DNA of 62,789 nt, counting the filler. It is 5 parts of 5 records of this genome, joined end to end, with 100 filler letters (N's around TTAATTAATTAA, not from the genome) between each part and the next. Parts side by side here need not be neighbours in the genome. Positions count along the whole stretch, not along the records: positions 52,426 to 62,789 come from SRR31147125_4953; 4 more parts are not named here. One strand, 5' to 3'. Both the position numbers and the translations under genes were made by a program. A model generated the notes under the pieces. That model worked only from the letters and a program-made list of their open reading frames with translations, made no database searches and was not told the DNA's origin. Shown piece by piece: positions 1-62,789 of the stretch (position 1 is the stretch's first letter; every line of letters starts with the position of its first letter).

Positions 1-620
1 AATTGTATGATTTAACGATTTTGTCGTTTGAATTATCCGATAAGTACAGGAACCCAATTATTATTCTTTCTGACGCAATATTGGGACAAATGATGGAGCC
101 GGTCATTATTTCAACAGATATTGAAATGAATCTACCGAAAAAACCTTGGGCAGTTAGGGGACGTGGTTCAGGATCAAGAAAAGTTATAAAAGCAGCACCG
201 CATACAGATGAAGAATTCATCAAATGGAATGTAGAGCTCAAGAAAAAATATCAGATAATGAAAGAAAAAGAACAACGTTTTGAGGCGCTTGAATGCAAGG
301 ACGCTGAAATGCTGGTCGTCTCTTTTGGCAGTAGTGCGCGAATATGTATGGATGCAGTTGAAAGGGCGCGTGAAGACGGTGTTAAGGTAGGTATATTTCG
401 TCCAATTACATTATGGCCTTTCCCACAATCGGCCTTGTTGGAAATTATAAGCCAGGAAATCAAAAAGATTCTGGTTGTGGAAGCTAATAATGGGCAGATG
501 GTTTTGGACATAGAACGAATAGCAAAAGGATGTTGCGTTATTGAGCATTTTGGGAAAGGTGGGGGAGCGATTATTAAACCTGATGATGTCTATAATGAAA
601 TTCATCATATGAATAAATAA
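1..620 (+). CDS. 2-oxoacid:ferredoxin oxidoreductase alpha subunit, 5'-truncated (Vor/Kor-like)
   Basis: C-terminal OFOR alpha motifs 'DAILGQMMEP', 'FRPITLWPFP', 'ILVVEANNGQM'; followed by beta, gamma and delta subunits. Confidence 0.9.
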   Translation, partial: LYDLTILSFELSDKYRNPIIILSDAILGQMMEPVIISTDIEMNLPKKPWAVRGRGSGSRKVIKAAPHTDEEFIKWNVELKKKYQIMKEKEQRFEALECKDAEMLVVSFGSSARICMDAVERAREDGVKVGIFRPITLWPFPQSALLEIISQEIKKILVVEANNGQMVLDIERIAKGCCVIEHFGKGGGAIIKPDDVYNEIHHMNK

Positions 621-694
621 TAATCATTTTCCAGTAAATGTAGGGTGTAAAAGCTTAATTTGAACAAAAAAGAGGCGGAATTTTAAAATTTATC

Positions 695-1444
695 ATGATT
701 GCTGAGAAAAAAGTATTTTCTAAACCGGATTCCATGACCGAGATTCCTTTTCCGTACTGTCCTGGATGTAGTCATGGGATTGTTCATCGCCTGGTCGCAG
801 AAGTGATAGATGAACTAAAAATCGCAGATAAAGCTATTGGAATTACTTCAGCAGGTTGCTCGGTAAGGAACTGGAGACAATTTGACGTAGATATGGTCAT
901 GGCTCTTCATGGTAGAGGGCCGGCTGTGGCTACAGGTTTAAAACGAGCTCAAAAACATGCTGTTGTTTTCACTTATCAGGGCGACGGCGATCTCGCAGCA
1001 ATAGGAACTGGTGAAATAATTCATGCTGCTGCACGTTGCGAACGAATAACTGTTATTTACGTAAATAATGGTGTTTTCGGCGCTACAGGAGGTCAGCAAG
1101 CGCCAACGACTCCTATTGGCGAAACTTCAGTAAGCTACCCAAACGGCCGAGACACTACAACAAGCGGATATCCTTTACATATAAGTGAAATGTTGGCAAT
1201 AGCTTCGCCGGAATCGTATATCACGAGAACGTCTGTTCATAATGTCAAACATATTATGCAAACAAAAAGAGCGATTAAAAAGGCCTTAAATATTCAAATA
1301 GAAGATAGAGGTTTTAGCCTCGTTGAAATTATGTCAACGTGTCCAACAAATTGGAAGCTATCTCCAGTTGAGAGTAACAAAAAACTGGAAAATACAATAT
1401 TAAAAACCTACATGTTAGGTGAATACTCAAATATCATTGTTTAG
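695..1444 (+). CDS. 2-oxoacid:ferredoxin oxidoreductase beta subunit (TPP-binding)
   Basis: 'YCPGCSHG', TPP motif 'QGDGDLAAIG...NN', 'TGGQQAPTT', 'STCPTNW'. Confidence 0.93.
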   Translation: MIAEKKVFSKPDSMTEIPFPYCPGCSHGIVHRLVAEVIDELKIADKAIGITSAGCSVRNWRQFDVDMVMALHGRGPAVATGLKRAQKHAVVFTYQGDGDLAAIGTGEIIHAAARCERITVIYVNNGVFGATGGQQAPTTPIGETSVSYPNGRDTTTSGYPLHISEMLAIASPESYITRTSVHNVKHIMQTKRAIKKALNIQIEDRGFSLVEIMSTCPTNWKLSPVESNKKLENTILKTYMLGEYSNIIV

Positions 1445-1453
1445 ATAAAGAAT

Positions 1454-1990
1454 ATGAAAATATCAACTTTGTTTGCAGGCTCGGGTGGACAAGGAATTAT
1501 GCTTATAGGCAAACTAATGGCACATACTGCTATTGCTGAAAACTTAGAAGTTGTTTTTTATCCATCATATGGTCCGGAAATGCGAGGTGGAACCGCTAAT
1601 TGTACAGTGATAATATCAACAAATAGGATCGGGTCTCCTGTGACTGATGAATATTCGTCAGTAATTGCGATGAACCAACTATCGTTAGATAAATTTTCAA
1701 AAAATATAAAAATATTTGGGACTCTTATTTACGATTCATGTCTAGATAAACCTCAAAGAGATGATATAAAGTTGTATCCAATTCCTATAGAGGAAACTGC
1801 TAGAGCATTAAAAACACCAAAAGTTGCTAATATGGTTGCTTTGGGAGGCTATTTAGCGGTTGATAATAAAATCGCTCTAGATACTGCGTTGCAAAATGTT
1901 GAAGAAGTTATTCCCAAACATCGAGAAACTATGATTGAGCTAAATAAAAAAGCCTTAGCAAGAGGTTACGAATTAGTAAAACATTCCTAG
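1454..1990 (+). CDS. 2-oxoacid:ferredoxin oxidoreductase gamma subunit
   Basis: 'AGSGGQG', 'PSYGPEMRGGTANC', 'ANMVALG'. Confidence 0.93.
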   Translation: MKISTLFAGSGGQGIMLIGKLMAHTAIAENLEVVFYPSYGPEMRGGTANCTVIISTNRIGSPVTDEYSSVIAMNQLSLDKFSKNIKIFGTLIYDSCLDKPQRDDIKLYPIPIEETARALKTPKVANMVALGGYLAVDNKIALDTALQNVEEVIPKHRETMIELNKKALARGYELVKHS

Positions 1991-2009
1991 GTTATCGTAG
2001 GTTACACTA

Positions 2010-2228
2010 ATGAAAATAGATAGAGGAAGAATAGTTATAAATGAGACCCGATGCAAAGGATGTGGTCTTTGTATTGATGTGTGTCCCAATAATAATATAT
2101 CTTTAAATACTATCCAGACTTCTTTGGGTAATAAAATAATCGCAATATATAATGAATCTAATGGCTGTAATGCGTGCCAATTGTGTGCGTGTATGTGTCC
2201 TGATATTGCTATTGATGTTTATCGTTAA
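2010..2228 (+). CDS. 2x[4Fe-4S] ferredoxin, OFOR delta subunit
   Basis: CKGCGLCIDVCP and CNACQLCACMCPDIAIDV motifs; directly follows the gamma subunit. Confidence 0.9.
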   Translation: MKIDRGRIVINETRCKGCGLCIDVCPNNNISLNTIQTSLGNKIIAIYNESNGCNACQLCACMCPDIAIDVYR

Positions 2229-2335
2229 GAAGAATGACATATACTGAAAAACTGTCCACCTAAAGGCGGGTTGGTAAACTAGAAAGTTTGAATAATTAAA
2301 ATTATCTGTCCCACAGATAATGAGATGTAGAGACA

Positions 2336-3595
2336 ATGAATAATATTAAATTACCTGAAACAGCAGTAATAAAGCAGACTTTTCCTCAAGATAAGATTGA
2401 GAATGTAGCTAAATATCTAAAAGATAGATTTTTCACCCATGACTTTAACAGGAGAATCAGATCGGGTCAGAAAGTTGCCATCACTGTGGGTAGTAGAGGA
2501 TGGGCAAACAGGATTGAAATAGTAAAAACACTTGTTGAGCTTGTACGTTCAAAAGGCGGTGAACCTCATATAGTCGCCACTATGGGGTCTCATGGGGGAG
2601 GAACAGTTGAAGGTAGATTCAACGTATTGAAAAAACTGGGAATTACTTCGGAAAACATTGGAGCCCCCGTAATCAGTACGGTGGATGTGACTGAGCTTGG
2701 AACAACAGAATCGAAATTAAAGGCATTTACAAGTTCGGAGCTGATAGAGGCCGACTGGGTAATAATTATTGGAAGAGCTAAACCTCATACGTCTTTTTCC
2801 GGGCCGGTTGAAAGCGGTTTCCACAAGATGATTTCCGTCGGGTGTGGGAAGGTTGAAGGTGCACGGACTGTTCATAGCAGAGGATCATCGGGAATGTGTC
2901 AAGCACTTCAAGAAATAACCAAGGTATTTCTTGGAAAAATGAACAATATCCTGTGCGGTATACTTTTAGTTGAAAATGCATATGGACATACTTCTCTCAT
3001 GCATATTGTTTCCCAGTCGGAGATTGTAGAAACCGATAAAGAAGCTCTTAAGCAGGCGAAGGACCTTATGCCAAGGCTTCCTCTGGAACAGATTGATATC
3101 CTTGTTGTTGATGAAATGGGCAAGAATTACAGCGGTACCGGGGTTGATCCAAAAACCATTGGAAGGATGAGAATCGCTGGTGTCGACGAACCTGAGAGTC
3201 CAATAATTAAAAGAGTTGGGATTTTAGATATTTCAGATGTATCTGATGGAAATGGAACAGGTGTCGGTATGGCAGACTTCATTACTGAAAAACTAAAAAA
3301 TAAAATTAATTTTAATTCAACATATGTGAATTGTCTTACAAGCGGAAATATACAAAGAGCATTTATTCCAATTGTCGTTCCAACAGAAATGCAATTATTA
3401 AAAATGGCAATAAATAGTATTGGCTCGCCCGACATAAATGAATTGCGCTACGCTCGTATAAAAAACACAGCAGAATTGGATATGGTAGAGATTTCTTCAA
3501 ACTTACTGGAAGAATTAGAGGATCATGAAATTATATGTAATGCTTCCCCAATGACAATCGACGAAAACAATAAAATTATTTCTAAATGGAAATAA
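2336..3595 (+). CDS. LarA N-terminal/DUF2088-like protein (lactate racemase domain-containing, function unknown)
   Basis: 'VAITVGSRG', 'MGSHGGGT', 'KPHTSFSGPVESG', 'EMGKNYSGTGVDP', 'GNGTGVGMAD' resemble this family as I recall it. Confidence 0.7.
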   Translation: MNNIKLPETAVIKQTFPQDKIENVAKYLKDRFFTHDFNRRIRSGQKVAITVGSRGWANRIEIVKTLVELVRSKGGEPHIVATMGSHGGGTVEGRFNVLKKLGITSENIGAPVISTVDVTELGTTESKLKAFTSSELIEADWVIIIGRAKPHTSFSGPVESGFHKMISVGCGKVEGARTVHSRGSSGMCQALQEITKVFLGKMNNILCGILLVENAYGHTSLMHIVSQSEIVETDKEALKQAKDLMPRLPLEQIDILVVDEMGKNYSGTGVDPKTIGRMRIAGVDEPESPIIKRVGILDISDVSDGNGTGVGMADFITEKLKNKINFNSTYVNCLTSGNIQRAFIPIVVPTEMQLLKMAINSIGSPDINELRYARIKNTAELDMVEISSNLLEELEDHEIICNASPMTIDENNKIISKWK

Positions 3596-4000
3596 AGATC
3601 ATGAAATAGAATCTAGAGGCTACCTTGAAAATATTGCAAAATTGGTTGCTTAAATAGAGGTAAATTCAATCACTGTTGTGATTTATACTCTATATATGAT
3701 GTAAGAGACAAACGTAATGTTCCATCAAGCTAACAATGTAGATACATAGTTATTCTTCATAACAATTTATAATGTAGATTGAATGAAGTACCTTTAAATT
3801 TAATTATAGATGGTACCACTTTGATTTCATCGACGGAAATATTGTCTACCAATGTACTATATAATAATTATCTTTCCCCGTATTGTTCTCCCTCAGCTTT
3901 GAATTTGGCTTAGAAGTATATATCAGAATCTTTATAAAATCTGTTGTAAAAATAGATTTTTTCTGTTTCCCGCTGCTAAATAGATATCCGGAGGAATATT

Positions 4001-5173
4001 ATGCTTAATGAGAATATTGATATGTTCATGTTGAGTACCAAAATTATATCAGGCTTTAATTCCTTAAGTACAGTCGTTAACAATATAAAGGAATTGAATG
4101 GAAGTAGGATCTTTGTAGTAACTGATCCTGGAATTATTTCTGTTGGGCTGCTGGATAAACTGACTACCTTGCTCGATGAAATAGGCATTCCTTATCAGGT
4201 TTACGATAATGTTATTCCGGATCCAATCGTTTCTTCAGTTGAAAGGGGTGCCAAACTTGCTAAAGAATTTGAAACAGATCTGTTTATTGCTCTGGGAGGT
4301 GGAAGTGCAATTGATACGGCGAAGGGAATCAAGGTTCTCTTAGCAAATGGTGGTAACATCAAAGACTATGCTGGAGCGCATAAAGTATCGAACAAAACGC
4401 TCCCGCTTATCGCCATTCCTACTACTTGTGGCACTGGCAGCGAGGCAACTTGGAGTCTCGTTCTTTCTGATCCTGAGAACAAGTATAAATTTGCAGTATT
4501 AAGTACTCATAACATGCCCGATATCGCAATTGTAGATCCGATATTAATGACGTCACTTCCAGCAAAAACGATAGCAGCAACGGGCATGGATTCTTTTGTT
4601 CATGCACTTGAAGCATATGTATCAGTTAGAGCAGATCCTATAAGCGAGGCGATCAGTCTTTATGCAATGGAACTTATCTCTCAAAACATTCGACAAGCTG
4701 TAACCGCCCAAGATAACGCTAGATTTATTGAAAAGCTTGCGATCGGGGCAACAATGGGGGGAATCTGTTTCAACATGCCTATGCTCGGCCTGGTTCATGC
4801 TATGTCAACTCCTGTAGGTGCAATGTTTCATGTTCCACACGGAATAGGAAATGCGGTATTTTTACCGTATATTATGAAATTTAACCTCGCTGCTTGTCCT
4901 GAGAAATTTGCAAGAGTAGCTCAATTAATGGGCGAAAAGGTTGAAGGAGTAACTTTAACAAATTCCGCAGAAAAAGCTTTGAGTGCTGTAATTAAATTGA
5001 ATGATGATATTGGAATACCACGGACGATTAAAGATTTAGGAGCAAATTTGGATCAGCTCGACAAATTAACTGAAGATGCTATGAAAAGCTACAATTGTCA
5101 GATGAATCCCAGGAAAAATACTGCTGATGATATTAAACAGTTATATATAGATGCCTATGAGGGGCGTCTTTAA
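4001..5173 (+). CDS. iron-containing alcohol dehydrogenase
   Basis: 'GGGSAIDTAK', 'IPTTCGTGSE', 'GMDSFVHALEAY', 'GLVHAM...VPHG'; GGAGGA RBS. Confidence 0.93.
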   Translation: MLNENIDMFMLSTKIISGFNSLSTVVNNIKELNGSRIFVVTDPGIISVGLLDKLTTLLDEIGIPYQVYDNVIPDPIVSSVERGAKLAKEFETDLFIALGGGSAIDTAKGIKVLLANGGNIKDYAGAHKVSNKTLPLIAIPTTCGTGSEATWSLVLSDPENKYKFAVLSTHNMPDIAIVDPILMTSLPAKTIAATGMDSFVHALEAYVSVRADPISEAISLYAMELISQNIRQAVTAQDNARFIEKLAIGATMGGICFNMPMLGLVHAMSTPVGAMFHVPHGIGNAVFLPYIMKFNLAACPEKFARVAQLMGEKVEGVTLTNSAEKALSAVIKLNDDIGIPRTIKDLGANLDQLDKLTEDAMKSYNCQMNPRKNTADDIKQLYIDAYEGRL

Positions 5174-5192
5174 TTAGAAAGAGGAGGTTAAA

Positions 5193-6236
5193 ATGGAAAA
5201 ATCTAAGAAATTGTCGATTTTACTAGCTTGTATGTTAGCAATTACTACTTTCATTTTTCTCGATAATGGACAATCTTTTGCCAAGGAAAAAACCTATAAA
5301 ATTAAGCTTGCACATGGATCACCAGCAGTAAATGATAGACTGGAAGATGCTTGTTTAGAATTTAAAAAATATGTTGAAGAAAATTCTAATGGGCGAATAC
5401 AAGTTTCTACCTACCCGGGAAATCAACTTGGTGGTGAGCGGGAAGTGATGGAAGGAGTTCAGATGGGGACGATTCAAATGGGAGCTATCACTACAGGGCC
5501 CTTTCCTGGAATATTTAAGGATATAATGGTTTTTGATTTACCATACCTTTTTTCGTCTAAGCAAGTAGCTTATGAGGTATTAGATGGTCCTGTTGGAACA
5601 GAGATCCTTGATAAGCTTAGAGAATCAACAGGTATTAGAACATTAGTATTTGGCGAAAATGGATTTCGCAATTTTACAAATGATGTACGGCCTATAAAAA
5701 AACCTGAAGATTTAAAGGGATTGAAAATTCGAACAATGGAAAACCCTGCCCACATGGCAATGGTGACGGTGCTTGGTGGAAATGCTACCCCTATGTCTTG
5801 GCCAGAGGTTTATACAGGTCTAGCTCAAAAAACAATAGATGGACAGGAAAATCCTATATCAATTATTCAGGGATTTAAATTCTGGGAAGTTCAGAAGTAT
5901 TGCTCAATTGATGCACATCTTTACAGCCCATACCTCTTTATTATTAATGATGATTTCTATAGTTCGATGGATGATAACTTGAAGTTGATTATTGATGAAG
6001 GAGCAAAGCTGTGGAGTAAGGTCGAGAGGGAACTAAACCAAAAGCAGACTGATGCGGGAGTTGATATTCTTCGCAAAAATGGTATGCAGGTTGAGATACT
6101 TAACCCTCAGGAAGTTCTTGAGTTCAGGAAGGCGACTAAATCAGTTTATGATACATTCGGTAAGGAAAACATAAACCAGGAATTGTTATCAAAAGTAATG
6201 AGTGCAATAGAAGAGGCGGAAAAGAAAAACAACTAA
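5193..6236 (+). CDS. dctP: TRAP transporter substrate-binding protein (DctP family)
   Basis: Signal peptide; 'QLGGERE', 'ENGFRN', 'DLKGLKIRTM', 'EVYTGL...IDGQENP'. Confidence 0.93.
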   Translation: MEKSKKLSILLACMLAITTFIFLDNGQSFAKEKTYKIKLAHGSPAVNDRLEDACLEFKKYVEENSNGRIQVSTYPGNQLGGEREVMEGVQMGTIQMGAITTGPFPGIFKDIMVFDLPYLFSSKQVAYEVLDGPVGTEILDKLRESTGIRTLVFGENGFRNFTNDVRPIKKPEDLKGLKIRTMENPAHMAMVTVLGGNATPMSWPEVYTGLAQKTIDGQENPISIIQGFKFWEVQKYCSIDAHLYSPYLFIINDDFYSSMDDNLKLIIDEGAKLWSKVERELNQKQTDAGVDILRKNGMQVEILNPQEVLEFRKATKSVYDTFGKENINQELLSKVMSAIEEAEKKNN

Positions 6237-6252
6237 TATCATTTTTATATAT

Positions 6253-6376
6253 AGGCACTAAAGATACTCAAAGGAGAATTTTAAACGGTTTAAAATAGAT
6301 CGTTAAAAGCGAATAATTTTATTACGATATTCCTTTACATCCTATTCCTATGTTGTAGTGAGAATCTTTAGTGCCT
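6253..6376. repeat. long inverted repeat enclosing nested hairpins between dctP and dctQ
   Basis: AGGCACTAAAGATACTCA (6253-6270) is complementary at 17/18 positions to TGAGAATCTTTAGTGCCT (6359-6376). Confidence 0.8.
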
Positions 6377-6560
6377 TGTTTTATATATATTTTATACTAA
6401 CATTTATCTCTATATTTTCCTATATAATATACAGTAATAATTAACAATATACATTATGTAAAATTTATAAATTAGTATGATATAATTATATAGGATTCAT
6501 TTAACTATTACAATTTATGAATCGGCAACACCGAAGACTCTCAATAAAGGAGTATGGAAC

Positions 6561-7073
6561 TTGAATAATTTAAAAAAATTTGAAAAATTTCTTACTTTTT
6601 TTGAAGAGTATAGTATCGCTATGCTTCTATTTATGATGACTGTCGTTACTTTTTGGGGTGTTGTTAACAGATTTGTTTTTAAACATTCTCTTCCTTGGTC
6701 AGAAGAATTGGCTAGATATTTGAGTATTTGGGCCGCGCTAATTGGTGCAAGTCTGGGAGTAAAAAAGAATATTCATATTGGAGTCGAAGCATTTGTTGCT
6801 TTCCTGCCATCAAAAGTTCAAAGACATTTTGCCGTAATCACGTGTACTATCAGTATGCTCTTCTGTCTTTCGATGGTGTATGTAGGAGGTGTCTATAGTG
6901 TTAAATTAATCAAAACATGGCAGTTATCAGCTGCTATGAGAATCCCAATATTTATTGCATACAGCGCTATTCCCGTGGGTTGTGCAATGATGGCTTTTCG
7001 TTTCCTTGTCATTTTATTAGAGGAAATACCTCGTCTGAAATCAACAAGTTTAGATTGTCAGAAGGAGACCTAA
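6561..7073 (+). CDS. dctQ: TRAP transporter small permease
   Basis: About 4 TM segments; 'WSEELARYL', 'HIGVE'; TTG start after AAGGAG. Confidence 0.92.
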   Translation: MNNLKKFEKFLTFFEEYSIAMLLFMMTVVTFWGVVNRFVFKHSLPWSEELARYLSIWAALIGASLGVKKNIHIGVEAFVAFLPSKVQRHFAVITCTISMLFCLSMVYVGGVYSVKLIKTWQLSAAMRIPIFIAYSAIPVGCAMMAFRFLVILLEEIPRLKSTSLDCQKET

Positions 7074-7076
7074 GCC

Positions 7077-8360
7077 ATGGCCACAATTCTTCTCATTTCA
7101 TTAGCCATTCTACTCGTATTAAATGTCCCGATAGGTATTGTTCTCGGTCTATCCTCACTATTAGCTTTGGCAATTACCCAGGAAGTACCTGTTTTTCTTG
7201 TCGCTCAAAGAATGTTTACAGGACTTGATTCGTTTCCTCTAATGGCTGTTCCGCTCTTTATGATTGCTGGAAAATTTATGGAGAAGGGTGGAATCTCCAA
7301 AAGGCTAGTGGACCTTTCAACAAATATTGTTGGTTCTATTTCCGGTGGATTAGGTCTCGTAGCCATTTTGGGGTGTATGTTTTTCGCTGCCATTTCTGGT
7401 TCAGCACCTGCCACAGTTGTTGCTATCGGTTCAATTGCTGTGCCGGCCATGATTGATGCTGGATATGACAAGCATTTTGCTGTAGCCCTTATGGCTGCTG
7501 CAGGTACAATTGGAGTTATCATTCCACCTAGTATACCATTCGTGACTTATGGAATTACCATGAATGTTTCGATAGGTAAGTTGTTTATAGCCGGTATAAT
7601 TCCAGGCATTATTATGGGCGGATCATTGATGTTTTTTTGTTACATCATAGCTAAGAAACGCGGCTACAGAGGTACCATTAAACCTTCATTTCGCGGATTT
7701 TTACGTTCATTAATAGATTCCTTTTGGGGGCTTTTGACTCCAGTAATAATTTTAGGAGGAATATATGGTGGTGTTTTTACTCCTACGGAGGCAGCTGCAG
7801 TAGCTTGTGTCTATTCTTTTTTGGTTGGTACATTTATTTACAAAGAGATGAATTACCGCTCTTTTATAAAAGGATTATCCGAAGCTGGTGTAACATCAGC
7901 CATGGTGATGTTTATTTTGTCTACGGCAACAGCAATGGGATGGATAATGACAACTGAGCAGGTTCCGGTAAGAGTAGCAAATTATTTATCCGTGGTAACT
8001 GACAATACACTTATTTTATTAATGTTAATTAATGTTATTCTTCTTATAACCGGATGTTTGATGGAATTAAATGCCGCAATTATGATTTTGGGTCCAATGT
8101 TGTTGCCTCTTATGATTCAGACCAATATTGACCTTGTTCATTTTGGTGTTATTATGGTAGTCAATATGACACTCGGACTTCTTACACCACCACTTGGTAT
8201 TCATTTGTTTGTTGCAGGAACTTTGGCCCCCGATGTATCGTTTAGAAAAATTGTTAGAATGGTAATGCCTTTTTTGGCTATTTTGTTATTTGACTTGGCA
8301 TTATTTACTTATCTTCCTAGCTTGTCTCTCATACTAGTTAAATTGTTGGGAATTAGATAG
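7077..8360 (+). CDS. dctM: TRAP transporter large permease
   Basis: 'FAAISGSAPAT', 'IIPPSIP', 'GGVFTPTEAA', 'LTPPLG'. Confidence 0.94.
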   Translation: MATILLISLAILLVLNVPIGIVLGLSSLLALAITQEVPVFLVAQRMFTGLDSFPLMAVPLFMIAGKFMEKGGISKRLVDLSTNIVGSISGGLGLVAILGCMFFAAISGSAPATVVAIGSIAVPAMIDAGYDKHFAVALMAAAGTIGVIIPPSIPFVTYGITMNVSIGKLFIAGIIPGIIMGGSLMFFCYIIAKKRGYRGTIKPSFRGFLRSLIDSFWGLLTPVIILGGIYGGVFTPTEAAAVACVYSFLVGTFIYKEMNYRSFIKGLSEAGVTSAMVMFILSTATAMGWIMTTEQVPVRVANYLSVVTDNTLILLMLINVILLITGCLMELNAAIMILGPMLLPLMIQTNIDLVHFGVIMVVNMTLGLLTPPLGIHLFVAGTLAPDVSFRKIVRMVMPFLAILLFDLALFTYLPSLSLILVKLLGIR

Positions 8361-8657
8361 TAGAGTAATGTCTACTTCGGAAAATTATCATTTGGCCTAA
8401 ACTTTATCCTGCATATGAGAACTTTATCTTCGACGTATCAACTGTACGCCTGCAGTAGAATTCCATATACAAATTGATTTTGAACCAATATCTCAATTTT
8501 TTCGGCAGCTTAAATTTTAACATATAGTTTGATTCTGATTTATAAAATAAATATTTTCAATATATTAGTTAGTCGGTTATTTAATCAGACCCTTCCCCTG
8601 GAAACTAAGCCATAGAAAATGTTAGTTCTTCGTGGTAAGGGAAAAATGACGGAGGAC

Positions 8658-9800
8658 AGAAGTGGTCCCAGCAATCAGGACCACCGGTTAAGTCATAGAA
8701 AGTTCACATGGTTCCCCCAATTGTGCTATTTTTTCTGAAAAATGGAGAAACAAAGAAGGAAACATTCAGCTGAGTTTAAAGCCAGGATGCCGAAAAGGAG
8801 ACTGGGGATCTTCAACGTAAAGTGGGCCAATTAACGATGAAGGTCAATTTTATCGAAAAAAAGTGCAAGCAGGTGGGAATCCCCGTAAAAAGTCGAAACT
8901 CGTAAGCGGGAATTGTCAACTGAGCATTCTATGCCAATGTAGGTTACTGAATATCCACCGTTCACTGGTGTATTATCAACTGGCTTGTGAGTCGGCAGAA
9001 AATTCGAGGCTGATGAAACAGATCGATGTTTTGCACAGGGAGGATCTTGCTGCAGGAAGTCGACGATTTCCCAGATATCTGACTCGGCAAACAGGACGAT
9101 CGGTAGACCGAAAACGTGTACGTCGACTCATGAAGATTCTGGGCGTAGAGGCCATTTATTCCAGGAGGGCCATCGAGAATCCATCCATATCTGCCGAAAG
9201 ATTTGGATATTTATCGTCCCAACCAGGTCTGGGCAGCGGATATAACATATATCTCCATGCACAAAGGGTTCATGTACCTCATTGCTTTCATTGGCGGGTA
9301 CTCAAGAAAGATAATCGCCCAGGAGATCTCAAATACCCTTGATGCTGAATTTTGCCAAAGGTGCCTTAAGTGAGTGATACTCTTAAATGGCCCCCCTGAA
9401 ATAATGAACAAAGATCAAGGTTGTCATTTCACCGCTGAAAAATGGCAGGAACTGTTAATTGACGCTGATGTGAAGATTGGCATGGACGGTAGGGGCCGAT
9501 GGATTGATAACGTGATGATCGAACGGTTCTGACGGACCATCAAATACGAAGATTTATACCTGCAATCCTATTGCAGCCCTAATGAGTTTGAACAAGGAGT
9601 TACAAGATTCAGGTTACGTTACAATTCAGTTCGACCTCACGATTCACTGGATGGCCAAACACCGGATGAAGTATATGTTGAAAAATTTCAAAGATTGTTT
9701 ACTGAAATAATTTTTTCCCATGGGGAAAGGCAACAACCCAGGGGCTATGTAATATAACTAAAAACTGTGGATGCCTGGTTTAAGGATAGGGACCACTTCT
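8658..9800 (+). mobile_element. degenerate IS3-family insertion sequence
   Basis: 12-bp terminal inverted repeats AGAAGTGGTCCC (8658-8669) / GGGACCACTTCT (9789-9800); internal orfA and orfB remnants. Confidence 0.85.
8742..9757 (+). pseudogene. IS3 transposase orfAB pseudogene
   Basis: orfA start 'MEKQRRKHSAEFKA' (internally deleted); A7G slippery site at ~8856-8863; orfB fragments 'PNQVWAADITYI', 'DQGCHFT', 'MDGRGRWIDNVMIERF*RTIKYE', 'YNSVRPH' broken by stops and frameshifts. Confidence 0.88.
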
Positions 9801-9826
9801 CTGGATGCTATTATTATTAACTTACT

Positions 9827-10501
9827 ATGATCGATAAAAATAATTATAAATTTGATAATTCAGTATTAGCGGAAAGAATTTCTCGAATATTGCAAGAAGC
9901 CATCATGGAGGGAAAAATAAAAATTGGTGAGCAACTTGTCGAAGTTGAGTATCAAAAATTGTTTGAAAGCAGTAGAACCCCAATTCGGGAAGCTTTCCGC
10001 AAGCTCGAAAATCTTGGAATTGTTGAAATAGTTCCACGAAAAGGTGCATTTGTAAAATCACTTACAGCTAAAGATGTTGAAGAAATGTTTCCAATAAGAG
10101 CGTATTTAGAAGGGTTGTCCGCCAAGTATGCATATGCTAACCGAAATAGCAGTTTTTTGACAGAGCTTGAATTAAAAACAGATCGTATGCAACATGCTTT
10201 TAGCAATGGAGATATTCTAATGTTTTGGAAAGAACACAATGATTTTCATGAAATTGTCATAGAGAAATCAAACAACCATAAATTGCAAGAAATACTGCTC
10301 AGCCTTCGGACTCAGATAATTTGGATGCATGTTACATACAAATATTTTCTAGAGGACTTAAGCAGATCTCTAAAGTCACACTCTGAAATTCTAAAAATGT
10401 TTCAAGACGACAATACAGATGTAAATCAATTAGATTTTTATTTTCGCAGTCACATAGAGAATGCAAAAGATAGTTTTCTTAATTTCATTCGAGAAAAATA
10501 G
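9827..10501 (+). CDS. GntR-family (FCD domain) transcriptional regulator
   Basis: wHTH 'SRTPIREAFRKLE..G.V...PRKGAFV'; FCD 'FHEIVIEKSNN'. Confidence 0.92.
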   Translation: MIDKNNYKFDNSVLAERISRILQEAIMEGKIKIGEQLVEVEYQKLFESSRTPIREAFRKLENLGIVEIVPRKGAFVKSLTAKDVEEMFPIRAYLEGLSAKYAYANRNSSFLTELELKTDRMQHAFSNGDILMFWKEHNDFHEIVIEKSNNHKLQEILLSLRTQIIWMHVTYKYFLEDLSRSLKSHSEILKMFQDDNTDVNQLDFYFRSHIENAKDSFLNFIREK

Positions 10502-10625
10502 CACGCAATAGGATACATGCTTCTTGTATGAAAAATCAATAGCGCACAATTAATGATCGAATAATTAAGTGTTGAAGAATGATAATTCGCGCAAAAATCA
10601 TAAATTGTTTTGAGGTAGGAACGTT

Positions 10626-12326
10626 ATGAAAGATATTCTTCGTGTAAATGTTGCGGACGCGACGTTCAGACGTGAATCCTTGACGGATGAATATATTTGC
10701 TTAGGAGGTAGGGCACTCATTGCAAGAATATTATTAAAAGAGGTTAAGGCGTCTTGCGACCCGCTTGGACAACATAATAAGCTGATTTTTGCAACCGGTC
10801 TTCTTGCCGGAACACGGGTTTCAAGTAGCGGACGCATATCTATTGGAGCCAAAAGCCCTTTGACCGGAGGAATTAAGGAGAGCAATGGTGGGGGGATTAC
10901 GGCAACCCGTTTGGCCCAGATGATGATACGTGCAGTTATTATTGAAGGTTTACCTCCAGATAAAACAATTAAAATATTGCATATAACAAATGATGGTGCC
11001 TCTCTTGTTCCTGCACCAGAATTGACAGGAGTGGGTATTTATAGGGCAGCTGATTTACTCAAAGAAAAATATTCCGATAGTGCTATCACTCTGATAGGTC
11101 AGTCGGGCGAATTTTGTTATGCCAATGCCGGCATTGCGACTATTGACAAAGATGGTAACCCTACTCGATTTAGCGGTCGTGGTGGGCTTGGTGCGGTCAT
11201 GGGTGCAAAAGGATTGAAAGCGCTGGTCGTAACTGGGAGGGGAAAGGTTGATCCTATCCGTAGAGAAAAGTATACCATCGTCGTAAGAGATCTTAATAAG
11301 GCTATCCTTGATTCACAAGTCGCTAAAACTTACAAGAGATTTGGAACAGCGGCGTTAGTGGAAATTGTAAATGAGTATAATGCATTACCGATTCGAAACT
11401 TCAGTATAGGAAAGGACAAACGGGCAAAAAATATTGGTGGCGACACAATGCACGACACAATTCTCGCACGTGGCGGGGAGGGGCGTATCAGTCATGCCTG
11501 CATGCCAGGCTGTGTTGTGTCGTGTTCAAATGTCTATGTAGATAAATACGGTAAAGAGATCGTCTCACCGATCGAATACGAAAATATTGGACTGCTTGGT
11601 TCAAATCTTGATATATGGGACCTTGATCATATCGCTCAACTCAATCGTCGGTGCAACGACCTTGGTATAGATACAATTGAGACGGGTGCAGCGATTGGAG
11701 TAATGATGGAGAGTGGGTTACTTGAATTCGGAGACTTTGACGGCGCCATGTCATTATTGGATGAAATGGACCGGGGAACCCTTAAAGGGCGACTATTAGG
11801 AAGCGGCGCGACCACGGTTGGAAAAGTCCTTGGTGTTCGAAATGTTCCTGCAGTTAAAGGCCAAGCAATGGCTGCATATGATCCGCGAGCTATAAAAGGA
11901 ATGGGTGTAACCTATGCAACCTCAGCCATGGGCGCAGATCATACCACAGGTCCCACAACCCGTGCTCAAGGAGACCATACTGATCCTTCAGGTAAGGCTA
12001 ACCAATCAAAAACAATACAGAAGCTACTAGGCGTATTCGATATCACCGGGCTTTGTTTATTTACAGTTGGTGGAGTCGCGACAAATAAACAAATGGTACT
12101 TGACACCATCAACTCGCTCTATGGATGGGATTATGATATGGAATGGTTTGATACATTGTGTGTGAGAATGCTCGAAGACGAAAGGAAGTTTAATGAACTA
12201 GCCGGGATCAATAACTCACATCACAGATTACCTGAAGCATTCACCGAAAGAAAGCTGCCTGGGATCGATTCAGTGTTCGATGTGTCAGATGAAGATATTG
12301 CCTCTGTGTTTGATTACAACAGTTAG
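10626..12326 (+). CDS. aor: aldehyde:ferredoxin oxidoreductase (W/Mo-bis-pterin AOR family)
   Basis: 'KSPLTGGIKESNGGG', 'GRGGLGAVMGAKGLKA', 'CMPGCVVSC', 'EYE', 'GIDTIETG', 'YDPR', 'GADHT'. Confidence 0.92.
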   Translation: MKDILRVNVADATFRRESLTDEYICLGGRALIARILLKEVKASCDPLGQHNKLIFATGLLAGTRVSSSGRISIGAKSPLTGGIKESNGGGITATRLAQMMIRAVIIEGLPPDKTIKILHITNDGASLVPAPELTGVGIYRAADLLKEKYSDSAITLIGQSGEFCYANAGIATIDKDGNPTRFSGRGGLGAVMGAKGLKALVVTGRGKVDPIRREKYTIVVRDLNKAILDSQVAKTYKRFGTAALVEIVNEYNALPIRNFSIGKDKRAKNIGGDTMHDTILARGGEGRISHACMPGCVVSCSNVYVDKYGKEIVSPIEYENIGLLGSNLDIWDLDHIAQLNRRCNDLGIDTIETGAAIGVMMESGLLEFGDFDGAMSLLDEMDRGTLKGRLLGSGATTVGKVLGVRNVPAVKGQAMAAYDPRAIKGMGVTYATSAMGADHTTGPTTRAQGDHTDPSGKANQSKTIQKLLGVFDITGLCLFTVGGVATNKQMVLDTINSLYGWDYDMEWFDTLCVRMLEDERKFNELAGINNSHHRLPEAFTERKLPGIDSVFDVSDEDIASVFDYNS

Positions 12327-12387
12327 GGGACATGTAAACACGAAATAATAATTGAATCTCACTCTTGTCCAAAATAGGATTTGAATA

Positions 12388-12568
12388 GAGCCTCTTGCAA
12401 AAGTAGGCTCACCGGTTGAACGTTGAATTTCGCTGTCACACTTCAATATCCAGTCAACTTGATAAGCTGATCGGCAAACAGCGCGACACCCCCCAACATT
12501 AAATGCATCATTACTTTGGCGGGGCCACGAACCATACGTGGAAAAGTTAAGATCTTCCCGTACAGTTT
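12388..12568 (-). mobile_element. transposase C-terminal fragment and probable IS end at the contig edge
   Basis: Minus strand reads 'MVRGPAKVMMHLMLGGVALFADQLIKLTGY*' (stop at 12443), resembling IS1182/IS5-like C-termini; candidate end GAGCCTCTTGCAAAAG at 12388. Confidence 0.6.
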
Positions 12569-12668
12569 NNNNNNNNNNNNNNNNNNNNNNNNNNNNNNNN
12601 NNNNNNNNNNNNTTAATTAATTAANNNNNNNNNNNNNNNNNNNNNNNNNNNNNNNNNNNNNNNNNNNN
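12569..12668. other. artificial contig spacer
   Basis: 44 N + TTAATTAATTAA (stops in all frames) + 44 N. Confidence 0.98.
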
Positions 12669-12685
12669 AATCTTTTTCTGCTCAT
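12669..12685 (-). CDS. N-terminus of a gene cut by the contig edge (MSRKR...)
   Basis: AGGAGG RBS at 12698-12693, ATG at 12685, consensus promoter upstream. Confidence 0.65.
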
Positions 12686-12748
12686 TTTTTAACCTCCTAA
12701 TTTGTTAATTTCTAGTTAACATTTTTGATGGTTACTTAACTTTGATAA

Positions 12749-12777
12749 ATTATACTGTATAAAAATTAATTTGTCAA
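12749..12777 (-). promoter_or_regulatory. sigma70 promoter for the truncated divergent gene
   Basis: TTGACA-17-TATAAT, perfect consensus on the minus strand. Confidence 0.8.
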
Positions 12778-13320
12778 GTACAATTTTTAATATAACAGAA
12801 CATTTTTTAATAATAGTAAACATAATGACGTTGTTCAAATTAAGTAACGATGGTAAATATAAATAAACATTTAAGTACAGTTACACAGTAGAAATAACTT
12901 TTGGCTAATCACTATTTGTTAGCGTTAGAGATCATTATCAAATTAAATGAATCTTTTTTTGTTTGCCAAAATAGTTTTTCTCTTCTCCAAATAATAGATT
13001 CTCTTTTCATTTAAATACCTCTCTTGTATTGTGATATTTAACTTAGTAATATTATACTGGAAGTTTTCAAAAAAATCAAGATAAAAAGTTAAAAAATAAA
13101 CATTTTGTATCAAAAAATAATCAAAATAAACAAAACTACAAAAAATACGTGTATTATTGCTTAACAAGGGATATGGGTTAATATATTATTTTATTTAGGT
13201 TAAGTTAGTTTAACAGCAAAAATTGGTATTTTGACCCAATAAACTAGGAAGCTTTTGGTGGATTTTTTTGACGATTTAAAGTATAATATGTTATCAAGTG
13301 ATGGAAAATGGAGGAGAATA

Positions 13321-13977
13321 ATGAAGATACTTATTGATGAAGAGAGAGAGTTACATCCTTTTCTGGAAGGAATGAAGAAAATTGCTAGGGCGATTTATAT
13401 AATGTTGGGAAGTAGATGTGAAGTTATTTTGCATGATTTAAGCAATCCAGAAAGTTCTTTAGTTTTTATAGCGGGAGAGATTACCAATAGACAATTAGGA
13501 GCACCAGCGACTGATGTTATGTTAAAAGCGTTAAGAAATAAAGATCCAGAGGATATAGTAAACTATCAGTCGAAGAGTAAGGATGGGCATACCTATAAAT
13601 CTTCAACAATATTCTTAAGAAATGAAAATAATGAAGTTATTGGTTGTTTAGGAATTAACTACGATATAACTGATATGTTACTTGTTAATAATATTATTGG
13701 TGAGTTTTGTCAGGCTAATACACAAACTAGCGCAAATAAGGCTGAAGAGGAAACGTTTGCTAATGATGTGAATGAGGTTCTAAAGGAGCTACTAGAGCGA
13801 TCTAAGGATCAGATAGGAAAACCTGTTCCTTTCATGAATAAAGATGATAAATTAAAAGTTATAAAGTATTTAGATGAGAGAGGAACCTTCATGATCAAAG
13901 GAGCTGTTGAAATAGTTGCAGATGATTTGAGAGTTTCTAGATATACTATTTATAATTATCTAAAAGAGATAGATTAG
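13321..13977 (+). CDS. YheO/DauR-family PAS_6 + HTH_22 transcriptional regulator
   Basis: 'CEVILHDL', 'ITNRQLGAPATD', 'KSSTIF', 'GCLGINYD', 'GTFMIKGAV', 'VSRYTIYNYL'; start placed after GAGGAG. Confidence 0.9.
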   Translation: MKILIDEERELHPFLEGMKKIARAIYIMLGSRCEVILHDLSNPESSLVFIAGEITNRQLGAPATDVMLKALRNKDPEDIVNYQSKSKDGHTYKSSTIFLRNENNEVIGCLGINYDITDMLLVNNIIGEFCQANTQTSANKAEEETFANDVNEVLKELLERSKDQIGKPVPFMNKDDKLKVIKYLDERGTFMIKGAVEIVADDLRVSRYTIYNYLKEID

Positions 13978-13994
13978 TATGATATAGGTTTAAC

Positions 13995-14040
13995 AAATAA
14001 AAAAGCTAGCTTAAGAAATTCTTAGCTAGCTTTTTTATTT
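13995..14040. terminator. bidirectional intrinsic terminator
   Basis: AAATAAAAAAGCTAGC...GCTAGCTTTTTTATTT between convergent genes. Confidence 0.85.
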
Positions 14041-14057
14041 GTTAAAATATTCAATTT

Positions 14058-14708
14058 CTAATAAATAAGTCTATTTTTTTCTGCCTCTAATGATGAAGAA
14101 AAATTTAATTTAACTTTTATATCTTTCCTTCTCATATTATCAATATACCTAAGTAGATCATTTTCAATTCGAGTTGTTAAAAATTCCTTTTTGTCTAAAT
14201 TTAATTCAATTAATTTTGGTTTAAAGATTAAAAAAGAGTCAATTGATATCTGCATGTATTTAAATCGCTCGTCTGTAATAGTCTTGTCAACATCAACTTT
14301 AATAGTGGAATCATTTTTTGAGATTTTAAAACCTTCATTAACCCTATCTTCGGGCAGACTGCAATTAATAGCTTTAACTACCTTTTTATGATTTATGGGT
14401 TTGATGATATAATTTTTTACTCCATATTTTAGAAGTTCCAGAACAGTTTTACGTTGATTAATAGCACTTACCATAATAACTACTGCATTTGGGTCATAAT
14501 CAAGGATTTCTCTTGATGCTTCAACTCCATCCATAATAGGCATAGTAACATCCATAGTTACTAAATCCGGTTTGTAGGCTTTATATCTTTGGATTGCTTC
14601 TCTTCCATCTTCTGCTTCTGCTATAATAATATGGCCCTCTTCTAATAAAATCTGCTTCATGTTAAGTCGCATAATTGCAGAGTCATCACAAATCAATATC
14701 TTAGCAAT
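14058..14708 (-). CDS. CheY-like response regulator with a C-terminal extension (possibly STAS-like)
   Basis: 'ILICDDS', 'PDLVTMDVTMPIMDG', 'VSA', 'IIKP'; probable ATT start at 14708 (ORF track starts at TTG 14696). Confidence 0.85.
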   Translation of the reverse strand: MAKILICDDSAIMRLNMKQILLEEGHIIIAEAEDGREAIQRYKAYKPDLVTMDVTMPIMDGVEASREILDYDPNAVVIMVSAINQRKTVLELLKYGVKNYIIKPINHKKVVKAINCSLPEDRVNEGFKISKNDSTIKVDVDKTITDERFKYMQISIDSFLIFKPKLIELNLDKKEFLTTRIENDLLRYIDNMRRKDIKVKLNFSSSLEAEKNRLIY

Positions 14709-14814
14709 AATTCACACCTCCAAGTTAATACTACGTTATTAATACAAAATATAATTGTATGCATACATTATAAGATAAAAATGAAAAAATTTCAAGATAT
14801 ATGAATGTATAACG

Positions 14815-14847
14815 AAAAAAATGCCAAGATTATCTTGGCATTTTTTT
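14815..14847. terminator. intrinsic terminator downstream of the alanine symporter
   Basis: AAAAAAATGCCAAGA-TTA-TCTTGGCATTTTTTT. Confidence 0.85.
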
Positions 14848-14864
14848 ACTAACTATTTATCTTT

Positions 14865-16229
14865 TCACTTTGCTGTTTCTATCTTTAATTCCCCAATATA
14901 GTTTTTCATCTCTTCGAAGATAACTGGACTAAGTGCTAATAGTGCAATTAAGTTAGGTATCATCATAAGTCCGTTAAGAGTATCTGCTAATAACCAAACA
15001 AAATCAAGACTAGCTACTGATCCTAAGAATACACCTATAACAAATAAAAGTTTGTAGAAAATTCCAGATTTAGCTCCAAATATATATGTGAATGATTTTT
15101 CACCATAATAACTCCATCCAATGATAGTTGAGAAAGCAAAGAATGCTAATCCAAATGTTACTAAGTGACTACCAAAACCAGGTAAACCTTTACCAAATGC
15201 TGATGCAGTTAGTACAGAACCTGTTAATCCAGAGTTCCATTCACCAGTCATAATAATAACTAAAGCTGTCATAGAACAAATTACGATAGTATCAATAAAT
15301 CCACCAAGCATTGCGATCATAGCTTGTTGACCAGGCTTCTTAACAGTTGAAGCAGCATGTGCAATTGCAGCCGTTCCTAATCCTGCTTCATTTGAGAATA
15401 CCCCTCTGGCAATTCCAAATCTCATAGCAGTCATCATTACAGCTCCTGCAAATCCACCTGTTGCAGCTTGGCCTGTAAATGCACTAGTTACAATTAATTG
15501 TAATGCTGGTACAACAGAACTAATATTTAATACGATAATTATTAAAGTTCCAACGACATATCCAATTGCCATAATAGGAACCAGTTTTTCAGCAACTACA
15601 CCGATTCTTTTGATTCCTCCTATGATAACTATAAAAACAAGTATTGATAAGATGATCCCAGTAATATGTGTAGGTATCCCATATATATTAATTGATTGAG
15701 CTACAGAGTTTGCTTGCACGGTACAACCGATACCAAAACCAGCAAATGCTCCAAAGATAGCAAATGTTGTTCCTAACCATGCCCATTTAGGCCCCATACC
15801 ATTTTTGATATAGTACATAGGTCCACCTGAGTATGATTGAGTCTCTTCATCATATTCACGATATTTAACTGCAAGAACAGCTTCCCCCATTTTACTAGCC
15901 ATTCCTACTAAAGCACTAATCCACATCCAGAATACTGCACCAGGTCCACCAATAGCAATAGCTGTAGCAACACCAGCAATGTTTCCAGTACCAACTGTAG
16001 CAGATAGTGATGTCATAAGTGCCTGAAACGGAGTTAAATCCCCTTCACCGCTTTGCTCATTCTTATCTTTTCCTTTTAATAATAGTTTGAATGCTAAAGG
16101 AATTTTAGTCATTGTGATTCCCTTTAGACCAAGTGTTAAGAAAAATCCAGTACCAACTAATAGTATTAAACCAAAAGGTCCCCAAACGAAGCTACTAATA
16201 GCTCCAATTAAATTTGTTAATGCTTCCAT
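14865..16229 (-). CDS. alsT: sodium:alanine symporter (AlsT/AgcS family)
   Basis: 'ATVGTGNIAGVA...GGPGAVFWMW', 'GGPMYYI', 'RGVFSNEAGLG', 'DTIVICSMT'. Confidence 0.93.
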   Translation of the reverse strand: MEALTNLIGAISSFVWGPFGLILLVGTGFFLTLGLKGITMTKIPLAFKLLLKGKDKNEQSGEGDLTPFQALMTSLSATVGTGNIAGVATAIAIGGPGAVFWMWISALVGMASKMGEAVLAVKYREYDEETQSYSGGPMYYIKNGMGPKWAWLGTTFAIFGAFAGFGIGCTVQANSVAQSINIYGIPTHITGIILSILVFIVIIGGIKRIGVVAEKLVPIMAIGYVVGTLIIIVLNISSVVPALQLIVTSAFTGQAATGGFAGAVMMTAMRFGIARGVFSNEAGLGTAAIAHAASTVKKPGQQAMIAMLGGFIDTIVICSMTALVIIMTGEWNSGLTGSVLTASAFGKGLPGFGSHLVTFGLAFFAFSTIIGWSYYGEKSFTYIFGAKSGIFYKLLFVIGVFLGSVASLDFVWLLADTLNGLMMIPNLIALLALSPVIFEEMKNYIGELKIETAK

Positions 16230-16263
16230 TATGCCCTCCTAAAAATTAATAAAAATCCTAAAA

Positions 16264-16278
16264 TTAACAAAATGTCAA
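16264..16278. promoter_or_regulatory. candidate operator (ACA-N3-TGT palindrome) in the alsT leader
   Basis: TTAACAAAATGTCAA, just downstream of a TTGCAT-17-TATAAT promoter (16327-16299, minus strand). Confidence 0.55.
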
Positions 16279-16498
16279 TAATAGGTACAATAGTAAATAT
16301 TATAAATTATTATTGAAAAAAATGCAATCATAAATTTCATATATGATTAGTCGTTTAATACTTGCAAAATTTTAATTAATCAACAAAAATTTTAAGATAT
16401 CTAAAGAAGTATTGATATCATTATTTTTAAATAAACTAAATTAAAAAAGGCTCTTCCAAATTTTGAAAGAACCTTTAAAAAAAATACTATTTTAGATT

Positions 16499-17608
16499 TT
16501 ATAATAAATCTGTTGGCGTTGAATAATCTAAACCAAATGCATCAGCAACAGCTTTATAGGTAACCTTACTTTTATATACGTTTAATCCTTTTAATAAACC
16601 TTCATCATCTAATAATGCTTTTTTATAGCCTTTATTAGCTATCTGTAATATATAAGGAAGCGTTACATTAGTTAATGCAAATGTTGATGTTCTAGCAACG
16701 GCACCAGGCATATTTGCAACAGAATAGTGTACAACATCATGTTTGATAAATACAGGATCTGTATGAGTTGTAGGGTAAGTAGTCTCAACACATCCACCCT
16801 GGTCAATTGCAACATCAACGATAACTGAACCTGCTTTCATATCTTTTATCATATCCTCTGTAACTAAATCTGGCGCTTTTGCACCAGCAACTAATACAGC
16901 TCCGATTACTAGATCTGCTTTAACGACTTGATTTTTAATGTTATATCTATTTGACATCATAGTTTTTATTCTTCCGTCAAATATATCATCGATATATCTC
17001 ATTTGCTCTGCATCTAAATCTAGAATAGTAACGTCAGCTCCTAATCCAACTGCCATTTTAGCTGCATTGATACCAACAATTCCACCACCGATAATTACAA
17101 CTTTACCAGGTAAAACTCCAGGAACTCCCCCTAATAAAATTCCACATCCACCATTGTGTGCCTTCAAATATGAAGCTCCCTCTTGTGTAGCAAGTCTTCC
17201 AGCAACTTCACTCATTGGAACCAGTAATGGAAGTTGATTCCCTTTCTCAACTGTTTCATATGCAATAGAAACAATGTTTTTCTCCATTAATGCTTTTGTT
17301 AATTCCTCTGCAGCGGCTAAATGTAAATATGTAAATAAAATTTGATTTTCTTTGAATAAAGTATATTCTTCCTTCAGAGGCTCTTTAACTTTGACTATCA
17401 TTTCAGCAATATCAAATACTTCTTTTGCAGTAGCTAATAACTTAGCACCAGCTAGCTCATATTCCCCATTACTAATCCCACTACCAATTCCAGCACTCTT
17501 TTCAATATAAATTTCATGTCCCTTTGATACTAATGCTTCTACACCTTGTGGTGTTATTGCCACTCTGTTTTCCTTGTCTTTAATTTCTTTTGGAATTCCA
17601 ATTATCAT
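16499..17608 (-). CDS. ald: alanine dehydrogenase
   Basis: 'GIPKEIKDKENRVA', 'KVKEP', 'FTYLHLAA', 'PMSEVAGR', 'DVAIDQGGC', 'VANMPGAV'. Confidence 0.96.
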   Translation of the reverse strand: MIIGIPKEIKDKENRVAITPQGVEALVSKGHEIYIEKSAGIGSGISNGEYELAGAKLLATAKEVFDIAEMIVKVKEPLKEEYTLFKENQILFTYLHLAAAEELTKALMEKNIVSIAYETVEKGNQLPLLVPMSEVAGRLATQEGASYLKAHNGGCGILLGGVPGVLPGKVVIIGGGIVGINAAKMAVGLGADVTILDLDAEQMRYIDDIFDGRIKTMMSNRYNIKNQVVKADLVIGAVLVAGAKAPDLVTEDMIKDMKAGSVIVDVAIDQGGCVETTYPTTHTDPVFIKHDVVHYSVANMPGAVARTSTFALTNVTLPYILQIANKGYKKALLDDEGLLKGLNVYKSKVTYKAVADAFGLDYSTPTDLL

Positions 17609-17645
17609 TTGTTAATACCTCCTGTTAAAATTTTATAACAAACAC

Positions 17646-17660
17646 TAAACAATTTGTTGA
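17646..17660. promoter_or_regulatory. candidate operator (ACA-N3-TGT palindrome) in the ald leader
   Basis: TAAACAATTTGTTGA, between the TTGACT-17-TATACT promoter (17745-17717, minus strand) and the start codon. Confidence 0.55.
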
Positions 17661-17933
17661 ATAGTAGAGTAAAATAAAATAACACGACTGTGTTATTAGT
17701 ATTTTTATTTAATAAAAGTATACTGAAATAACATTTAACAGTCAAATTAATAAAATATATTTTACATATTATTCTAGAAATGAGTTAAAAATCCTGTATT
17801 ATTAATTTGATATATAATGGTATTATTAGAAAAATGAGAAGAGACAATAAAATTATAAATAAAGTCGGACTTTTTAGAGTGTAAATACAATTCATGTTTT
17901 CATATGAAAGTTACAAAATCTATACTATAGAAT

Positions 17934-17962
17934 AAAAAAACAGCTCTTAGAATAAAGAGCTG
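17934..17962 (-). terminator. intrinsic terminator of the outer-membrane protein gene
   Basis: CAGCTCTT...AAGAGCTG hairpin followed by a T-run on the minus strand. Confidence 0.75.
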
Positions 17963-17994
17963 AGAATTAATTAAAATATTAAATTTTGAAAAAA

Positions 17995-18561
17995 TTAGAA
18001 AAGTTCATATCCTATTTTCAAAGTAAGGAAATTGATAAAAGTTGAGTCTTTTTCTAATATAGTTGTTTCTCCATCATCTTGTAAAATAGCTGCAGTAACT
18101 TCTGTGTTATTAAAAGAATAATTAACTTCAACCATAAACAAACCATATTTTATAGATGATCCAAGTAGAAAGTATGCTCCTGTATCTGATCTCCTAAGTG
18201 TATTGTACTCATAAACATAATTAACATATGGCAAATTATAACCAGCACCAAGAAAGAAAGAGGTAGTTGTATCTCCTGATGGTATAGTGAATATAACGTT
18301 TCCTCCAATAGGAATATATGTTAACATCTGTTGATCATCCATATATAGATGATTATATCCAACTTCTCCACTGATTTTAAAGTTATCAGAAAGAGGATAT
18401 ATTAACTCAAGTGAAGCAGCAGGTTGTCTGGAAGTTTGGAACTGAGAAGACTCAATATCAAAGCTGCTAGATTGAGTTGTCCCTGCTTTTGCCCACAGTT
18501 CTAACGAATATGTATTTATAGTTAATACTAAAAGTATAATGAGTAGTAAATATTTCTTCAA
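17995..18561 (-). CDS. putative small outer-membrane beta-barrel protein
   Basis: Signal peptide from TTG 18561 (after AAGGTG); alternating beta-strand pattern; C-terminal 'LKIGYELF' aromatic signature. Confidence 0.65.
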   Translation of the reverse strand: MKKYLLLIILLVLTINTYSLELWAKAGTTQSSSFDIESSQFQTSRQPAASLELIYPLSDNFKISGEVGYNHLYMDDQQMLTYIPIGGNVIFTIPSGDTTTSFFLGAGYNLPYVNYVYEYNTLRRSDTGAYFLLGSSIKYGLFMVEVNYSFNNTEVTAAILQDDGETTILEKDSTFINFLTLKIGYELF

Positions 18562-18713
18562 GTTAATCACCTTACCTACTATATATTTTATAAGATATTT
18601 TACTATAATTTCATTTAAATTACCAGCAAAACTCAATAATTATTATAATTATCGATTCTTTTCATAGAAAAATTAATAGTATATTTAAAAAAATAAATTC
18701 TTTTAAAAAAGTT

Positions 18714-18742
18714 TTGACAACCTAAATATTTATTACTATAAC
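18714..18742 (+). promoter_or_regulatory. sigma70 promoter of the desaturase-like gene
   Basis: TTGACA-17-TATAAC. Confidence 0.6.
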
Positions 18743-18779
18743 TAGTTAGATAAAATTATTTACCAAGGGGGTAAAGAAT

Positions 18780-19670
18780 ATGACAAAAACAGATATTGAT
18801 TTTAGATTAGAGAGTAGATTGGTAGAACTTTATAATAAACATAATGAAAGAGCAAAAAATATTGATTGGAATTATGCTGCTTATATGCCGTGGGAGAGAG
18901 GTAGAAACTTTGTTAATGATCCATGGTCTGAGGAACAGGTTACATTGCCTAAAGCAATAGTAACAGCGGTGGAAACATCTATGCTAACTGAGCTTAATTT
19001 ACCTTGGTATACGGCGCATCTAAGTGGAACATTTAGCGGTTCTATGGCAGTTCTTCAGGATTTCATACATACATGGACAGCTGAGGAGGATCAACATGCA
19101 AGTGCACTTGAAACATATTTACTAATTACTAGAAATGTAAATCCAGACAAACTACATTTAATCAAGAAACAAGTTATGTCAGATGGTTGGGAAGCTAGTT
19201 TTACAACTCCCCTTGCAACAATGGCATATACATCTATTCAGGAATTAGGAACACTTGTTTTTTATCAAAATGTAGCAAAGGAAGCAATGAAACATGATCC
19301 GACATTAGGAGAATTATTACTTAGACTATCAAAAGATGAATCACTTCATTATGCTTTTTATAGTGAAGTAATAAAAATACACTTAGAAGTAGAGCCAAAC
19401 TATGTACTTCATCTATATGATGTAATTAGACAGTTTCAAATGCCAGGTTCGGTAATAACAGATTTTAAATCTAGAATGAAGGTTATAGAGAAGGATGCAA
19501 ACTATGGTCCGTCTGATTATTTTGATAGAGTGCTAACAGTTTTAATAAAAAAATGGAAATTAGACACATTAAGACCAAGTGCACCTGAAGCTGAGGAAGC
19601 GAGACAAAAGATTCTAGCTTATAGAGACAAATTACAAAAAATATTATTAAGAAAAAGAAGAGTCAGTTAA
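18780..19670 (+). CDS. acyl-ACP desaturase-like ferritin-fold diiron protein (DesA1-like)
   Basis: 'LTELNLPWY', 'WTAEEDQH', 'YTSIQELGT', 'SKDESLHYAFY', 'FQMPG': paired E...ExxH diiron ligands. Confidence 0.85.
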   Translation: MTKTDIDFRLESRLVELYNKHNERAKNIDWNYAAYMPWERGRNFVNDPWSEEQVTLPKAIVTAVETSMLTELNLPWYTAHLSGTFSGSMAVLQDFIHTWTAEEDQHASALETYLLITRNVNPDKLHLIKKQVMSDGWEASFTTPLATMAYTSIQELGTLVFYQNVAKEAMKHDPTLGELLLRLSKDESLHYAFYSEVIKIHLEVEPNYVLHLYDVIRQFQMPGSVITDFKSRMKVIEKDANYGPSDYFDRVLTVLIKKWKLDTLRPSAPEAEEARQKILAYRDKLQKILLRKRRVS

Positions 19671-19710
19671 ATAAAAAATCAAGGGTGGACTGTCACCCTT
19701 GATTTTTTAT
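19671..19710. terminator. bidirectional intrinsic terminator
   Basis: ATAAAAAATCAAGGGTG-GACTGT-CACCCTTGATTTTTTAT. Confidence 0.9.
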
Positions 19711-19722
19711 TGTATAATTGAA

Positions 19723-20304
19723 CTAGCCAATAGTTTCTCGTACTTCCCTCATGAATTCATGATATTGTTTTTTTTGATCTTTACTTAATGTTTCGAGAAT
19801 TTTTTTATCTTTTCTTTTCATGGTAATCCTAATTTTATTAAGATATGCTAACTTTTCAAATAATGTATCAATTCCATCTTCTGCTTTGTAATTTTCATAG
19901 ACAATGTTAATTTCATTTAAAATTTGAGCGACTTCTTCAATTTGTTCATGTTGGAATTTAATCTTTTTCTTCATATCATTTAATTCTTTTACCGCTAAAA
20001 GTTTAGCTTTTTTTATTTGATAAGCGGAATATTGATCCTCACTTAAAACAGCTTTTAAAGAACGCTGAAACCTGATATTCATTTTAAAAGCTTCCTTTAA
20101 TTTTTTAATTCTACCTTTATATTCTACTACTTCTTTCTTCTTTTCATTTGAAATTATAAAAATCTTTTTTAGTTGAAATTCTTGTTCTTCATTTAGCTTT
20201 AGATCTTCTTTAAAATATTCTACTTTATCTTCAAAAACTTCCAAAGAATATGAAAAGGAAATTAATGAAATAAATGTAAAAAATAATAAAAGTCTTCTAC
20301 TCAT
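19723..20304 (-). CDS. exported helical hypothetical protein (Spy/LTXXQ-like repeats)
   Basis: Signal peptide; 'LKLNEEQ', 'VLSEDQY', 'TLSKDQKK'; GGAGG RBS. Confidence 0.6.
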   Translation of the reverse strand: MSRRLLLFFTFISLISFSYSLEVFEDKVEYFKEDLKLNEEQEFQLKKIFIISNEKKKEVVEYKGRIKKLKEAFKMNIRFQRSLKAVLSEDQYSAYQIKKAKLLAVKELNDMKKKIKFQHEQIEEVAQILNEINIVYENYKAEDGIDTLFEKLAYLNKIRITMKRKDKKILETLSKDQKKQYHEFMREVRETIG

Positions 20305-20528
20305 AAGTTAACCTCCACATTTTATTTGCTTTTATTGTATATTTTAATAGTAAATATGAAATAAATAAAAAGTAAAAAGCTTGTAAACACTGGCTTTTTA
20401 ATGTTCTGAAATGGGAATTTTAAATTTGGACTATTTTTTTTAAAATAAATGATAGAAAAACTTTGCGTTTTAGAATATAGTATTAGTATAGAATAGATGT
20501 TCTGTAAGCGGTTGATTGAAACATAAAT

Positions 20529-20543
20529 TAAACAAGTTGTCTA
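20529..20543. promoter_or_regulatory. candidate operator (ACA-N3-TGT palindrome) upstream of tupA
   Basis: TAAACAAGTTGTCTA, about 60 bp before the tupA start; same form as the ald and alsT sites. Confidence 0.55.
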
Positions 20544-20603
20544 TTCTATGAAAGTAAAATTTCAAAAATAGTGGGTAACAAAACTCACAAAAGGAGGATT
20601 TTT

Positions 20604-21425
20604 ATGAAAAAAAGGGTTATACTAAGGGTATTAGTTGCTTCATTATTAGTGGTGATATCTTTAACATCATTTGCAAAGGATAGTATTATTTTGGCAACAA
20701 CAACAAGTACAGAGAATTCTGGATTATTAGATTTTATTTTACCTTATTTTGAGAAGGAAACAAACACTGATGTAAAAGTTGTAGCTGTAGGAACAGGTAA
20801 AGCTCTTCAAATGGGTAGAGATGGAGAAGCTGATGTATTATTAGTTCATGCTAAGGCTAGTGAAGAAAAATTTGTGGCAGAAGGACATGGAACTGCTAGA
20901 TATGATGTTATGTATAATGATTTCGTAATTATTGGACCAATGAATGACAAAGCCGGGTTAAAGAGAAAAGCTGGCTCTGATGTGGTAAAAGCATATAAAA
21001 TATTAAATGAAGGAAAAGCCAAATTCGTTTCAAGAGGTGATAACTCAGGAACAAATAAAAAAGAGGTTGCACTTTGGAAAGAAGCCGGAGTCAGTCCAAA
21101 AGGTAAATGGTATGTATCTGCTGGTAAAGGAATGGGTGCAGTTATTCAAATGACTGACGAAATGATGGCGTATACTATGTCAGATAGAGCAACTTACTTA
21201 TCAATGAAAGATAAATTAGAACTTCAAGTAGTTGTTGAGGGAGATAAGAGATTATTTAACCAATATGGTGTAATTCCAGTTAACCCAAATAAAAACAAGC
21301 ACATTAATGCAGTTGGGGCAGTGGAATTTACAGCGTGGTTGTTATCAGAAAAAACTCAAAAGTTAATCAGTGGTTTTGGAGTTAAAAAGTTTGGACAAGC
21401 CTTGTTTATACCTAACGCTAGATAA
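20604..21425 (+). CDS. tupA: tungstate ABC transporter substrate-binding protein
   Basis: TupA signature 'LATTTSTENSGLL', 'GTGKAL', 'VHA', 'MYNDFV', 'SRGDNSGT'; AGGAGG RBS. Confidence 0.93.
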   Translation: MKKRVILRVLVASLLVVISLTSFAKDSIILATTTSTENSGLLDFILPYFEKETNTDVKVVAVGTGKALQMGRDGEADVLLVHAKASEEKFVAEGHGTARYDVMYNDFVIIGPMNDKAGLKRKAGSDVVKAYKILNEGKAKFVSRGDNSGTNKKEVALWKEAGVSPKGKWYVSAGKGMGAVIQMTDEMMAYTMSDRATYLSMKDKLELQVVVEGDKRLFNQYGVIPVNPNKNKHINAVGAVEFTAWLLSEKTQKLISGFGVKKFGQALFIPNAR

Positions 21426-21490
21426 TATATTTAAAGTAATGCTCAAAAACGAAGAAAAAATTTGACTAAAAAAATAGAGGTGTAAGTGGA

Positions 21491-22183
21491 ATGGGATATA
21501 TCGTTGATGGACTTAAAGAAGCAATTAAATTATTAATAACATTTGATAGAGAAATTTACTCGATTGTTCTTTTATCAATGTTTGTCTCATTTACTTCCAC
21601 TCTTATATCGTCTATAATAGGAATTGCAGCAGGAATGATTTTAGCTTTAAAGAAGTTTCCATTAAAAAAGCTATTTACGAGAATATTATATACCTGTATG
21701 AGCTTACCACCAGTTGTAGTTGGTTTATCAGTTGCAATTATTCTATTTAGAAGAGGCCCGTTTGGTAAGTTTCAGCTTCTATTTACACCAACAGCAATGA
21801 TTATTGCCCAGACATTACTAGTGACTCCAATAATTACAGGAATTATCTTTAATAATACTAAAAAACAGGGGCCTATTATTAAGATGACGTGTAAAACGCT
21901 AGGTGGAAATAGATTTGACCAAATGATTTTACTTATTAAAGAGATGAGAATAAATATAATGATAGCTGTTGTTACAGGTTTTGGGAGAGCAATATCAGAG
22001 GTTGGGGCTGTAATGATAGTGGGGGGAAACATCAAAAATCATACTAGAGTAATGACTAGTTTTATCGCTATGAATAATAGTATGGGGAACTATTCAACAT
22101 CAATAGCAATGGGCTTAGTGCTACTCTTGATATCATTTGTTACAAATTCAATATTGTATAAATATGTGATGGGTGATGAATAA
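21491..22183 (+). CDS. tupB: tungstate ABC transporter permease
   Basis: 'LPPVVVGL', 'FGRAISEVGAVMIVGGNI'. Confidence 0.92.
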   Translation: MGYIVDGLKEAIKLLITFDREIYSIVLLSMFVSFTSTLISSIIGIAAGMILALKKFPLKKLFTRILYTCMSLPPVVVGLSVAIILFRRGPFGKFQLLFTPTAMIIAQTLLVTPIITGIIFNNTKKQGPIIKMTCKTLGGNRFDQMILLIKEMRINIMIAVVTGFGRAISEVGAVMIVGGNIKNHTRVMTSFIAMNNSMGNYSTSIAMGLVLLLISFVTNSILYKYVMGDE

Positions 22184-22815
22184 TGAAGATAAATATTGAA
22201 AATATAACAAAACATTATAAACAAAAACAAGTATTAGATATTAGTAATTATGAATTTTATTGTGGGAAAATACATGGAATAATAGGGCCAAATGGGGCAG
22301 GGAAAAGTACAATGCTAAAAATATTGGCAGGTTTAGAAGAGGTTACAAGTGGTTCAATTTTATACGATAATCAAAAACTAGATAAGAAAATAATGAAAGA
22401 GATAACATATATGAGTCAGCAACCTTATTTGCTTAATACTTCGGTATTTAATAACGTTGCATATCCACTGAAAATCAGAAAATATAATCAAAGTGACATT
22501 GATAAAAGGGTAACAAATATTATAAAAGAGCTCGATTTATACAGGCTAAAGGATCAAGTGGCAACAAGTTTGTCAGGCGGAGAAGCTCAGAAAGTTGCTT
22601 TTGCAAGAGCTATAGTCTTTGATCCTAAATTACTGTTATTAGATGAGCCAACATCGAGTATAAATCCCCATTCATTAAAGTTAATTGAGGAGTTAATAAA
22701 GAGAAGAAGTAATAGAGAACATATGACAACAATAATGGTTTCTCATAACCATGAACAAACTAAACGTCTTTGTGATGTTGTATTAACAATTAATAATGGA
22801 GAAATAAGTAGTTAA
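22183..22815 (+). CDS. tupC: tungstate ABC transporter ATPase
   Basis: Walker A 'GPNGAGKS', signature 'LSGGE', Walker B 'LLLDEPT'; coupled to tupB. Confidence 0.88.
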   Translation: MKINIENITKHYKQKQVLDISNYEFYCGKIHGIIGPNGAGKSTMLKILAGLEEVTSGSILYDNQKLDKKIMKEITYMSQQPYLLNTSVFNNVAYPLKIRKYNQSDIDKRVTNIIKELDLYRLKDQVATSLSGGEAQKVAFARAIVFDPKLLLLDEPTSSINPHSLKLIEELIKRRSNREHMTTIMVSHNHEQTKRLCDVVLTINNGEISS

Positions 22816-22850
22816 AAATTAATATTATGTGTCAGAAAGGTGGGCTAGAG

Positions 22851-23342
22851 ATGTATACGTTTGCAGTAATAACAGCTAGCGATAAAGGTTTTGCAGGAGA
22901 AAGAGAAGATACAAGTGGTAAATTGATTATAAAAATGATGACCGAAAAAGGCTATAAATTAGTCAAATATGTTATTTTACCTGATGATAAACAAACTATC
23001 TATGAAGAGTTATGCAAGATGAGTGATATATTAGAGGCTAATTTGATACTAACAACTGGTGGAACAGGGTTTAGTAAAAGAGATGTAACTCCAGAAGCAA
23101 CAATGAAAGCTATAGATAGGCATGCACCAGGTATAGCTGAAGCCATAAGATACAATAGTTTACAAATAACACCAAAGGGTATGTTATCTAGAGGAGTATC
23201 GGGTATGAGAGGGGAAACACTAATAGTTAATATGCCTGGTAGTAGAAAAGCTGTTGAGGAATCATTGTCATACATTATAGAACCGTTACATCATGGCTTA
23301 GAGATATTAAATGGTGATACAGCAAATTGTGGGAGAAAATAG
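22851..23342 (+). CDS. mog: molybdopterin adenylyltransferase (MogA/MoaB)
   Basis: 'TASD...REDTSG', 'TTGGTGFSKRDVTPEAT', 'MLSRG', 'NMPGS'. Confidence 0.9.
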   Translation: MYTFAVITASDKGFAGEREDTSGKLIIKMMTEKGYKLVKYVILPDDKQTIYEELCKMSDILEANLILTTGGTGFSKRDVTPEATMKAIDRHAPGIAEAIRYNSLQITPKGMLSRGVSGMRGETLIVNMPGSRKAVEESLSYIIEPLHHGLEILNGDTANCGRK

Positions 23343-23373
23343 ATATAAAATTTTGTCTTGAAAAGAGGGTATT

Positions 23374-24615
23374 ATGGAATTTTTTAATGTTTTATCTGTT
23401 GAAGATACTAAAAAAATTATTGAGGACTTAGCAAAACACTATAAGCAATCAACGGAAATTGTTTCTTTAGAAAATTCTCTAAATAGGGTAGTTGCAGTAG
23501 ATGTGATATCTAAGGTTAATTTACCGGCATTTAACAGGTCAACTGTTGATGGTTATGCGGTATACGCTTCAGATGTCATGGGAGCTTCTGAATCAATACC
23601 AAGTTTTTTAACTTATAATGGTGAAGTTAAAATGGGAGAGTTTACTGATAAGAGATTAGAATATGGTGAGGCAATTTATGTACCAACAGGTGGAATGGTT
23701 CCTGACGGTGCCGAAGGTGTAGTAATGGTAGAGTATTCTGAAAAAGTAGATGATGATACGATACTTATACATCAACCAATAGCTCCAGGTGAACATATTA
23801 CATATATAGGTGACGATCTAAAGAAAGATAAAAGTGTGATAGAAAAAGGAAAGCGAATTAGTCCGTATGATATTGGAGTATTAGCCGGAATTGGAATTTC
23901 AGAAGTTGAAGTGGTTAAAAAGCCTGTGTTTTCTATACTGTCAACTGGAGATGAAATAATCGATATAAATGAAAAGCAAGAGTTTGGAAAGATTAGAGAT
24001 ATTAATGGATATGCTCTAAAAGCTTTAGTAAAAGATTTAGGTGGGGAAGTTAACTCACAAGAGATAGTTAAGGATGATTTTGAATTATTAAAATCTACAT
24101 TGGGTCAGATGTTAGCTAAATCAGATGTAGTTATGTTGTCTGGTGGTAGCTCAGTAGGTGTGAGGGATTATACTAAACAACTAATAGAGTCATTTGATGA
24201 CGGGGAAGTATTGGTTCACGGTGTATCAGTAAAACCCGGAAAACCAACAATAATTGGTAAAGTTGAAAATAAGATTGTATTTGGCTTACCTGGACATCCA
24301 TCATCTGCACTTATGATATTTAATGTGTTTGTTAAACATTATATTAACCAGATACTATCGAGGAACTATAAATCATTATTAGTAGATGCAATAATTACTA
24401 AGAATATACATTCTGCTGCTGGTAAGGAGACTTATCAAATGGTGGAACTGGAGAAAACAGAAAGAAGTTATTTAGCGAGTCCGATATATGCTAAATCAGG
24501 AATGATGACTATGTTGTCAAAATCAATTGGTTATATTAGGATAAGTGATGATGCAGAGGGTGTAGAAAAAGGAGACAAAGTATGTGTGAATTTATTGCAG
24601 GAGGTGTATCTATAG
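23374..24615 (+). CDS. moeA: molybdopterin molybdo/tungstotransferase
   Basis: 'RSTVDGYAV', 'STGDEI', 'SGGSSVG.RD', 'KPGKP', 'GLPGHP'. Confidence 0.93.
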   Translation: MEFFNVLSVEDTKKIIEDLAKHYKQSTEIVSLENSLNRVVAVDVISKVNLPAFNRSTVDGYAVYASDVMGASESIPSFLTYNGEVKMGEFTDKRLEYGEAIYVPTGGMVPDGAEGVVMVEYSEKVDDDTILIHQPIAPGEHITYIGDDLKKDKSVIEKGKRISPYDIGVLAGIGISEVEVVKKPVFSILSTGDEIIDINEKQEFGKIRDINGYALKALVKDLGGEVNSQEIVKDDFELLKSTLGQMLAKSDVVMLSGGSSVGVRDYTKQLIESFDDGEVLVHGVSVKPGKPTIIGKVENKIVFGLPGHPSSALMIFNVFVKHYINQILSRNYKSLLVDAIITKNIHSAAGKETYQMVELEKTERSYLASPIYAKSGMMTMLSKSIGYIRISDDAEGVEKGDKVCVNLLQEVYL

Positions 24616-26510
24616 ATGGATAAAAACAAAAGTAAAAGAAATATATACATCTCTAATTTTGCATTAGAGGAAGCTATTGCAAAATATAATGCAAAGTTAT
24701 CAATAGAGTATGAGCTAGAGACAGTTCCAGTAAGAGAAGCAGCATTTCGAACAACAGCAGAAGCTGTCTATGCAAATATTTCATCACCTCACTATCCATG
24801 TTCGGCAATGGATGGGATAGCAGTAAAAGCATCAACTACTTATGGAGCGTCAGAAGTAAATCCAAAATCTCTAATTGAACATGAAGATTTTGAATATGTT
24901 AATACAGGTTACCCTGTACCAAAAGACAAAGATTGTGTAATTATGATTGAGGATGTTGATGAGGTTGAGTCAGGAGAATTACAGATAATCAAGCCAGCTT
25001 ATCCATGGCAACATATAAGAGCGGTAGGGGAAGATATAGTACAAGGTGAGATGATAATAACATCTAATCACTATATCAGACCACTTGATATGGGAGCACT
25101 TATAAGTGGTGGAGTTAAAGAGTTAAAAGTGTATACGAAAGCCAAGGTTGGCGTGCTTCCAACTGGTAATGAAATTGTAGAGAATTATGAAGAACTTGAT
25201 TATGGGAAAATAATTGATTCAAATTCTGGAGTTTTCAAAAGTTTAATAGAGGAACTTGGAGGAGTTCCAACACTGTACTCGCCAGTTGAGGATGAAAGAG
25301 AGAGTTTAAAGGAAGCAATAAGTAGAGGTATTGTGGACAATGATATTTTAATTATAAATGCAGGATCTTCAGCAGGATCAAAAGATTTTACAGTTGATTT
25401 AATCAGAGAGATGGGAGAGGTCGTAGTACACGGAATAGCTCTAAAGCCAGGAAAACCTACTATACTCGGAATAATAAAAGGTAAACCTGTTATTGGGATA
25501 CCAGGGTACCCTGTATCAGCATATTTCTCATTTGATGTATTTGTAAGACCAATTATAGAGAGTTATACACATAAAAAGAAAAAAATGATATAATTAATGC
25601 AACTTTATCCCAAAGGGTAGTATCGTCATTTAAACATGAGGAGTTAGTTAGAGTAACTTTAGGTCAAGTAAACGAACAAAGAATCGCTACTCCGTTAAAT
25701 AGAGGAGCAGGTGCAACTATGAGTTTAGTCCGAGCTGATGGTGTATTAGTAATACCTAGAAAAGTAGAGGGAATAGAAGCTGGTCAAAATGTAGAGATTA
25801 AGTTGGTAAAACCTATTGATGAGATCATGAACAGATTAGTTTTTATAGGAAGTCATGATTTAACTGTGGATATTATAGCAGACAAACTACCACTTAGCTC
25901 AGGTCATGCAGGTAGTATGGGCGGAATAATGTCTATGAAAAGAGGAGAGTGTCATATAGCTCCAATTCACCTATTAGATGAAAAAACAGGTGAATATAAC
26001 ATATCATATATCAAGAAATTTATTAAAAATAGAGATATGAGTTTAATAAAAGGCGTAAAGAGATTACAAGGGATTATAGTTCAAAAGGGTAATCCAAAAG
26101 ATATTAAAGAGATAAAAGATTTAGTTAAAGAGGAGATCGTTTATGTGAATAGACAGCGTGGAGCAGGAACAAGACAGCTATTTGATTATGAGCTAAAACT
26201 TAATGGAATTAAAGCTGAAGAGGTTATAGGTTATAATAGAGAGATGACAACGCATACATCGGTAGCGGTAACAGTTAAGTCTGGTGGAGCAGATGCTGGT
26301 TTAGGTATCTACTCAGTTGCAAAAGCGATGAAGCTGGACTTTATACCTATTGGATTTGAGGAATATGATTTCCTAATTCCAACAGAGCTGTTAGATGATG
26401 CGAGAGTTAAGGAGTTTATTGAGATACTCAAATCAGAAGCATTTAAGAATAAACTAGAAGAGATAGGTGGTTATGAACTGGATAATCCTGGTGAGATAAT
26501 AACTGTATAA
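24616..26510 (+). CDS. moeA: MoeA fused to a periplasmic-binding (PBP/LysR substrate) domain; split by a 1-bp frameshift
   Basis: ORF 24616-25593 has 'SAMDGIAV' and 'KPGKP...GIPGYP'. Adding one A to the A7 run at 25579-25585 reads through into 25719-26510 ('GSHDL','GSMGG','VNRQRGAGTR'). Confidence 0.88.
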
Positions 26511-26563
26511 CTATCGAGAAATAAGGGTGGTGTCGAACAATGAGAAGTGAAGAGGGTTCGATT

Positions 26564-27532
26564 ATGCAAAATAGCTTAAAAGATAAGTTTGGAAGAGAGA
26601 TAAAATACCTTAGGTTATCTGTAACGGATTTGTGTAATCTGAGATGTAAATACTGTATGCCAGAGGATGGTATAGAAAAAATACCTCATAAAGATATGCT
26701 TACATATGAGGAGATGGATTTTGTAATAAAAAACTTAGTTGAAATGGGAATAGAGAAGATTAGAATAACTGGTGGTGAACCACTAGTAAAAAGAGGAATT
26801 GTTTCCTTGATAGAGATGATTAACTCCCATGAGGGTGTAAAAGATTTAACACTTACAACAAATGGAATATTGCTCGATTCAATGGCAGAGAGATTAAAAA
26901 AAGCTGGCTTACGAAGAGTTAATATTAGTATTGATTCATTAAAACCAGACAAATACAAAGAGATAACTAGAGGCGGAAATGTAGAGGACGTCCTAAAAGG
27001 AATAGAAGCAGCAAAAAAAGCTGGATTAACACCAATCAAACTAAATGTTGTATTGATGAAAGGCTTCAATGATGATGAAGTAAAGGATTTTGTCGAATTA
27101 ACAAGAGATAATGAGATTGACGTAAGATTTATAGAACTAATGCCAATAGGGGAACTATCAAAAACGTCCTATAATAAATATTTAGCAAATGAATTTATAT
27201 TAGAAAAGATCCCCGAGCTAGAGAGTGTAGAGGCTAGTGATCCTACTTCCCCAGCTAAATATTATAAACTAAAAAATGCAAAAGGAAAAGTTGGTTTAAT
27301 AAGTCCAATATCATGTAATTTCTGCGAAAATTGCAACAGAATAAGAATTACCTCTGATGGAAAATTAAAGTATTGTCTTCATTCAGATGAAGAGTTTGAT
27401 TTGAAATCAGTTGTGAGAAGTGAGAAGAATTTAAAGGAATTTTTACTAAGCTCCATAGAAAGAAAACCTGAAAAGCATAAATTGAATGATGGTGAACACA
27501 TAAGTAGAGGAATGTCTCAAGTTGGAGGTTAG
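26564..27532 (+). CDS. moaA: GTP 3',8-cyclase (radical SAM)
   Basis: '[18 protein letters not shown]', 'FCENCNRIR', C-terminal 'QVGG'. Confidence 0.95.
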
Positions 27533-27548
27533 GAAGGGAGGTAAAATA

Positions 27549-28076
27549 ATGTCGTTAACACATTTTAATAATGACGGTAGAGCTCATATGGTGGAGGTAT
27601 CAGAGAAAAAAGATACTGTAAGGACAGCAATTGCAAGAGGAAATGTCCGTATGAAACGTGAAACTGTATTAGCAATAAAAGATTCAAAAATTAGTAAAGG
27701 TGATGTTTTAGCAGTTGCGCAAGTAGCTGGAATTATGGGAGCAAAGAGAACAAGTGATATTATTCCAATGTGTCATCCGTTGATGTTAACAGCTGTAGAT
27801 TTAAGATTTTTTATTGATTATAACAAAGTATTAATAGAAGCAGAGGTTAAAACTATTGGAAAAACAGGTGTTGAGATGGAGGCACTAAGTGCTGTAAATA
27901 TTGCTGCGCTTACTATATATGATATGTGTAAGGCTATTGACAAAGACATAATGATAGATAATGTCAGATTAGTTAAAAAAACTGGTGGGAAATCTGGAGT
28001 GTATATAAGGAGTAATGAGATGAATGATATTATTGGAAAAGTAAAGTCAATTAATATAAGTAAAGAAAAGGGGTGA
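27549..28076 (+). CDS. moaC: cyclic pyranopterin monophosphate synthase (as read it runs into the MOSC N-terminus; true stop probably ~28015)
   Basis: 'LTHF...AHMVEVS', 'IPMCHP', 'TGVEMEAL', 'IYDMCKA', 'KTGGKSG'. Confidence 0.93.
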
Positions 28077-28468
28077 TAAAAGAAGCAATAGATGAAGGTT
28101 TCTTCGAAGTCGATCACGGTTTAGTGGGAGATGCGCATGCTGGGAAATGGCATCGACAGGTAAGTTTACTAGCACAAGAAAGTATAGACAAAATGACTAA
28201 AATAGGTGTCGAGGGTCTATGCAGTGGTAAGTTTGCTGAAAACCTAACAACAGAAGGAATAATACTTCATGAGTTGCCAGTTGGAACATATGTTAAGATA
28301 GGTGAAACTATACAAGAAGTTTCACAAATAGGTAAAGAGTGTCATACTGGTTGTGCAATAAAAGAGCAAGTGGGTCAATGCATAATGCCGAAAGAGGGAA
28401 TTTTTACAAAAGTAATCAAAAGTGGTAAGGTCCGTTCAGGGGACACTATTGAGATTGTGAAAGTTTAG
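28020..28468 (+). CDS. MOSC domain protein; frameshift in the G4 run at 28070-28073
   Basis: N-terminal '[13 protein letters not shown]' in one frame, then '[18 protein letters not shown]', 'FAEN', 'QIGKECH..C...CIMPKEGIF' in the next. Confidence 0.85.
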
Positions 28469-28647
28469 ATTCTTTACTAGAAAAATAGAATTATTTGACA
28501 ATTAACAAAAATTATATTAATACTGATAATAGGGAAACGTTTGTTTATGTGCTGATATTTTTCAGCAGGACTTTTGTTTATCTAATCCGAGTTAATTATT
28601 TCTAAAGCTCTTGTGAGTCATGAATAATTAACCAATGGGTAGCTCAG

Positions 28648-28747
28648 NNNNNNNNNNNNNNNNNNNNNNNNNNNNNNNNNNNNNNNNNNNNTTAATTAAT
28701 TAANNNNNNNNNNNNNNNNNNNNNNNNNNNNNNNNNNNNNNNNNNNN
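28648..28747. other. artificial contig spacer
   Basis: 44 N + TTAATTAATTAA + 44 N. Confidence 0.98.
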
Positions 28748-28947
28748 TTTTTTTGTAGAGAAGGGCTGTATTTAAATACCGAGAGCATAAGGCTTTTAAT
28801 ATGACTTAGATAACTCCTAAAATTAATTTTATTTAATTTTGCAAAATTTCTATAGTATTCAATTTTATGAAAATTGTAGCTTTCGAAGGCCAAAATTTTT
28901 GTCCAATCGAGATTGTTAGCATTAATTTTTTCACTAACGTTTGTCAC
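28748..28947 (-). CDS. hypothetical protein of the glycan cluster, 3'-truncated
   Basis: Start overlaps the stop of the upstream GT2; frame is open to the contig edge. Confidence 0.55.
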
Positions 28948-29930
28948 TATACTGCAATTCTTTGTCTGAATTTATTGATTACCATTTTAAATCCTGAATT
29001 TTTGCCAAGATATATTGCTTCAAGTATATAAAATAGTTTTTTATTTAACCAGTTATCGTAAAAGTCTGGTGAAATATGATACTTATAACAAAACAAAATA
29101 TCAAAATATTCCCTAAGGCTTCTATTATTAACCTTCTTTAAGAATACAGGAGCCTGTTTTCTTAATCTTTTTAACAAACATTTTCTAGCTAACGTTATTA
29201 AATGCCTATCCCACCAAAGTCCAGAATCTATTTTTAGTATTTCGTTTTTGTGCTTGTTAATAATGTATTGATAACCTTCTATGTGTCTCTTATTATTTTT
29301 TGAAATAGAATTTTTATCTTCTAAATACCAAATAAATAAAGGCTCTTCTATATGAATAAAATTGCAAATAAATGAAAGACGTATGCTCGTTTCCCATTCC
29401 TGGTGTGTTTTTACATTTTCATCTAAGTATCCAATTTCTTCCAGTGCTTTTCGTGATGTTAGAATAGCCGGAAATAAGGGTGATGGATATTTGAGTAGTG
29501 TATTATGTGCATTCATCCCTTCAACTCGTGGAACAGAATTTACCCATCGTTTATTTTTTAGATTTTTATAACAGTTGCAATGCACAACAGTATAAGGATT
29601 CTTATTTGCTTTTTCAAGTTTATTAACTTGATGTTCTATTTTTTTAGGTAACCATTCATCATCAGAGTCTAAAAATGCTATCCAATCGCTGGTTGCAGTT
29701 TTAATTCCTGTATTGCGTGCTGCCTGGGCACCTTTATTTGTATCATGTTTTACGGTTATTATCCTATCATCATTTATTGTATTAACAACATCAATGGTAT
29801 TATCGTCTGACCTATCGTCTACAATAATTATTTCACTAACCGGATAAGTTTGGTTTATAACAGATTGAACACAATTTATTATTGTTTTAGAACGGTTATA
29901 TGCTGGTATAATAACTGAAATGCTAACCAA
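28947..29930 (-). CDS. glycosyltransferase family 2
   Basis: 'SVIIPAYN', 'IVDDRSDD', 'ARNTG', 'FLDSDDEW'. Confidence 0.93.
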   Translation of the reverse strand: MVSISVIIPAYNRSKTIINCVQSVINQTYPVSEIIIVDDRSDDNTIDVVNTINDDRIITVKHDTNKGAQAARNTGIKTATSDWIAFLDSDDEWLPKKIEHQVNKLEKANKNPYTVVHCNCYKNLKNKRWVNSVPRVEGMNAHNTLLKYPSPLFPAILTSRKALEEIGYLDENVKTHQEWETSIRLSFICNFIHIEEPLFIWYLEDKNSISKNNKRHIEGYQYIINKHKNEILKIDSGLWWDRHLITLARKCLLKRLRKQAPVFLKKVNNRSLREYFDILFCYKYHISPDFYDNWLNKKLFYILEAIYLGKNSGFKMVINKFRQRIAV

Positions 29931-30950
29931 TATTTGTTCTTTTAAAAAGTTTATTTAATATTTTTCTTGGCGAAATATCAAGGAATTTATCTATGTGGGT
30001 GTTCCGGTGATCCCTTATAAATTTGTATTCTTCATTTAACTGAATAACAGGGATTAATTGTGGGATTAGTTTTTCAATTATTTTTTGATAATCAATTTGT
30101 AATTCATCTCTATAATTCTGGAATATTACAGAATATTCTTTATAGAAATTATCAATAAAAGCTGAGATAGAAGTAAGTTGATTCTCATATATCAATTTGT
30201 TATTTACTCTATTCGCATTGTTTGTTTCGTTTTGCAATGTTTTGGCTTGTTCTATTTGTTTTTGAAAAAAATAAATGAGATTTAATTTAAATGGAGGTAC
30301 ATAATGCTTCACTATTAAATTAATATCGTAATAAAAATTATAACTATTTTTTTGTAATTGTTGCAGTAAAAAGGTTTCTTCGCCGTAACCTAATTTTTTA
30401 CCTTGCATTCCCAAATGCGGATTAAATCCTTTCGATTCTTTTAAAACATTGGTTTTAAAAAACATATTGGAACCCGATAAATTATAATTTTCTTTTATCC
30501 AACCGGTTTTGTTAAAATGTTGTCGTATTTCATAGTCGTCTCTAAACCAATCAGGCTTTTTATCTAGATAAAATGGATAAATGGGACCACCAAAAATATC
30601 CGGATTATAGTTTTTAATTATTTTAGTTGCTTGTTGAATCCAATTGGGTTCAGCTAACGCATCATCATCCAGATAACCAACATATTTACCATTTGCGAGC
30701 TGGTATCCTGAATTCCTGGCATATGATAAACCTGATTTTTTTCTAAGATGTATTTAATATTCTTATTGGGATAATTTGAAATTAATGCATTAATTTTTTT
30801 TGTATCGTCTGTTGAATTGTTATCTATTACTAATATTTCAATTTCTGAAGATTCAATATTTTCTTGTGAGAATATACTTTTTACTGCATTTACTGTAAAA
30901 TCAGACCTATTATAACTACAGATAATTATTGTAATTAATGTGCTAGACAT
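29923..30950 (-). CDS. glycosyltransferase family 2; split by a 1-bp frameshift
   Basis: 'IIICSYNR...VIDNNSTDDT'. Adding one base to the T7 run at 30736-30742 restores 'GLSYARNSG...YLDDD...GSNMFF...GEET' in frame with 29923-30465. Confidence 0.88.
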
Positions 30951-31926
30951 GTTGTTTAATGTAACTTATTTTAGTGCGAAAATTCCAAAATTTAGCGCGT
31001 AACATATTTTTGTTTTTTATTTTATTTGATATTTCAAGTACATTAAATGCTTGATACCAGTATCCAGATAACAATTTATTAAATGCTGCTAATGGGAAAA
31101 TTTTTGTGTTCTTATTGGCCTTTTTTAAAAGATTTAGCCATTGGTCAACCTCGTAAAAATATGATATATCATTCATATATTTATTGTTGGCAAGTTGAGT
31201 GTGAAGTTTAAGTTGTTCAAAAGAAGGTTCTTTTCTTAGTAATTTGGTCAATATATCTTTTCGAATATTATCAGCTATTTCTTGCTGAAGATTATAATGT
31301 TTTTCAAAATTAATCCTGCGGTATTTAAGTAAAACTTCAGGTACATTAGCGAATTTTAATCCGGCATGAAAACATTTTACCCAAAAATCGTAATCCTGTG
31401 CATATCGAATATTTTCGTTGAATACTAAATTACGTTTTGTTATTGATTCTTTTCGCCAGATTGATGCCGGATGCACGATTGGATTGTGAAAGAGGAAGGT
31501 ACATGAAATATCATTGTGGTGAGTTGGTGTTTTCCAGATAGAAGGGTTATTACAATTAAATGTCTCAACCCATGATGATGCAATGTCGATATCCGGATTT
31601 GTCTCCATAAAGTTAACTAAGGTTTCAACACGATGAGGCAATGCAATATCATCGGCATCCATTCTAACAATGTATTTCCCTTTTGCTAACTTAATCCCTT
31701 TATTTAAAGATGCCGCAAGTCCCAGGTTTTTTTTGTTTTCAACATACTGTATTTGTGAATTATTATAAGAGAGAATTAAGTTTTTTGTATTATCTGTTGA
31801 TGCATCGTTATAAATTAAGAATTCAAAATTGTGAATGCTTTGAGATAAGATACTGTTAATGCTATCACAGAGATATTTAGCACAATTATACGAAGGTAGT
31901 AAAATTGATATTAGAATAGAATGCAT
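30943..31926 (-). CDS. glycosyltransferase family 2
   Basis: 'ILLPSYN', 'NDASTD', 'RMDADD', 'QDYDFW'. Confidence 0.93.
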   Translation of the reverse strand: MHSILISILLPSYNCAKYLCDSINSILSQSIHNFEFLIYNDASTDNTKNLILSYNNSQIQYVENKKNLGLAASLNKGIKLAKGKYIVRMDADDIALPHRVETLVNFMETNPDIDIASSWVETFNCNNPSIWKTPTHHNDISCTFLFHNPIVHPASIWRKESITKRNLVFNENIRYAQDYDFWVKCFHAGLKFANVPEVLLKYRRINFEKHYNLQQEIADNIRKDILTKLLRKEPSFEQLKLHTQLANNKYMNDISYFYEVDQWLNLLKKANKNTKIFPLAAFNKLLSGYWYQAFNVLEISNKIKNKNMLRAKFWNFRTKISYIKQHV

Positions 31927-32576
31927 TATTTTTTAAGCCAATTATCAGATATTTCACCATGTTTTGAGTTTTTAATTACTCTTATTATACCTAGCCCGTA
32001 ATTGTATGGTAAGGAAATAATTTCAAATTTTTGTTGAAATGAAAATTTATTCTGAATTTTTAAAGATTTTATTACATCTGATAGTTTGTATTTTTGAATA
32101 ATTGTATCATGAATGGCAATAATCCCATTTTTTTTCATTAGTGGAATACATTTTAGAATTTCAGATTTAACAAAATCTTCAGTTATTTTTTCCGATGAAT
32201 AGTAATCTAAAAAAGCAAAATCAATTCCATTAGGAAATTTCATTTCCCAGACTTTATTAGATAAATCGTTTATAAATGTTGTTACTTCTTTTTCTCTATT
32301 ATTTAATAAGTATGAAAAATCTCTGCTATCGCATGTTATAAATTTCCCTTTATTTTCTGAAGCTGCTCTAGCCAGGACAAAGCTTGATCTTCCAAATCCT
32401 ATTTCTAAAATTGTTTTAGCCTGTAACCCTCTAGCTATACTATATAGTGTTAATACATGTTTTGATGTAGAATAATAATCATTAAACCATTTGAATAATA
32501 TATTATCGGGAATAAATTCAAGATATTTTGTATCTTCCAACAATTCATTATGGCGGTGCATTTCAGGTTTCTGCAT
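31926..32576 (-). CDS. class I SAM-dependent methyltransferase (Methyltransf_24-like)
   Basis: 'ILEIGFGRSS', 'IDFAFLD', 'GIIAIHD'. Confidence 0.82.
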   Translation of the reverse strand: MQKPEMHRHNELLEDTKYLEFIPDNILFKWFNDYYSTSKHVLTLYSIARGLQAKTILEIGFGRSSFVLARAASENKGKFITCDSRDFSYLLNNREKEVTTFINDLSNKVWEMKFPNGIDFAFLDYYSSEKITEDFVKSEILKCIPLMKKNGIIAIHDTIIQKYKLSDVIKSLKIQNKFSFQQKFEIISLPYNYGLGIIRVIKNSKHGEISDNWLKK

Positions 32577-32585
32577 AATTTCAAA

Positions 32586-33608
32586 TTATATTTTTATACG
32601 TGAAAAAAGATTGAATTTTTTTGATTTTCTATTATTTATAAATTCATTAAAAACCTTAATATATTCTGTACCACAATATTCAAAGGAATATTGAGAGGAG
32701 TTTGTAAGAGCCCTATCTTGATAAGATTTCAGATTTGTCATACAAAATTTTAGCTTTTCAATTAATTTCTCATAATCAAAATCATTATAGTTTTGGATAA
32801 TTTCATTAGAAACGTGAGCTAATAAATCTTTTGAAAACCAACATAATTCTTTCATGAATCCACTATCAAACCCTACCACTGGCAAACCGCATGATATTGC
32901 TTCGATAACAGAATTTGGGCAAGGAGGGTTTAAATGAGAATAAACAAAAATATCTGCTGATTTTAATAACTCCGAGATTGCAATTGTATTTTTTTCTCCC
33001 AAATATGTAACATAATTCCTGTCAATTAGATTCTTAATTTTCTCATGGGTAACAGGTCCAACAATTTGGAAATCAAATTCAATATCATTTATTAATACAT
33101 CGAAAGCTTTAATTAAAGGTTCTATCATATCAATATTTCTAAAATTTCCTGTTGATATAATTTTAATCGTATTTGTTTCGTTGCAGTTTTCTTTTGGAGT
33201 AAAAATTTCTTTGTTTACACCGTTATGTATTATTTTGTATTTCGACTCTTCTATTTTACCAAATAATTCGAAACACTGATTTTTACAATATTCACTTTGA
33301 AAAATAATGAAATCAGCGTAATCATGATATATTTTTTTAATCTTACTATTTTTCTGAAGATACGATTCACCATGTTTTTGTGGGTAGTAGATACCATCAA
33401 GCCTTTGGATTATTTTACCATTTTTTTTTTTGAATTTTTCTAAAACTGTTAAATCATATTGAATTGGAAAGAATATAGCAGAGGCTTTATCAATTTTATT
33501 GAAATAATTATAATTCTTTTTATCTAAATAATGTTTAAGATTATTCATGAACGTTTGAGGTCCTCCAATTGAGCCATGTTCAGGAAACGGGATAAATATC
33601 ATACCCAA
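32586..33608 (-). CDS. glycosyltransferase family 4
   Basis: 'GGPQTF', 'IHNGV', 'PNSVIEAISCGLPVV'. Confidence 0.9.
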   Translation of the reverse strand: MGMIFIPFPEHGSIGGPQTFMNNLKHYLDKKNYNYFNKIDKASAIFFPIQYDLTVLEKFKKKNGKIIQRLDGIYYPQKHGESYLQKNSKIKKIYHDYADFIIFQSEYCKNQCFELFGKIEESKYKIIHNGVNKEIFTPKENCNETNTIKIISTGNFRNIDMIEPLIKAFDVLINDIEFDFQIVGPVTHEKIKNLIDRNYVTYLGEKNTIAISELLKSADIFVYSHLNPPCPNSVIEAISCGLPVVGFDSGFMKELCWFSKDLLAHVSNEIIQNYNDFDYEKLIEKLKFCMTNLKSYQDRALTNSSQYSFEYCGTEYIKVFNEFINNRKSKKFNLFSRIKI

Positions 33609-34213
33609 TTTAAATTAACATTATTTATTTTTTCTTTCTTTAACCTTAATCTTAAGTCGTCTGTTGGTTTTTTTAGCTCAGGAATTTTTTCTTCATGTGT
33701 TTCAACAAGAAAGTGTTCAATATATTTTATTGTTCCTGTATCAATTAGTTTATTAATTATTTCAATTTCAACACCTTCAACATCCATTTTTAGAAGGGTA
33801 ACTTTCTTATTAAGGTCAATAATAAATTGGTCTAAATCAATTAATTCAATTGTTTCTTTTTTATTTATGTCTACATTACTTTTAAAATTTAGTAATGAAG
33901 AACCTGTTGACCAATACACTTCATCTTCACCACTGTTTTCGTGGAAAAATAAATCTCTATTCGTATTTTGAGTATAAACTCCCTTATTATAGTAAATAAT
34001 ATTAGTGAATTCTTGAGTATTTTCCTTTAACTTTTGATATGCAAATTTATTAGGTTCAAAAGCATATACTACTGCGCCTGTTTTTGCCATTTCTAAAGTA
34101 ATATTGCCGATATTTGCTCCACAATCTATACAAATAGAATTATCAGATAATAGACTATAATATGATGAAATATTACTTAATTTAGTCTTTTTTCTATGCT
34201 TTAAAAGACGCAT
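33599..34213 (-). CDS. FkbM-family methyltransferase
   Basis: 'IDCGANIG', 'YAFEPN', 'LKMDVEG.E'. Confidence 0.9.
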   Translation of the reverse strand: MRLLKHRKKTKLSNISSYYSLLSDNSICIDCGANIGNITLEMAKTGAVVYAFEPNKFAYQKLKENTQEFTNIIYYNKGVYTQNTNRDLFFHENSGEDEVYWSTGSSLLNFKSNVDINKKETIELIDLDQFIIDLNKKVTLLKMDVEGVEIEIINKLIDTGTIKYIEHFLVETHEEKIPELKKPTDDLRLRLKKEKINNVNLNWV

Positions 34214-34838
34214 TATTTATTAATTTTAATTAATAGTTTATAGTTCAATCCACCCCAAGTTGGCATTTCTTCATTAAGAATAATATCGCTGTCATTAAAG
34301 TGGTCAATGATAACTTTTGGATTATATAATTCGTTTACACCATATTCATCAGTTACTCCAACGGCTAGATGCAATAATACATGTCCGTTTGGTTTGGATA
34401 TTCTTTAATTTCTTCTAAGAATTTAAAAGGATATAGTGCGTGATCAAAAATATTAGAAAAGATAAAATCAAAAGATGAATTTTCAAATGGTAAATTGTGA
34501 ATATCTCCAGCAATAACAAGTGGTTCGCATGGTACTAAATCAACTCCAATTGCTTCATATCCAAGATTAATCATAGCTTGAATTTCTTGACCTGTTCTAG
34601 CTCCTAAGCCAATAGATTTACCAATTTTGAAATCATTAATATTTTCACTCAACCAATTAAAAGTTTCTTGAAAATATTTAACTTTTGGTTCCCACTCTTG
34701 ATTTAACCATTTTTCGCGTTTCTCAGGATTGGTGGTTTTTTCTTTCTGGTGTTTTACATATTCTTCATAATTGTTATATGATTTAACAATTTCAAGGTTT
34801 TTTTCTTTAGTGAAAATTTTAACTAATTTTTTAATCAT
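34213..34838 (-). CDS. SAM methyltransferase (type 11-like); frameshift near 34404-34406
   Basis: 'LGARTGQE', 'GDIHNLPFENSSFDFIFSN'. The shifted frame continues 'RISKPNGHVLLH' to a TAA overlapping the next ATG at 34213. Confidence 0.8.
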
Positions 34839-35994
34839 ACTTTTTAATAAAATAATTTGCTATTTTTTCTCCTCTGTCTTTCCAATCAAATTTTTTAACA
34901 ATCTCAAATGCATTATTGGATAATTTATATCCTAATTCAGAATCATTAACTAATTTATTACAAGCATTTATTAATTCTGTAATATCGCCTGGTTTAGTTA
35001 ATAAAACACTTTCATTATTTTTTAGAATTTTTTTGATTACTGGTATATCAGATGTTATTATTGGCCGCTTCGAAGCCATATATTCAAAAAGTTTTAATGG
35101 AGATGTACTATTGATATCCATAACTTTGTAATCAATATTTTTTGGATAAGGCATTATAAGTATATCTGCAGATTTTAAGTAATGAGGTATAGATGAATTA
35201 GGAATAAATCCAACAAAATTCACATTGGATATTTTTTTATCAGAACAATATTTTTCCCAATATTTTATTTGTTCATTATTGCCGCCGGCAATAATGAACA
35301 TATTTTTTTTTAAATTCGAAAAAGATTCAGCAGTTAAAAGAATATCTTCTATTCCTTTTTCTTTATATAATCCACCAGAATACATAATTATGTTTTTATC
35401 TAATGGTAATTGTAATTTTTTTCTCCAATATCGTTTATCATCTTGTATATTAAACTGCTTTAAACTTACCCCATCTTCTAAAACTAAAATCTTATCAGCA
35501 GGAATCCCTCTTCTTACATGCTCTTCTTTTATCTTTTCATGAATCGTTACTATACCTAAAAATGATTCATTTTTAGCAATTTCATAAATTTTTTTCAAAG
35601 GTTCCTGCTCGTAATTAGTTGTATGAGTTTCCAGAATTACTGGGATTTCGTATTCTACACATAGAGCAGTTGAAATAAAACTTCTACAATAAACAAAGTT
35701 TGGATGTTTTGAATTAAAATATTTAATGGCGCTATCATTAAAAGTCCTGGCACCAATAGTTTTTGTGAAAAAATCTTTATTCCAAACAGGTAATAGCTTA
35801 ATTTTTACATTTTTACTAATTCCATAAAATTTATGGATATTTCTTATTTTGACTTTTTCTTTCCAATTTGGATAACTCAGTAATGATACAAGTTCCACAT
35901 CTTCTCCTGCTTCAAGAAAACCTTGCGCCATTTTCATTACATTGAATGAGTGAGCTAACTTAGATGGTATATTGCCGTCAGATGTTATTATCAT
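34831..35994 (-). CDS. glycosyltransferase family 4
   Basis: 'YSGGLYKEKG', 'SPLKLFEYMAS.RPII.SD'. Confidence 0.92.
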   Translation of the reverse strand: MIITSDGNIPSKLAHSFNVMKMAQGFLEAGEDVELVSLLSYPNWKEKVKIRNIHKFYGISKNVKIKLLPVWNKDFFTKTIGARTFNDSAIKYFNSKHPNFVYCRSFISTALCVEYEIPVILETHTTNYEQEPLKKIYEIAKNESFLGIVTIHEKIKEEHVRRGIPADKILVLEDGVSLKQFNIQDDKRYWRKKLQLPLDKNIIMYSGGLYKEKGIEDILLTAESFSNLKKNMFIIAGGNNEQIKYWEKYCSDKKISNVNFVGFIPNSSIPHYLKSADILIMPYPKNIDYKVMDINSTSPLKLFEYMASKRPIITSDIPVIKKILKNNESVLLTKPGDITELINACNKLVNDSELGYKLSNNAFEIVKKFDWKDRGEKIANYFIKKYD

Positions 35995-36669
35995 GTAATT
36001 ACTTTTCCTCCAATGATATTAGTATAATTATTTGCATATAAGTCTTTATTTTCATCTAATTTTAAATCAAATCGTTGAGGAATATGGTTGTCCCATTTGT
36101 TATTTTTATAACCAATACAAAAAAGATAAATTGAAGCAGTGTCATTACCGTTTGCACTGCAATATCGTAAATTCATCCCCGCATTCTTATACAAGCGTTT
36201 CATAGAGTGTGGAGTAAATCTCCAATAGTCCAGATATCCTAAACCATGTATTTGTTGTAAATACGGTACAACTACTATTAATACATCTTTTGTTAAATTG
36301 GCTAAGTTTTTAAAAGCCGTGTTAAAATCAAAAATATGTTCTAATGTTGTATGATTGAATACTACGTCGTATGTATTGTATAAGTTTTCTGATAATGGTT
36401 TTTCCAAATCTAAAAAAACTCGTTTTTTAAACCTTGCAAGCCTTTTTCCTCACTTTTGTAATTCGATATCCAATAGTCATTAGCATTACTAAAATAATCT
36501 ATGTAGTGTTTCCCTTCTTTATCTTCATCTGTCCAGCCACTTACATTTACAATTTTACCAATAAATAAACTAGCAAATTTTTTTAATTCATTATTTGACC
36601 ATATTCTAGGTCTGCGGAATTTGTTTTCGTGTGAAGAATTTTTATTTCTTTTTGTTTAAATATTTTCAT
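35991..36669 (-). CDS. methyltransferase-like protein broken by two frameshifts
   Basis: 'YDVVFNHTTLEHI', 'DYWRFT'. Upstream part 'RPRIWSNNEL...VNVSGW.D.DKEG' is in another frame; shifts at the A7 run 36412-36418 and near 36650. Confidence 0.7.
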
Positions 36670-36683
36670 TAATGAATTTTTTT

Positions 36684-36783
36684 NNNNNNNNNNNNNNNNN
36701 NNNNNNNNNNNNNNNNNNNNNNNNNNNTTAATTAATTAANNNNNNNNNNNNNNNNNNNNNNNNNNNNNNNNNNNNNNNNNNNN
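36684..36783. other. artificial contig spacer
   Basis: 44 N + TTAATTAATTAA + 44 N. Confidence 0.98.
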
Positions 36784-36940
36784 CTAATCTTGAGTGGTAA
36801 TCTTTTTTGTGCTCTTTCATGTGAGCTGTTAAGTGATTAATTCTCTCAGTTAATAACGCGATTTGAACCTCAGTTGAACCTGTGTCAGTTGCGCTCTTTC
36901 CGAATTCTTTGATAATTTCTGTTTTTGATCTCATTGCCAT
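36784..36940 (-). CDS. rpsO: 30S ribosomal protein S15, 3'-truncated
   Basis: '[21 protein letters not shown]...HKKDYHSR'; AAGGAGG RBS. Confidence 0.96.
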
Positions 36941-37054
36941 TTGTAATTCCTCCTTAAAATATATAGAATAATCTAATCCAAGTTGCCAGTCGGCAGATCT
37001 AGACAACCTAGGTTAAATCCGAGAAATTATAACATTATTTATTATATTTGTAAA
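36941..37054 (-). promoter_or_regulatory. rpsO promoter and structured 5' leader (candidate S15 autoregulatory RNA)
   Basis: TTTACA-17-TATAAT (37054-37026); leader stem CUAGGUUGUC/GGCAACUUGG at 37011-36978, upstream of the RBS. Confidence 0.6.
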
Positions 37055-37185
37055 GCTAAATTTTACTATTTATATTTCTTATATTCTCATTAATAAACAT
37101 ACACAGAGAAATATTAATTCTAATTTTTATTATAAAAGTCACTAAGCTTTTTATTACCTACCTACTTACCAACCACTACCCGGCT

Positions 37186-37539
<354 letters not shown>

Positions 37540-37918
37540 TTATAATAATATTTATTTTTTCCTAGTTCCCATTATATAGGAAAGAACATAGAAAAGCACT
37601 CTTTTCCTTCACTTATTAATATTTTATAACCTTCGCCTTTAATTGTATTGGTTCATTTAATACGTTTATAGAAACTATTAATACAATAAATACTTTTTAT
37701 ATTATTGATTAAATATATTTGTCTTTTCTGGAACTATATATTACAATAAACAAAATTTAATAAAAATAGATATATGAAATATATTTTAGTCATGTTTTGT
37801 TTTAATAAAATGCTTTTTGAGAAAAGTATATATTATATGTATAGTTATAGGTGTGACTATAAGAAAACATCCTTTAATATACTGATTTATCTAAGTTTAA
37901 AAAACTGGAGGAATTGAG

Positions 37919-39223
37919 ATGAAAAAAGTTATTGGTTTGATTTGTTTATTATTAATGTCATTTATGAGTTTTGCAAGTGAAGGTGCATCAACTATTGATA
38001 CCGGAGATACTGCTTGGATACTTATTTCAACAGCACTTGTACTTATGATGACTGTACCTGCATTAGCACTTTTCTACGGTGGTATGGTAAAGAGAAAGAA
38101 TATCCTTTCTACTATGTACTATAGTTTCAGTGCAGGAGTAATCGTTAGTATCTTATGGGTTATCTGCATATATAGTATCGCATTTGGAGGAAATGATCTT
38201 GGTGGAATTATAGGTGGATTCCAAAAGCTATTCCTTGAAGGTGTTAATATGAACACTGTATATGCTACTGCACCTACTATCCCTGAGTTTGTGTTTTTAT
38301 CATTCCAATTAACATTCGCTATCATAACAGTTGCTATTATTTCTGGAGCAGTTGTAGAAAGAATGAATTTTGCTGCTTGGTTAATCTTTGCAGGTTTATG
38401 GGCTTTAATCGTATATGCTCCACTGGCTCACATGGTATGGAATCCTGAAGGATATTTATTCAAAAGAGACGCTCTTGATTTCGCAGGTGGATTAGTTGTT
38501 CATATCTCATCTGGTGCATCGGCGATTGTTGCTGCTCTATTCCTTGGTGAAAGAGTTAGATATAACAAAGAACCAATTATTCCTAACAACATTCCATATG
38601 TATTTTTAGGTGGTTCTTTATTATGGGTAGGGTGGTTTGGATTTAACGCTGGTAGTGCTTTAGGAGCAAACGGCCTTGCAGGAAATGCATTAATCGTTAC
38701 AAATACATCAGCTGCTGTTGGTGCATTAACATGGATATTAATTGAGTGGAAACATCACGGTAAACCAAGCCTAATTGGTGGAATATCTGGACTTGTTGCT
38801 GGACTTGTTGCAATCACTCCTGCAGCTGGATTTGTAGGTGTTAAAGCTTCTTTTGTTTTCGGTATTTTATCAAGTATCATCTGTTTCTATTTCGTAGCAG
38901 AAGTAAAGAAAAAATTTGGTTATGATGACTCTCTAGATGCATTTGGTATACACGGAATTGGTGGAACTTTTGGTGCAATCGCTACAGGAATTTTTGCTAA
39001 TCCAAATATTAATCCTGATGTAAGTGGTTTATTATATGGAAATGCTCATCAGTTATGGATTCAAATTGAATCAGTTATTATCGGATATGGATGGGCTATT
39101 ATTGGAACGTTAATAATCTTAGTGGTAATGAAACGATTTGTTAAATTAAGAGTTGAGCCACAAGAAGAAATTGATGGACTTGATTTGTCACTTCACGGTG
39201 AGACTGCTGAATTCCACGGATAA
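37919..39223 (+). CDS. amtB: ammonium transporter
   Basis: 'LALFYGG', 'DFAGGLVVHI', 'WFGFNAGS', 'GLVAITP', 'DDSLDAFGIHG'. Confidence 0.96.
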   Translation: MKKVIGLICLLLMSFMSFASEGASTIDTGDTAWILISTALVLMMTVPALALFYGGMVKRKNILSTMYYSFSAGVIVSILWVICIYSIAFGGNDLGGIIGGFQKLFLEGVNMNTVYATAPTIPEFVFLSFQLTFAIITVAIISGAVVERMNFAAWLIFAGLWALIVYAPLAHMVWNPEGYLFKRDALDFAGGLVVHISSGASAIVAALFLGERVRYNKEPIIPNNIPYVFLGGSLLWVGWFGFNAGSALGANGLAGNALIVTNTSAAVGALTWILIEWKHHGKPSLIGGISGLVAGLVAITPAAGFVGVKASFVFGILSSIICFYFVAEVKKKFGYDDSLDAFGIHGIGGTFGAIATGIFANPNINPDVSGLLYGNAHQLWIQIESVIIGYGWAIIGTLIILVVMKRFVKLRVEPQEEIDGLDLSLHGETAEFHG

Positions 39224-39247
39224 TATAAATTAGGGAGATGAAAAAAT

Positions 39248-39586
39248 ATGACTAAAATAGAAGCTATTGTTAGACCAGAAAAGGTTGAAGAGATTATCGA
39301 TGCATTAGACTCATACGGACATTCTGGACTTACGAAATTAAACGTTGAGGGACATGGTAAACAAAAAGGTCTTACTGAATATTTCAGAGGAAAAGAGTAC
39401 AAATTACCTTTTATTGCTAAAACTAAAATAGAAGTAATTGTCCATGATGCTGATGCCGAAAAGATTGTCGATACTATATGCGATATTGCTAATACTGGAA
39501 AAATCGGTGATGGTAAAATTTTCATTAGTGATGTTAAAGATGTTATAAGAGTTAGAACAAAAGAAAGAGGAGAAGCTGCGTTATAA
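39248..39586 (+). CDS. glnK: PII protein co-transcribed with amtB
   Basis: 'GHGKQKG.TEYFRGKEY', 'TGKIGDGKIF'; 24 bp after amtB. Confidence 0.9.
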   Translation: MTKIEAIVRPEKVEEIIDALDSYGHSGLTKLNVEGHGKQKGLTEYFRGKEYKLPFIAKTKIEVIVHDADAEKIVDTICDIANTGKIGDGKIFISDVKDVIRVRTKERGEAAL

Positions 39587-39605
39587 TATTCTCTTTATAA
39601 GATGG

Positions 39606-39643
39606 AAAAAAACGGGACTGATTATTTAGCTGTCCCGTTTTTT
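39606..39643. terminator. bidirectional intrinsic terminator
   Basis: AAAAAAACGGGAC...GTCCCGTTTTT. Confidence 0.85.
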
Positions 39644-39645
39644 AT

Positions 39646-40104
39646 TTAAAATTCAGTATTGCTTATTATTATCTCAACAGCTTTTTCCAAATACTCTTTG
39701 TCAACATCATCAAAGTTATTGTATTCAAAGCTATCTATATCAAGTACTCCTAAAAGTTGTCCCTCTTTTACCATTGGTACAACAATCTCAGAGTTTGATG
39801 CAGCATCACATGCAATATGGCCAGGAAAATCATGCACATTATCAACAACATAGCTTTTTCTGTCTTTTGCAGAACTGCCACATACACCTTTTCCAATAGG
39901 GATTCTCACACACGCTGATTTCCCTTGAAAAGGCCCAAGTACTAATTCCTTTCCGTCAAACAAGTAAAATCCAGCCCAATTAATATTACTCATATTTTCA
40001 TTTATTATTGCACTTGCATTTGCTAAGTTAGCAATTATATCATTTTCATCCTCTAAAATTGCTTTTAAACATGTTAGCAAATGTTCATAGTTTTGTTTTT
40101 TCAT
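39646..40104 (-). CDS. msrC: GAF-domain free methionine-R-sulfoxide reductase
   Basis: 'NWAGFY', 'LGPFQGKSAC', 'GKGVCG', 'FPGHIACD..SNSEIVVP'. Confidence 0.9.
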   Translation of the reverse strand: MKKQNYEHLLTCLKAILEDENDIIANLANASAIINENMSNINWAGFYLFDGKELVLGPFQGKSACVRIPIGKGVCGSSAKDRKSYVVDNVHDFPGHIACDAASNSEIVVPMVKEGQLLGVLDIDSFEYNNFDDVDKEYLEKAVEIIISNTEF

Positions 40105-40392
40105 CTTAAACTCCTTTTAATTTGGATATTCAAAACTATTATAACACACAGCTTATCATCACAATGCTTAATTTAAAAATTTTTTATTATTTTAGTTAGG
40201 CTACTTAGCAAACTTACTATACAATTTTCAACTTATTTTTATTTCATTTTATGATCTTAATTAACTTTTTTAGACAAATTAATTAAAATTTTATTTGATT
40301 TTCTTATATTGTTATTCTCCTCTACACATCTTTATTTTATTAGTAAAATTCAATTCATATAAAAAAATTATGTTTTTTTTCAAACGCTATTG

Positions 40393-40457
40393 TTGACAAA
40401 GCGCACAAATCGTTGTATTATCAATTATAGATAAGTTAGTTTATTTACTAAACAAAT
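40393..40457 (+). promoter_or_regulatory. sigma70 promoter with a ROK/XylR-like operator
   Basis: TTGACA-17-TATTAT (40393-40421), then AGTTAGTTTATTTACTAAACAAAT with the GTTTA-N5-TAAAC core at 40439-40453. Confidence 0.7.
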
Positions 40458-40474
40458 AGTCTTAAGGAGGATAG

Positions 40475-42781
40475 ATGTCGAAGTATAAATACTCTCTCAA
40501 CACAAATGATTACATTAATGAATGTATGGTTAGCGAATTTGAGCAAGTTAGATTTATCGCTAGCAACACTCCATTTGAAAGAGATGATAGCCTAATCGGC
40601 GGTGATTGGAAAAAAGTTTTTTATCCATTAAGAAAAGAGTACCTTGAAAATAAAGAGATAACAAGTCATAAATTTCCAGAAATGGAGATTAAAAAGTTTT
40701 ATATAGGGTTTGAAAATAACAGGGTTGAGTTTTCCGGTTTTTGGCATGAATGTCATACCTTGAGTTATTATTCAAAATTCACTTTAAACTCAAACTCAGA
40801 AAAATCCTACAAGTTTAAACTTACTACTTGTGGCTCAGTAAAAATATGGATCGATGGCGTTGAATCTACTGAATTTTCTCCCTATTCCAGAAATGTTGGA
40901 AGTACTAAGGAGATAGAATTAGACCTTAAAAAGGGGAAAAACGAAATTATTGTTTCGTGTAAGGACTTAGCTGAAAGAGATTGTAATAACTTTTACTCTT
41001 TACAATTAATTGATAATGAAACACTTGAAGTGGAGTTACCAGTTGAGGTAGATACAGAAAAGGTCAAATATATTGAGAAGCTACTAAAAAACTCTTATTT
41101 AGATAAAGAAAATTATCTAAGCGGCGATATCAAAATACTCTTTACTGAAAAAAATAAAACAGAGTTTGAGTATAGCATTAAACATGCTAGCACAGCAATA
41201 TCATGGGATTCTCCTGAAGGCAATGATGAAAGTAATAAAAGAAAAATGTTAATTAATCAAGATGAGATCACTTTAGGAAATTCTGAGCTTTTACCAATTG
41301 ATTTCCATCAAATACTTCTCGAAGTGAACTTAGGGGATGTTGTACTGAAAAGAGAATATAATGTTGAGGTTTACCCCATCAAAGAGGAGCTAAATGCAAA
41401 CTCTGATATCAAAGAAAGAAAAAAACAAGCATTAGCATTCTTTAAAAAACATGGTATGACTAAAATGCAGAAGGTTTTCTCATTTATCAATAATGGCACC
41501 CTGGAAGAAAAAGGAAAAACTATATTAAAGGGAGAGATTGAAAAAATCAAAAAAAGATTTGACTGTAGTGATTTCCTAATGCCTGCCTTAATACTACTAT
41601 ATAGAAACTATAAAGATATTTTTACCAAAGAGGAACTTGAGGAGATCAAGGAGACTATCCTCAACTATAGATACTGGATGGATGAACCGGGAAATGATTG
41701 TATGTGGTTCTTCAGTGAAAATCATGCTCTTTGTTTCCACGCTTCAGAGATTTTAGCTGGGGAGACATTTAAAAATGAAGTTTTTCCTAACTCAGGAATG
41801 ACTGGAAATGAACATATAAAAAAAGCCGAGGAGTTATTAAACAACTGGTTTGATAGATTTGAAAAATATGGTTATATCGAATGGAACTCAGCAGTTTATT
41901 TGCCAATTGATCTGATTGGATACTTTGCTCTATATGAACTGGTTGAAAATAAGAGAATCAAAGCAAGAGTAAAAAATGCTCTTGATAAAACATTCCAGTT
42001 ATTTGCAGAAAATAACTACAAAGGAATTATTGCATCCAGTCACGGTAGAGTATATGAAAAAGAGCTTAGAGGTAGGAGGTCTGTTGAAGCCTCTGCTTTA
42101 TCTTGGATAGCATGGGGAGAGGGATACCTCAATCAACATGTCTTTGCTACCGCTCTATTTGCTGTCTCTTCATATGAACCTCCAAAAGAGCAGCAAGAGA
42201 TCGCAGTATACTCTTCACCTGAAGCCGGTGAATACAAAACAATTGAAGGCGTAGATGAAGTAAAACTATATATGTATAAAAGCTGTAACTACTCAATGGC
42301 AAGTGCCCTTGAATATAAGCCATTTACTTTTGGGCATCAGGAACATGTGTTTCAAGCAAATATCGGGAAATATCCTGAGAGCCAAATATGGATAAATCAT
42401 CCAGGTGAGAATAAAATTAACGGTATGGGAAGGCCTAGCTATTTCGGTGGTAACGGTGTTTTACCAAAGGTGTCACAAGATAAAGATAAAGCTGTTCTAG
42501 AGTTTGATATTTTAGAAAAACATGAAGTTGATTTCACTCATTGTTACTGTCCACTAGAGTATTTTGATGAATATCGTAAGGTGGAAGACTGGTTCTTTGT
42601 AAAAAAAGACAATGGTTTTATCGCTATTCACGCTAAAAACGGACTTGAGGTAACTAAAAGTGGACCATTAAAGAATAGAGAATTGAAATCTCATGGTAGA
42701 AAAAATATCTGGACTGTTCAAGTTGGGTCAACTCATGAGTGGAATGATTTTGATAACTTTATTAAAAACATTACTAAATAA
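40475..42781 (+). CDS. 768-aa uncharacterised protein, probably carbohydrate-active (helical core + C-terminal beta domain)
   Basis: Long clean ORF with AAGGAGG RBS; aromatic/His-rich blocks 'FDCSDF', 'YRYWMDEPGND.MWFFSENH', 'EWNSAVY', 'WINHPGE', 'RPSYFGGNG.LP'; first gene of the GH105-ABC operon. Confidence 0.75.
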   Translation: MSKYKYSLNTNDYINECMVSEFEQVRFIASNTPFERDDSLIGGDWKKVFYPLRKEYLENKEITSHKFPEMEIKKFYIGFENNRVEFSGFWHECHTLSYYSKFTLNSNSEKSYKFKLTTCGSVKIWIDGVESTEFSPYSRNVGSTKEIELDLKKGKNEIIVSCKDLAERDCNNFYSLQLIDNETLEVELPVEVDTEKVKYIEKLLKNSYLDKENYLSGDIKILFTEKNKTEFEYSIKHASTAISWDSPEGNDESNKRKMLINQDEITLGNSELLPIDFHQILLEVNLGDVVLKREYNVEVYPIKEELNANSDIKERKKQALAFFKKHGMTKMQKVFSFINNGTLEEKGKTILKGEIEKIKKRFDCSDFLMPALILLYRNYKDIFTKEELEEIKETILNYRYWMDEPGNDCMWFFSENHALCFHASEILAGETFKNEVFPNSGMTGNEHIKKAEELLNNWFDRFEKYGYIEWNSAVYLPIDLIGYFALYELVENKRIKARVKNALDKTFQLFAENNYKGIIASSHGRVYEKELRGRRSVEASALSWIAWGEGYLNQHVFATALFAVSSYEPPKEQQEIAVYSSPEAGEYKTIEGVDEVKLYMYKSCNYSMASALEYKPFTFGHQEHVFQANIGKYPESQIWINHPGENKINGMGRPSYFGGNGVLPKVSQDKDKAVLEFDILEKHEVDFTHCYCPLEYFDEYRKVEDWFFVKKDNGFIAIHAKNGLEVTKSGPLKNRELKSHGRKNIWTVQVGSTHEWNDFDNFIKNITK

Positions 42782-42807
42782 ATTGAAATATTAAGGAGTG
42801 TATTACA

Positions 42808-43887
42808 TTGATCGATAAAAACATTTTCAATGAAAAAATAATAATGCTCGAACAAAGCTTACAAGAGATCTTGTACGATAAAGATGAAGTTTTCATTGAA
42901 AACATGAAAAAAATTGGAAAAGATGCAAGTAAATTTGTTCTTTGGGAGTGGCAACAAGGTGTTGGTGTCTACGGTTTATTCAAATGTTACGAGCACTCAA
43001 AAGAACAAAAATATCTGAACGCTATTGAAAGCTGGCTAACAGACAGGTTAAATGACGGGTTGCCTGAAAAAAACGTAAATACAGTAATCCCACTGCTTAC
43101 TATGGCTTGTTATCATGAAATCAATCCAAAGCCTGAATATAAAGAGATTATGTTTGAATGGGCTGAATGGATAATGAATGTGATGCCTCGAACAAAAGAG
43201 GGAGGAATTCAACACACTACTTCGGATTGTTTAAACTTAGGCGAACTCTGGGATGACACTCTGTTTATGACGGTTCTGTTTTTAGCAAAAGTAGGAGTTA
43301 TCTTTAATAAACAGGATTATATCGACGAGGCCGTTAAACAGTTCCTTGTTCATACTAAATATCTCGCTGATCCTGAGACAGGACTGTGGTATCACGGTTG
43401 GACATTCGAAGGTGCTCATCATTTTGCTGGAGCATTATGGGGAAGAGGTAACAGTTGGATTACAATGGGCATTCCTGAATTTATTGAAATTACTAACTTA
43501 GAGGGTCCAACTAAAGAGTTTCTAATCAATACTTATATCAGACAAGTTGAAGCTTTGGCAAAATACCAACATGAAAGCGGTATGTGGAGAACTCTTATAA
43601 ATAAAGATGATTCATATTTCGAAACTTCTGCGACAGCTGGTTTTACTTATGGAATATTAAAAGGAGTAAGACTAGGGTATTTGGATAAAAATTATCATAA
43701 TAACGGCATGAAAGGCTTGGAAGCTGTACTTTCAAATATAGACGATACTGGCGAAGTTAAACAAGTTTCATATGGAACTGCAATGGGACATAACTTGGAT
43801 TTTTATAAAAATATACCTCTACAAAGAATGGCATACGGACAATCAATGGCAATGTTAGCTCTCGTTGAAGGCTTAAATCATATTTAA
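42808..43887 (+). CDS. unsaturated (rhamno)galacturonyl/glucuronyl hydrolase, GH105 (YteR/RhiN-like)
   Basis: 'WEWQQGVG', 'LWDDTLFM', 'TGLWYHGW', 'WGRGNSW', 'ETSATAG', 'YGQ'. Confidence 0.9.
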   Translation: MIDKNIFNEKIIMLEQSLQEILYDKDEVFIENMKKIGKDASKFVLWEWQQGVGVYGLFKCYEHSKEQKYLNAIESWLTDRLNDGLPEKNVNTVIPLLTMACYHEINPKPEYKEIMFEWAEWIMNVMPRTKEGGIQHTTSDCLNLGELWDDTLFMTVLFLAKVGVIFNKQDYIDEAVKQFLVHTKYLADPETGLWYHGWTFEGAHHFAGALWGRGNSWITMGIPEFIEITNLEGPTKEFLINTYIRQVEALAKYQHESGMWRTLINKDDSYFETSATAGFTYGILKGVRLGYLDKNYHNNGMKGLEAVLSNIDDTGEVKQVSYGTAMGHNLDFYKNIPLQRMAYGQSMAMLALVEGLNHI

Positions 43888-43907
43888 TAAAAAGGAGCAA
43901 TAAAGCA

Positions 43908-44804
43908 ATGAAACATTATAAACTCTCAAAAAAGGAAAGATTTATTAATTTCATAACTCCATATCTTTTTGTGACGCCAAACCTTATAATCTTTATCTTG
44001 TTTTTCGTAATCCCAGTTACCATAGGGTTTAGTTATGCATTTACTGATTATGATGGCTTATTTCAAATGAATTTTGTTGGACTAGAAAATTTTAAAGCTT
44101 TACTTACTGATGATCTTTTCTGGACAGTGGTAAAAAATACATTTATTTACGTTGTATTAATGGTTCCATTTTTATATTTCACATCGCTCTTTGTAGCCTA
44201 TGTAATGACAAGAAAATTTGTATTTTTTAAAGGGATCTTTCGATCAGTATATTATTGGCCCGTACTTGTATCTGGTATCATTGTTGGTCTAACATGGAAA
44301 TGGATACTTGGGAACAACTTTGGAATATTAAACTATATTTTAACACAGATACATCTAACTCCAATTGGTTGGTTAACCGAAAGTATTCCGTCAAAATTTG
44401 CAATTGTAATAGCTACTTTATGGACTAGAGTAGGCTTTTTCATGGTTATATTCATGGGAGGGCTTGAAAGTATTCCTGAAACTTACTACGAAGCCGCAGC
44501 TATTGACGGAGCAACATCTAGAGATATTTTCTGGAAAATAACTCTACCATTACTAAAACCAACTAGCTTTTTAGTTTTAGTTTTATCAACTATGGAATCA
44601 TTTAAAGCATATCCTCTTATCCTTGCATTAACAGGAGGAGGTCCTGGTAGTAGTACAACCCTTATTATTCAATATATCTACCAAGAAGGTTTTGAAAGAA
44701 TGAACGTTGGATATGCAAGTGCTGTTTCAATGGTTATGGTTGTACTAATGGCATCTATGACTATTGTACAATTCAAAATGAACAAAGGAGGGAAAATCGA
44801 ATAA
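43908..44804 (+). CDS. carbohydrate ABC transporter permease 1
   Basis: 'FVGLENF', EAA motif 'YYEAAAIDGA', 'ITLPLLKP', 'GYASA'. Confidence 0.93.
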   Translation: MKHYKLSKKERFINFITPYLFVTPNLIIFILFFVIPVTIGFSYAFTDYDGLFQMNFVGLENFKALLTDDLFWTVVKNTFIYVVLMVPFLYFTSLFVAYVMTRKFVFFKGIFRSVYYWPVLVSGIIVGLTWKWILGNNFGILNYILTQIHLTPIGWLTESIPSKFAIVIATLWTRVGFFMVIFMGGLESIPETYYEAAAIDGATSRDIFWKITLPLLKPTSFLVLVLSTMESFKAYPLILALTGGGPGSSTTLIIQYIYQEGFERMNVGYASAVSMVMVVLMASMTIVQFKMNKGGKIE

Positions 44805-45628
44805 TGAAAGAGAAAAATGTAGTAATCTTTGGATATAACGTTTCGGCGCTTTTAATAGCCTTTATTATGTTATTTCCTGTGTTTTGGGTTCTTATGAGTT
44901 CTTTCAAAGGTGCAAATGAATTATTTTCCTACCCTTTAACAATATTTCCCAAAAACTTTACTTTGGAAAACTATAAAACCATATTAGCTGAGAGTGATTT
45001 TTTAAGATATTTCTTTAATACAACTTTCGTTGCTGTTATGTCAACAATTATAACTGTTGCAATAAATACAATGTGTGGATACGCATTTGCAAAACTAGAA
45101 TTCAAAGGAAGAGATTTCCTATTTATAGCATTTTTATGTACATCTATGGTTCCAACTTTACTAATCATGAGTCCTACATTTACTGTTATTAGTAAAATAG
45201 GATTATACAACAGCTTGTGGGGAATTATCATTCCACCAGCAGCGACACCTACTGGAATATTCTTAATGAGACAGTTTTTTATGACTATTCCTGAGTCACT
45301 GTCTGAAGCTGCTAGGATAGAGGGAGCTAATGAATGGCAGATATTTACTAAAATAATGATTCCATTAACAAAACCTGCTGTATCAATCTTAGTTATCTTC
45401 TCTATGATGTGGAGATGGAATGACTTTGTTTGGCCACTAATAGTTATTAGTGATCCAAGGAAGTATACACTGCAATTAGCACTAGCTAATCTGGCAGGGG
45501 AGAACAGAATTGATTGGTCAAGCTTACTTGCATCTTCTGTTATCTCAATGATTCCTTTATTAATAGTATTCTTAATTTTCCAAAAGTATATCATGAATGG
45601 TATGGTTACTGCTGGAATGAAAGATTAA
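44804..45628 (+). CDS. carbohydrate ABC transporter permease 2
   Basis: 'GYAFAK..FKGR', 'EAARIEGA', 'WNDFVWPL'. Confidence 0.93.
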   Translation: MKEKNVVIFGYNVSALLIAFIMLFPVFWVLMSSFKGANELFSYPLTIFPKNFTLENYKTILAESDFLRYFFNTTFVAVMSTIITVAINTMCGYAFAKLEFKGRDFLFIAFLCTSMVPTLLIMSPTFTVISKIGLYNSLWGIIIPPAATPTGIFLMRQFFMTIPESLSEAARIEGANEWQIFTKIMIPLTKPAVSILVIFSMMWRWNDFVWPLIVISDPRKYTLQLALANLAGENRIDWSSLLASSVISMIPLLIVFLIFQKYIMNGMVTAGMKD

Positions 45629-45739
45629 TTTTTATATAGTCTTATGTGGGGGTGAGTTATGAACTAAGGATATAAAAGTCTGAGGGTATATCGGTAAAAT
45701 TAAGTAACTACATTCTAATCAAAAAATAAGGAGGAAACA

Positions 45740-46987
45740 ATGAAGAAAAGATTATCACTTTTATTACTGTTATCATTAATGACTCTGTTATCGACACAGT
45801 CATTTGCATTATTTGGTTTTGGAAAAAAGAAAAAAGGTCCAAAAGTTATTCAATTTATGGTTTCTGATGATAAGCTAGAGGGTGCCCCTATTGCTCAGAT
45901 GGCTGAAAAATATAATGCTATGCAAGATGAGGTTAAAATTCAAGTAGTTGAATTACCTTATAAAGACGCAAGAGCAAAAGTTAAAACAATGATCTCTGCT
46001 AAAAAGCCACCTGCATTAATGAAAGTCTCTGGAATCGATGAGTTCGCTGGTGCTTTACTTGAATTAGATGATATTATTGATAGAAATGCTTATACTTCTG
46101 GTGTAAGAAATGAAATGACATTAGGTGGAGGAAGCGTGCTTGCTATGCCTCTTAATTTAACTGTAAATGGTATGTTATACAACAAAGATCTATTCAAAAA
46201 AGCCGGAGTTAAAGTTCCTACTGGAGCAGATGACGTATGGACTTGGGAAGAATGGGAAGAAGCAGTTAAAACTGTAGTTGAAAAAACTGAAGCTAGATTC
46301 GGAATGGTGTTTGACTACTCTGAGCACAGATGGAAAACTATGATGTACCAATTCGGTGGATACCAATTCGACGAAGAGGGAAATCCTAAACATAACAACC
46401 CTGAAAACAGAGCTGCTTTAAAATACTTTATTCACCTTCACGAAGTTGGGATCATTCCTGAAGACGTATGGTTAGGTGGAGAAGATTCATCAAACTTATT
46501 TAAAACTGGTACTGTTGCAACAATTTACTCGGGAAGCTGGAGAGTGTTAGACTATGCTAAATCAATTGATAGCTTCGATTGGGGAGTAGTATTAATGCCA
46601 AAAGCTAAAATGAGATCTACTATCATTGGTGGAAACTACATTGCTGCTTTCAAAGGAAGTGGATATGAAAAAGAAGCTAAAGATTTCATCAAATGGGTAA
46701 ATGAAGACGCTAACTACACTGAACTTTCTAAATATGGAAACTATATTCCTGCTAGACAGGGTATCACTCCAAAATATGAAGTTGGTGGAGATTCTAATAA
46801 CGTATTTGCACTAGAAGCTGCTTATGTTTCTGATAAAGCTCTTAACGATAAATATCAAGCAAATAAATACAAAGGTTGGTCAAACATCTTAAGAAAGAAC
46901 TTAGTATTTGCTCTTCAAGGTGAAAAAACAATCGATGAAGCTTTATCTGATACAGAAAAAGAGTTCTTAAAAACTAAGAAGAAATAG
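45740..46987 (+). CDS. sugar ABC transporter solute-binding protein (family 1)
   Basis: Cleavable signal peptide without a lipobox; 'YNKDLFKKAGV', 'WTWEE', 'FKTG', 'GSW'. Confidence 0.9.
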   Translation: MKKRLSLLLLLSLMTLLSTQSFALFGFGKKKKGPKVIQFMVSDDKLEGAPIAQMAEKYNAMQDEVKIQVVELPYKDARAKVKTMISAKKPPALMKVSGIDEFAGALLELDDIIDRNAYTSGVRNEMTLGGGSVLAMPLNLTVNGMLYNKDLFKKAGVKVPTGADDVWTWEEWEEAVKTVVEKTEARFGMVFDYSEHRWKTMMYQFGGYQFDEEGNPKHNNPENRAALKYFIHLHEVGIIPEDVWLGGEDSSNLFKTGTVATIYSGSWRVLDYAKSIDSFDWGVVLMPKAKMRSTIIGGNYIAAFKGSGYEKEAKDFIKWVNEDANYTELSKYGNYIPARQGITPKYEVGGDSNNVFALEAAYVSDKALNDKYQANKYKGWSNILRKNLVFALQGEKTIDEALSDTEKEFLKTKKK

Positions 46988-46993
46988 AAAAAT

Positions 46994-47095
46994 GATGAAG
47001 ACAATTAATCCAATAATCCAGTATATTAGAGATATAGTTAAAAACTAATCTCTCTACACGTAATTATATATACTAATTAGGATTTTGTCTTCATC
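46994..47095. repeat. ~100-nt nested imperfect hairpin after the solute-binding protein gene
   Basis: GATGAAGACAA/TTGTCTTCATC closing stem; inner pairs AATCC/GGATT, AGTATA/TATACT, AGAGA/TCTCT, TAGTT/AACTA. Confidence 0.7.
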
Positions 47096-47243
47096 TTAAT
47101 TATATCCATTAGCTAAATAAAGAAGTTATTGGAATGCCCCGTTGATAATTGCTTTAACAATAAATGAATTAAAAGGGAATTTGAAGAGATTATAAATTAA
47201 TAGTTACTAAAGGGAATCAATACTAATTAAAAAGGGGTTTAAA

Positions 47244-48973
47244 ATGAAAATAGGTAATAAATTGTCTTTAGGTTTTTTTATAATTATTTCATCATTGTTG
47301 CTTCTTTCTGGTATATTTATTTATTCCAATAAAATCTCAATTAATGAATTAAACAATATTAATTTAAAAACAGAGCAAATAAGTAATAATAATTCTGTTT
47401 TAATTACAACACAAATTGGAAAGGATTTTTTATCCTCAGAGTTTACTCCAAACATTATTTTACTAAGTTATGCTAAAAGCAAAAGTAAACTTTATAATTA
47501 TTCTAGAAGTGCCACAAATGGTTTAGATTCATTTACAATAACTATACAGGATATAGAAAACATTGAAGAGGTTTTAAAAATATCAAGTGAACTTAAAGAA
47601 GATCTTAAAAAGTTAACACAAAAAAAGAAGGATGAAATTATAAAGGGGATCGACGTAAGCGATTCAGCTATTAATTTAAAAATAATTCTAGCAAAAGTTA
47701 AAAAAATTAATATACTGCTAAAACCCTTTTTAAGTGATTCTCAACTTCAAAATACTACAATAATTAATGATATAAATAACCTAAGTCTAAATATTACTAA
47801 TATATTAAAATCATTAAATATGAAAAATTTTATTTTGATCTTTATAATTATCATAACTTCAGTTGCTCTATCTTTTTCTTTAACAAAAAGAACAAAGCAT
47901 ATATTCGATACACTTTTTCATTCAATTGAAAAGTTATCAAATCTAGATATTAGTACTACACATCTAAAACAAAATAAGAAAAAAGCTCTTTTGAACAAGA
48001 ATTTTTAATTAAAGGATTTCATAAAATAACAAACTCATTTAAAAATATTATTTATGAAATAGAGAATAGCTCAAATAATATGAAAGTAGAAGCAGATAAA
48101 ATCTCTACTACTATTCTAAAAAACAGCTCTTCCTCACAACAAATTTCGGCCAATATCTCTGAAATAACAAAAGACATTGGTTTTTCTGTAGACTCTTTAA
48201 AGGATATGAGCAATGAAATTGTGATTATTTCAAAAAATTCAACTGAAATGCTTGAAAACTTTAATACTATTAAAAATGTCAATGAAAATATGCTTAAAGA
48301 AGTTATTGAAGAAAATCAAACTATTGTACATACCACTGCTAAAATTATGTCTATAAGTGACGATATAGAGAAAAATATTCATAAAGTTGAAAAACTAAAA
48401 TCTCTTTCTACTGAAATTACCGAATATGTAAAAAATATATATGGGATAACTGAGCAAACTAATCTACTTGCTCTAAACGCTGCCATCGAAGCTGCAAGAG
48501 CTGGTGAATCAGGTAAAGGTTTTGCAGTTGTTGCTGAAGAAATTCGTAAATTAGCTGGAAATTCTAAAAGTATGGCTGAAGAGATTGAAAACAAAATATT
48601 CGATATCTCCAATAATATAAACGAGACCGTTGATAACTCTAAAAAGAACACTGAAAAAATTTCTGAAATGGTTCATGAAATTAATCGTATTCGAGAAACA
48701 TTTAAAAAAACAGCTGATGTTTTTGTTAATGTCGTTGAATCAATGAAAGGTGTATATTTAGATACAGAGGATCAAACTAATAATTTGCAACAACTTAACA
48801 AAGAATCAGGTAAAAGAATTGATACATTTAAACATATCCTTGTTAGCATTGAAGAGATAAACTTAGCTATGACTGATACCAGCAATTCAATCAATGAGCT
48901 GGTGTATGTTGCTGACACTCTTCTGGATACATCAAATGTTGTTAATGAAACTATCAGTAGGTTTAATCTTTAA
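47244..48973 (+). CDS. methyl-accepting chemotaxis protein; split by a 1-bp frameshift
   Basis: Two-TM sensor part 47244-48008 and signalling part '[34 protein letters not shown]'; frames join near the A6 run at 47979-47984. Confidence 0.9.
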
Positions 48974-49002
48974 GTAAGAACTTTAAATCATATAATATCG
49001 TG

Positions 49003-49043
49003 AAACAGGCTGGTTAAAATTTATTTTGATCAGCCTGTTTTTT
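49003..49043 (+). terminator. intrinsic terminator
   Basis: AAACAGGCTGGTT...GATCAGCCTGTTTTT. Confidence 0.8.
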
Positions 49044-49320
49044 AAATCAACTTAGAAGGATTAGATAATCCCGAAATATTTCAAATTAAGCAGGTTAAAA
49101 ACTTAATTTGAAATAAATAGAGCAAATTTTCTAAAATAAACACCAACATTTTTAATTTTATATCATGATTTATAGAGGTAATATTTAAACTGTAGAGTTT
49201 ATATTTGAATGTAGAAATTTTGAATAGAAAGGAGGGGAAAGTTAGCTTAATATCAGGAAAAATATAAACAAATAATGAAATAGGAGAAACTAAATAGAAT
49301 AGATAAAAGGAGAACATATT

Positions 49321-50418
49321 ATGGAGCTTGAGAAGCTGATAAAGAAAACATTCAGTATGGCAAGTGTGATTATTTTAACTATTCTTTTTGTGAGTTGTTC
49401 TAATGGAGATGTTAAGCATAAAGTTTTGTCCAAACAAGAAAAGGAAGGTTTGGATAATAATGGAATAAAAACCATAAACTCTTTAAGAATAGTAAATGAA
49501 CCTAAATTATTTACAATGAATTATTATGGGGACTATTCTTTTAAGAAATATTTAGAGACAGGCTCTAGTAATGATGATGAGCAGTACAATTTTTTTAAAA
49601 AAGAAAATTTATTTCCAGACAAGAGGCTAATCGGAAAAGGTTCAGCATATTATTGCACATGTATTTCAACTAAAAATAATAACGGAGAAGCTTTATTTGG
49701 AAGAAATTTTGACTGGTATCCACATCCAACGCTATTGTTATATACTCATCCAAAGGATGCATATGCATCAATATCTATGGTTGACACGCATTATTTAGGT
49801 TATAATATTCAAGAATTAAGTGAAGATTATAGTCTAAAAAAATCTTTATTAACAGCACCATATTATCCTATTGATGGAATGAATGAACGTGGAGTCGCTG
49901 TTGGAATTATGCAATTAAATTACTCTAAACCTCCTAAGGAGAAAAATGAAAAAACAATTAGCTCTTTAGCAGCAGTTCGTTTAATTCTTGATTATGCTGC
50001 CAGTGTGGATGAAGCAATTGTGTTGGTTAAAAAATATAATATTCATTTTACCAAAAATGTACCTATTCACTTTTTAGTTTCAGATAAAGATGGAAATTCA
50101 GCGGTTATCGAGTTCCTTGATGAAGATGTTAAAATAGTGAAGAGTAATAAAAAATGGCAAATTTCAACAAACTTCATACTAACCGGCGTAAAGAAAAGTG
50201 ATATTTCTAGCCCTAGATATCTTAGAGCTAAAAAAGTTCTTTTTTCTAATAAAGGAAATCTTAATAAAGAAGAAATGATGCAACTGCTAATTGATGTAAA
50301 ACAGTACAATACGATGTGGTCACTTGTATATGATTTAACCAAGGGTGAATGTGATGTATCAACATATCAAAATTATGAAAACATAAAAACATTTAAACTT
50401 GGTAAGTTTAAAGAATAA
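49321..50418 (+). CDS. linear amide C-N hydrolase (choloylglycine hydrolase/Ntn family), probable lipoprotein
   Basis: Lipobox-like 'FVSC'; nucleophile 'CTCIS', 'LFGRNFDW', 'DGMNERG', 'STNF'. Confidence 0.85.
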   Translation: MELEKLIKKTFSMASVIILTILFVSCSNGDVKHKVLSKQEKEGLDNNGIKTINSLRIVNEPKLFTMNYYGDYSFKKYLETGSSNDDEQYNFFKKENLFPDKRLIGKGSAYYCTCISTKNNNGEALFGRNFDWYPHPTLLLYTHPKDAYASISMVDTHYLGYNIQELSEDYSLKKSLLTAPYYPIDGMNERGVAVGIMQLNYSKPPKEKNEKTISSLAAVRLILDYAASVDEAIVLVKKYNIHFTKNVPIHFLVSDKDGNSAVIEFLDEDVKIVKSNKKWQISTNFILTGVKKSDISSPRYLRAKKVLFSNKGNLNKEEMMQLLIDVKQYNTMWSLVYDLTKGECDVSTYQNYENIKTFKLGKFKE

Positions 50419-50563
50419 AATTGTTAGATAACTATAAATAAAAATTTGATAATGAAATAGGGTATTGGTTGTTTTGGAAAAATCAACATAACTTTAAAGA
50501 TAAGGAAGAAAAGCTATTTAATTAACTAAAGGCATGCCAGTGGCATGCCCTATTTTATTAACT

Positions 50564-51388
50564 TTATAGATACGTTACTGTTGCTTCTGCTCTAGGTGCA
50601 GTTCTTCTGTATTTTACATCAGGGTAACCAACAATCATACAAGATACTACTTTTTTTCCTTCTTTTAAACCTATGAAATCATAGATCTCATTCTTATGCT
50701 CAGCTGCTTTAGTGAAAAAACCACTGAAAAATGTTCCTAAACCAAGTGCATTAATCATAAGTTCCATATTTGATGAAGCCAAACCTCCATTTAAATCTGA
50801 ACCAGAGATAACTAATATTACAGCTGGAGCATTAAAAAATACATTGTCATTTTTCTCATCTTGCTTGTATCCTGCATACATTCTTTCCCATAATTTAGCA
50901 TATCTAACAAACACAGGTTCAACTTTATCTTGATTAGATAAAACATAGTCCGCTAAATTTTTAATTCCTTCATAAGTTAACTCTTTTAACTCATTCATTT
51001 TTTCGCTAATAACAACATACTCAACATCTTGAGTATTTCTAGCTGTTTGTGTAAATCTACCAGCATCAATAATTTGCTTAATTTTTTCTGGTTCTATTGC
51101 CTTATCTTTAAAATGTCTAATACTTCTTCTAAATTTAATAAAATTAAGAAGAGTATCTGGTGATATATCAAATTTTTCTTTATTATATTCAACTATCTCA
51201 TTCATATCATATTCTTCAATAGTTATCGCATTCGCAGGACAGACTGCTATACAGTGACCACATTTTATGCAAGTTTGATTTTTTATCTCCGCTTTAGCAT
51301 TTGCATTCATCACAATATCTCGAGGGAAACAATCCTTCACACACTGCTTACAGCCAATACATTTTTCTTCATTTACAAATAGACTCAT
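50564..51388 (-). CDS. nitroreductase family protein with an N-terminal 4Fe-4S domain
   Basis: 'CIGCKQCVKDC', 'CIKCGHCIAVCP', 'RRSIRHF', 'GYP'. Confidence 0.92.
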   Translation of the reverse strand: MSLFVNEEKCIGCKQCVKDCFPRDIVMNANAKAEIKNQTCIKCGHCIAVCPANAITIEEYDMNEIVEYNKEKFDISPDTLLNFIKFRRSIRHFKDKAIEPEKIKQIIDAGRFTQTARNTQDVEYVVISEKMNELKELTYEGIKNLADYVLSNQDKVEPVFVRYAKLWERMYAGYKQDEKNDNVFFNAPAVILVISGSDLNGGLASSNMELMINALGLGTFFSGFFTKAAEHKNEIYDFIGLKEGKKVVSCMIVGYPDVKYRRTAPRAEATVTYL

Positions 51389-51776
51389 TATACAACCCCT
51401 TTTTTAATAAATATGTAAACCTTAAGTACAGCAAATATAATTTGTTATCACAACTATACTAAGATTTATAAAATCAATTTTATTTACTTGATCAGTCATT
51501 TTCAACTTTTATATTATAACACATATTTAAATTTTGCACAATTTAATCGTTATAAATTTAAAATGATAGTTTATTATATAATATTTCAATTAATTGTAAG
51601 ACTGAATTCATTTTATTTTCAGAAAAATTTACTAAAAATCAGTTTCATTTTAAACATGTATTTTGCCATCTCAGTATGTATCTTACCATCTTTTTACAGC
51701 ATTTAATCTAATAAAGTTAGCTTAAACTAATCTTTTTTGATAAAATTAAAAAAAAATAATGTACGGAGATGATACT

Positions 51777-52271
51777 ATGAAATTAATAATTGGGATATTA
51801 CAAAATACACCTCTTTGGGTTTATTTTATATTTGGATACATTCTGTTTGTGGGATTAAAGGCTTCAAAACCGAGAATCGTTGAGGTAAAAAATTTATTTA
51901 TTGCTCCAATCATTTTTACAGGGTTAACATTTCACACCTTAGCAAATAGAACTACTCACCATCCACTTTACTTAATTATATGGTTTTCCATATTGTCATT
52001 ATCAATATTTTTGGGCATGTTTCATATAAATCAACTAAATATAGAGTTCGATTCCTTAAATGGAACTCTTAGTATTTCTGGTTCATACTTTACTCTGATT
52101 CTTTTTTTATTAATTTTTCTAAGCAAATATTATTATGGAGTAATTAGTGCAATTAATCCTCAGTTTGCTCATGAACCTAAAGTTTTAATTTTTATATTGG
52201 TAATTTCAGCTTTCAGTACAGGAACAATGTGGGGTAGGTTAATTGGTTATTTAAAAGCTATTGCAAAATAA
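51777..52271 (+). CDS. conserved membrane hypothetical protein
   Basis: About 5 TM helices; 'NTPLWVY', 'GS...L.L....F..KY'. Confidence 0.65.
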   Translation: MKLIIGILQNTPLWVYFIFGYILFVGLKASKPRIVEVKNLFIAPIIFTGLTFHTLANRTTHHPLYLIIWFSILSLSIFLGMFHINQLNIEFDSLNGTLSISGSYFTLILFLLIFLSKYYYGVISAINPQFAHEPKVLIFILVISAFSTGTMWGRLIGYLKAIAK

Positions 52272-52275
52272 AGAA

Positions 52276-52325
52276 AGCCTCAAAATATCTATAAGTATTT
52301 CTAGATATTTTGAGGCTATTTTTTT
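52276..52325 (+). terminator. intrinsic terminator
   Basis: AGCCTCAAAATATCTA...TAGATATTTTGAGGCT followed by a T-run. Confidence 0.85.
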
Positions 52326-52425
52326 NNNNNNNNNNNNNNNNNNNNNNNNNNNNNNNNNNNNNNNNNNNNTTAATTAATTAANNNNNNNNNNNNNNNNNNN
52401 NNNNNNNNNNNNNNNNNNNNNNNNN
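52326..52425. other. artificial contig spacer
   Basis: 44 N + TTAATTAATTAA + 44 N. Confidence 0.98.
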
Positions 52426-53457
52426 CCTTAGCTCATCTCTGCTAATCTCAAGTTCTTCAATTTGTTGAACCAAATTTTTGAACTTATCATCAATATTCAT
52501 TACCTCACGCCTATTCCTAAAACTTTGCAGTTGGCGCTCGGTTTGTCCTAAATCACCTGAGATATTCGCTAATTGTTCCTCAATATAATCAATGGTATTT
52601 CTTGCATTGTAATTCTTCTTTTCTAAGTTATCTTCCATATATTTATTAATGAGCCTTTCAAGAAACTCAAGTGATAACTTTAAATTTTCACCTTCAAAAG
52701 TTAATTGTGCTATGGATGATTGGAAAAAATTAGATTTAACAGTAAGCGATTCCTGGAATTTATAAGCTAACCCTTGTGGACTTTTAAACTGAAAGTATAA
52801 ATCCGAACCTTTATGTGCTTCATTTGAATAGTTGGAGTTTAATAAAACTTTAAATGAACACAGCCCATTTTTTACAACATCCCCGAATTTATAAGTTCCG
52901 CTGATATAGAATTTACGTCGTTCATCTAATACTCGTTCTTTTTCTGGCAAGTATAAAGATGTCTCCTCTTTCTCTGCATATATTACAAAACTATTTTGAT
53001 CTAAAATCTTTATATAGAATAGGGTATTTAATGGTTGTACTTTGTTTTTATCAACTATTACTATAAAAGGATTATTCTTATAAATATTATTTAAACCAAA
53101 AGACATTCTCATTGGAAGCTTATCTGCCTTAGAGTAATATGATGTAAATAAATTCATATCATTTATAACATCTTTTATCAATGGCGTTGATTGTAAAATA
53201 TTTACTTCATCAGACAGGTTTTTTTCCTGATTCATCAGATCGTTTACATTTACATAGGTATTTGTTGAGCGTGTCTGCATTCTTTCAGTATTAATTAAAA
53301 CTTTTGCAGAAACACTATATGTCTTAGAGGAATACTTCAGATATACTGCGGCAATAGCAAGAAAAATAAAACAAGATATGCCGATTAGAAGCCAATAGCT
53401 TAAAAATATCCGAAGAATATAAAAGATATCAATTTTTTTCTTCGCTGTATTTTCCAT
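52426..53457 (-). CDS. wzc: polysaccharide co-polymerase/tyrosine kinase Wzc, 3'-truncated
   Basis: Wzz-like N-terminal TM; 'EVNILQS', 'TIDYIEEQL...E.QLQSFR' coiled coil; downstream of wza. Confidence 0.85.
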
Positions 53458-53469
53458 AATTCTAGTTTT

Positions 53470-54243
53470 CTATAGGTTGGACATTAACGCATATATAGCC
53501 AGAGAACCTGTAACAAGACTCAGCATTTGAAAAATTGAAAATGTTTCCATGCCAAGAGCCCTTCTTCCTAAAGGTTCAATGTATATTATATCATCTGTTT
53601 TAACTTCATACCAAGGTGAGTTTAGTATCGCATCATTTGTTAGGTCAACTTGTTTTCGTAAGATCTTGTCTCCATCGCGTCTAACAATAAGTACATTCTT
53701 TCTATTTCCAAATGGAGCTATATCTCCCGCACTCGCTAAAACTTCATATACACTAACATTTACACGGTTAAAGACATATACTCCAGGCATATTAACTTCT
53801 CCCAATACAGTAACCCGATTATTGATAAACCTTGCTGATACACTAGGCAGGTATATATATTCAGAAAGCTCTTTTTCTAAATACTCTACCAAAGATTGAA
53901 TGCTCATTCCTTCAATTGTAACTTTATTAAGATATGGCATCCAAATATTTCCATTTTCGTCTACTTTATAACTAATAAGATCAATACCTAAAGATGCGGC
54001 CATCCCAGATTGGCCAAAACTATTTGGATCATCATTACCACTTGTGACTGTAATATATAATTCATCACCAACCTTTATCTCATCAGAAGTTTGTTCTTCA
54101 ACATTATAAACCTTATCCGGGACATCTATATTGGGTATTAAATTATCATTTCGAAAGTAGGCTGCCTGTCTGTTTGGCGCACATGACATAATACTTCCAA
54201 AAACCAAGGTTATGAATAACCATTTATACATTTTTCTTAGCAT
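53470..54243 (-). CDS. wza: polysaccharide export lipoprotein
   Basis: Lipobox 'IMSC'; 'IKVGDEL', 'Y.VDENG.I.MP', 'VTVLGEVNMPG', 'AGDI..FGNRKNV'. Confidence 0.9.
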   Translation of the reverse strand: MLRKMYKWLFITLVFGSIMSCAPNRQAAYFRNDNLIPNIDVPDKVYNVEEQTSDEIKVGDELYITVTSGNDDPNSFGQSGMAASLGIDLISYKVDENGNIWMPYLNKVTIEGMSIQSLVEYLEKELSEYIYLPSVSARFINNRVTVLGEVNMPGVYVFNRVNVSVYEVLASAGDIAPFGNRKNVLIVRRDGDKILRKQVDLTNDAILNSPWYEVKTDDIIYIEPLGRRALGMETFSIFQMLSLVTGSLAIYALMSNL

Positions 54244-54675
54244 ATATTCTTTTATTAGTTGATTGACAATTAGTTTACTATTTTACCTATACCAGGTGTT
54301 TCCTTTAAAAGCTTGTCCAAATAATTGGATAATCTTAATTTCATTTTCAGGATTTAAATTTTTAATAATGCTACTTTTTAATTTGTATTAACGCTCTTTA
54401 TTTTTTAAGGTCATTAACATTAAAAAGACAATAAGGTTCGATAGTATTTATTTATTGAAGCTTCTAATAAATCGCTGAAATTTGCAGGAATTTTGTTTAA
54501 TTATTCTTAAACTATTGAACAGTAAATGTTTTAGATTATTAACACTAATAACCAATAATTGTTGTTATGCTTTCACTTTTGAAGTATTCACCACTTAATT
54601 CTTTCAATTTATCCCAACAAAACAATCATTGATAAAAACTGAATCAGTTTTTGAAAAATGTATAAACTTTTAGAC

Positions 54676-54708
54676 AAAAAAAGAGCCGCATTAAAAATGC
54701 AGCTCTTT
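54676..54708 (-). terminator. intrinsic terminator downstream of floA
   Basis: AAAAAAAGAGCCGCATT...AATGCAGCTCTTT. Confidence 0.75.
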
Positions 54709-54732
54709 CGATTTTTAACTCTTTAAAAATCT

Positions 54733-55722
54733 TTATTTATCATCTTTCGTATCTTCAGAAGACGATATAGAATCTCGCATATTTGTATCAGACTCAATAT
54801 TTTTCATTCTGTAATAGTCCATAATACCAAGGTTTCCAGATTTAAATGCATCTGCCATTGCCAATGGAATTTCAACCTCGGCCTCAATTACTTTTGCTCT
54901 AGCTTCCTGGGCTTTTGCTTTCATTTCTTGCTCAAGAGCAATTGCCATAGCTCTTCTTTCCTCTGCCTTTGCCTGGGCAATATTCTTATCTGCGTTTGCC
55001 TGGTCAATTTGTAACACAGCACCAATGTTTTTTCCTATATCGATATCAGCAATATCAATTGAAAGAATCTCGAATGCAGTACCAGAATCTAAACCTTTTT
55101 CAAGAACAACGCGAGAGATTGAATCTGGATTCTCTAAAACTGATTTGTGAGTCTCTGAAGAACCAATTGATGAAACAATACCTTCACCAACACGGGCCAG
55201 AACTGTATCTTCACCAGCACCACCAACTAATTGCTTAATGTTAGCCCTTACTGTTACCCTCGCTTTTGAAATAAGCTGAATACCATCTTTCGCAACAGCA
55301 GTTACCGGAGGCGTATTAATTACTTTAGGGTTAACAGACATTTGAACAGCCTCAAAAACATCTCTACCTGCAAGATCGATAGCAGTTGCCATGTTAAATG
55401 GCAGGTCTATATTCGCTTTATTAGCTGAAACCAGAGCATGTACTACTTTTTCAATGTGACCCCCTGCCAGATAATGCGCTTCCAAATCATCGCGTTTTAT
55501 TTGACTTAAACCTGCTTTGTAAGCTTCAATCATTGCTCTTACAATAACTCCAGGAGGAACTTTACGCCAACGCATAAAAATAAGTTGTACCAAAGAGATA
55601 CGAACACCAGAAACCAATGCCTGGAACCATAAGTTAAGCGGGATAAGATATAACAGCAGAATTAAACCTACAATTCCGAGAATAATAAAAATAATACTAC
55701 TTCCAATTCCAATTTCTTCCAT
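54733..55722 (-). CDS. floA: flotillin-like protein FloA (YqfA/UPF0365)
   Basis: 'LEAHYLAGG', 'AIDLAGRDV', '[16 protein letters not shown]', '[10 protein letters not shown]', 'GNLGIMDY'. Confidence 0.93.
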
Positions 55723-55729
55723 GTGAATA

Positions 55730-56200
55730 TTAATTTATTGGTTTAACAAGAACATTTGTGGATAATATTTTTACAACTTCAATCTTTGTTTTTTCATCAA
55801 TATAACCTCCCATAGACTTTCCCTCAATAACCTTATTATTGATTCTAACTTTGCCTATTGGGTTTAACCTTGTAATTGCTTCTCCTTGATCTCCAATTTT
55901 AATATCTTTCTTCTCAAGACCATAATCAACATGCCCATCGATACTTTTATTTAGCATGGCTACCTTCCAGGTTCCAGACTTAAGGGCAATTACTAATAAT
56001 GCAATTGTGGACGCTATTGTACAAAGTAATACAAAATTCCCAGTTGTTGCACCTAATGAATAGTAAGCATAAAATATAGCTATTCCGATAGAAAGAAAAC
56101 CACCAATACCGGCAATAGTAACGCCTGGTGCAATTAGAAATTCAACTATAAGTAGGGCGATTCCGAGAAGTATTAATAAAATGATAGCTGTTAGTGACAT
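55730..56200 (-). CDS. nfeD: short NfeD-family protein
   Basis: Three TM helices with 'EFLIAPG...AGIGG'; OB-fold '[10 protein letters not shown]'; adjacent to floA. Confidence 0.85.
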
Positions 56201-56216
56201 TTATTTAAGTTAAGTG

Positions 56217-56504
56217 CTAATCTATTGTTGCTTTTAGGCCCCTTTCGATTAATTGATATCTCATGGGTTTCAAAAAATCATCAGACCCCTTTTTAACTTC
56301 GCACTTCCCTTTGTAATGCACAATATATGTACATTGTTCTGCCTGCATTACATCGTGTTCACAAACTTCAACTAATGCGTCAATTACAAAATCAAAAGTA
56401 TGCACATCATCATTGTAAAGAGTGAGAAATTTCTTCTTCTCACTTTCACTTTCCATCACCTCCTCAAAGTCAGGTTTACTGATATATTTTTCTTCATCTG
56501 CCAT
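56217..56504 (-). CDS. clpS: ATP-dependent Clp protease adaptor
   Basis: 'LYNDDVHTFDFVI', 'QAEQC...VHYKGKC'. Confidence 0.92.
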   Translation of the reverse strand: MADEEKYISKPDFEEVMESESEKKKFLTLYNDDVHTFDFVIDALVEVCEHDVMQAEQCTYIVHYKGKCEVKKGSDDFLKPMRYQLIERGLKATID

Positions 56505-56529
56505 AAATAAGCATCTATTTATATCTGTT

Positions 56530-56559
56530 CAAAAGTATAAAATTTAAAGAAATAACAAA
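56530..56559 (-). promoter_or_regulatory. Bacteroidota-type promoter for clpS-nfeD-floA
   Basis: -7 element TACTTTTG (56537-56530) with TTTG 18 nt upstream. Confidence 0.65.
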
Positions 56560-56790
56560 ATACAATATAGTCGTTACAACAGTTGTTTTTTGAAGAAATT
56601 CAGGAAATTATCAACATGCATACCCACATAATAATATAGAGATATTACAATACTATAATATGTTTCATTAGAAGCATAATAATAATCAAACAGCAATAAA
56701 GTCAAGCTTCAACAAGAATTGCGCTTTACTTTATTTTACTATTTTTATTGCCTTTTTAAATAAAATATAGTTTACTACCGATACTATTTT

Positions 56791-58203
56791 ATGAGTAATT
56801 CAACAATTATTATAATAATATGCTTTGTTTATTTTGCTTTTCTAATTCTTGCCGGAATTTATTCAGCAAAGAAAAACAAAAAAGCATCGGACTACCTTAT
56901 TGCCGGACAAAAGTTAAACCTATTGTTTACAACAGCTACATTATCTGCCGTACAGATTGGCGCAGGAATTATTTTAGGTGGTTCCATAAATGGGGAATCA
57001 ATGGGTATATGGCCAGGGATGTGGTATGCACTTGGTTGTGGAGGCGGATTAATCCTGGCCGGGATTTTTATTGCAGGTAAATTACGAAAAAAAGAAAGCT
57101 ACGTTCCATTAGATTTTTATGAATTAAGATATGGTAAAAATAAATGGGTCAGGATATGGGCGTGGGCAAGCAACGTTCCAAGTTTATTGGGTATATATAT
57201 TGCCCAACTTCTTGCTTGTGGAAGTATCTTGTCTGGATTTGGCATACCATTTTATACCGGGGTAATAATATGTGCTGTTGTTATTTTAATTTACAGCACA
57301 CTAGGAGGTATGTGGGGTGTTGCCATTGCAGATTCAATTCATACACTGGTAATAGTAATAAGTATTCCTGTTTTGGCTATTGCATCAACTTCAATTTTAA
57401 AAAATAATGGTTTTGTATTAGAATCTATTTTTAATACCCCTTTTATTCCTTCAGGTACTTTTTCAAAATTCATATACCTGGTTGTTCCTTTCTTAATTGC
57501 TATATCTGTTTCATATGATGCTTATATTCGATACCAATCGGCCAAAGATGCCCATACAGCAAAATGGGGCTGTATTTTGGCTGGAATTGTTGTGATAATA
57601 ATTGGTGTTCTTGCATCATCAATTGGTGCTATGGGACACTATTTGGTACCCGAGGCAAAGGAAGGTGTATTCTCGGCAATGGTTATAAAATCACTAAATC
57701 CGGTTATGGCCGGTATTGTAATTGCAGCGATGCTTGGGGCAGCAATGTCAAGTGCATCAGGATTGCTGGTAGCGATGGGAGCTACTTTTTCTCGCGATTT
57801 CTATAACTGTTTTTTAAATCCCGAGGCACAACTCGATGAACTTCCTAAATCGAAACTAATTTCCCGGCTTGCGGTGGCACTGAGTGCTGTAATTGGTATA
57901 TTGTTATCATTTAAGGTTACAAATATTCTTGATGCCATAATAATATTTAACTACCCATATATGGGAAGCCTACTAATACCGCTACTTGCCGGAGTTCTAT
58001 GGAAAGGGGCAACAAAAAAAGGCGCTGTTGCAGCAATGTTCGCTGGTGGATCTATTGGAGTTGGTTCTTTTTTAACAGGAATCCCCGGACCATTTAAAGA
58101 TTGGTTTAAACCCGATCTGGGATTATTTTTTGCCTACTCGGTTTCATTAATAGTATTAATAATAGTTAGCAAAACAGACAAACAATTAAATCATGCAAAA
58201 TAA
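56791..58203 (+). CDS. sodium:solute symporter (SSS) family protein
   Basis: About 13 TM segments; 'DYLIAG', 'YSTLGGMWGVA..D', 'AAMSSAS', 'W..AT..GA'. Confidence 0.9.
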   Translation: MSNSTIIIIICFVYFAFLILAGIYSAKKNKKASDYLIAGQKLNLLFTTATLSAVQIGAGIILGGSINGESMGIWPGMWYALGCGGGLILAGIFIAGKLRKKESYVPLDFYELRYGKNKWVRIWAWASNVPSLLGIYIAQLLACGSILSGFGIPFYTGVIICAVVILIYSTLGGMWGVAIADSIHTLVIVISIPVLAIASTSILKNNGFVLESIFNTPFIPSGTFSKFIYLVVPFLIAISVSYDAYIRYQSAKDAHTAKWGCILAGIVVIIIGVLASSIGAMGHYLVPEAKEGVFSAMVIKSLNPVMAGIVIAAMLGAAMSSASGLLVAMGATFSRDFYNCFLNPEAQLDELPKSKLISRLAVALSAVIGILLSFKVTNILDAIIIFNYPYMGSLLIPLLAGVLWKGATKKGAVAAMFAGGSIGVGSFLTGIPGPFKDWFKPDLGLFFAYSVSLIVLIIVSKTDKQLNHAK

Positions 58204-60130
58204 TAATTGGCCTTATCTTTTGGAATGGGATAAAGAGGAGATCGTACAAGCTGACATTCTTGTTTTAGGTGGTGGAATTGCCGGGTGCATGGCAGCTATT
58301 GCTGCTGCTCAAAAAGGTCAAAAGGTTGTACTTGTTGAAAAAGGTGCTACAAAAATGAGTGGTGCGGGTGGTTCTGGTTGCGATCATTGGGAATCTGCAG
58401 CAACAAACCCATGCTCCAAAATATCACCAGAAAAACTAACCCAAGCCATGTTAGATGACAATGATGGCTACAACAATGGAATCTCGCATTACATTGAATG
58501 CCGCGAAGGATATGACCGCCTACTTGACATTGAAAAAATGGGAGGAAAAATTCGGGATACTGAAGGTGAATTTGAAGGCGCCGCATTTCGCGATGAAAAA
58601 ACTAAATTTATGTTTGCCTACGACTATAAAAACAAATTTACTTTACGAATATGGGGCACAACCTTTAAACCAGCCATGTATCGCGAGTTAAAAAAACTTG
58701 GAGTTAAGATAATAGATCGTGTTATGGTAACTTCATTGCTCACGGAAAATGGTGAACAAGGCAACAGATGTATTGGAGCAACAGGAATAAATACACGAAC
58801 GGGTAAATTCTATATTTTTAAAGGGAAAGCTAGCATAATGTGTATGTCAAGGCCGGCAAGAGTTTGGTTATTTTCCTCAACACACACTGGATTAAGTGAG
58901 TTCCGTCCAACACAATGCATTGGTGATGGACATGCTATGGGATGGAGAGCAGGTGCAGAATTTACAATGATGGAAAAATCTGTAGGTGCAGAATTTTCAG
59001 CCGCTGGAAGAAGTTATCCACCCTATGGGGCAGGAAATAACCATAATACCTGGTATGGCGCTACGTTAATTGATGCAACCGGAAAAGAAATTCCTTATGT
59101 TAATAGAGATGGAGAACCATTAAACTCAATTGAAGACCGTTTCATTCCATCAGAAAATCAGGAGTTTTTCTTAAAAGGGGGTTCTGTAGATTATCCAAAT
59201 TATGAAATTGAAGGCCCTGAGACTATACCTTTTTCAAAATTGCTGAAAGAAGGATATAAACTACCCTTTTATGCTGATTTAACAAATCTTCCCGAAGCTG
59301 AACGCAAAGTGATCTGGGGAATGATGGTTGGTGAAGAGGGGAAAACGAAAGTACCGATTTACGATAATTACAAAAAGGCCGGCTTTGATCCCGAAAAACA
59401 TGTTTTGCAATGTTATGGAACAGGATGGACTTCTGCTAGTTTCTTGCCACAGGAAAGACAACTTTTTGGACTTCCCGGTGGATTTCTCAACGATTGGAGA
59501 CTATCTACAAATCTTGAAGGACTATTTGTTGCTGGGGATGCACTCTATGCTTCAAACTGTTACGGACATGCCGCAGCAACCGGACACTATGCGGGTAGGC
59601 ATGCCGCAGATTTTGCATCGAGCGTAAATATTATTGATTTTAACAGAAAACAAGTTGATAAGGAAAAAAATCGGATATATGCACCAATCAGCAACAATCC
59701 AGATAATTCAATTGGCTGGAAAGAGCTCAACCAGGGAATTTCAAAGACAATGCAAAACTATTGTGGAGAAACAAAGTACGATGATTTATTAAAAACCGGT
59801 TTGCTCAGGTTGCAGGAATATGAATCGAAACTTCATACCAACACTTATGCATACAATCCGCATGAATTAATAAGATTGCTTGAGGTATTTGATATACTTA
59901 CAGTTTCTCAATTAATTCTCAATGCTTCATTAGCACGTAAGGTTAATTCAAAACCTCTTTGTTTTTTCCGAGGTGATAATAATCAGGAAGAACAAGATGA
60001 AAATAAAAAATTGATCGTTATTCGTCAAAACAACAACAAGATAGTTACTAGAAACTTAGACGTAGATTTTTTTGGCGACTTATGCTACAATTATGAAAAG
60101 TATAATGCAAAATACATCGAATCAAATTAA
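58193..60130 (+). CDS. FAD-dependent oxidoreductase of the APS reductase alpha/SDH flavoprotein superfamily (AprA-like, not true AprA)
   Basis: 'DILVLGGGIAG...LVEKG...SGAG', 'GDGHAMGWRAGAEFTMME', 'TNLEGLFVAGD', helical C-terminal domain 'MQNYCG...HELIR.LE'; overlaps the SSS stop. Confidence 0.85.
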   Translation: MQNNNWPYLLEWDKEEIVQADILVLGGGIAGCMAAIAAAQKGQKVVLVEKGATKMSGAGGSGCDHWESAATNPCSKISPEKLTQAMLDDNDGYNNGISHYIECREGYDRLLDIEKMGGKIRDTEGEFEGAAFRDEKTKFMFAYDYKNKFTLRIWGTTFKPAMYRELKKLGVKIIDRVMVTSLLTENGEQGNRCIGATGINTRTGKFYIFKGKASIMCMSRPARVWLFSSTHTGLSEFRPTQCIGDGHAMGWRAGAEFTMMEKSVGAEFSAAGRSYPPYGAGNNHNTWYGATLIDATGKEIPYVNRDGEPLNSIEDRFIPSENQEFFLKGGSVDYPNYEIEGPETIPFSKLLKEGYKLPFYADLTNLPEAERKVIWGMMVGEEGKTKVPIYDNYKKAGFDPEKHVLQCYGTGWTSASFLPQERQLFGLPGGFLNDWRLSTNLEGLFVAGDALYASNCYGHAAATGHYAGRHAADFASSVNIIDFNRKQVDKEKNRIYAPISNNPDNSIGWKELNQGISKTMQNYCGETKYDDLLKTGLLRLQEYESKLHTNTYAYNPHELIRLLEVFDILTVSQLILNASLARKVNSKPLCFFRGDNNQEEQDENKKLIVIRQNNNKIVTRNLDVDFFGDLCYNYEKYNAKYIESN

Positions 60131-60142
60131 AAATAGATAGCT

Positions 60143-60418
60143 ATGATATTTGAAATGCCAGCCTCCAAGCCCATAATTTTTAACGAGGAAAAATGTATTG
60201 GTTGCAATCAATGCATTGAAATATGTCAGGTTGATTTATTTCTCCCAAACCCCGATAAGAATAAAAAAGCACCGATCGTTGCCTTTCCTGGTGAATGTTG
60301 GTATTGTGGCAATTGTGTTGTCGTTTGCCCATCAGAAGGAGCTATTGAGCTTAGGCACCCGTTAATGAATCAAGTCCATTGGATTGAAAAATCTGAATTA
60401 ATAAAATCTAATAAATAG
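60143..60418 (+). CDS. 2x[4Fe-4S] ferredoxin, AprB-like partner subunit
   Basis: 'CIGCNQCIEIC', 'ECWYCGNCVVVCP..AIEL.HP'; the CWxC motif resembles AprB. Confidence 0.85.
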   Translation: MIFEMPASKPIIFNEEKCIGCNQCIEICQVDLFLPNPDKNKKAPIVAFPGECWYCGNCVVVCPSEGAIELRHPLMNQVHWIEKSELIKSNK

Positions 60419-60430
60419 ATTGTTTATCGT

Positions 60431-61183
60431 TTAATCTTCCAGCCACATTTTAAATGCCTTAACCCGTTCGCGGCTAACAATCAAATCATCTGGTTCTTTT
60501 GAGTTTACTTTTATCTGTAATCGAGAATTGGAGAAAGAAATAATATCTTTTATGGCAGAAAATGCCAATATATACTTTCTATTTATCCGAAAAAATTTCT
60601 TTGGTTCAAGTAATTCCTCCAATTGCTCAAGAGAGTAATTTACAGCATAATCCCTTCCTGTATCGGTATGTAAAAATGTAGCCTTCTCCATCGATGAAAA
60701 AAACAATATTTGCTCAGTCTTTAAAACCTTAATATGCTCCCCAACCTTAACTACAAATTTTGTTTTGTACTCGTTTGTTAATTGCTTAAGAACTGAATCG
60801 AAAACATGAGAAGAAAGAGGTGTAGATTTCACATTCGACTTGTACTTTTCTATTGCCTTACTCAGTTCATCAAAATCGATGGGTTTAAGCAAATAATCAA
60901 TACTATTTACTTTAAATGCCTTAAGTGCATATTCATCGTATGCTGTAGTAAAAATTATTGGTGATTTAACAATCGTTTTTTCAAATATTTCAAAACTAAT
61001 TCCATCAGCTAATTGAATATCCATAAAAATTAAGTCTACATCATAATTATTCTCAAACCAGATTACTGATTCTTGTACACTTTGCAAAACTTCCAGAACA
61101 TCAATATTTTCATCGTATCGTTTTATGAGTTCTTTAAGTCTTTCTGCTGCTATTTTTTCATCTTCAATTATTAGGCAATTCAT
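60431..61183 (-). CDS. LytTR-family response regulator
   Basis: 'IIEDE', 'FMDIQLADG', 'FTTAYDEYA', 'DYLLKP', 'FFRINRKY', 'VSRERV'. Confidence 0.95.
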   Translation of the reverse strand: MNCLIIEDEKIAAERLKELIKRYDENIDVLEVLQSVQESVIWFENNYDVDLIFMDIQLADGISFEIFEKTIVKSPIIFTTAYDEYALKAFKVNSIDYLLKPIDFDELSKAIEKYKSNVKSTPLSSHVFDSVLKQLTNEYKTKFVVKVGEHIKVLKTEQILFFSSMEKATFLHTDTGRDYAVNYSLEQLEELLEPKKFFRINRKYILAFSAIKDIISFSNSRLQIKVNSKEPDDLIVSRERVKAFKMWLED

Positions 61184-62234
61184 TCGGTGATTCGATTATT
61201 GGAATTTTGACAGTAAAAAATTCATCGTCTTCAATTATTTCAACGGGGTGATCGGTTATATACATATACCTTTTCTTAAGATTTTCCAATCCTAACGGAT
61301 CGGTGTCGCCCGAAATTACTTTCTTGCGCTGCAGATTATTTCTAACAATAATATATGATGCTTCTTCAGTAATAGAAACATCAAGAGACATTTTATCGCT
61401 AATTATATTATGCTTAATGCAGTTTTCAACCAAAATCTGCAAACCTAAGGGTAAAATATATTTCAATTCTGAATCAATTTTAATTGTTACTTTTAAACCA
61501 TCACCATGACGCATTTTTGCCAGGTAGATGTAGCTCTCAACAAAATCAATTTCTTCGTGCAATGTTACTAATTCTTTATCCCTCTGCTCAAGAACATACC
61601 TATATATATCAGAAAGTTTCTTTATAAAATGAACCGCATTTTCTTGATTTTGCTCTACAATTCCCGTTAATGTATTTAAACTATTAAACAAAAAATGTGG
61701 GTTTACCTGATTCTTTAATGCTTCGTACTTAGCTATTAAATGATCTCGTTCTGACTCTTCATATTTTTCAATTGCCTTTTTCCAATAAAAAACCAGGTAT
61801 CTTGAATAATAAACCGATATGACAAGCAAATCAATTGATAGTGCAAGAAATGCATTAAAAATAACATTGTACTTTAAGTTTTGACCCGTATGATGAAATA
61901 CGTATTTATGTACAATAAATGGAAATACAATGCTGACAATAATTCCATAAAAAATAAATGACATCAATGCAATCATATTCGATGAATTGAGATTTTTTGC
62001 CCAATTCAGTTTTCTTCCTGTATATGCACCTATTGCCCAATTCCCTAGCCAAAACAGAATACCAATTGAAAATCCATACCCAATGTGATTTAAGTATCTT
62101 TTGGCAGAACTAAATATTTCTGTGCCATTGAAAATAAGACTAATTATTGTAGTAATTGAGACCAAAGCTAACAACCCCCATATCACTGTTGTTAAAATCT
62201 TTCTTCGCATACTCTTCTGTCTCTTTTTTTCCAT
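61164..62234 (-). CDS. LytS/YehU-family membrane histidine kinase
   Basis: Four TM helices; 'LKNQVNPHFLFNSLN', 'LVENCIKHN', 'GLENL..RY'. Confidence 0.93.
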   Translation of the reverse strand: MEKKRQKSMRRKILTTVIWGLLALVSITTIISLIFNGTEIFSSAKRYLNHIGYGFSIGILFWLGNWAIGAYTGRKLNWAKNLNSSNMIALMSFIFYGIIVSIVFPFIVHKYVFHHTGQNLKYNVIFNAFLALSIDLLVISVYYSRYLVFYWKKAIEKYEESERDHLIAKYEALKNQVNPHFLFNSLNTLTGIVEQNQENAVHFIKKLSDIYRYVLEQRDKELVTLHEEIDFVESYIYLAKMRHGDGLKVTIKIDSELKYILPLGLQILVENCIKHNIISDKMSLDVSITEEASYIIVRNNLQRKKVISGDTDPLGLENLKKRYMYITDHPVEIIEDDEFFTVKIPIIESPNELPNN

Positions 62235-62281
62235 GTTTTAAAGATAGTTATTAGAAAATGAAATGTATAAAGTGATAAAAA

Positions 62282-62330
62282 TGCCAGTTACAGGTTATCA
62301 CGCATTCAATCGAATAACATGTAACTGGCA
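62282..62330. repeat. intergenic inverted repeat
   Basis: TGCCAGTTACA (62282-62292) / TGTAACTGGCA (62320-62330), extended by GTTAT/ATAAC. Confidence 0.75.
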
Positions 62331-62336
62331 ACAAGT

Positions 62337-62789
62337 TTAAATGTCTTCTTTACAAGTTTGTAATTGTTTTTCACAATCTTCTTTACCCCATGACGGCATA
62401 ATTCCATTAACAGGCTTAAATTTCACAAATAATTCTGAGGCCTGAGAAAGTAATGGTAGTGCAGCTTTTTTTCCTCCACCATATTCTTCAGGAGTATACA
62501 TTACATTAAGTGCTTCAAGATAATATGGCCTTGGATTATTGGGATTCAACTTTTTTGCATCATTAAAAGAAGCATGGGCTTTGCCTGAATAAATCTGTCC
62601 GTTTGCCATAGGATTTAACATTATATATGCCTGATACAACATCCCCTGCAACGTATGAATCTCAGATTCTTCACTGTTTATGTTTATTGCTTCGTCTAAC
62701 TGCTGTTGTGCAAAATCAAGGTATTTTTGTTTTTGTGGTATATCTTGAGTTTTAAAAGATAGAATGATATTTATGTAAGACGCATAATA
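62337..62789 (-). CDS. TPR-like helical hypothetical protein, 5'-truncated
   Basis: Frame is open from the window end ('YYASYINI...'); 'A.KLNPNNPRPYYL', 'TPEEYGGGK', 'PSWG'. Confidence 0.75.
   Translation of the reverse strand, partial: YYASYINIILSFKTQDIPQKQKYLDFAQQQLDEAININSEESEIHTLQGMLYQAYIMLNPMANGQIYSGKAHASFNDAKKLNPNNPRPYYLEALNVMYTPEEYGGGKKAALPLLSQASELFVKFKPVNGIMPSWGKEDCEKQLQTCKEDI

Follow-up and report, generated by a model that had tools for sequence, protein, structure and literature searches.

A discrete three-gene cassette encoding a symporter, an APS-reductase-like flavoprotein and a short ferredoxin, with a candidate role in uptake and redox conversion of a small organic anion

The FrdA/AprA superfamily of flavoproteins is already the source of several key respiratory and electron-sink enzymes. 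Within it, FrdA, SdhA and NadB have a three-domain layout. The tricarballylate system TcuABC is, in concept, a substrate-specific module made of an importer, a FAD_binding_2 flavoprotein and an Fe-S electron-transfer protein; here the Fe-S protein, TcuB, sits in the membrane, and TcuC is a carrier of the MFS type. APS is made in the cytoplasm, which makes an importer pointless for a true APS reductase.

In the published account of APS reductase AprAB (1JNR/2FJA), the FAD is non-covalent, Asn-A74 contacts sulfite and Arg-A232 locks Trp-B48 of the partner subunit (PMC2211403). The PAPS reductase of Methanothermococcus thermolithotrophicus (8A8O) pairs an alpha-FAD subunit with a short beta subunit (8a8o_C, 104 aa) that carries two [4Fe-4S] clusters without the long AprB tail, and ferredoxin has been proposed as its electron source (PMC10322725). 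ATP sulfurylase, APS kinase and PAP phosphatase are the companions to be expected of such an enzyme. The 'AprAB-like' complex, as described with DiSCo, likewise joins an AprA-like flavoprotein to a tailless AprB-like subunit, occurs mostly in Clostridia and is of unknown function; it adjoins sat, cysDC, asrABC, TusA and sulfate transporters, and a role in sulfur assimilation was proposed (PMC8477390). For FrdA, H232, H355 and R390 are described as dicarboxylate ligands, T244 as a capping-domain residue and R287 as the proton donor (PMC5773532).

Gene anatomy and boundaries of the cassette

The window analysed here is a stretch of 62,789 nt made of five joined parts, of which positions 52,426-62,789 are contig SRR31147125_4953, the contig under study. 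ORF and Pfam scans confirmed three plus-strand ORFs at 56791-60418, encoding an SSS symporter, a flavoprotein and a ferredoxin. The SSS and flavoprotein ORFs share 11 bp and the ferredoxin starts 12 bp after the flavoprotein stop, so that the coordinates, spacing and clpS/lytTR flanks given in an earlier note on this DNA were all reproduced. The Pfam calls are, in gene order, SSF, FAD_binding_2 with a weak Succ_DH_flav_C match, and two Fer4 domains. The features are as follows.

56566..60425, no strand: entire insert of about 3.86 kb, flanked by clpS and lytTR (blastn against L082)
56566..56790, plus strand: upstream non-coding part of the insert, presumed promoter region (empty-site comparison with G003)
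56791..58203, plus strand: SSS importer, 470 aa, PF00474
58193..60130, plus strand: flavoprotein (alpha subunit), 645 aa, FAD, FrdA/AprA superfamily, unnamed family
60143..60418, plus strand: ferredoxin (beta subunit), 91 aa, two [4Fe-4S] clusters, AprB-like core without tail
56217-56504, minus strand: clpS flank, PF02617
60431-61183, minus strand: LytTR response regulator flank

Since the flavoprotein has at least 120 homologs at 72-83% identity (E = 0), the three genes are not chance ORFs. The motifs quoted in the earlier note were also located, SGAGGSGCDHW at residues 56-66 and AGAEFTMME at residues 253-261 of the flavoprotein, and ECWYCGNC at residues 51-58 of the ferredoxin. Families of sat, apr, qmo, dsr, sdhB/C and nadA/C were absent from the eight genes around the operon and from the 37 other large ORFs of the window, and the reported lack of sat, qmo, dsr, sdhB/C and nadA/C neighbours thus extends to 45 ORFs. 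The same scan of window ORFs found an aldehyde:ferredoxin oxidoreductase (AOR), a fragment of a 2-oxoacid oxidoreductase and other ferredoxin-linked genes, and the host is, judging from its sequence, likely an anaerobe.

Blastn aligned 54753-56560 with L082 10158-8357 and 60430-62789 with L082 8266-5916. The clpS-lytTR site is empty in the close relative G003, where the flanks lie about 90 bp apart vs 3.87 kb here, and similarity to this empty site stops near 56560-56566. Given this empty site, the cassette (3.9 kb) is a discrete unit that can relocate. When the junctions were read, no target-site duplication, terminal inverted repeats, integrase or transposase was evident, and a plasmid search at E<=1e-20 gave no match. 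Flanking genes were not shared across 80 related loci, except for one weak LytTR match at 23% identity (L057). GC3 is 0.255-0.326 in the cassette vs 0.21-0.32 in the flanks, which is weak compositional evidence for recent transfer. An Rfam scan of 56300-60700 (E<=1) showed no riboswitch or other element, and promoter-like hexamers in 56566-56790 were not in excess (19 found, 17.4 expected from shuffles).

Relation of the two subunits to APS, PAPS and fumarate reductases

The flavoprotein had been called an orphan, which holds in that it lacks a pathway context, but not for the protein family. The family is large, with 4378 homologs, and was found at 309 places among 185,579 species genomes and in at least eight phyla. 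Mean column identity is 67% in an alignment of 27 members (A1), and PF00890 covers residues 21-261 of the flavoprotein. When the protein was compared with NCBIfam, no cut-off was reached; the top model, PRK08275 (NF006131), gave 184.7 bits against a cut-off of 587, and 131.8-340 bits, all under 587, on 26 family and outgroup proteins. A search of the ESM Atlas returned matches limited to unnamed FAD_binding_2 clusters, and a literature and database search turned up no curated model, solved structure or paper for the family or its sister group of about 560 aa. Public annotations of relatives read 'succinate dehydrogenase/fumarate reductase flavoprotein subunit'.

By sequence and by predicted fold, the flavoprotein is nearest to the APS/PAPS reductases, then to FrdA/SdhA. 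Its AF2 model (pLDDT 82.9, pTM 0.89) gave 8a8o_A (E 8e-29) and 1jnr_A as the top Foldseek matches. The PAPS reductase 8A8O is the best match both in sequence (E 3e-20) and in fold (TM 0.77 on target), and AprAB shares the same fold with a TM of 0.70. In the model, pLDDT falls below 50 in active-site loops 57-61, 226-242, 266-283, 379-389 and 410-417, so that no pocket can be read from it. The sequence contains neither a signal peptide nor a membrane anchor, which suggests that the enzyme is cytoplasmic and that an importer would be needed.

Resemblance to AprA does not extend to family membership. The aprA model TIGR02061 scored 84.4 bits on the flavoprotein vs a cut-off of 641.75, and on ten other family members it scored 76-100.6 bits or stayed weaker than E 1e-20; NF005331, for the archaeal AprBA-like PAPS reductase, gave 104.5 bits vs 557. 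Identity to 8A8O is 20%, and the A1 profile aligns with it only at positions 14-62, 144-259 and 428-620; with 1jnr_A and 2fja_A it aligns only at positions 6-61, 145-260 and 433-614. The AprA region with the invariant Arg-A265 and His-A398 and the adenine clamp Arg-A317/Leu-A278 remains unaligned, and the family's capping region exceeds that of the relatives of about 560 aa by about 100 residues. A phmmer alignment to 1jnr_A retained one of three flavin-face residues: Asn-A74 corresponds to N72, invariant in A1, Leu-A70 to C63 (family members carry C, F, V or S here) and Trp-A234 to the variable T240. Arg-A232 aligns with R238, also invariant in A1. Retention of Asn-A74 as N72 would allow Apr-like sulfur chemistry.

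The flavoprotein has the three-domain layout of FrdA/SdhA but lacks the covalent-FAD His, as the earlier note had seen, and all three substrate ligands of the flavin domain. MAFFT places a gap opposite 'HTVAAEG' of FrdA, which contains the covalent-FAD H44, where the family reads S56-G57. According to hhalign (probability 96%), H232, H355 and T244 are replaced by S269, F425 and N285, and R390 falls in a nine-residue deletion that BLASTP places identically; the R287 column holds I318, with the invariant R316 two columns away in a stretch of low identity. The partner also differs, being a 91-aa di-cluster ferredoxin in place of an SdhB-type subunit, with no membrane anchor in the cassette, and the TcuA model scored 29.1 bits on the flavoprotein vs 369.

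Of 80 loci, 77 have the ferredoxin next to the flavoprotein, and the three exceptions lie at contig ends; the two are fused in four. It contains two CxxCxxCxxxC motifs (C18/21/24/28 and C52/55/58/62); seven of these eight cysteines are invariant in all 76 partners compared, and C55 is kept in 67 of them. Position 53, where the counterpart of Trp-B48 of AprB (PMC2211403) would be expected, is aromatic in every one of the 76 (W in 50, Y in 26). AprB (about 130-150 aa) adds beta-sheet and tail segments to its ferredoxin core, whereas the cassette protein is the core only: it aligns with residues 2-65 of the 150 of 1jnr_B, and the AprB model TIGR02060 gave 31.2 bits vs 135.65 over model positions 2-65 of 132. 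It also matches 8a8o_C. The previous description of an AprB-like protein without the long tail is therefore borne out.

Importers and neighbouring genes

The symporter passes PF00474 (87.8 bits, cut-off 22.8) and misses the equivalog models PanF (101.9 bits vs 328) and PutP (91.1 vs 515.5). The SSS-flavoprotein-ferredoxin trio was found to recur: SSS genes stand beside the pair in 24 of the 80 loci, including all 14 from Bacteroidota; in 23 of these the SSS homolog (48-83% identity) immediately precedes the flavoprotein, and in one more it is on the opposite strand. An Opp-type ABC importer takes this place in another set of 24. Divergent members have a TAXI-TRAP system (L087, L092, L097), a LIV-type ABC permease (L086, with an SBP and a permease likewise in L018) or CitMHS (L104). 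No importer was seen within reach in 32 of the 80, several of which are truncated contigs. The importers vary while the pair stays the same, and the cassette forms a discrete insertion; both results support the uptake-plus-redox module that had been suggested for this locus.

GntR/FCD regulators and M42 aminopeptidases were each found in 29 of the 80 loci, amidohydrolases in 10 and M20 peptidases in six; two loci have additional M20 genes after M42 (L021, L033). Genes directly downstream of the pair encode S37/S28 peptidases (L002, L034), M14 (L037), M20 (L062) or a racemase (L015). The link with peptidases comes mostly from one large Clostridial clade, and the cassette analysed here lacks it. 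Minimal three-gene cassettes occur in Bacteroidota and Lachnospiraceae, which indicates that no dedicated downstream enzyme is required.

Sulfur-handling families were missing from the 25 commonest in either of two batches of 121 neighbours, and in five carrier genomes sat, dsrA and aprA above cut-off were each found in none. The sulfur neighbours described for the DiSCo complex (PMC8477390) do not recur at cassette loci, and the AprB tail, sat, qmo and dsr are not part of the cassette context. One sulfatase (L039) and one arylsulfotransferase (L086) occur as isolated neighbours. This context favours an amino-acid- or peptide-related carboxylate over a sulfonate; for the organosulfonate or other sulfur compound once suggested as substrate, the context offers nothing, the neighbours being peptidases, amino-acid and peptide importers and GntR/FCD regulators.

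Two narrower links were dropped. Urocanase lies directly upstream of the SSS gene in two Draconibacterium loci, but as this is confined to one genus, a histidine/urocanate link was set aside; for peptidoglycan peptides or D-amino acids the counts were too low (Ala_racemase_N 3, DAPDH_C 2, Asp/Glu racemase 1, M14 1). Riboswitches at eight related loci were limited to a lysine (L041) and a cobalamin element (L047), found several kb downstream in both cases; the lysine element, which stands before dapA-dapB, has no relation to the module.

Proposed function, alternatives and distribution

We lean towards a mobile cassette in which the SSS protein imports a small organic anion and the alpha-beta flavo-FeS enzyme transforms it, most likely reductively. 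The analysis directly shows the gene anatomy, the families to which the proteins do and do not belong, the pairing of the subunits, the swapping of importers, the make-up of the neighbourhoods and the boundaries of the cassette; from these we infer the substrate class, the direction of electron flow and the identity of the redox partner. The Na+/solute symporter would bring in the anion, for which a carboxylate derived from amino acids or peptides is the most probable identity, and the cytoplasmic two-subunit enzyme would then convert it. The alpha subunit would hold non-covalent FAD in the APS-reductase/fumarate-reductase fold, with a capping domain and active-site residues of its own, and the two [4Fe-4S] clusters of the beta subunit would link the flavin, by way of aromatic residue 53, to a carrier that is soluble and of low potential, candidates being ferredoxin and flavodoxin. 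The reductive direction, in which the imported compound would be an electron sink and its product would need no dedicated downstream enzyme, is most likely on general thermodynamic reasoning; a reductase fits because the low-potential partner occurs in hosts with ferredoxin-linked metabolism.

The fold and subunit architecture would suit a genuine dissimilatory or assimilatory APS/PAPS reductase. This reading is exceedingly improbable, as TIGR02061 and NF005331 scores are far under cut-off, sat and other sulfate-activation genes are missing near the cassette and sat is missing from the window and the five carrier genomes, the capping domain is unalignable and an importer would serve no purpose; the earlier view that the pair is AprA/AprB-like without being a true Apr agrees with matches in fold but not in cut-offs, residues or partners. 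Alternatively, the imported substrate might be an organosulfur compound, be it a sulfonate, a sulfate ester or an S-sulfo compound, that is cleaved reductively as in Apr by way of a flavin N5-sulfite adduct. This reading would draw on the closest solved structures, which are PAPS and APS reductases, and on the invariant N72 and R238. We consider it improbable, since sulfite and sulfonate families are neither among the commonest neighbours nor in recurrent clusters, the sulfatase and arylsulfotransferase are isolated, dsrA is absent from the carrier genomes, Trp-A234 is not conserved and the Arg-A265/His-A398 region fails to align. Annotation names of relatives and weak HMM matches to TfrA, SdhA/FrdA and NadB models point to a soluble fumarate reductase, succinate dehydrogenase or L-aspartate oxidase, but every such score is far below cut-off and H44, H232, H355, T244 and R390 are all replaced or lost, making this very improbable.

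The same module could also run in reverse, as a catabolic dehydrogenase that oxidises an imported amino acid, hydroxy acid or similar compound, much as L-aspartate oxidase does in this fold, and hands the electrons on to an acceptor by way of the two clusters. The superfamily has oxidising members (NadB, SdhA), carriers among Gemmatimonadota, Acidobacteriota and Planctomycetota MAGs need not be fermenters, and neighbouring peptidases and racemases would suit amino-acid catabolism. However, typical 2x[4Fe-4S] ferredoxins are too low in potential to be reduced by C-C or C-N dehydrogenations, no recurrent acceptor partner (quinone-binding anchor, cytochrome or ETF) appears in the neighbourhoods, and minimal cassettes have no recurrent downstream catabolic enzyme; we regard this direction as rather unlikely. 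Within the reductive reading, a bolder version, less likely than not, would make the flavoprotein the founding member of a new class of ferredoxin-dependent cytoplasmic flavo-iron-sulfur reductases, built on the APS-reductase scaffold and acting on an imported amino-acid or peptide metabolite, possibly by flavin-N5 adduct chemistry. Such an enzyme would be a horizontally traded, previously unrecognised electron sink for fermenters of sediments and of the guts of animals and humans, comparable to Stickland-type reductases. The consistent coupling to interchangeable importers suggests that one metabolite, or a small set, is probably consumed by an unmapped route, with anoxic sediments, digesters and guts as probable sites.

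In a FastTree phylogeny with SH-like supports, the Bacteroidota clade (support 96) is nested within a Clostridial set (support 99), and the gene was found in one of 401 and one of 151 sampled Bacteroidota genomes (two samples). This nesting and rarity make transfer into Bacteroidota plausible, as the earlier suggestion of acquisition from an anaerobe would have it; the host is itself likely an anaerobe, however, so such a transfer implies no change of lifestyle. The module also occurs in MAGs of Gemmatimonadota, Acidobacteriota and Planctomycetota, and conservation within the family is unusually high; its genes are exchanged between phyla, and its gut carriers include Blautia and other Lachnospiraceae. 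Cultured carriers are Maribellus, Saccharicrinis, Draconibacterium, Lutispora and Fusibacter; these carriers, the compactness of the cassette and its dedicated GntR/FCD regulators bring the question of function within experimental reach.

A three-gene operon and its flavoprotein family

Reading of the open reading frames (ORFs) placed the three plus-strand genes exactly at the coordinates proposed in the earlier note, and the motifs quoted there were found in the flavoprotein and ferredoxin sequences. The operon and its flanks are as follows.

56217-56504, minus strand: clpS, one flank of the operon
56791-58203, plus strand: SSS gene, ORF of 470 aa; Pfam SSF
58193-60130, plus strand: flavoprotein gene, ORF of 645 aa; Pfam FAD_binding_2 at residues 21-261 and weak Succ_DH_flav_C
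60143-60418, plus strand: ferredoxin gene, ORF of 91 aa; two Fer4 motifs (Pfam)
60431-62234, minus strand: LytTR response regulator and its histidine kinase, the other flank

The SSS and flavoprotein ORFs share 11 bp, and the flavoprotein and ferredoxin ORFs lie 12 bp apart. An Rfam scan of the operon region returned no family at E<=1, and promoter-like hexamers were no more frequent there than in shuffled sequence. The window holds 352 N, and the C-terminus of the ORF at 52378-53457 is a run of X.

The flavoprotein had been regarded as an orphan, which was not borne out for the protein: a word-indexed search, with 7997 candidates scored, gave 4378 relatives at E<=1e-3. Among the matches listed (120), identity to the flavoprotein was 72-83% over 93-100% of the query, and names were generic ('FAD-dependent oxidoreductase' or 'succinate dehydrogenase/fumarate reductase flavoprotein subunit'). 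When 1.84 billion representatives were searched exhaustively, 2489 matches were obtained at E<=1e-3. Among these, full-length members of 635-683 aa extended to identities as low as 37% (at least 352 bits) and were followed, after a gap, by proteins of 542-592 aa at 29-35% identity and at most 208 bits. Full-text literature searches, whose coverage is thin for subscription journals, found no characterisation of the family. We conclude that the flavoprotein belongs to a known superfamily but forms a new branch in it that carries no name.

When one genome per species was searched (185,579 species), 309 stretches encoded a relative, and neighbourhood counts were taken on the 80 loci kept from these. 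Carriers among the 80 comprise Bacteroidota, many Clostridia (including Lutispora, Clostridium malenominatum, Fusibacter, Sedimentibacter, Blautia and other Lachnospiraceae), Spirochaetota, Planctomycetota, Acidobacteriota, Gemmatimonadota and one Asgard MAG. An alignment of 27 sequences across the carrier groups showed a mean column identity of 67%, with a great many charged and aromatic residues that never vary; constraint is thus unusually strong.

The flavoprotein-ferredoxin enzyme and its characterised relatives

A homolog of the 91-aa ferredoxin adjoins the flavoprotein in 77 of the 80 loci, and the three loci without one end 36 bases or less from a contig end; in four Lachnospiraceae/Ruminococcus loci the two proteins form a single ORF. 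Across 76 partners, seven of the cluster cysteines never vary; the eighth, C55, is kept in 67, and Asp or Glu takes its place in 8 of the remaining 9. Residue 53, right after the first Cys of the second cluster motif, is aromatic in all 76 (W in 50, Y in 26). Judged by motif position, it stands where Trp-B48 would be in AprB, the residue that there relays electrons from cluster I to FAD. The earlier statement that the ferredoxin lacks the AprB tail is correct, since its match is confined to core residues 2-65 of the 150 in AprB; the short beta subunit of 8A8O (104 aa) is also matched. In some divergent metagenome loci, the pair is duplicated in tandem (L088 and L112) or the ferredoxin lies upstream and two flavoprotein-like ORFs are present (L087, L097 and L103).

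Among solved chains, the best sequence match was 8a8o_A (E 3e-20), the alpha subunit of the M. thermolithotrophicus PAPS reductase, followed by A. fulgidus AprA (E 3e-16), and SdhA/FrdA chains matched only at E 1e-5 to 1e-3. An AlphaFold2 model built from the 27-sequence alignment (pLDDT 82.9, pTM 0.89) was compared with solved structures by Foldseek, and the ranking of relatives agreed with that by sequence: 8a8o_A (E 8e-29, TM 0.77 on target, 20% identity), 1jnr/2fja (TM 0.70) and E. coli FrdA (E 7e-26). Of characterised enzymes, the nearest to the pair is the Apr-like PAPS reductase 8A8O (PMC10322725). The parts of the model with the lowest confidence (pLDDT <50) are the most conserved loops (57-61, 226-242, 266-283, 379-389 and 410-417), which suggests that they probably become ordered only once FAD, substrate or the beta subunit is bound.

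The flavoprotein reached no curated NCBIfam cut-off. Its scores were 184.7 bits against a cut-off of 587 for PRK08275, 104.5 against 557 for NF005331 (Apr-like), 84.4 against 641.75 for aprA TIGR02061, 100.1 against 718 for TfrA, 73.5 against 567 for sdhA_frdA and 39.1 against 453 for nadB; likewise, none of 26 further proteins (10 family members and 16 outgroup) reached a cut-off. Active-site residues were compared with those of AprA and E. coli FrdA named in PMC2211403 and PMC5773532, respectively. AprA Asn-A74 and Arg-A232 correspond to N72 and R238, both invariant in the family, whereas Trp-A234 is replaced by T240, at a variable position, and Leu-A70 by C63. The family profile aligns with AprA at profile positions 6-61, 145-260 and 433-614 only and gives no alignment over the capping-domain region that holds Arg-A265, Val-A273/Gly-A274, Leu-A278, Arg-A317 and His-A398. 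For FrdA, hhalign (probability 96%) pairs H232 with S269, T244 with N285 and H355 with F425, and places R390 inside a 9-residue deletion of the 'HGAN' motif in the flavoprotein, with which BLASTP agrees. The covalent-FAD H44 has no counterpart, and of these FrdA residues only the proton donor R287 might have an equivalent, the invariant R316 two columns off in the alignment.

Given these model scores and residue tests, we reject both sets of known identities: the APS and PAPS reductases on one side, and fumarate reductase, succinate dehydrogenase and aspartate oxidase on the other. No sat, apr, qmo, dsr, sdhB/C or nadA/C was seen among the window genes scanned. The same holds for aprA over its cut-off, sat and dsrA in each of the five carrier genomes searched (Maribellus, Saccharicrinis, a Bacteroidales MAG, Draconibacterium and Lutispora thermophila). 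The 'AprAB-like' complex described in the DiSCo paper (PMC8477390) also has a tail-less beta subunit and occurs mostly in Clostridia; by that description, its context differs from that of the window's pair, since it adjoins sulfur-assimilation genes.

Importers, neighbouring genes and substrate class

An SSS homolog (48-83% identity) was present in 24 of the 80 loci, in 23 of them directly upstream on the same strand; SSS-linked loci include all 14 from Bacteroidota, together with Spirochaetota, Planctomycetota, Acidobacteriota, Gemmatimonadota and three Bacillota. Another 24 loci carry an Opp/Dpp-type ABC transporter in its place (SBP_bac_5, two permeases and two ATPases). Neither type was seen within ~8 kb in the remaining 32, several of which lie on truncated contigs and one of which (L018) has a LIV-type ABC substrate-binding protein and permease. 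We also surveyed 31 metagenome loci with divergent members (L083-L113, 38-70% identity to P0125). There, the pair adjoins TAXI-type TRAP transporters and GntR/FCD regulators (L087, L092, L097), Opp-type components (L083, L085, L086, L093, L095, L104), a LIV-type permease (L086), CitMHS (L104) or SSS (L090). What stays constant is the set of importer, flavoprotein and ferredoxin, and the importer is interchangeable.

Inspection of the sequences revealed no signal peptide or membrane segment in either enzyme subunit, so the enzyme is cytoplasmic and reliant on uptake. Together with the recurrence of the pair beside interchangeable importers, this supports the reading of the operon as an uptake-plus-redox module. 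What our data show is an alpha-beta flavo-iron-sulfur enzyme that works in the cytoplasm and is coupled to uptake.

Outside Lachnospiraceae, the typical Clostridial operon consists of a divergent GntR/FCD gene, the flavoprotein, the ferredoxin and an M42 aminopeptidase; in many cases SBP_bac_5 and an amidohydrolase come next, or else M20 peptidases. GntR/FCD and M42 were each counted in 29 of the 80 loci, amidohydrolase in 10 and M20 (cluster 11) in 6, with at least one of the three hydrolases in 35. NCBIfam placed these hydrolases at superfamily level only: the best models were PRK09961 for M42 (221 bits against 412) and Xaa-Pro dipeptidase for the amidohydrolase (66 against 500), and the M20 neighbour passed the 'amidohydrolases' subfamily TIGR01891 (365.6 against 153.75). 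Outside Clostridia, peptidases recur sporadically, with S37/S28 directly 3' of the ferredoxin at L002 (Saccharicrinis) and L034 (an Acidobacterium), and M14 (L037), M20 (L062) and an Asp/Glu racemase (L015) at single loci. In two Draconibacterium loci, the gene immediately 5' of SSS encodes urocanase.

Pfam families were tallied for 242 not-yet-annotated neighbours, from three genes upstream to four downstream, after 10 proteins >900 aa were dropped. The first batch (121 proteins) gave alpha-amylase 4, TetR 4, Ala_racemase_N 3, GcvH 3, M20 3, GNAT 3, urocanase 2 and S37 2, and the second (121) gave MatE 4, LysR 4, Pyr_redox_2 3, DAO 3 and DAPDH_C 2. Sulfite exporter, sulfite reductase, sulfonate lyase and sulfur-carrier families were absent from the top-25 list of either batch, and the sulfur-related neighbours seen were isolated, one sulfatase (L039) and one arylsulfotransferase (L086). 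The sulfur substrate considered plausible earlier is thus unsupported. Carboxylates are the compounds usually handled by PutP/PanF-related SSS, by TAXI-TRAP and CitMHS carriers and by GntR regulators of the FCD type. Given such carriers and regulators and the peptidase neighbours, our best guess for the substrate class is therefore a small carboxylate, imported free or freed from imported peptides.

Further genes lie near divergent or Clostridial members. Two Oxidored_FMN + Pyr_redox_2 (enoate-reductase-type) genes flank the member in L083 (2703-4694 and 10481-12457), with Opp permeases, and aldehyde:ferredoxin oxidoreductase genes adjoin the pairs in L094 (9608-13676, additionally with a molybdopterin oxidoreductase) and L106 (9476-11425). 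A lysine riboswitch before dapA-dapB (L041, 14288-14438), a cobalamin riboswitch (L047, 15937-16121) and a CRISPR array (L017, 3026-3723), found close to the module in three Clostridial loci, were judged unrelated to it.

Cassette mobility, proposed mechanism and other gene sets

The floA gene lies 1 kb upstream of the cassette. Its product, FloA, shares 96% identity with the FloA of a Bacteroidales MAG (G003), 82-83% with those of three other Bacteroidota carriers and 64% with that of Lutispora; the host is therefore a Bacteroidota organism near G003. In G003 the FloA-NfeD-ClpS and LytTR-kinase blocks are contiguous: window 54753-56560 matches 10158-8357 of its locus L082, and 60430-62789 matches 8266-5916. 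The gap between the blocks is ~90 bp in G003 and 3.87 kb in the window. The extra DNA, ~56566-60425, holds exactly the three genes and 225 bp upstream, and ends at most 12 bp past the ferredoxin stop. The empty clpS-lytTR site (L082 8266-8357, G003:C2) helps define the cassette ends. G003 has its own flavoprotein copy, 83% identical, on another contig, and the window's flanking genes were absent within 8 kb of the flavoprotein in the 80 loci, bar one weak LytTR match.

The flavoprotein gene was present in one of 401 sampled Bacteroidota genomes and one of 151 genomes of the family of Maribellus, each time the centre genome itself. A plasmid search found no copy; no integrase, transposase or clear target duplication was seen at the cassette, and its GC3 is barely higher than that of the flanks. 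In a FastTree phylogeny (74 family and 4 outgroup rows, SH-like supports, long outgroup branches), the first branches are SSS-linked Gemmatimonadota, Planctomycetota and Acidobacteriota forms and the Asgard sequence. The window's flavoprotein falls in a 10-row Bacteroidota clade (support 96), which is itself nested in a set of 23 rows (support 99) that also holds Lutispora and C. malenominatum. This fits transfer between Clostridia and Bacteroidota, in one direction or the other. We conclude that the cassette is compact and relocatable.

We propose that reduced ferredoxin or flavodoxin would donate electrons to the outer cluster of the beta subunit, from which they would pass through the inner cluster and aromatic residue 53 to a non-covalent FAD that reduces the imported compound. 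The module would thereby act as an electron sink, its product being excreted or a common metabolite. Such a role suits the minimal three-gene form, which has no need of a downstream enzyme. The main rival reverses the electron direction and makes the module a catabolic dehydrogenase. Ferredoxin-linked genes of the host include an aldehyde:ferredoxin oxidoreductase (AOR, 10626-12326) and a 2-oxoacid oxidoreductase TPP-domain protein (695-1444). The flavoprotein module is conserved and traded across phyla, occurs in gut Lachnospiraceae and lends itself readily to testing.

A second importer and ferredoxin-linked redox set occupies 4001-12326 of the window.

4001-5173: Fe-ADH
5193-6236: TRAP transporter DctP
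7077-8360: TRAP transporter DctM
9827-10501: GntR/FCD regulator
10626-12326: AOR

A search of the five carrier genomes did not recover this AOR. A tungstate/molybdate-type ABC transporter (PBP_like_2, ABC_tran), two MoeA, a PBP_like protein and MoaA at 20571-27532 would supply its cofactor. On the minus strand, a sodium:alanine symporter beside alanine dehydrogenase (14865-17608) forms a simple alanine uptake and oxidation pair. An MCP signalling-domain protein (48080-48973) and a sugar ABC transporter (SBP_bac_1/8) beside GH88 (43908-46987) looked unusual for a host placed in Bacteroidota by FloA.
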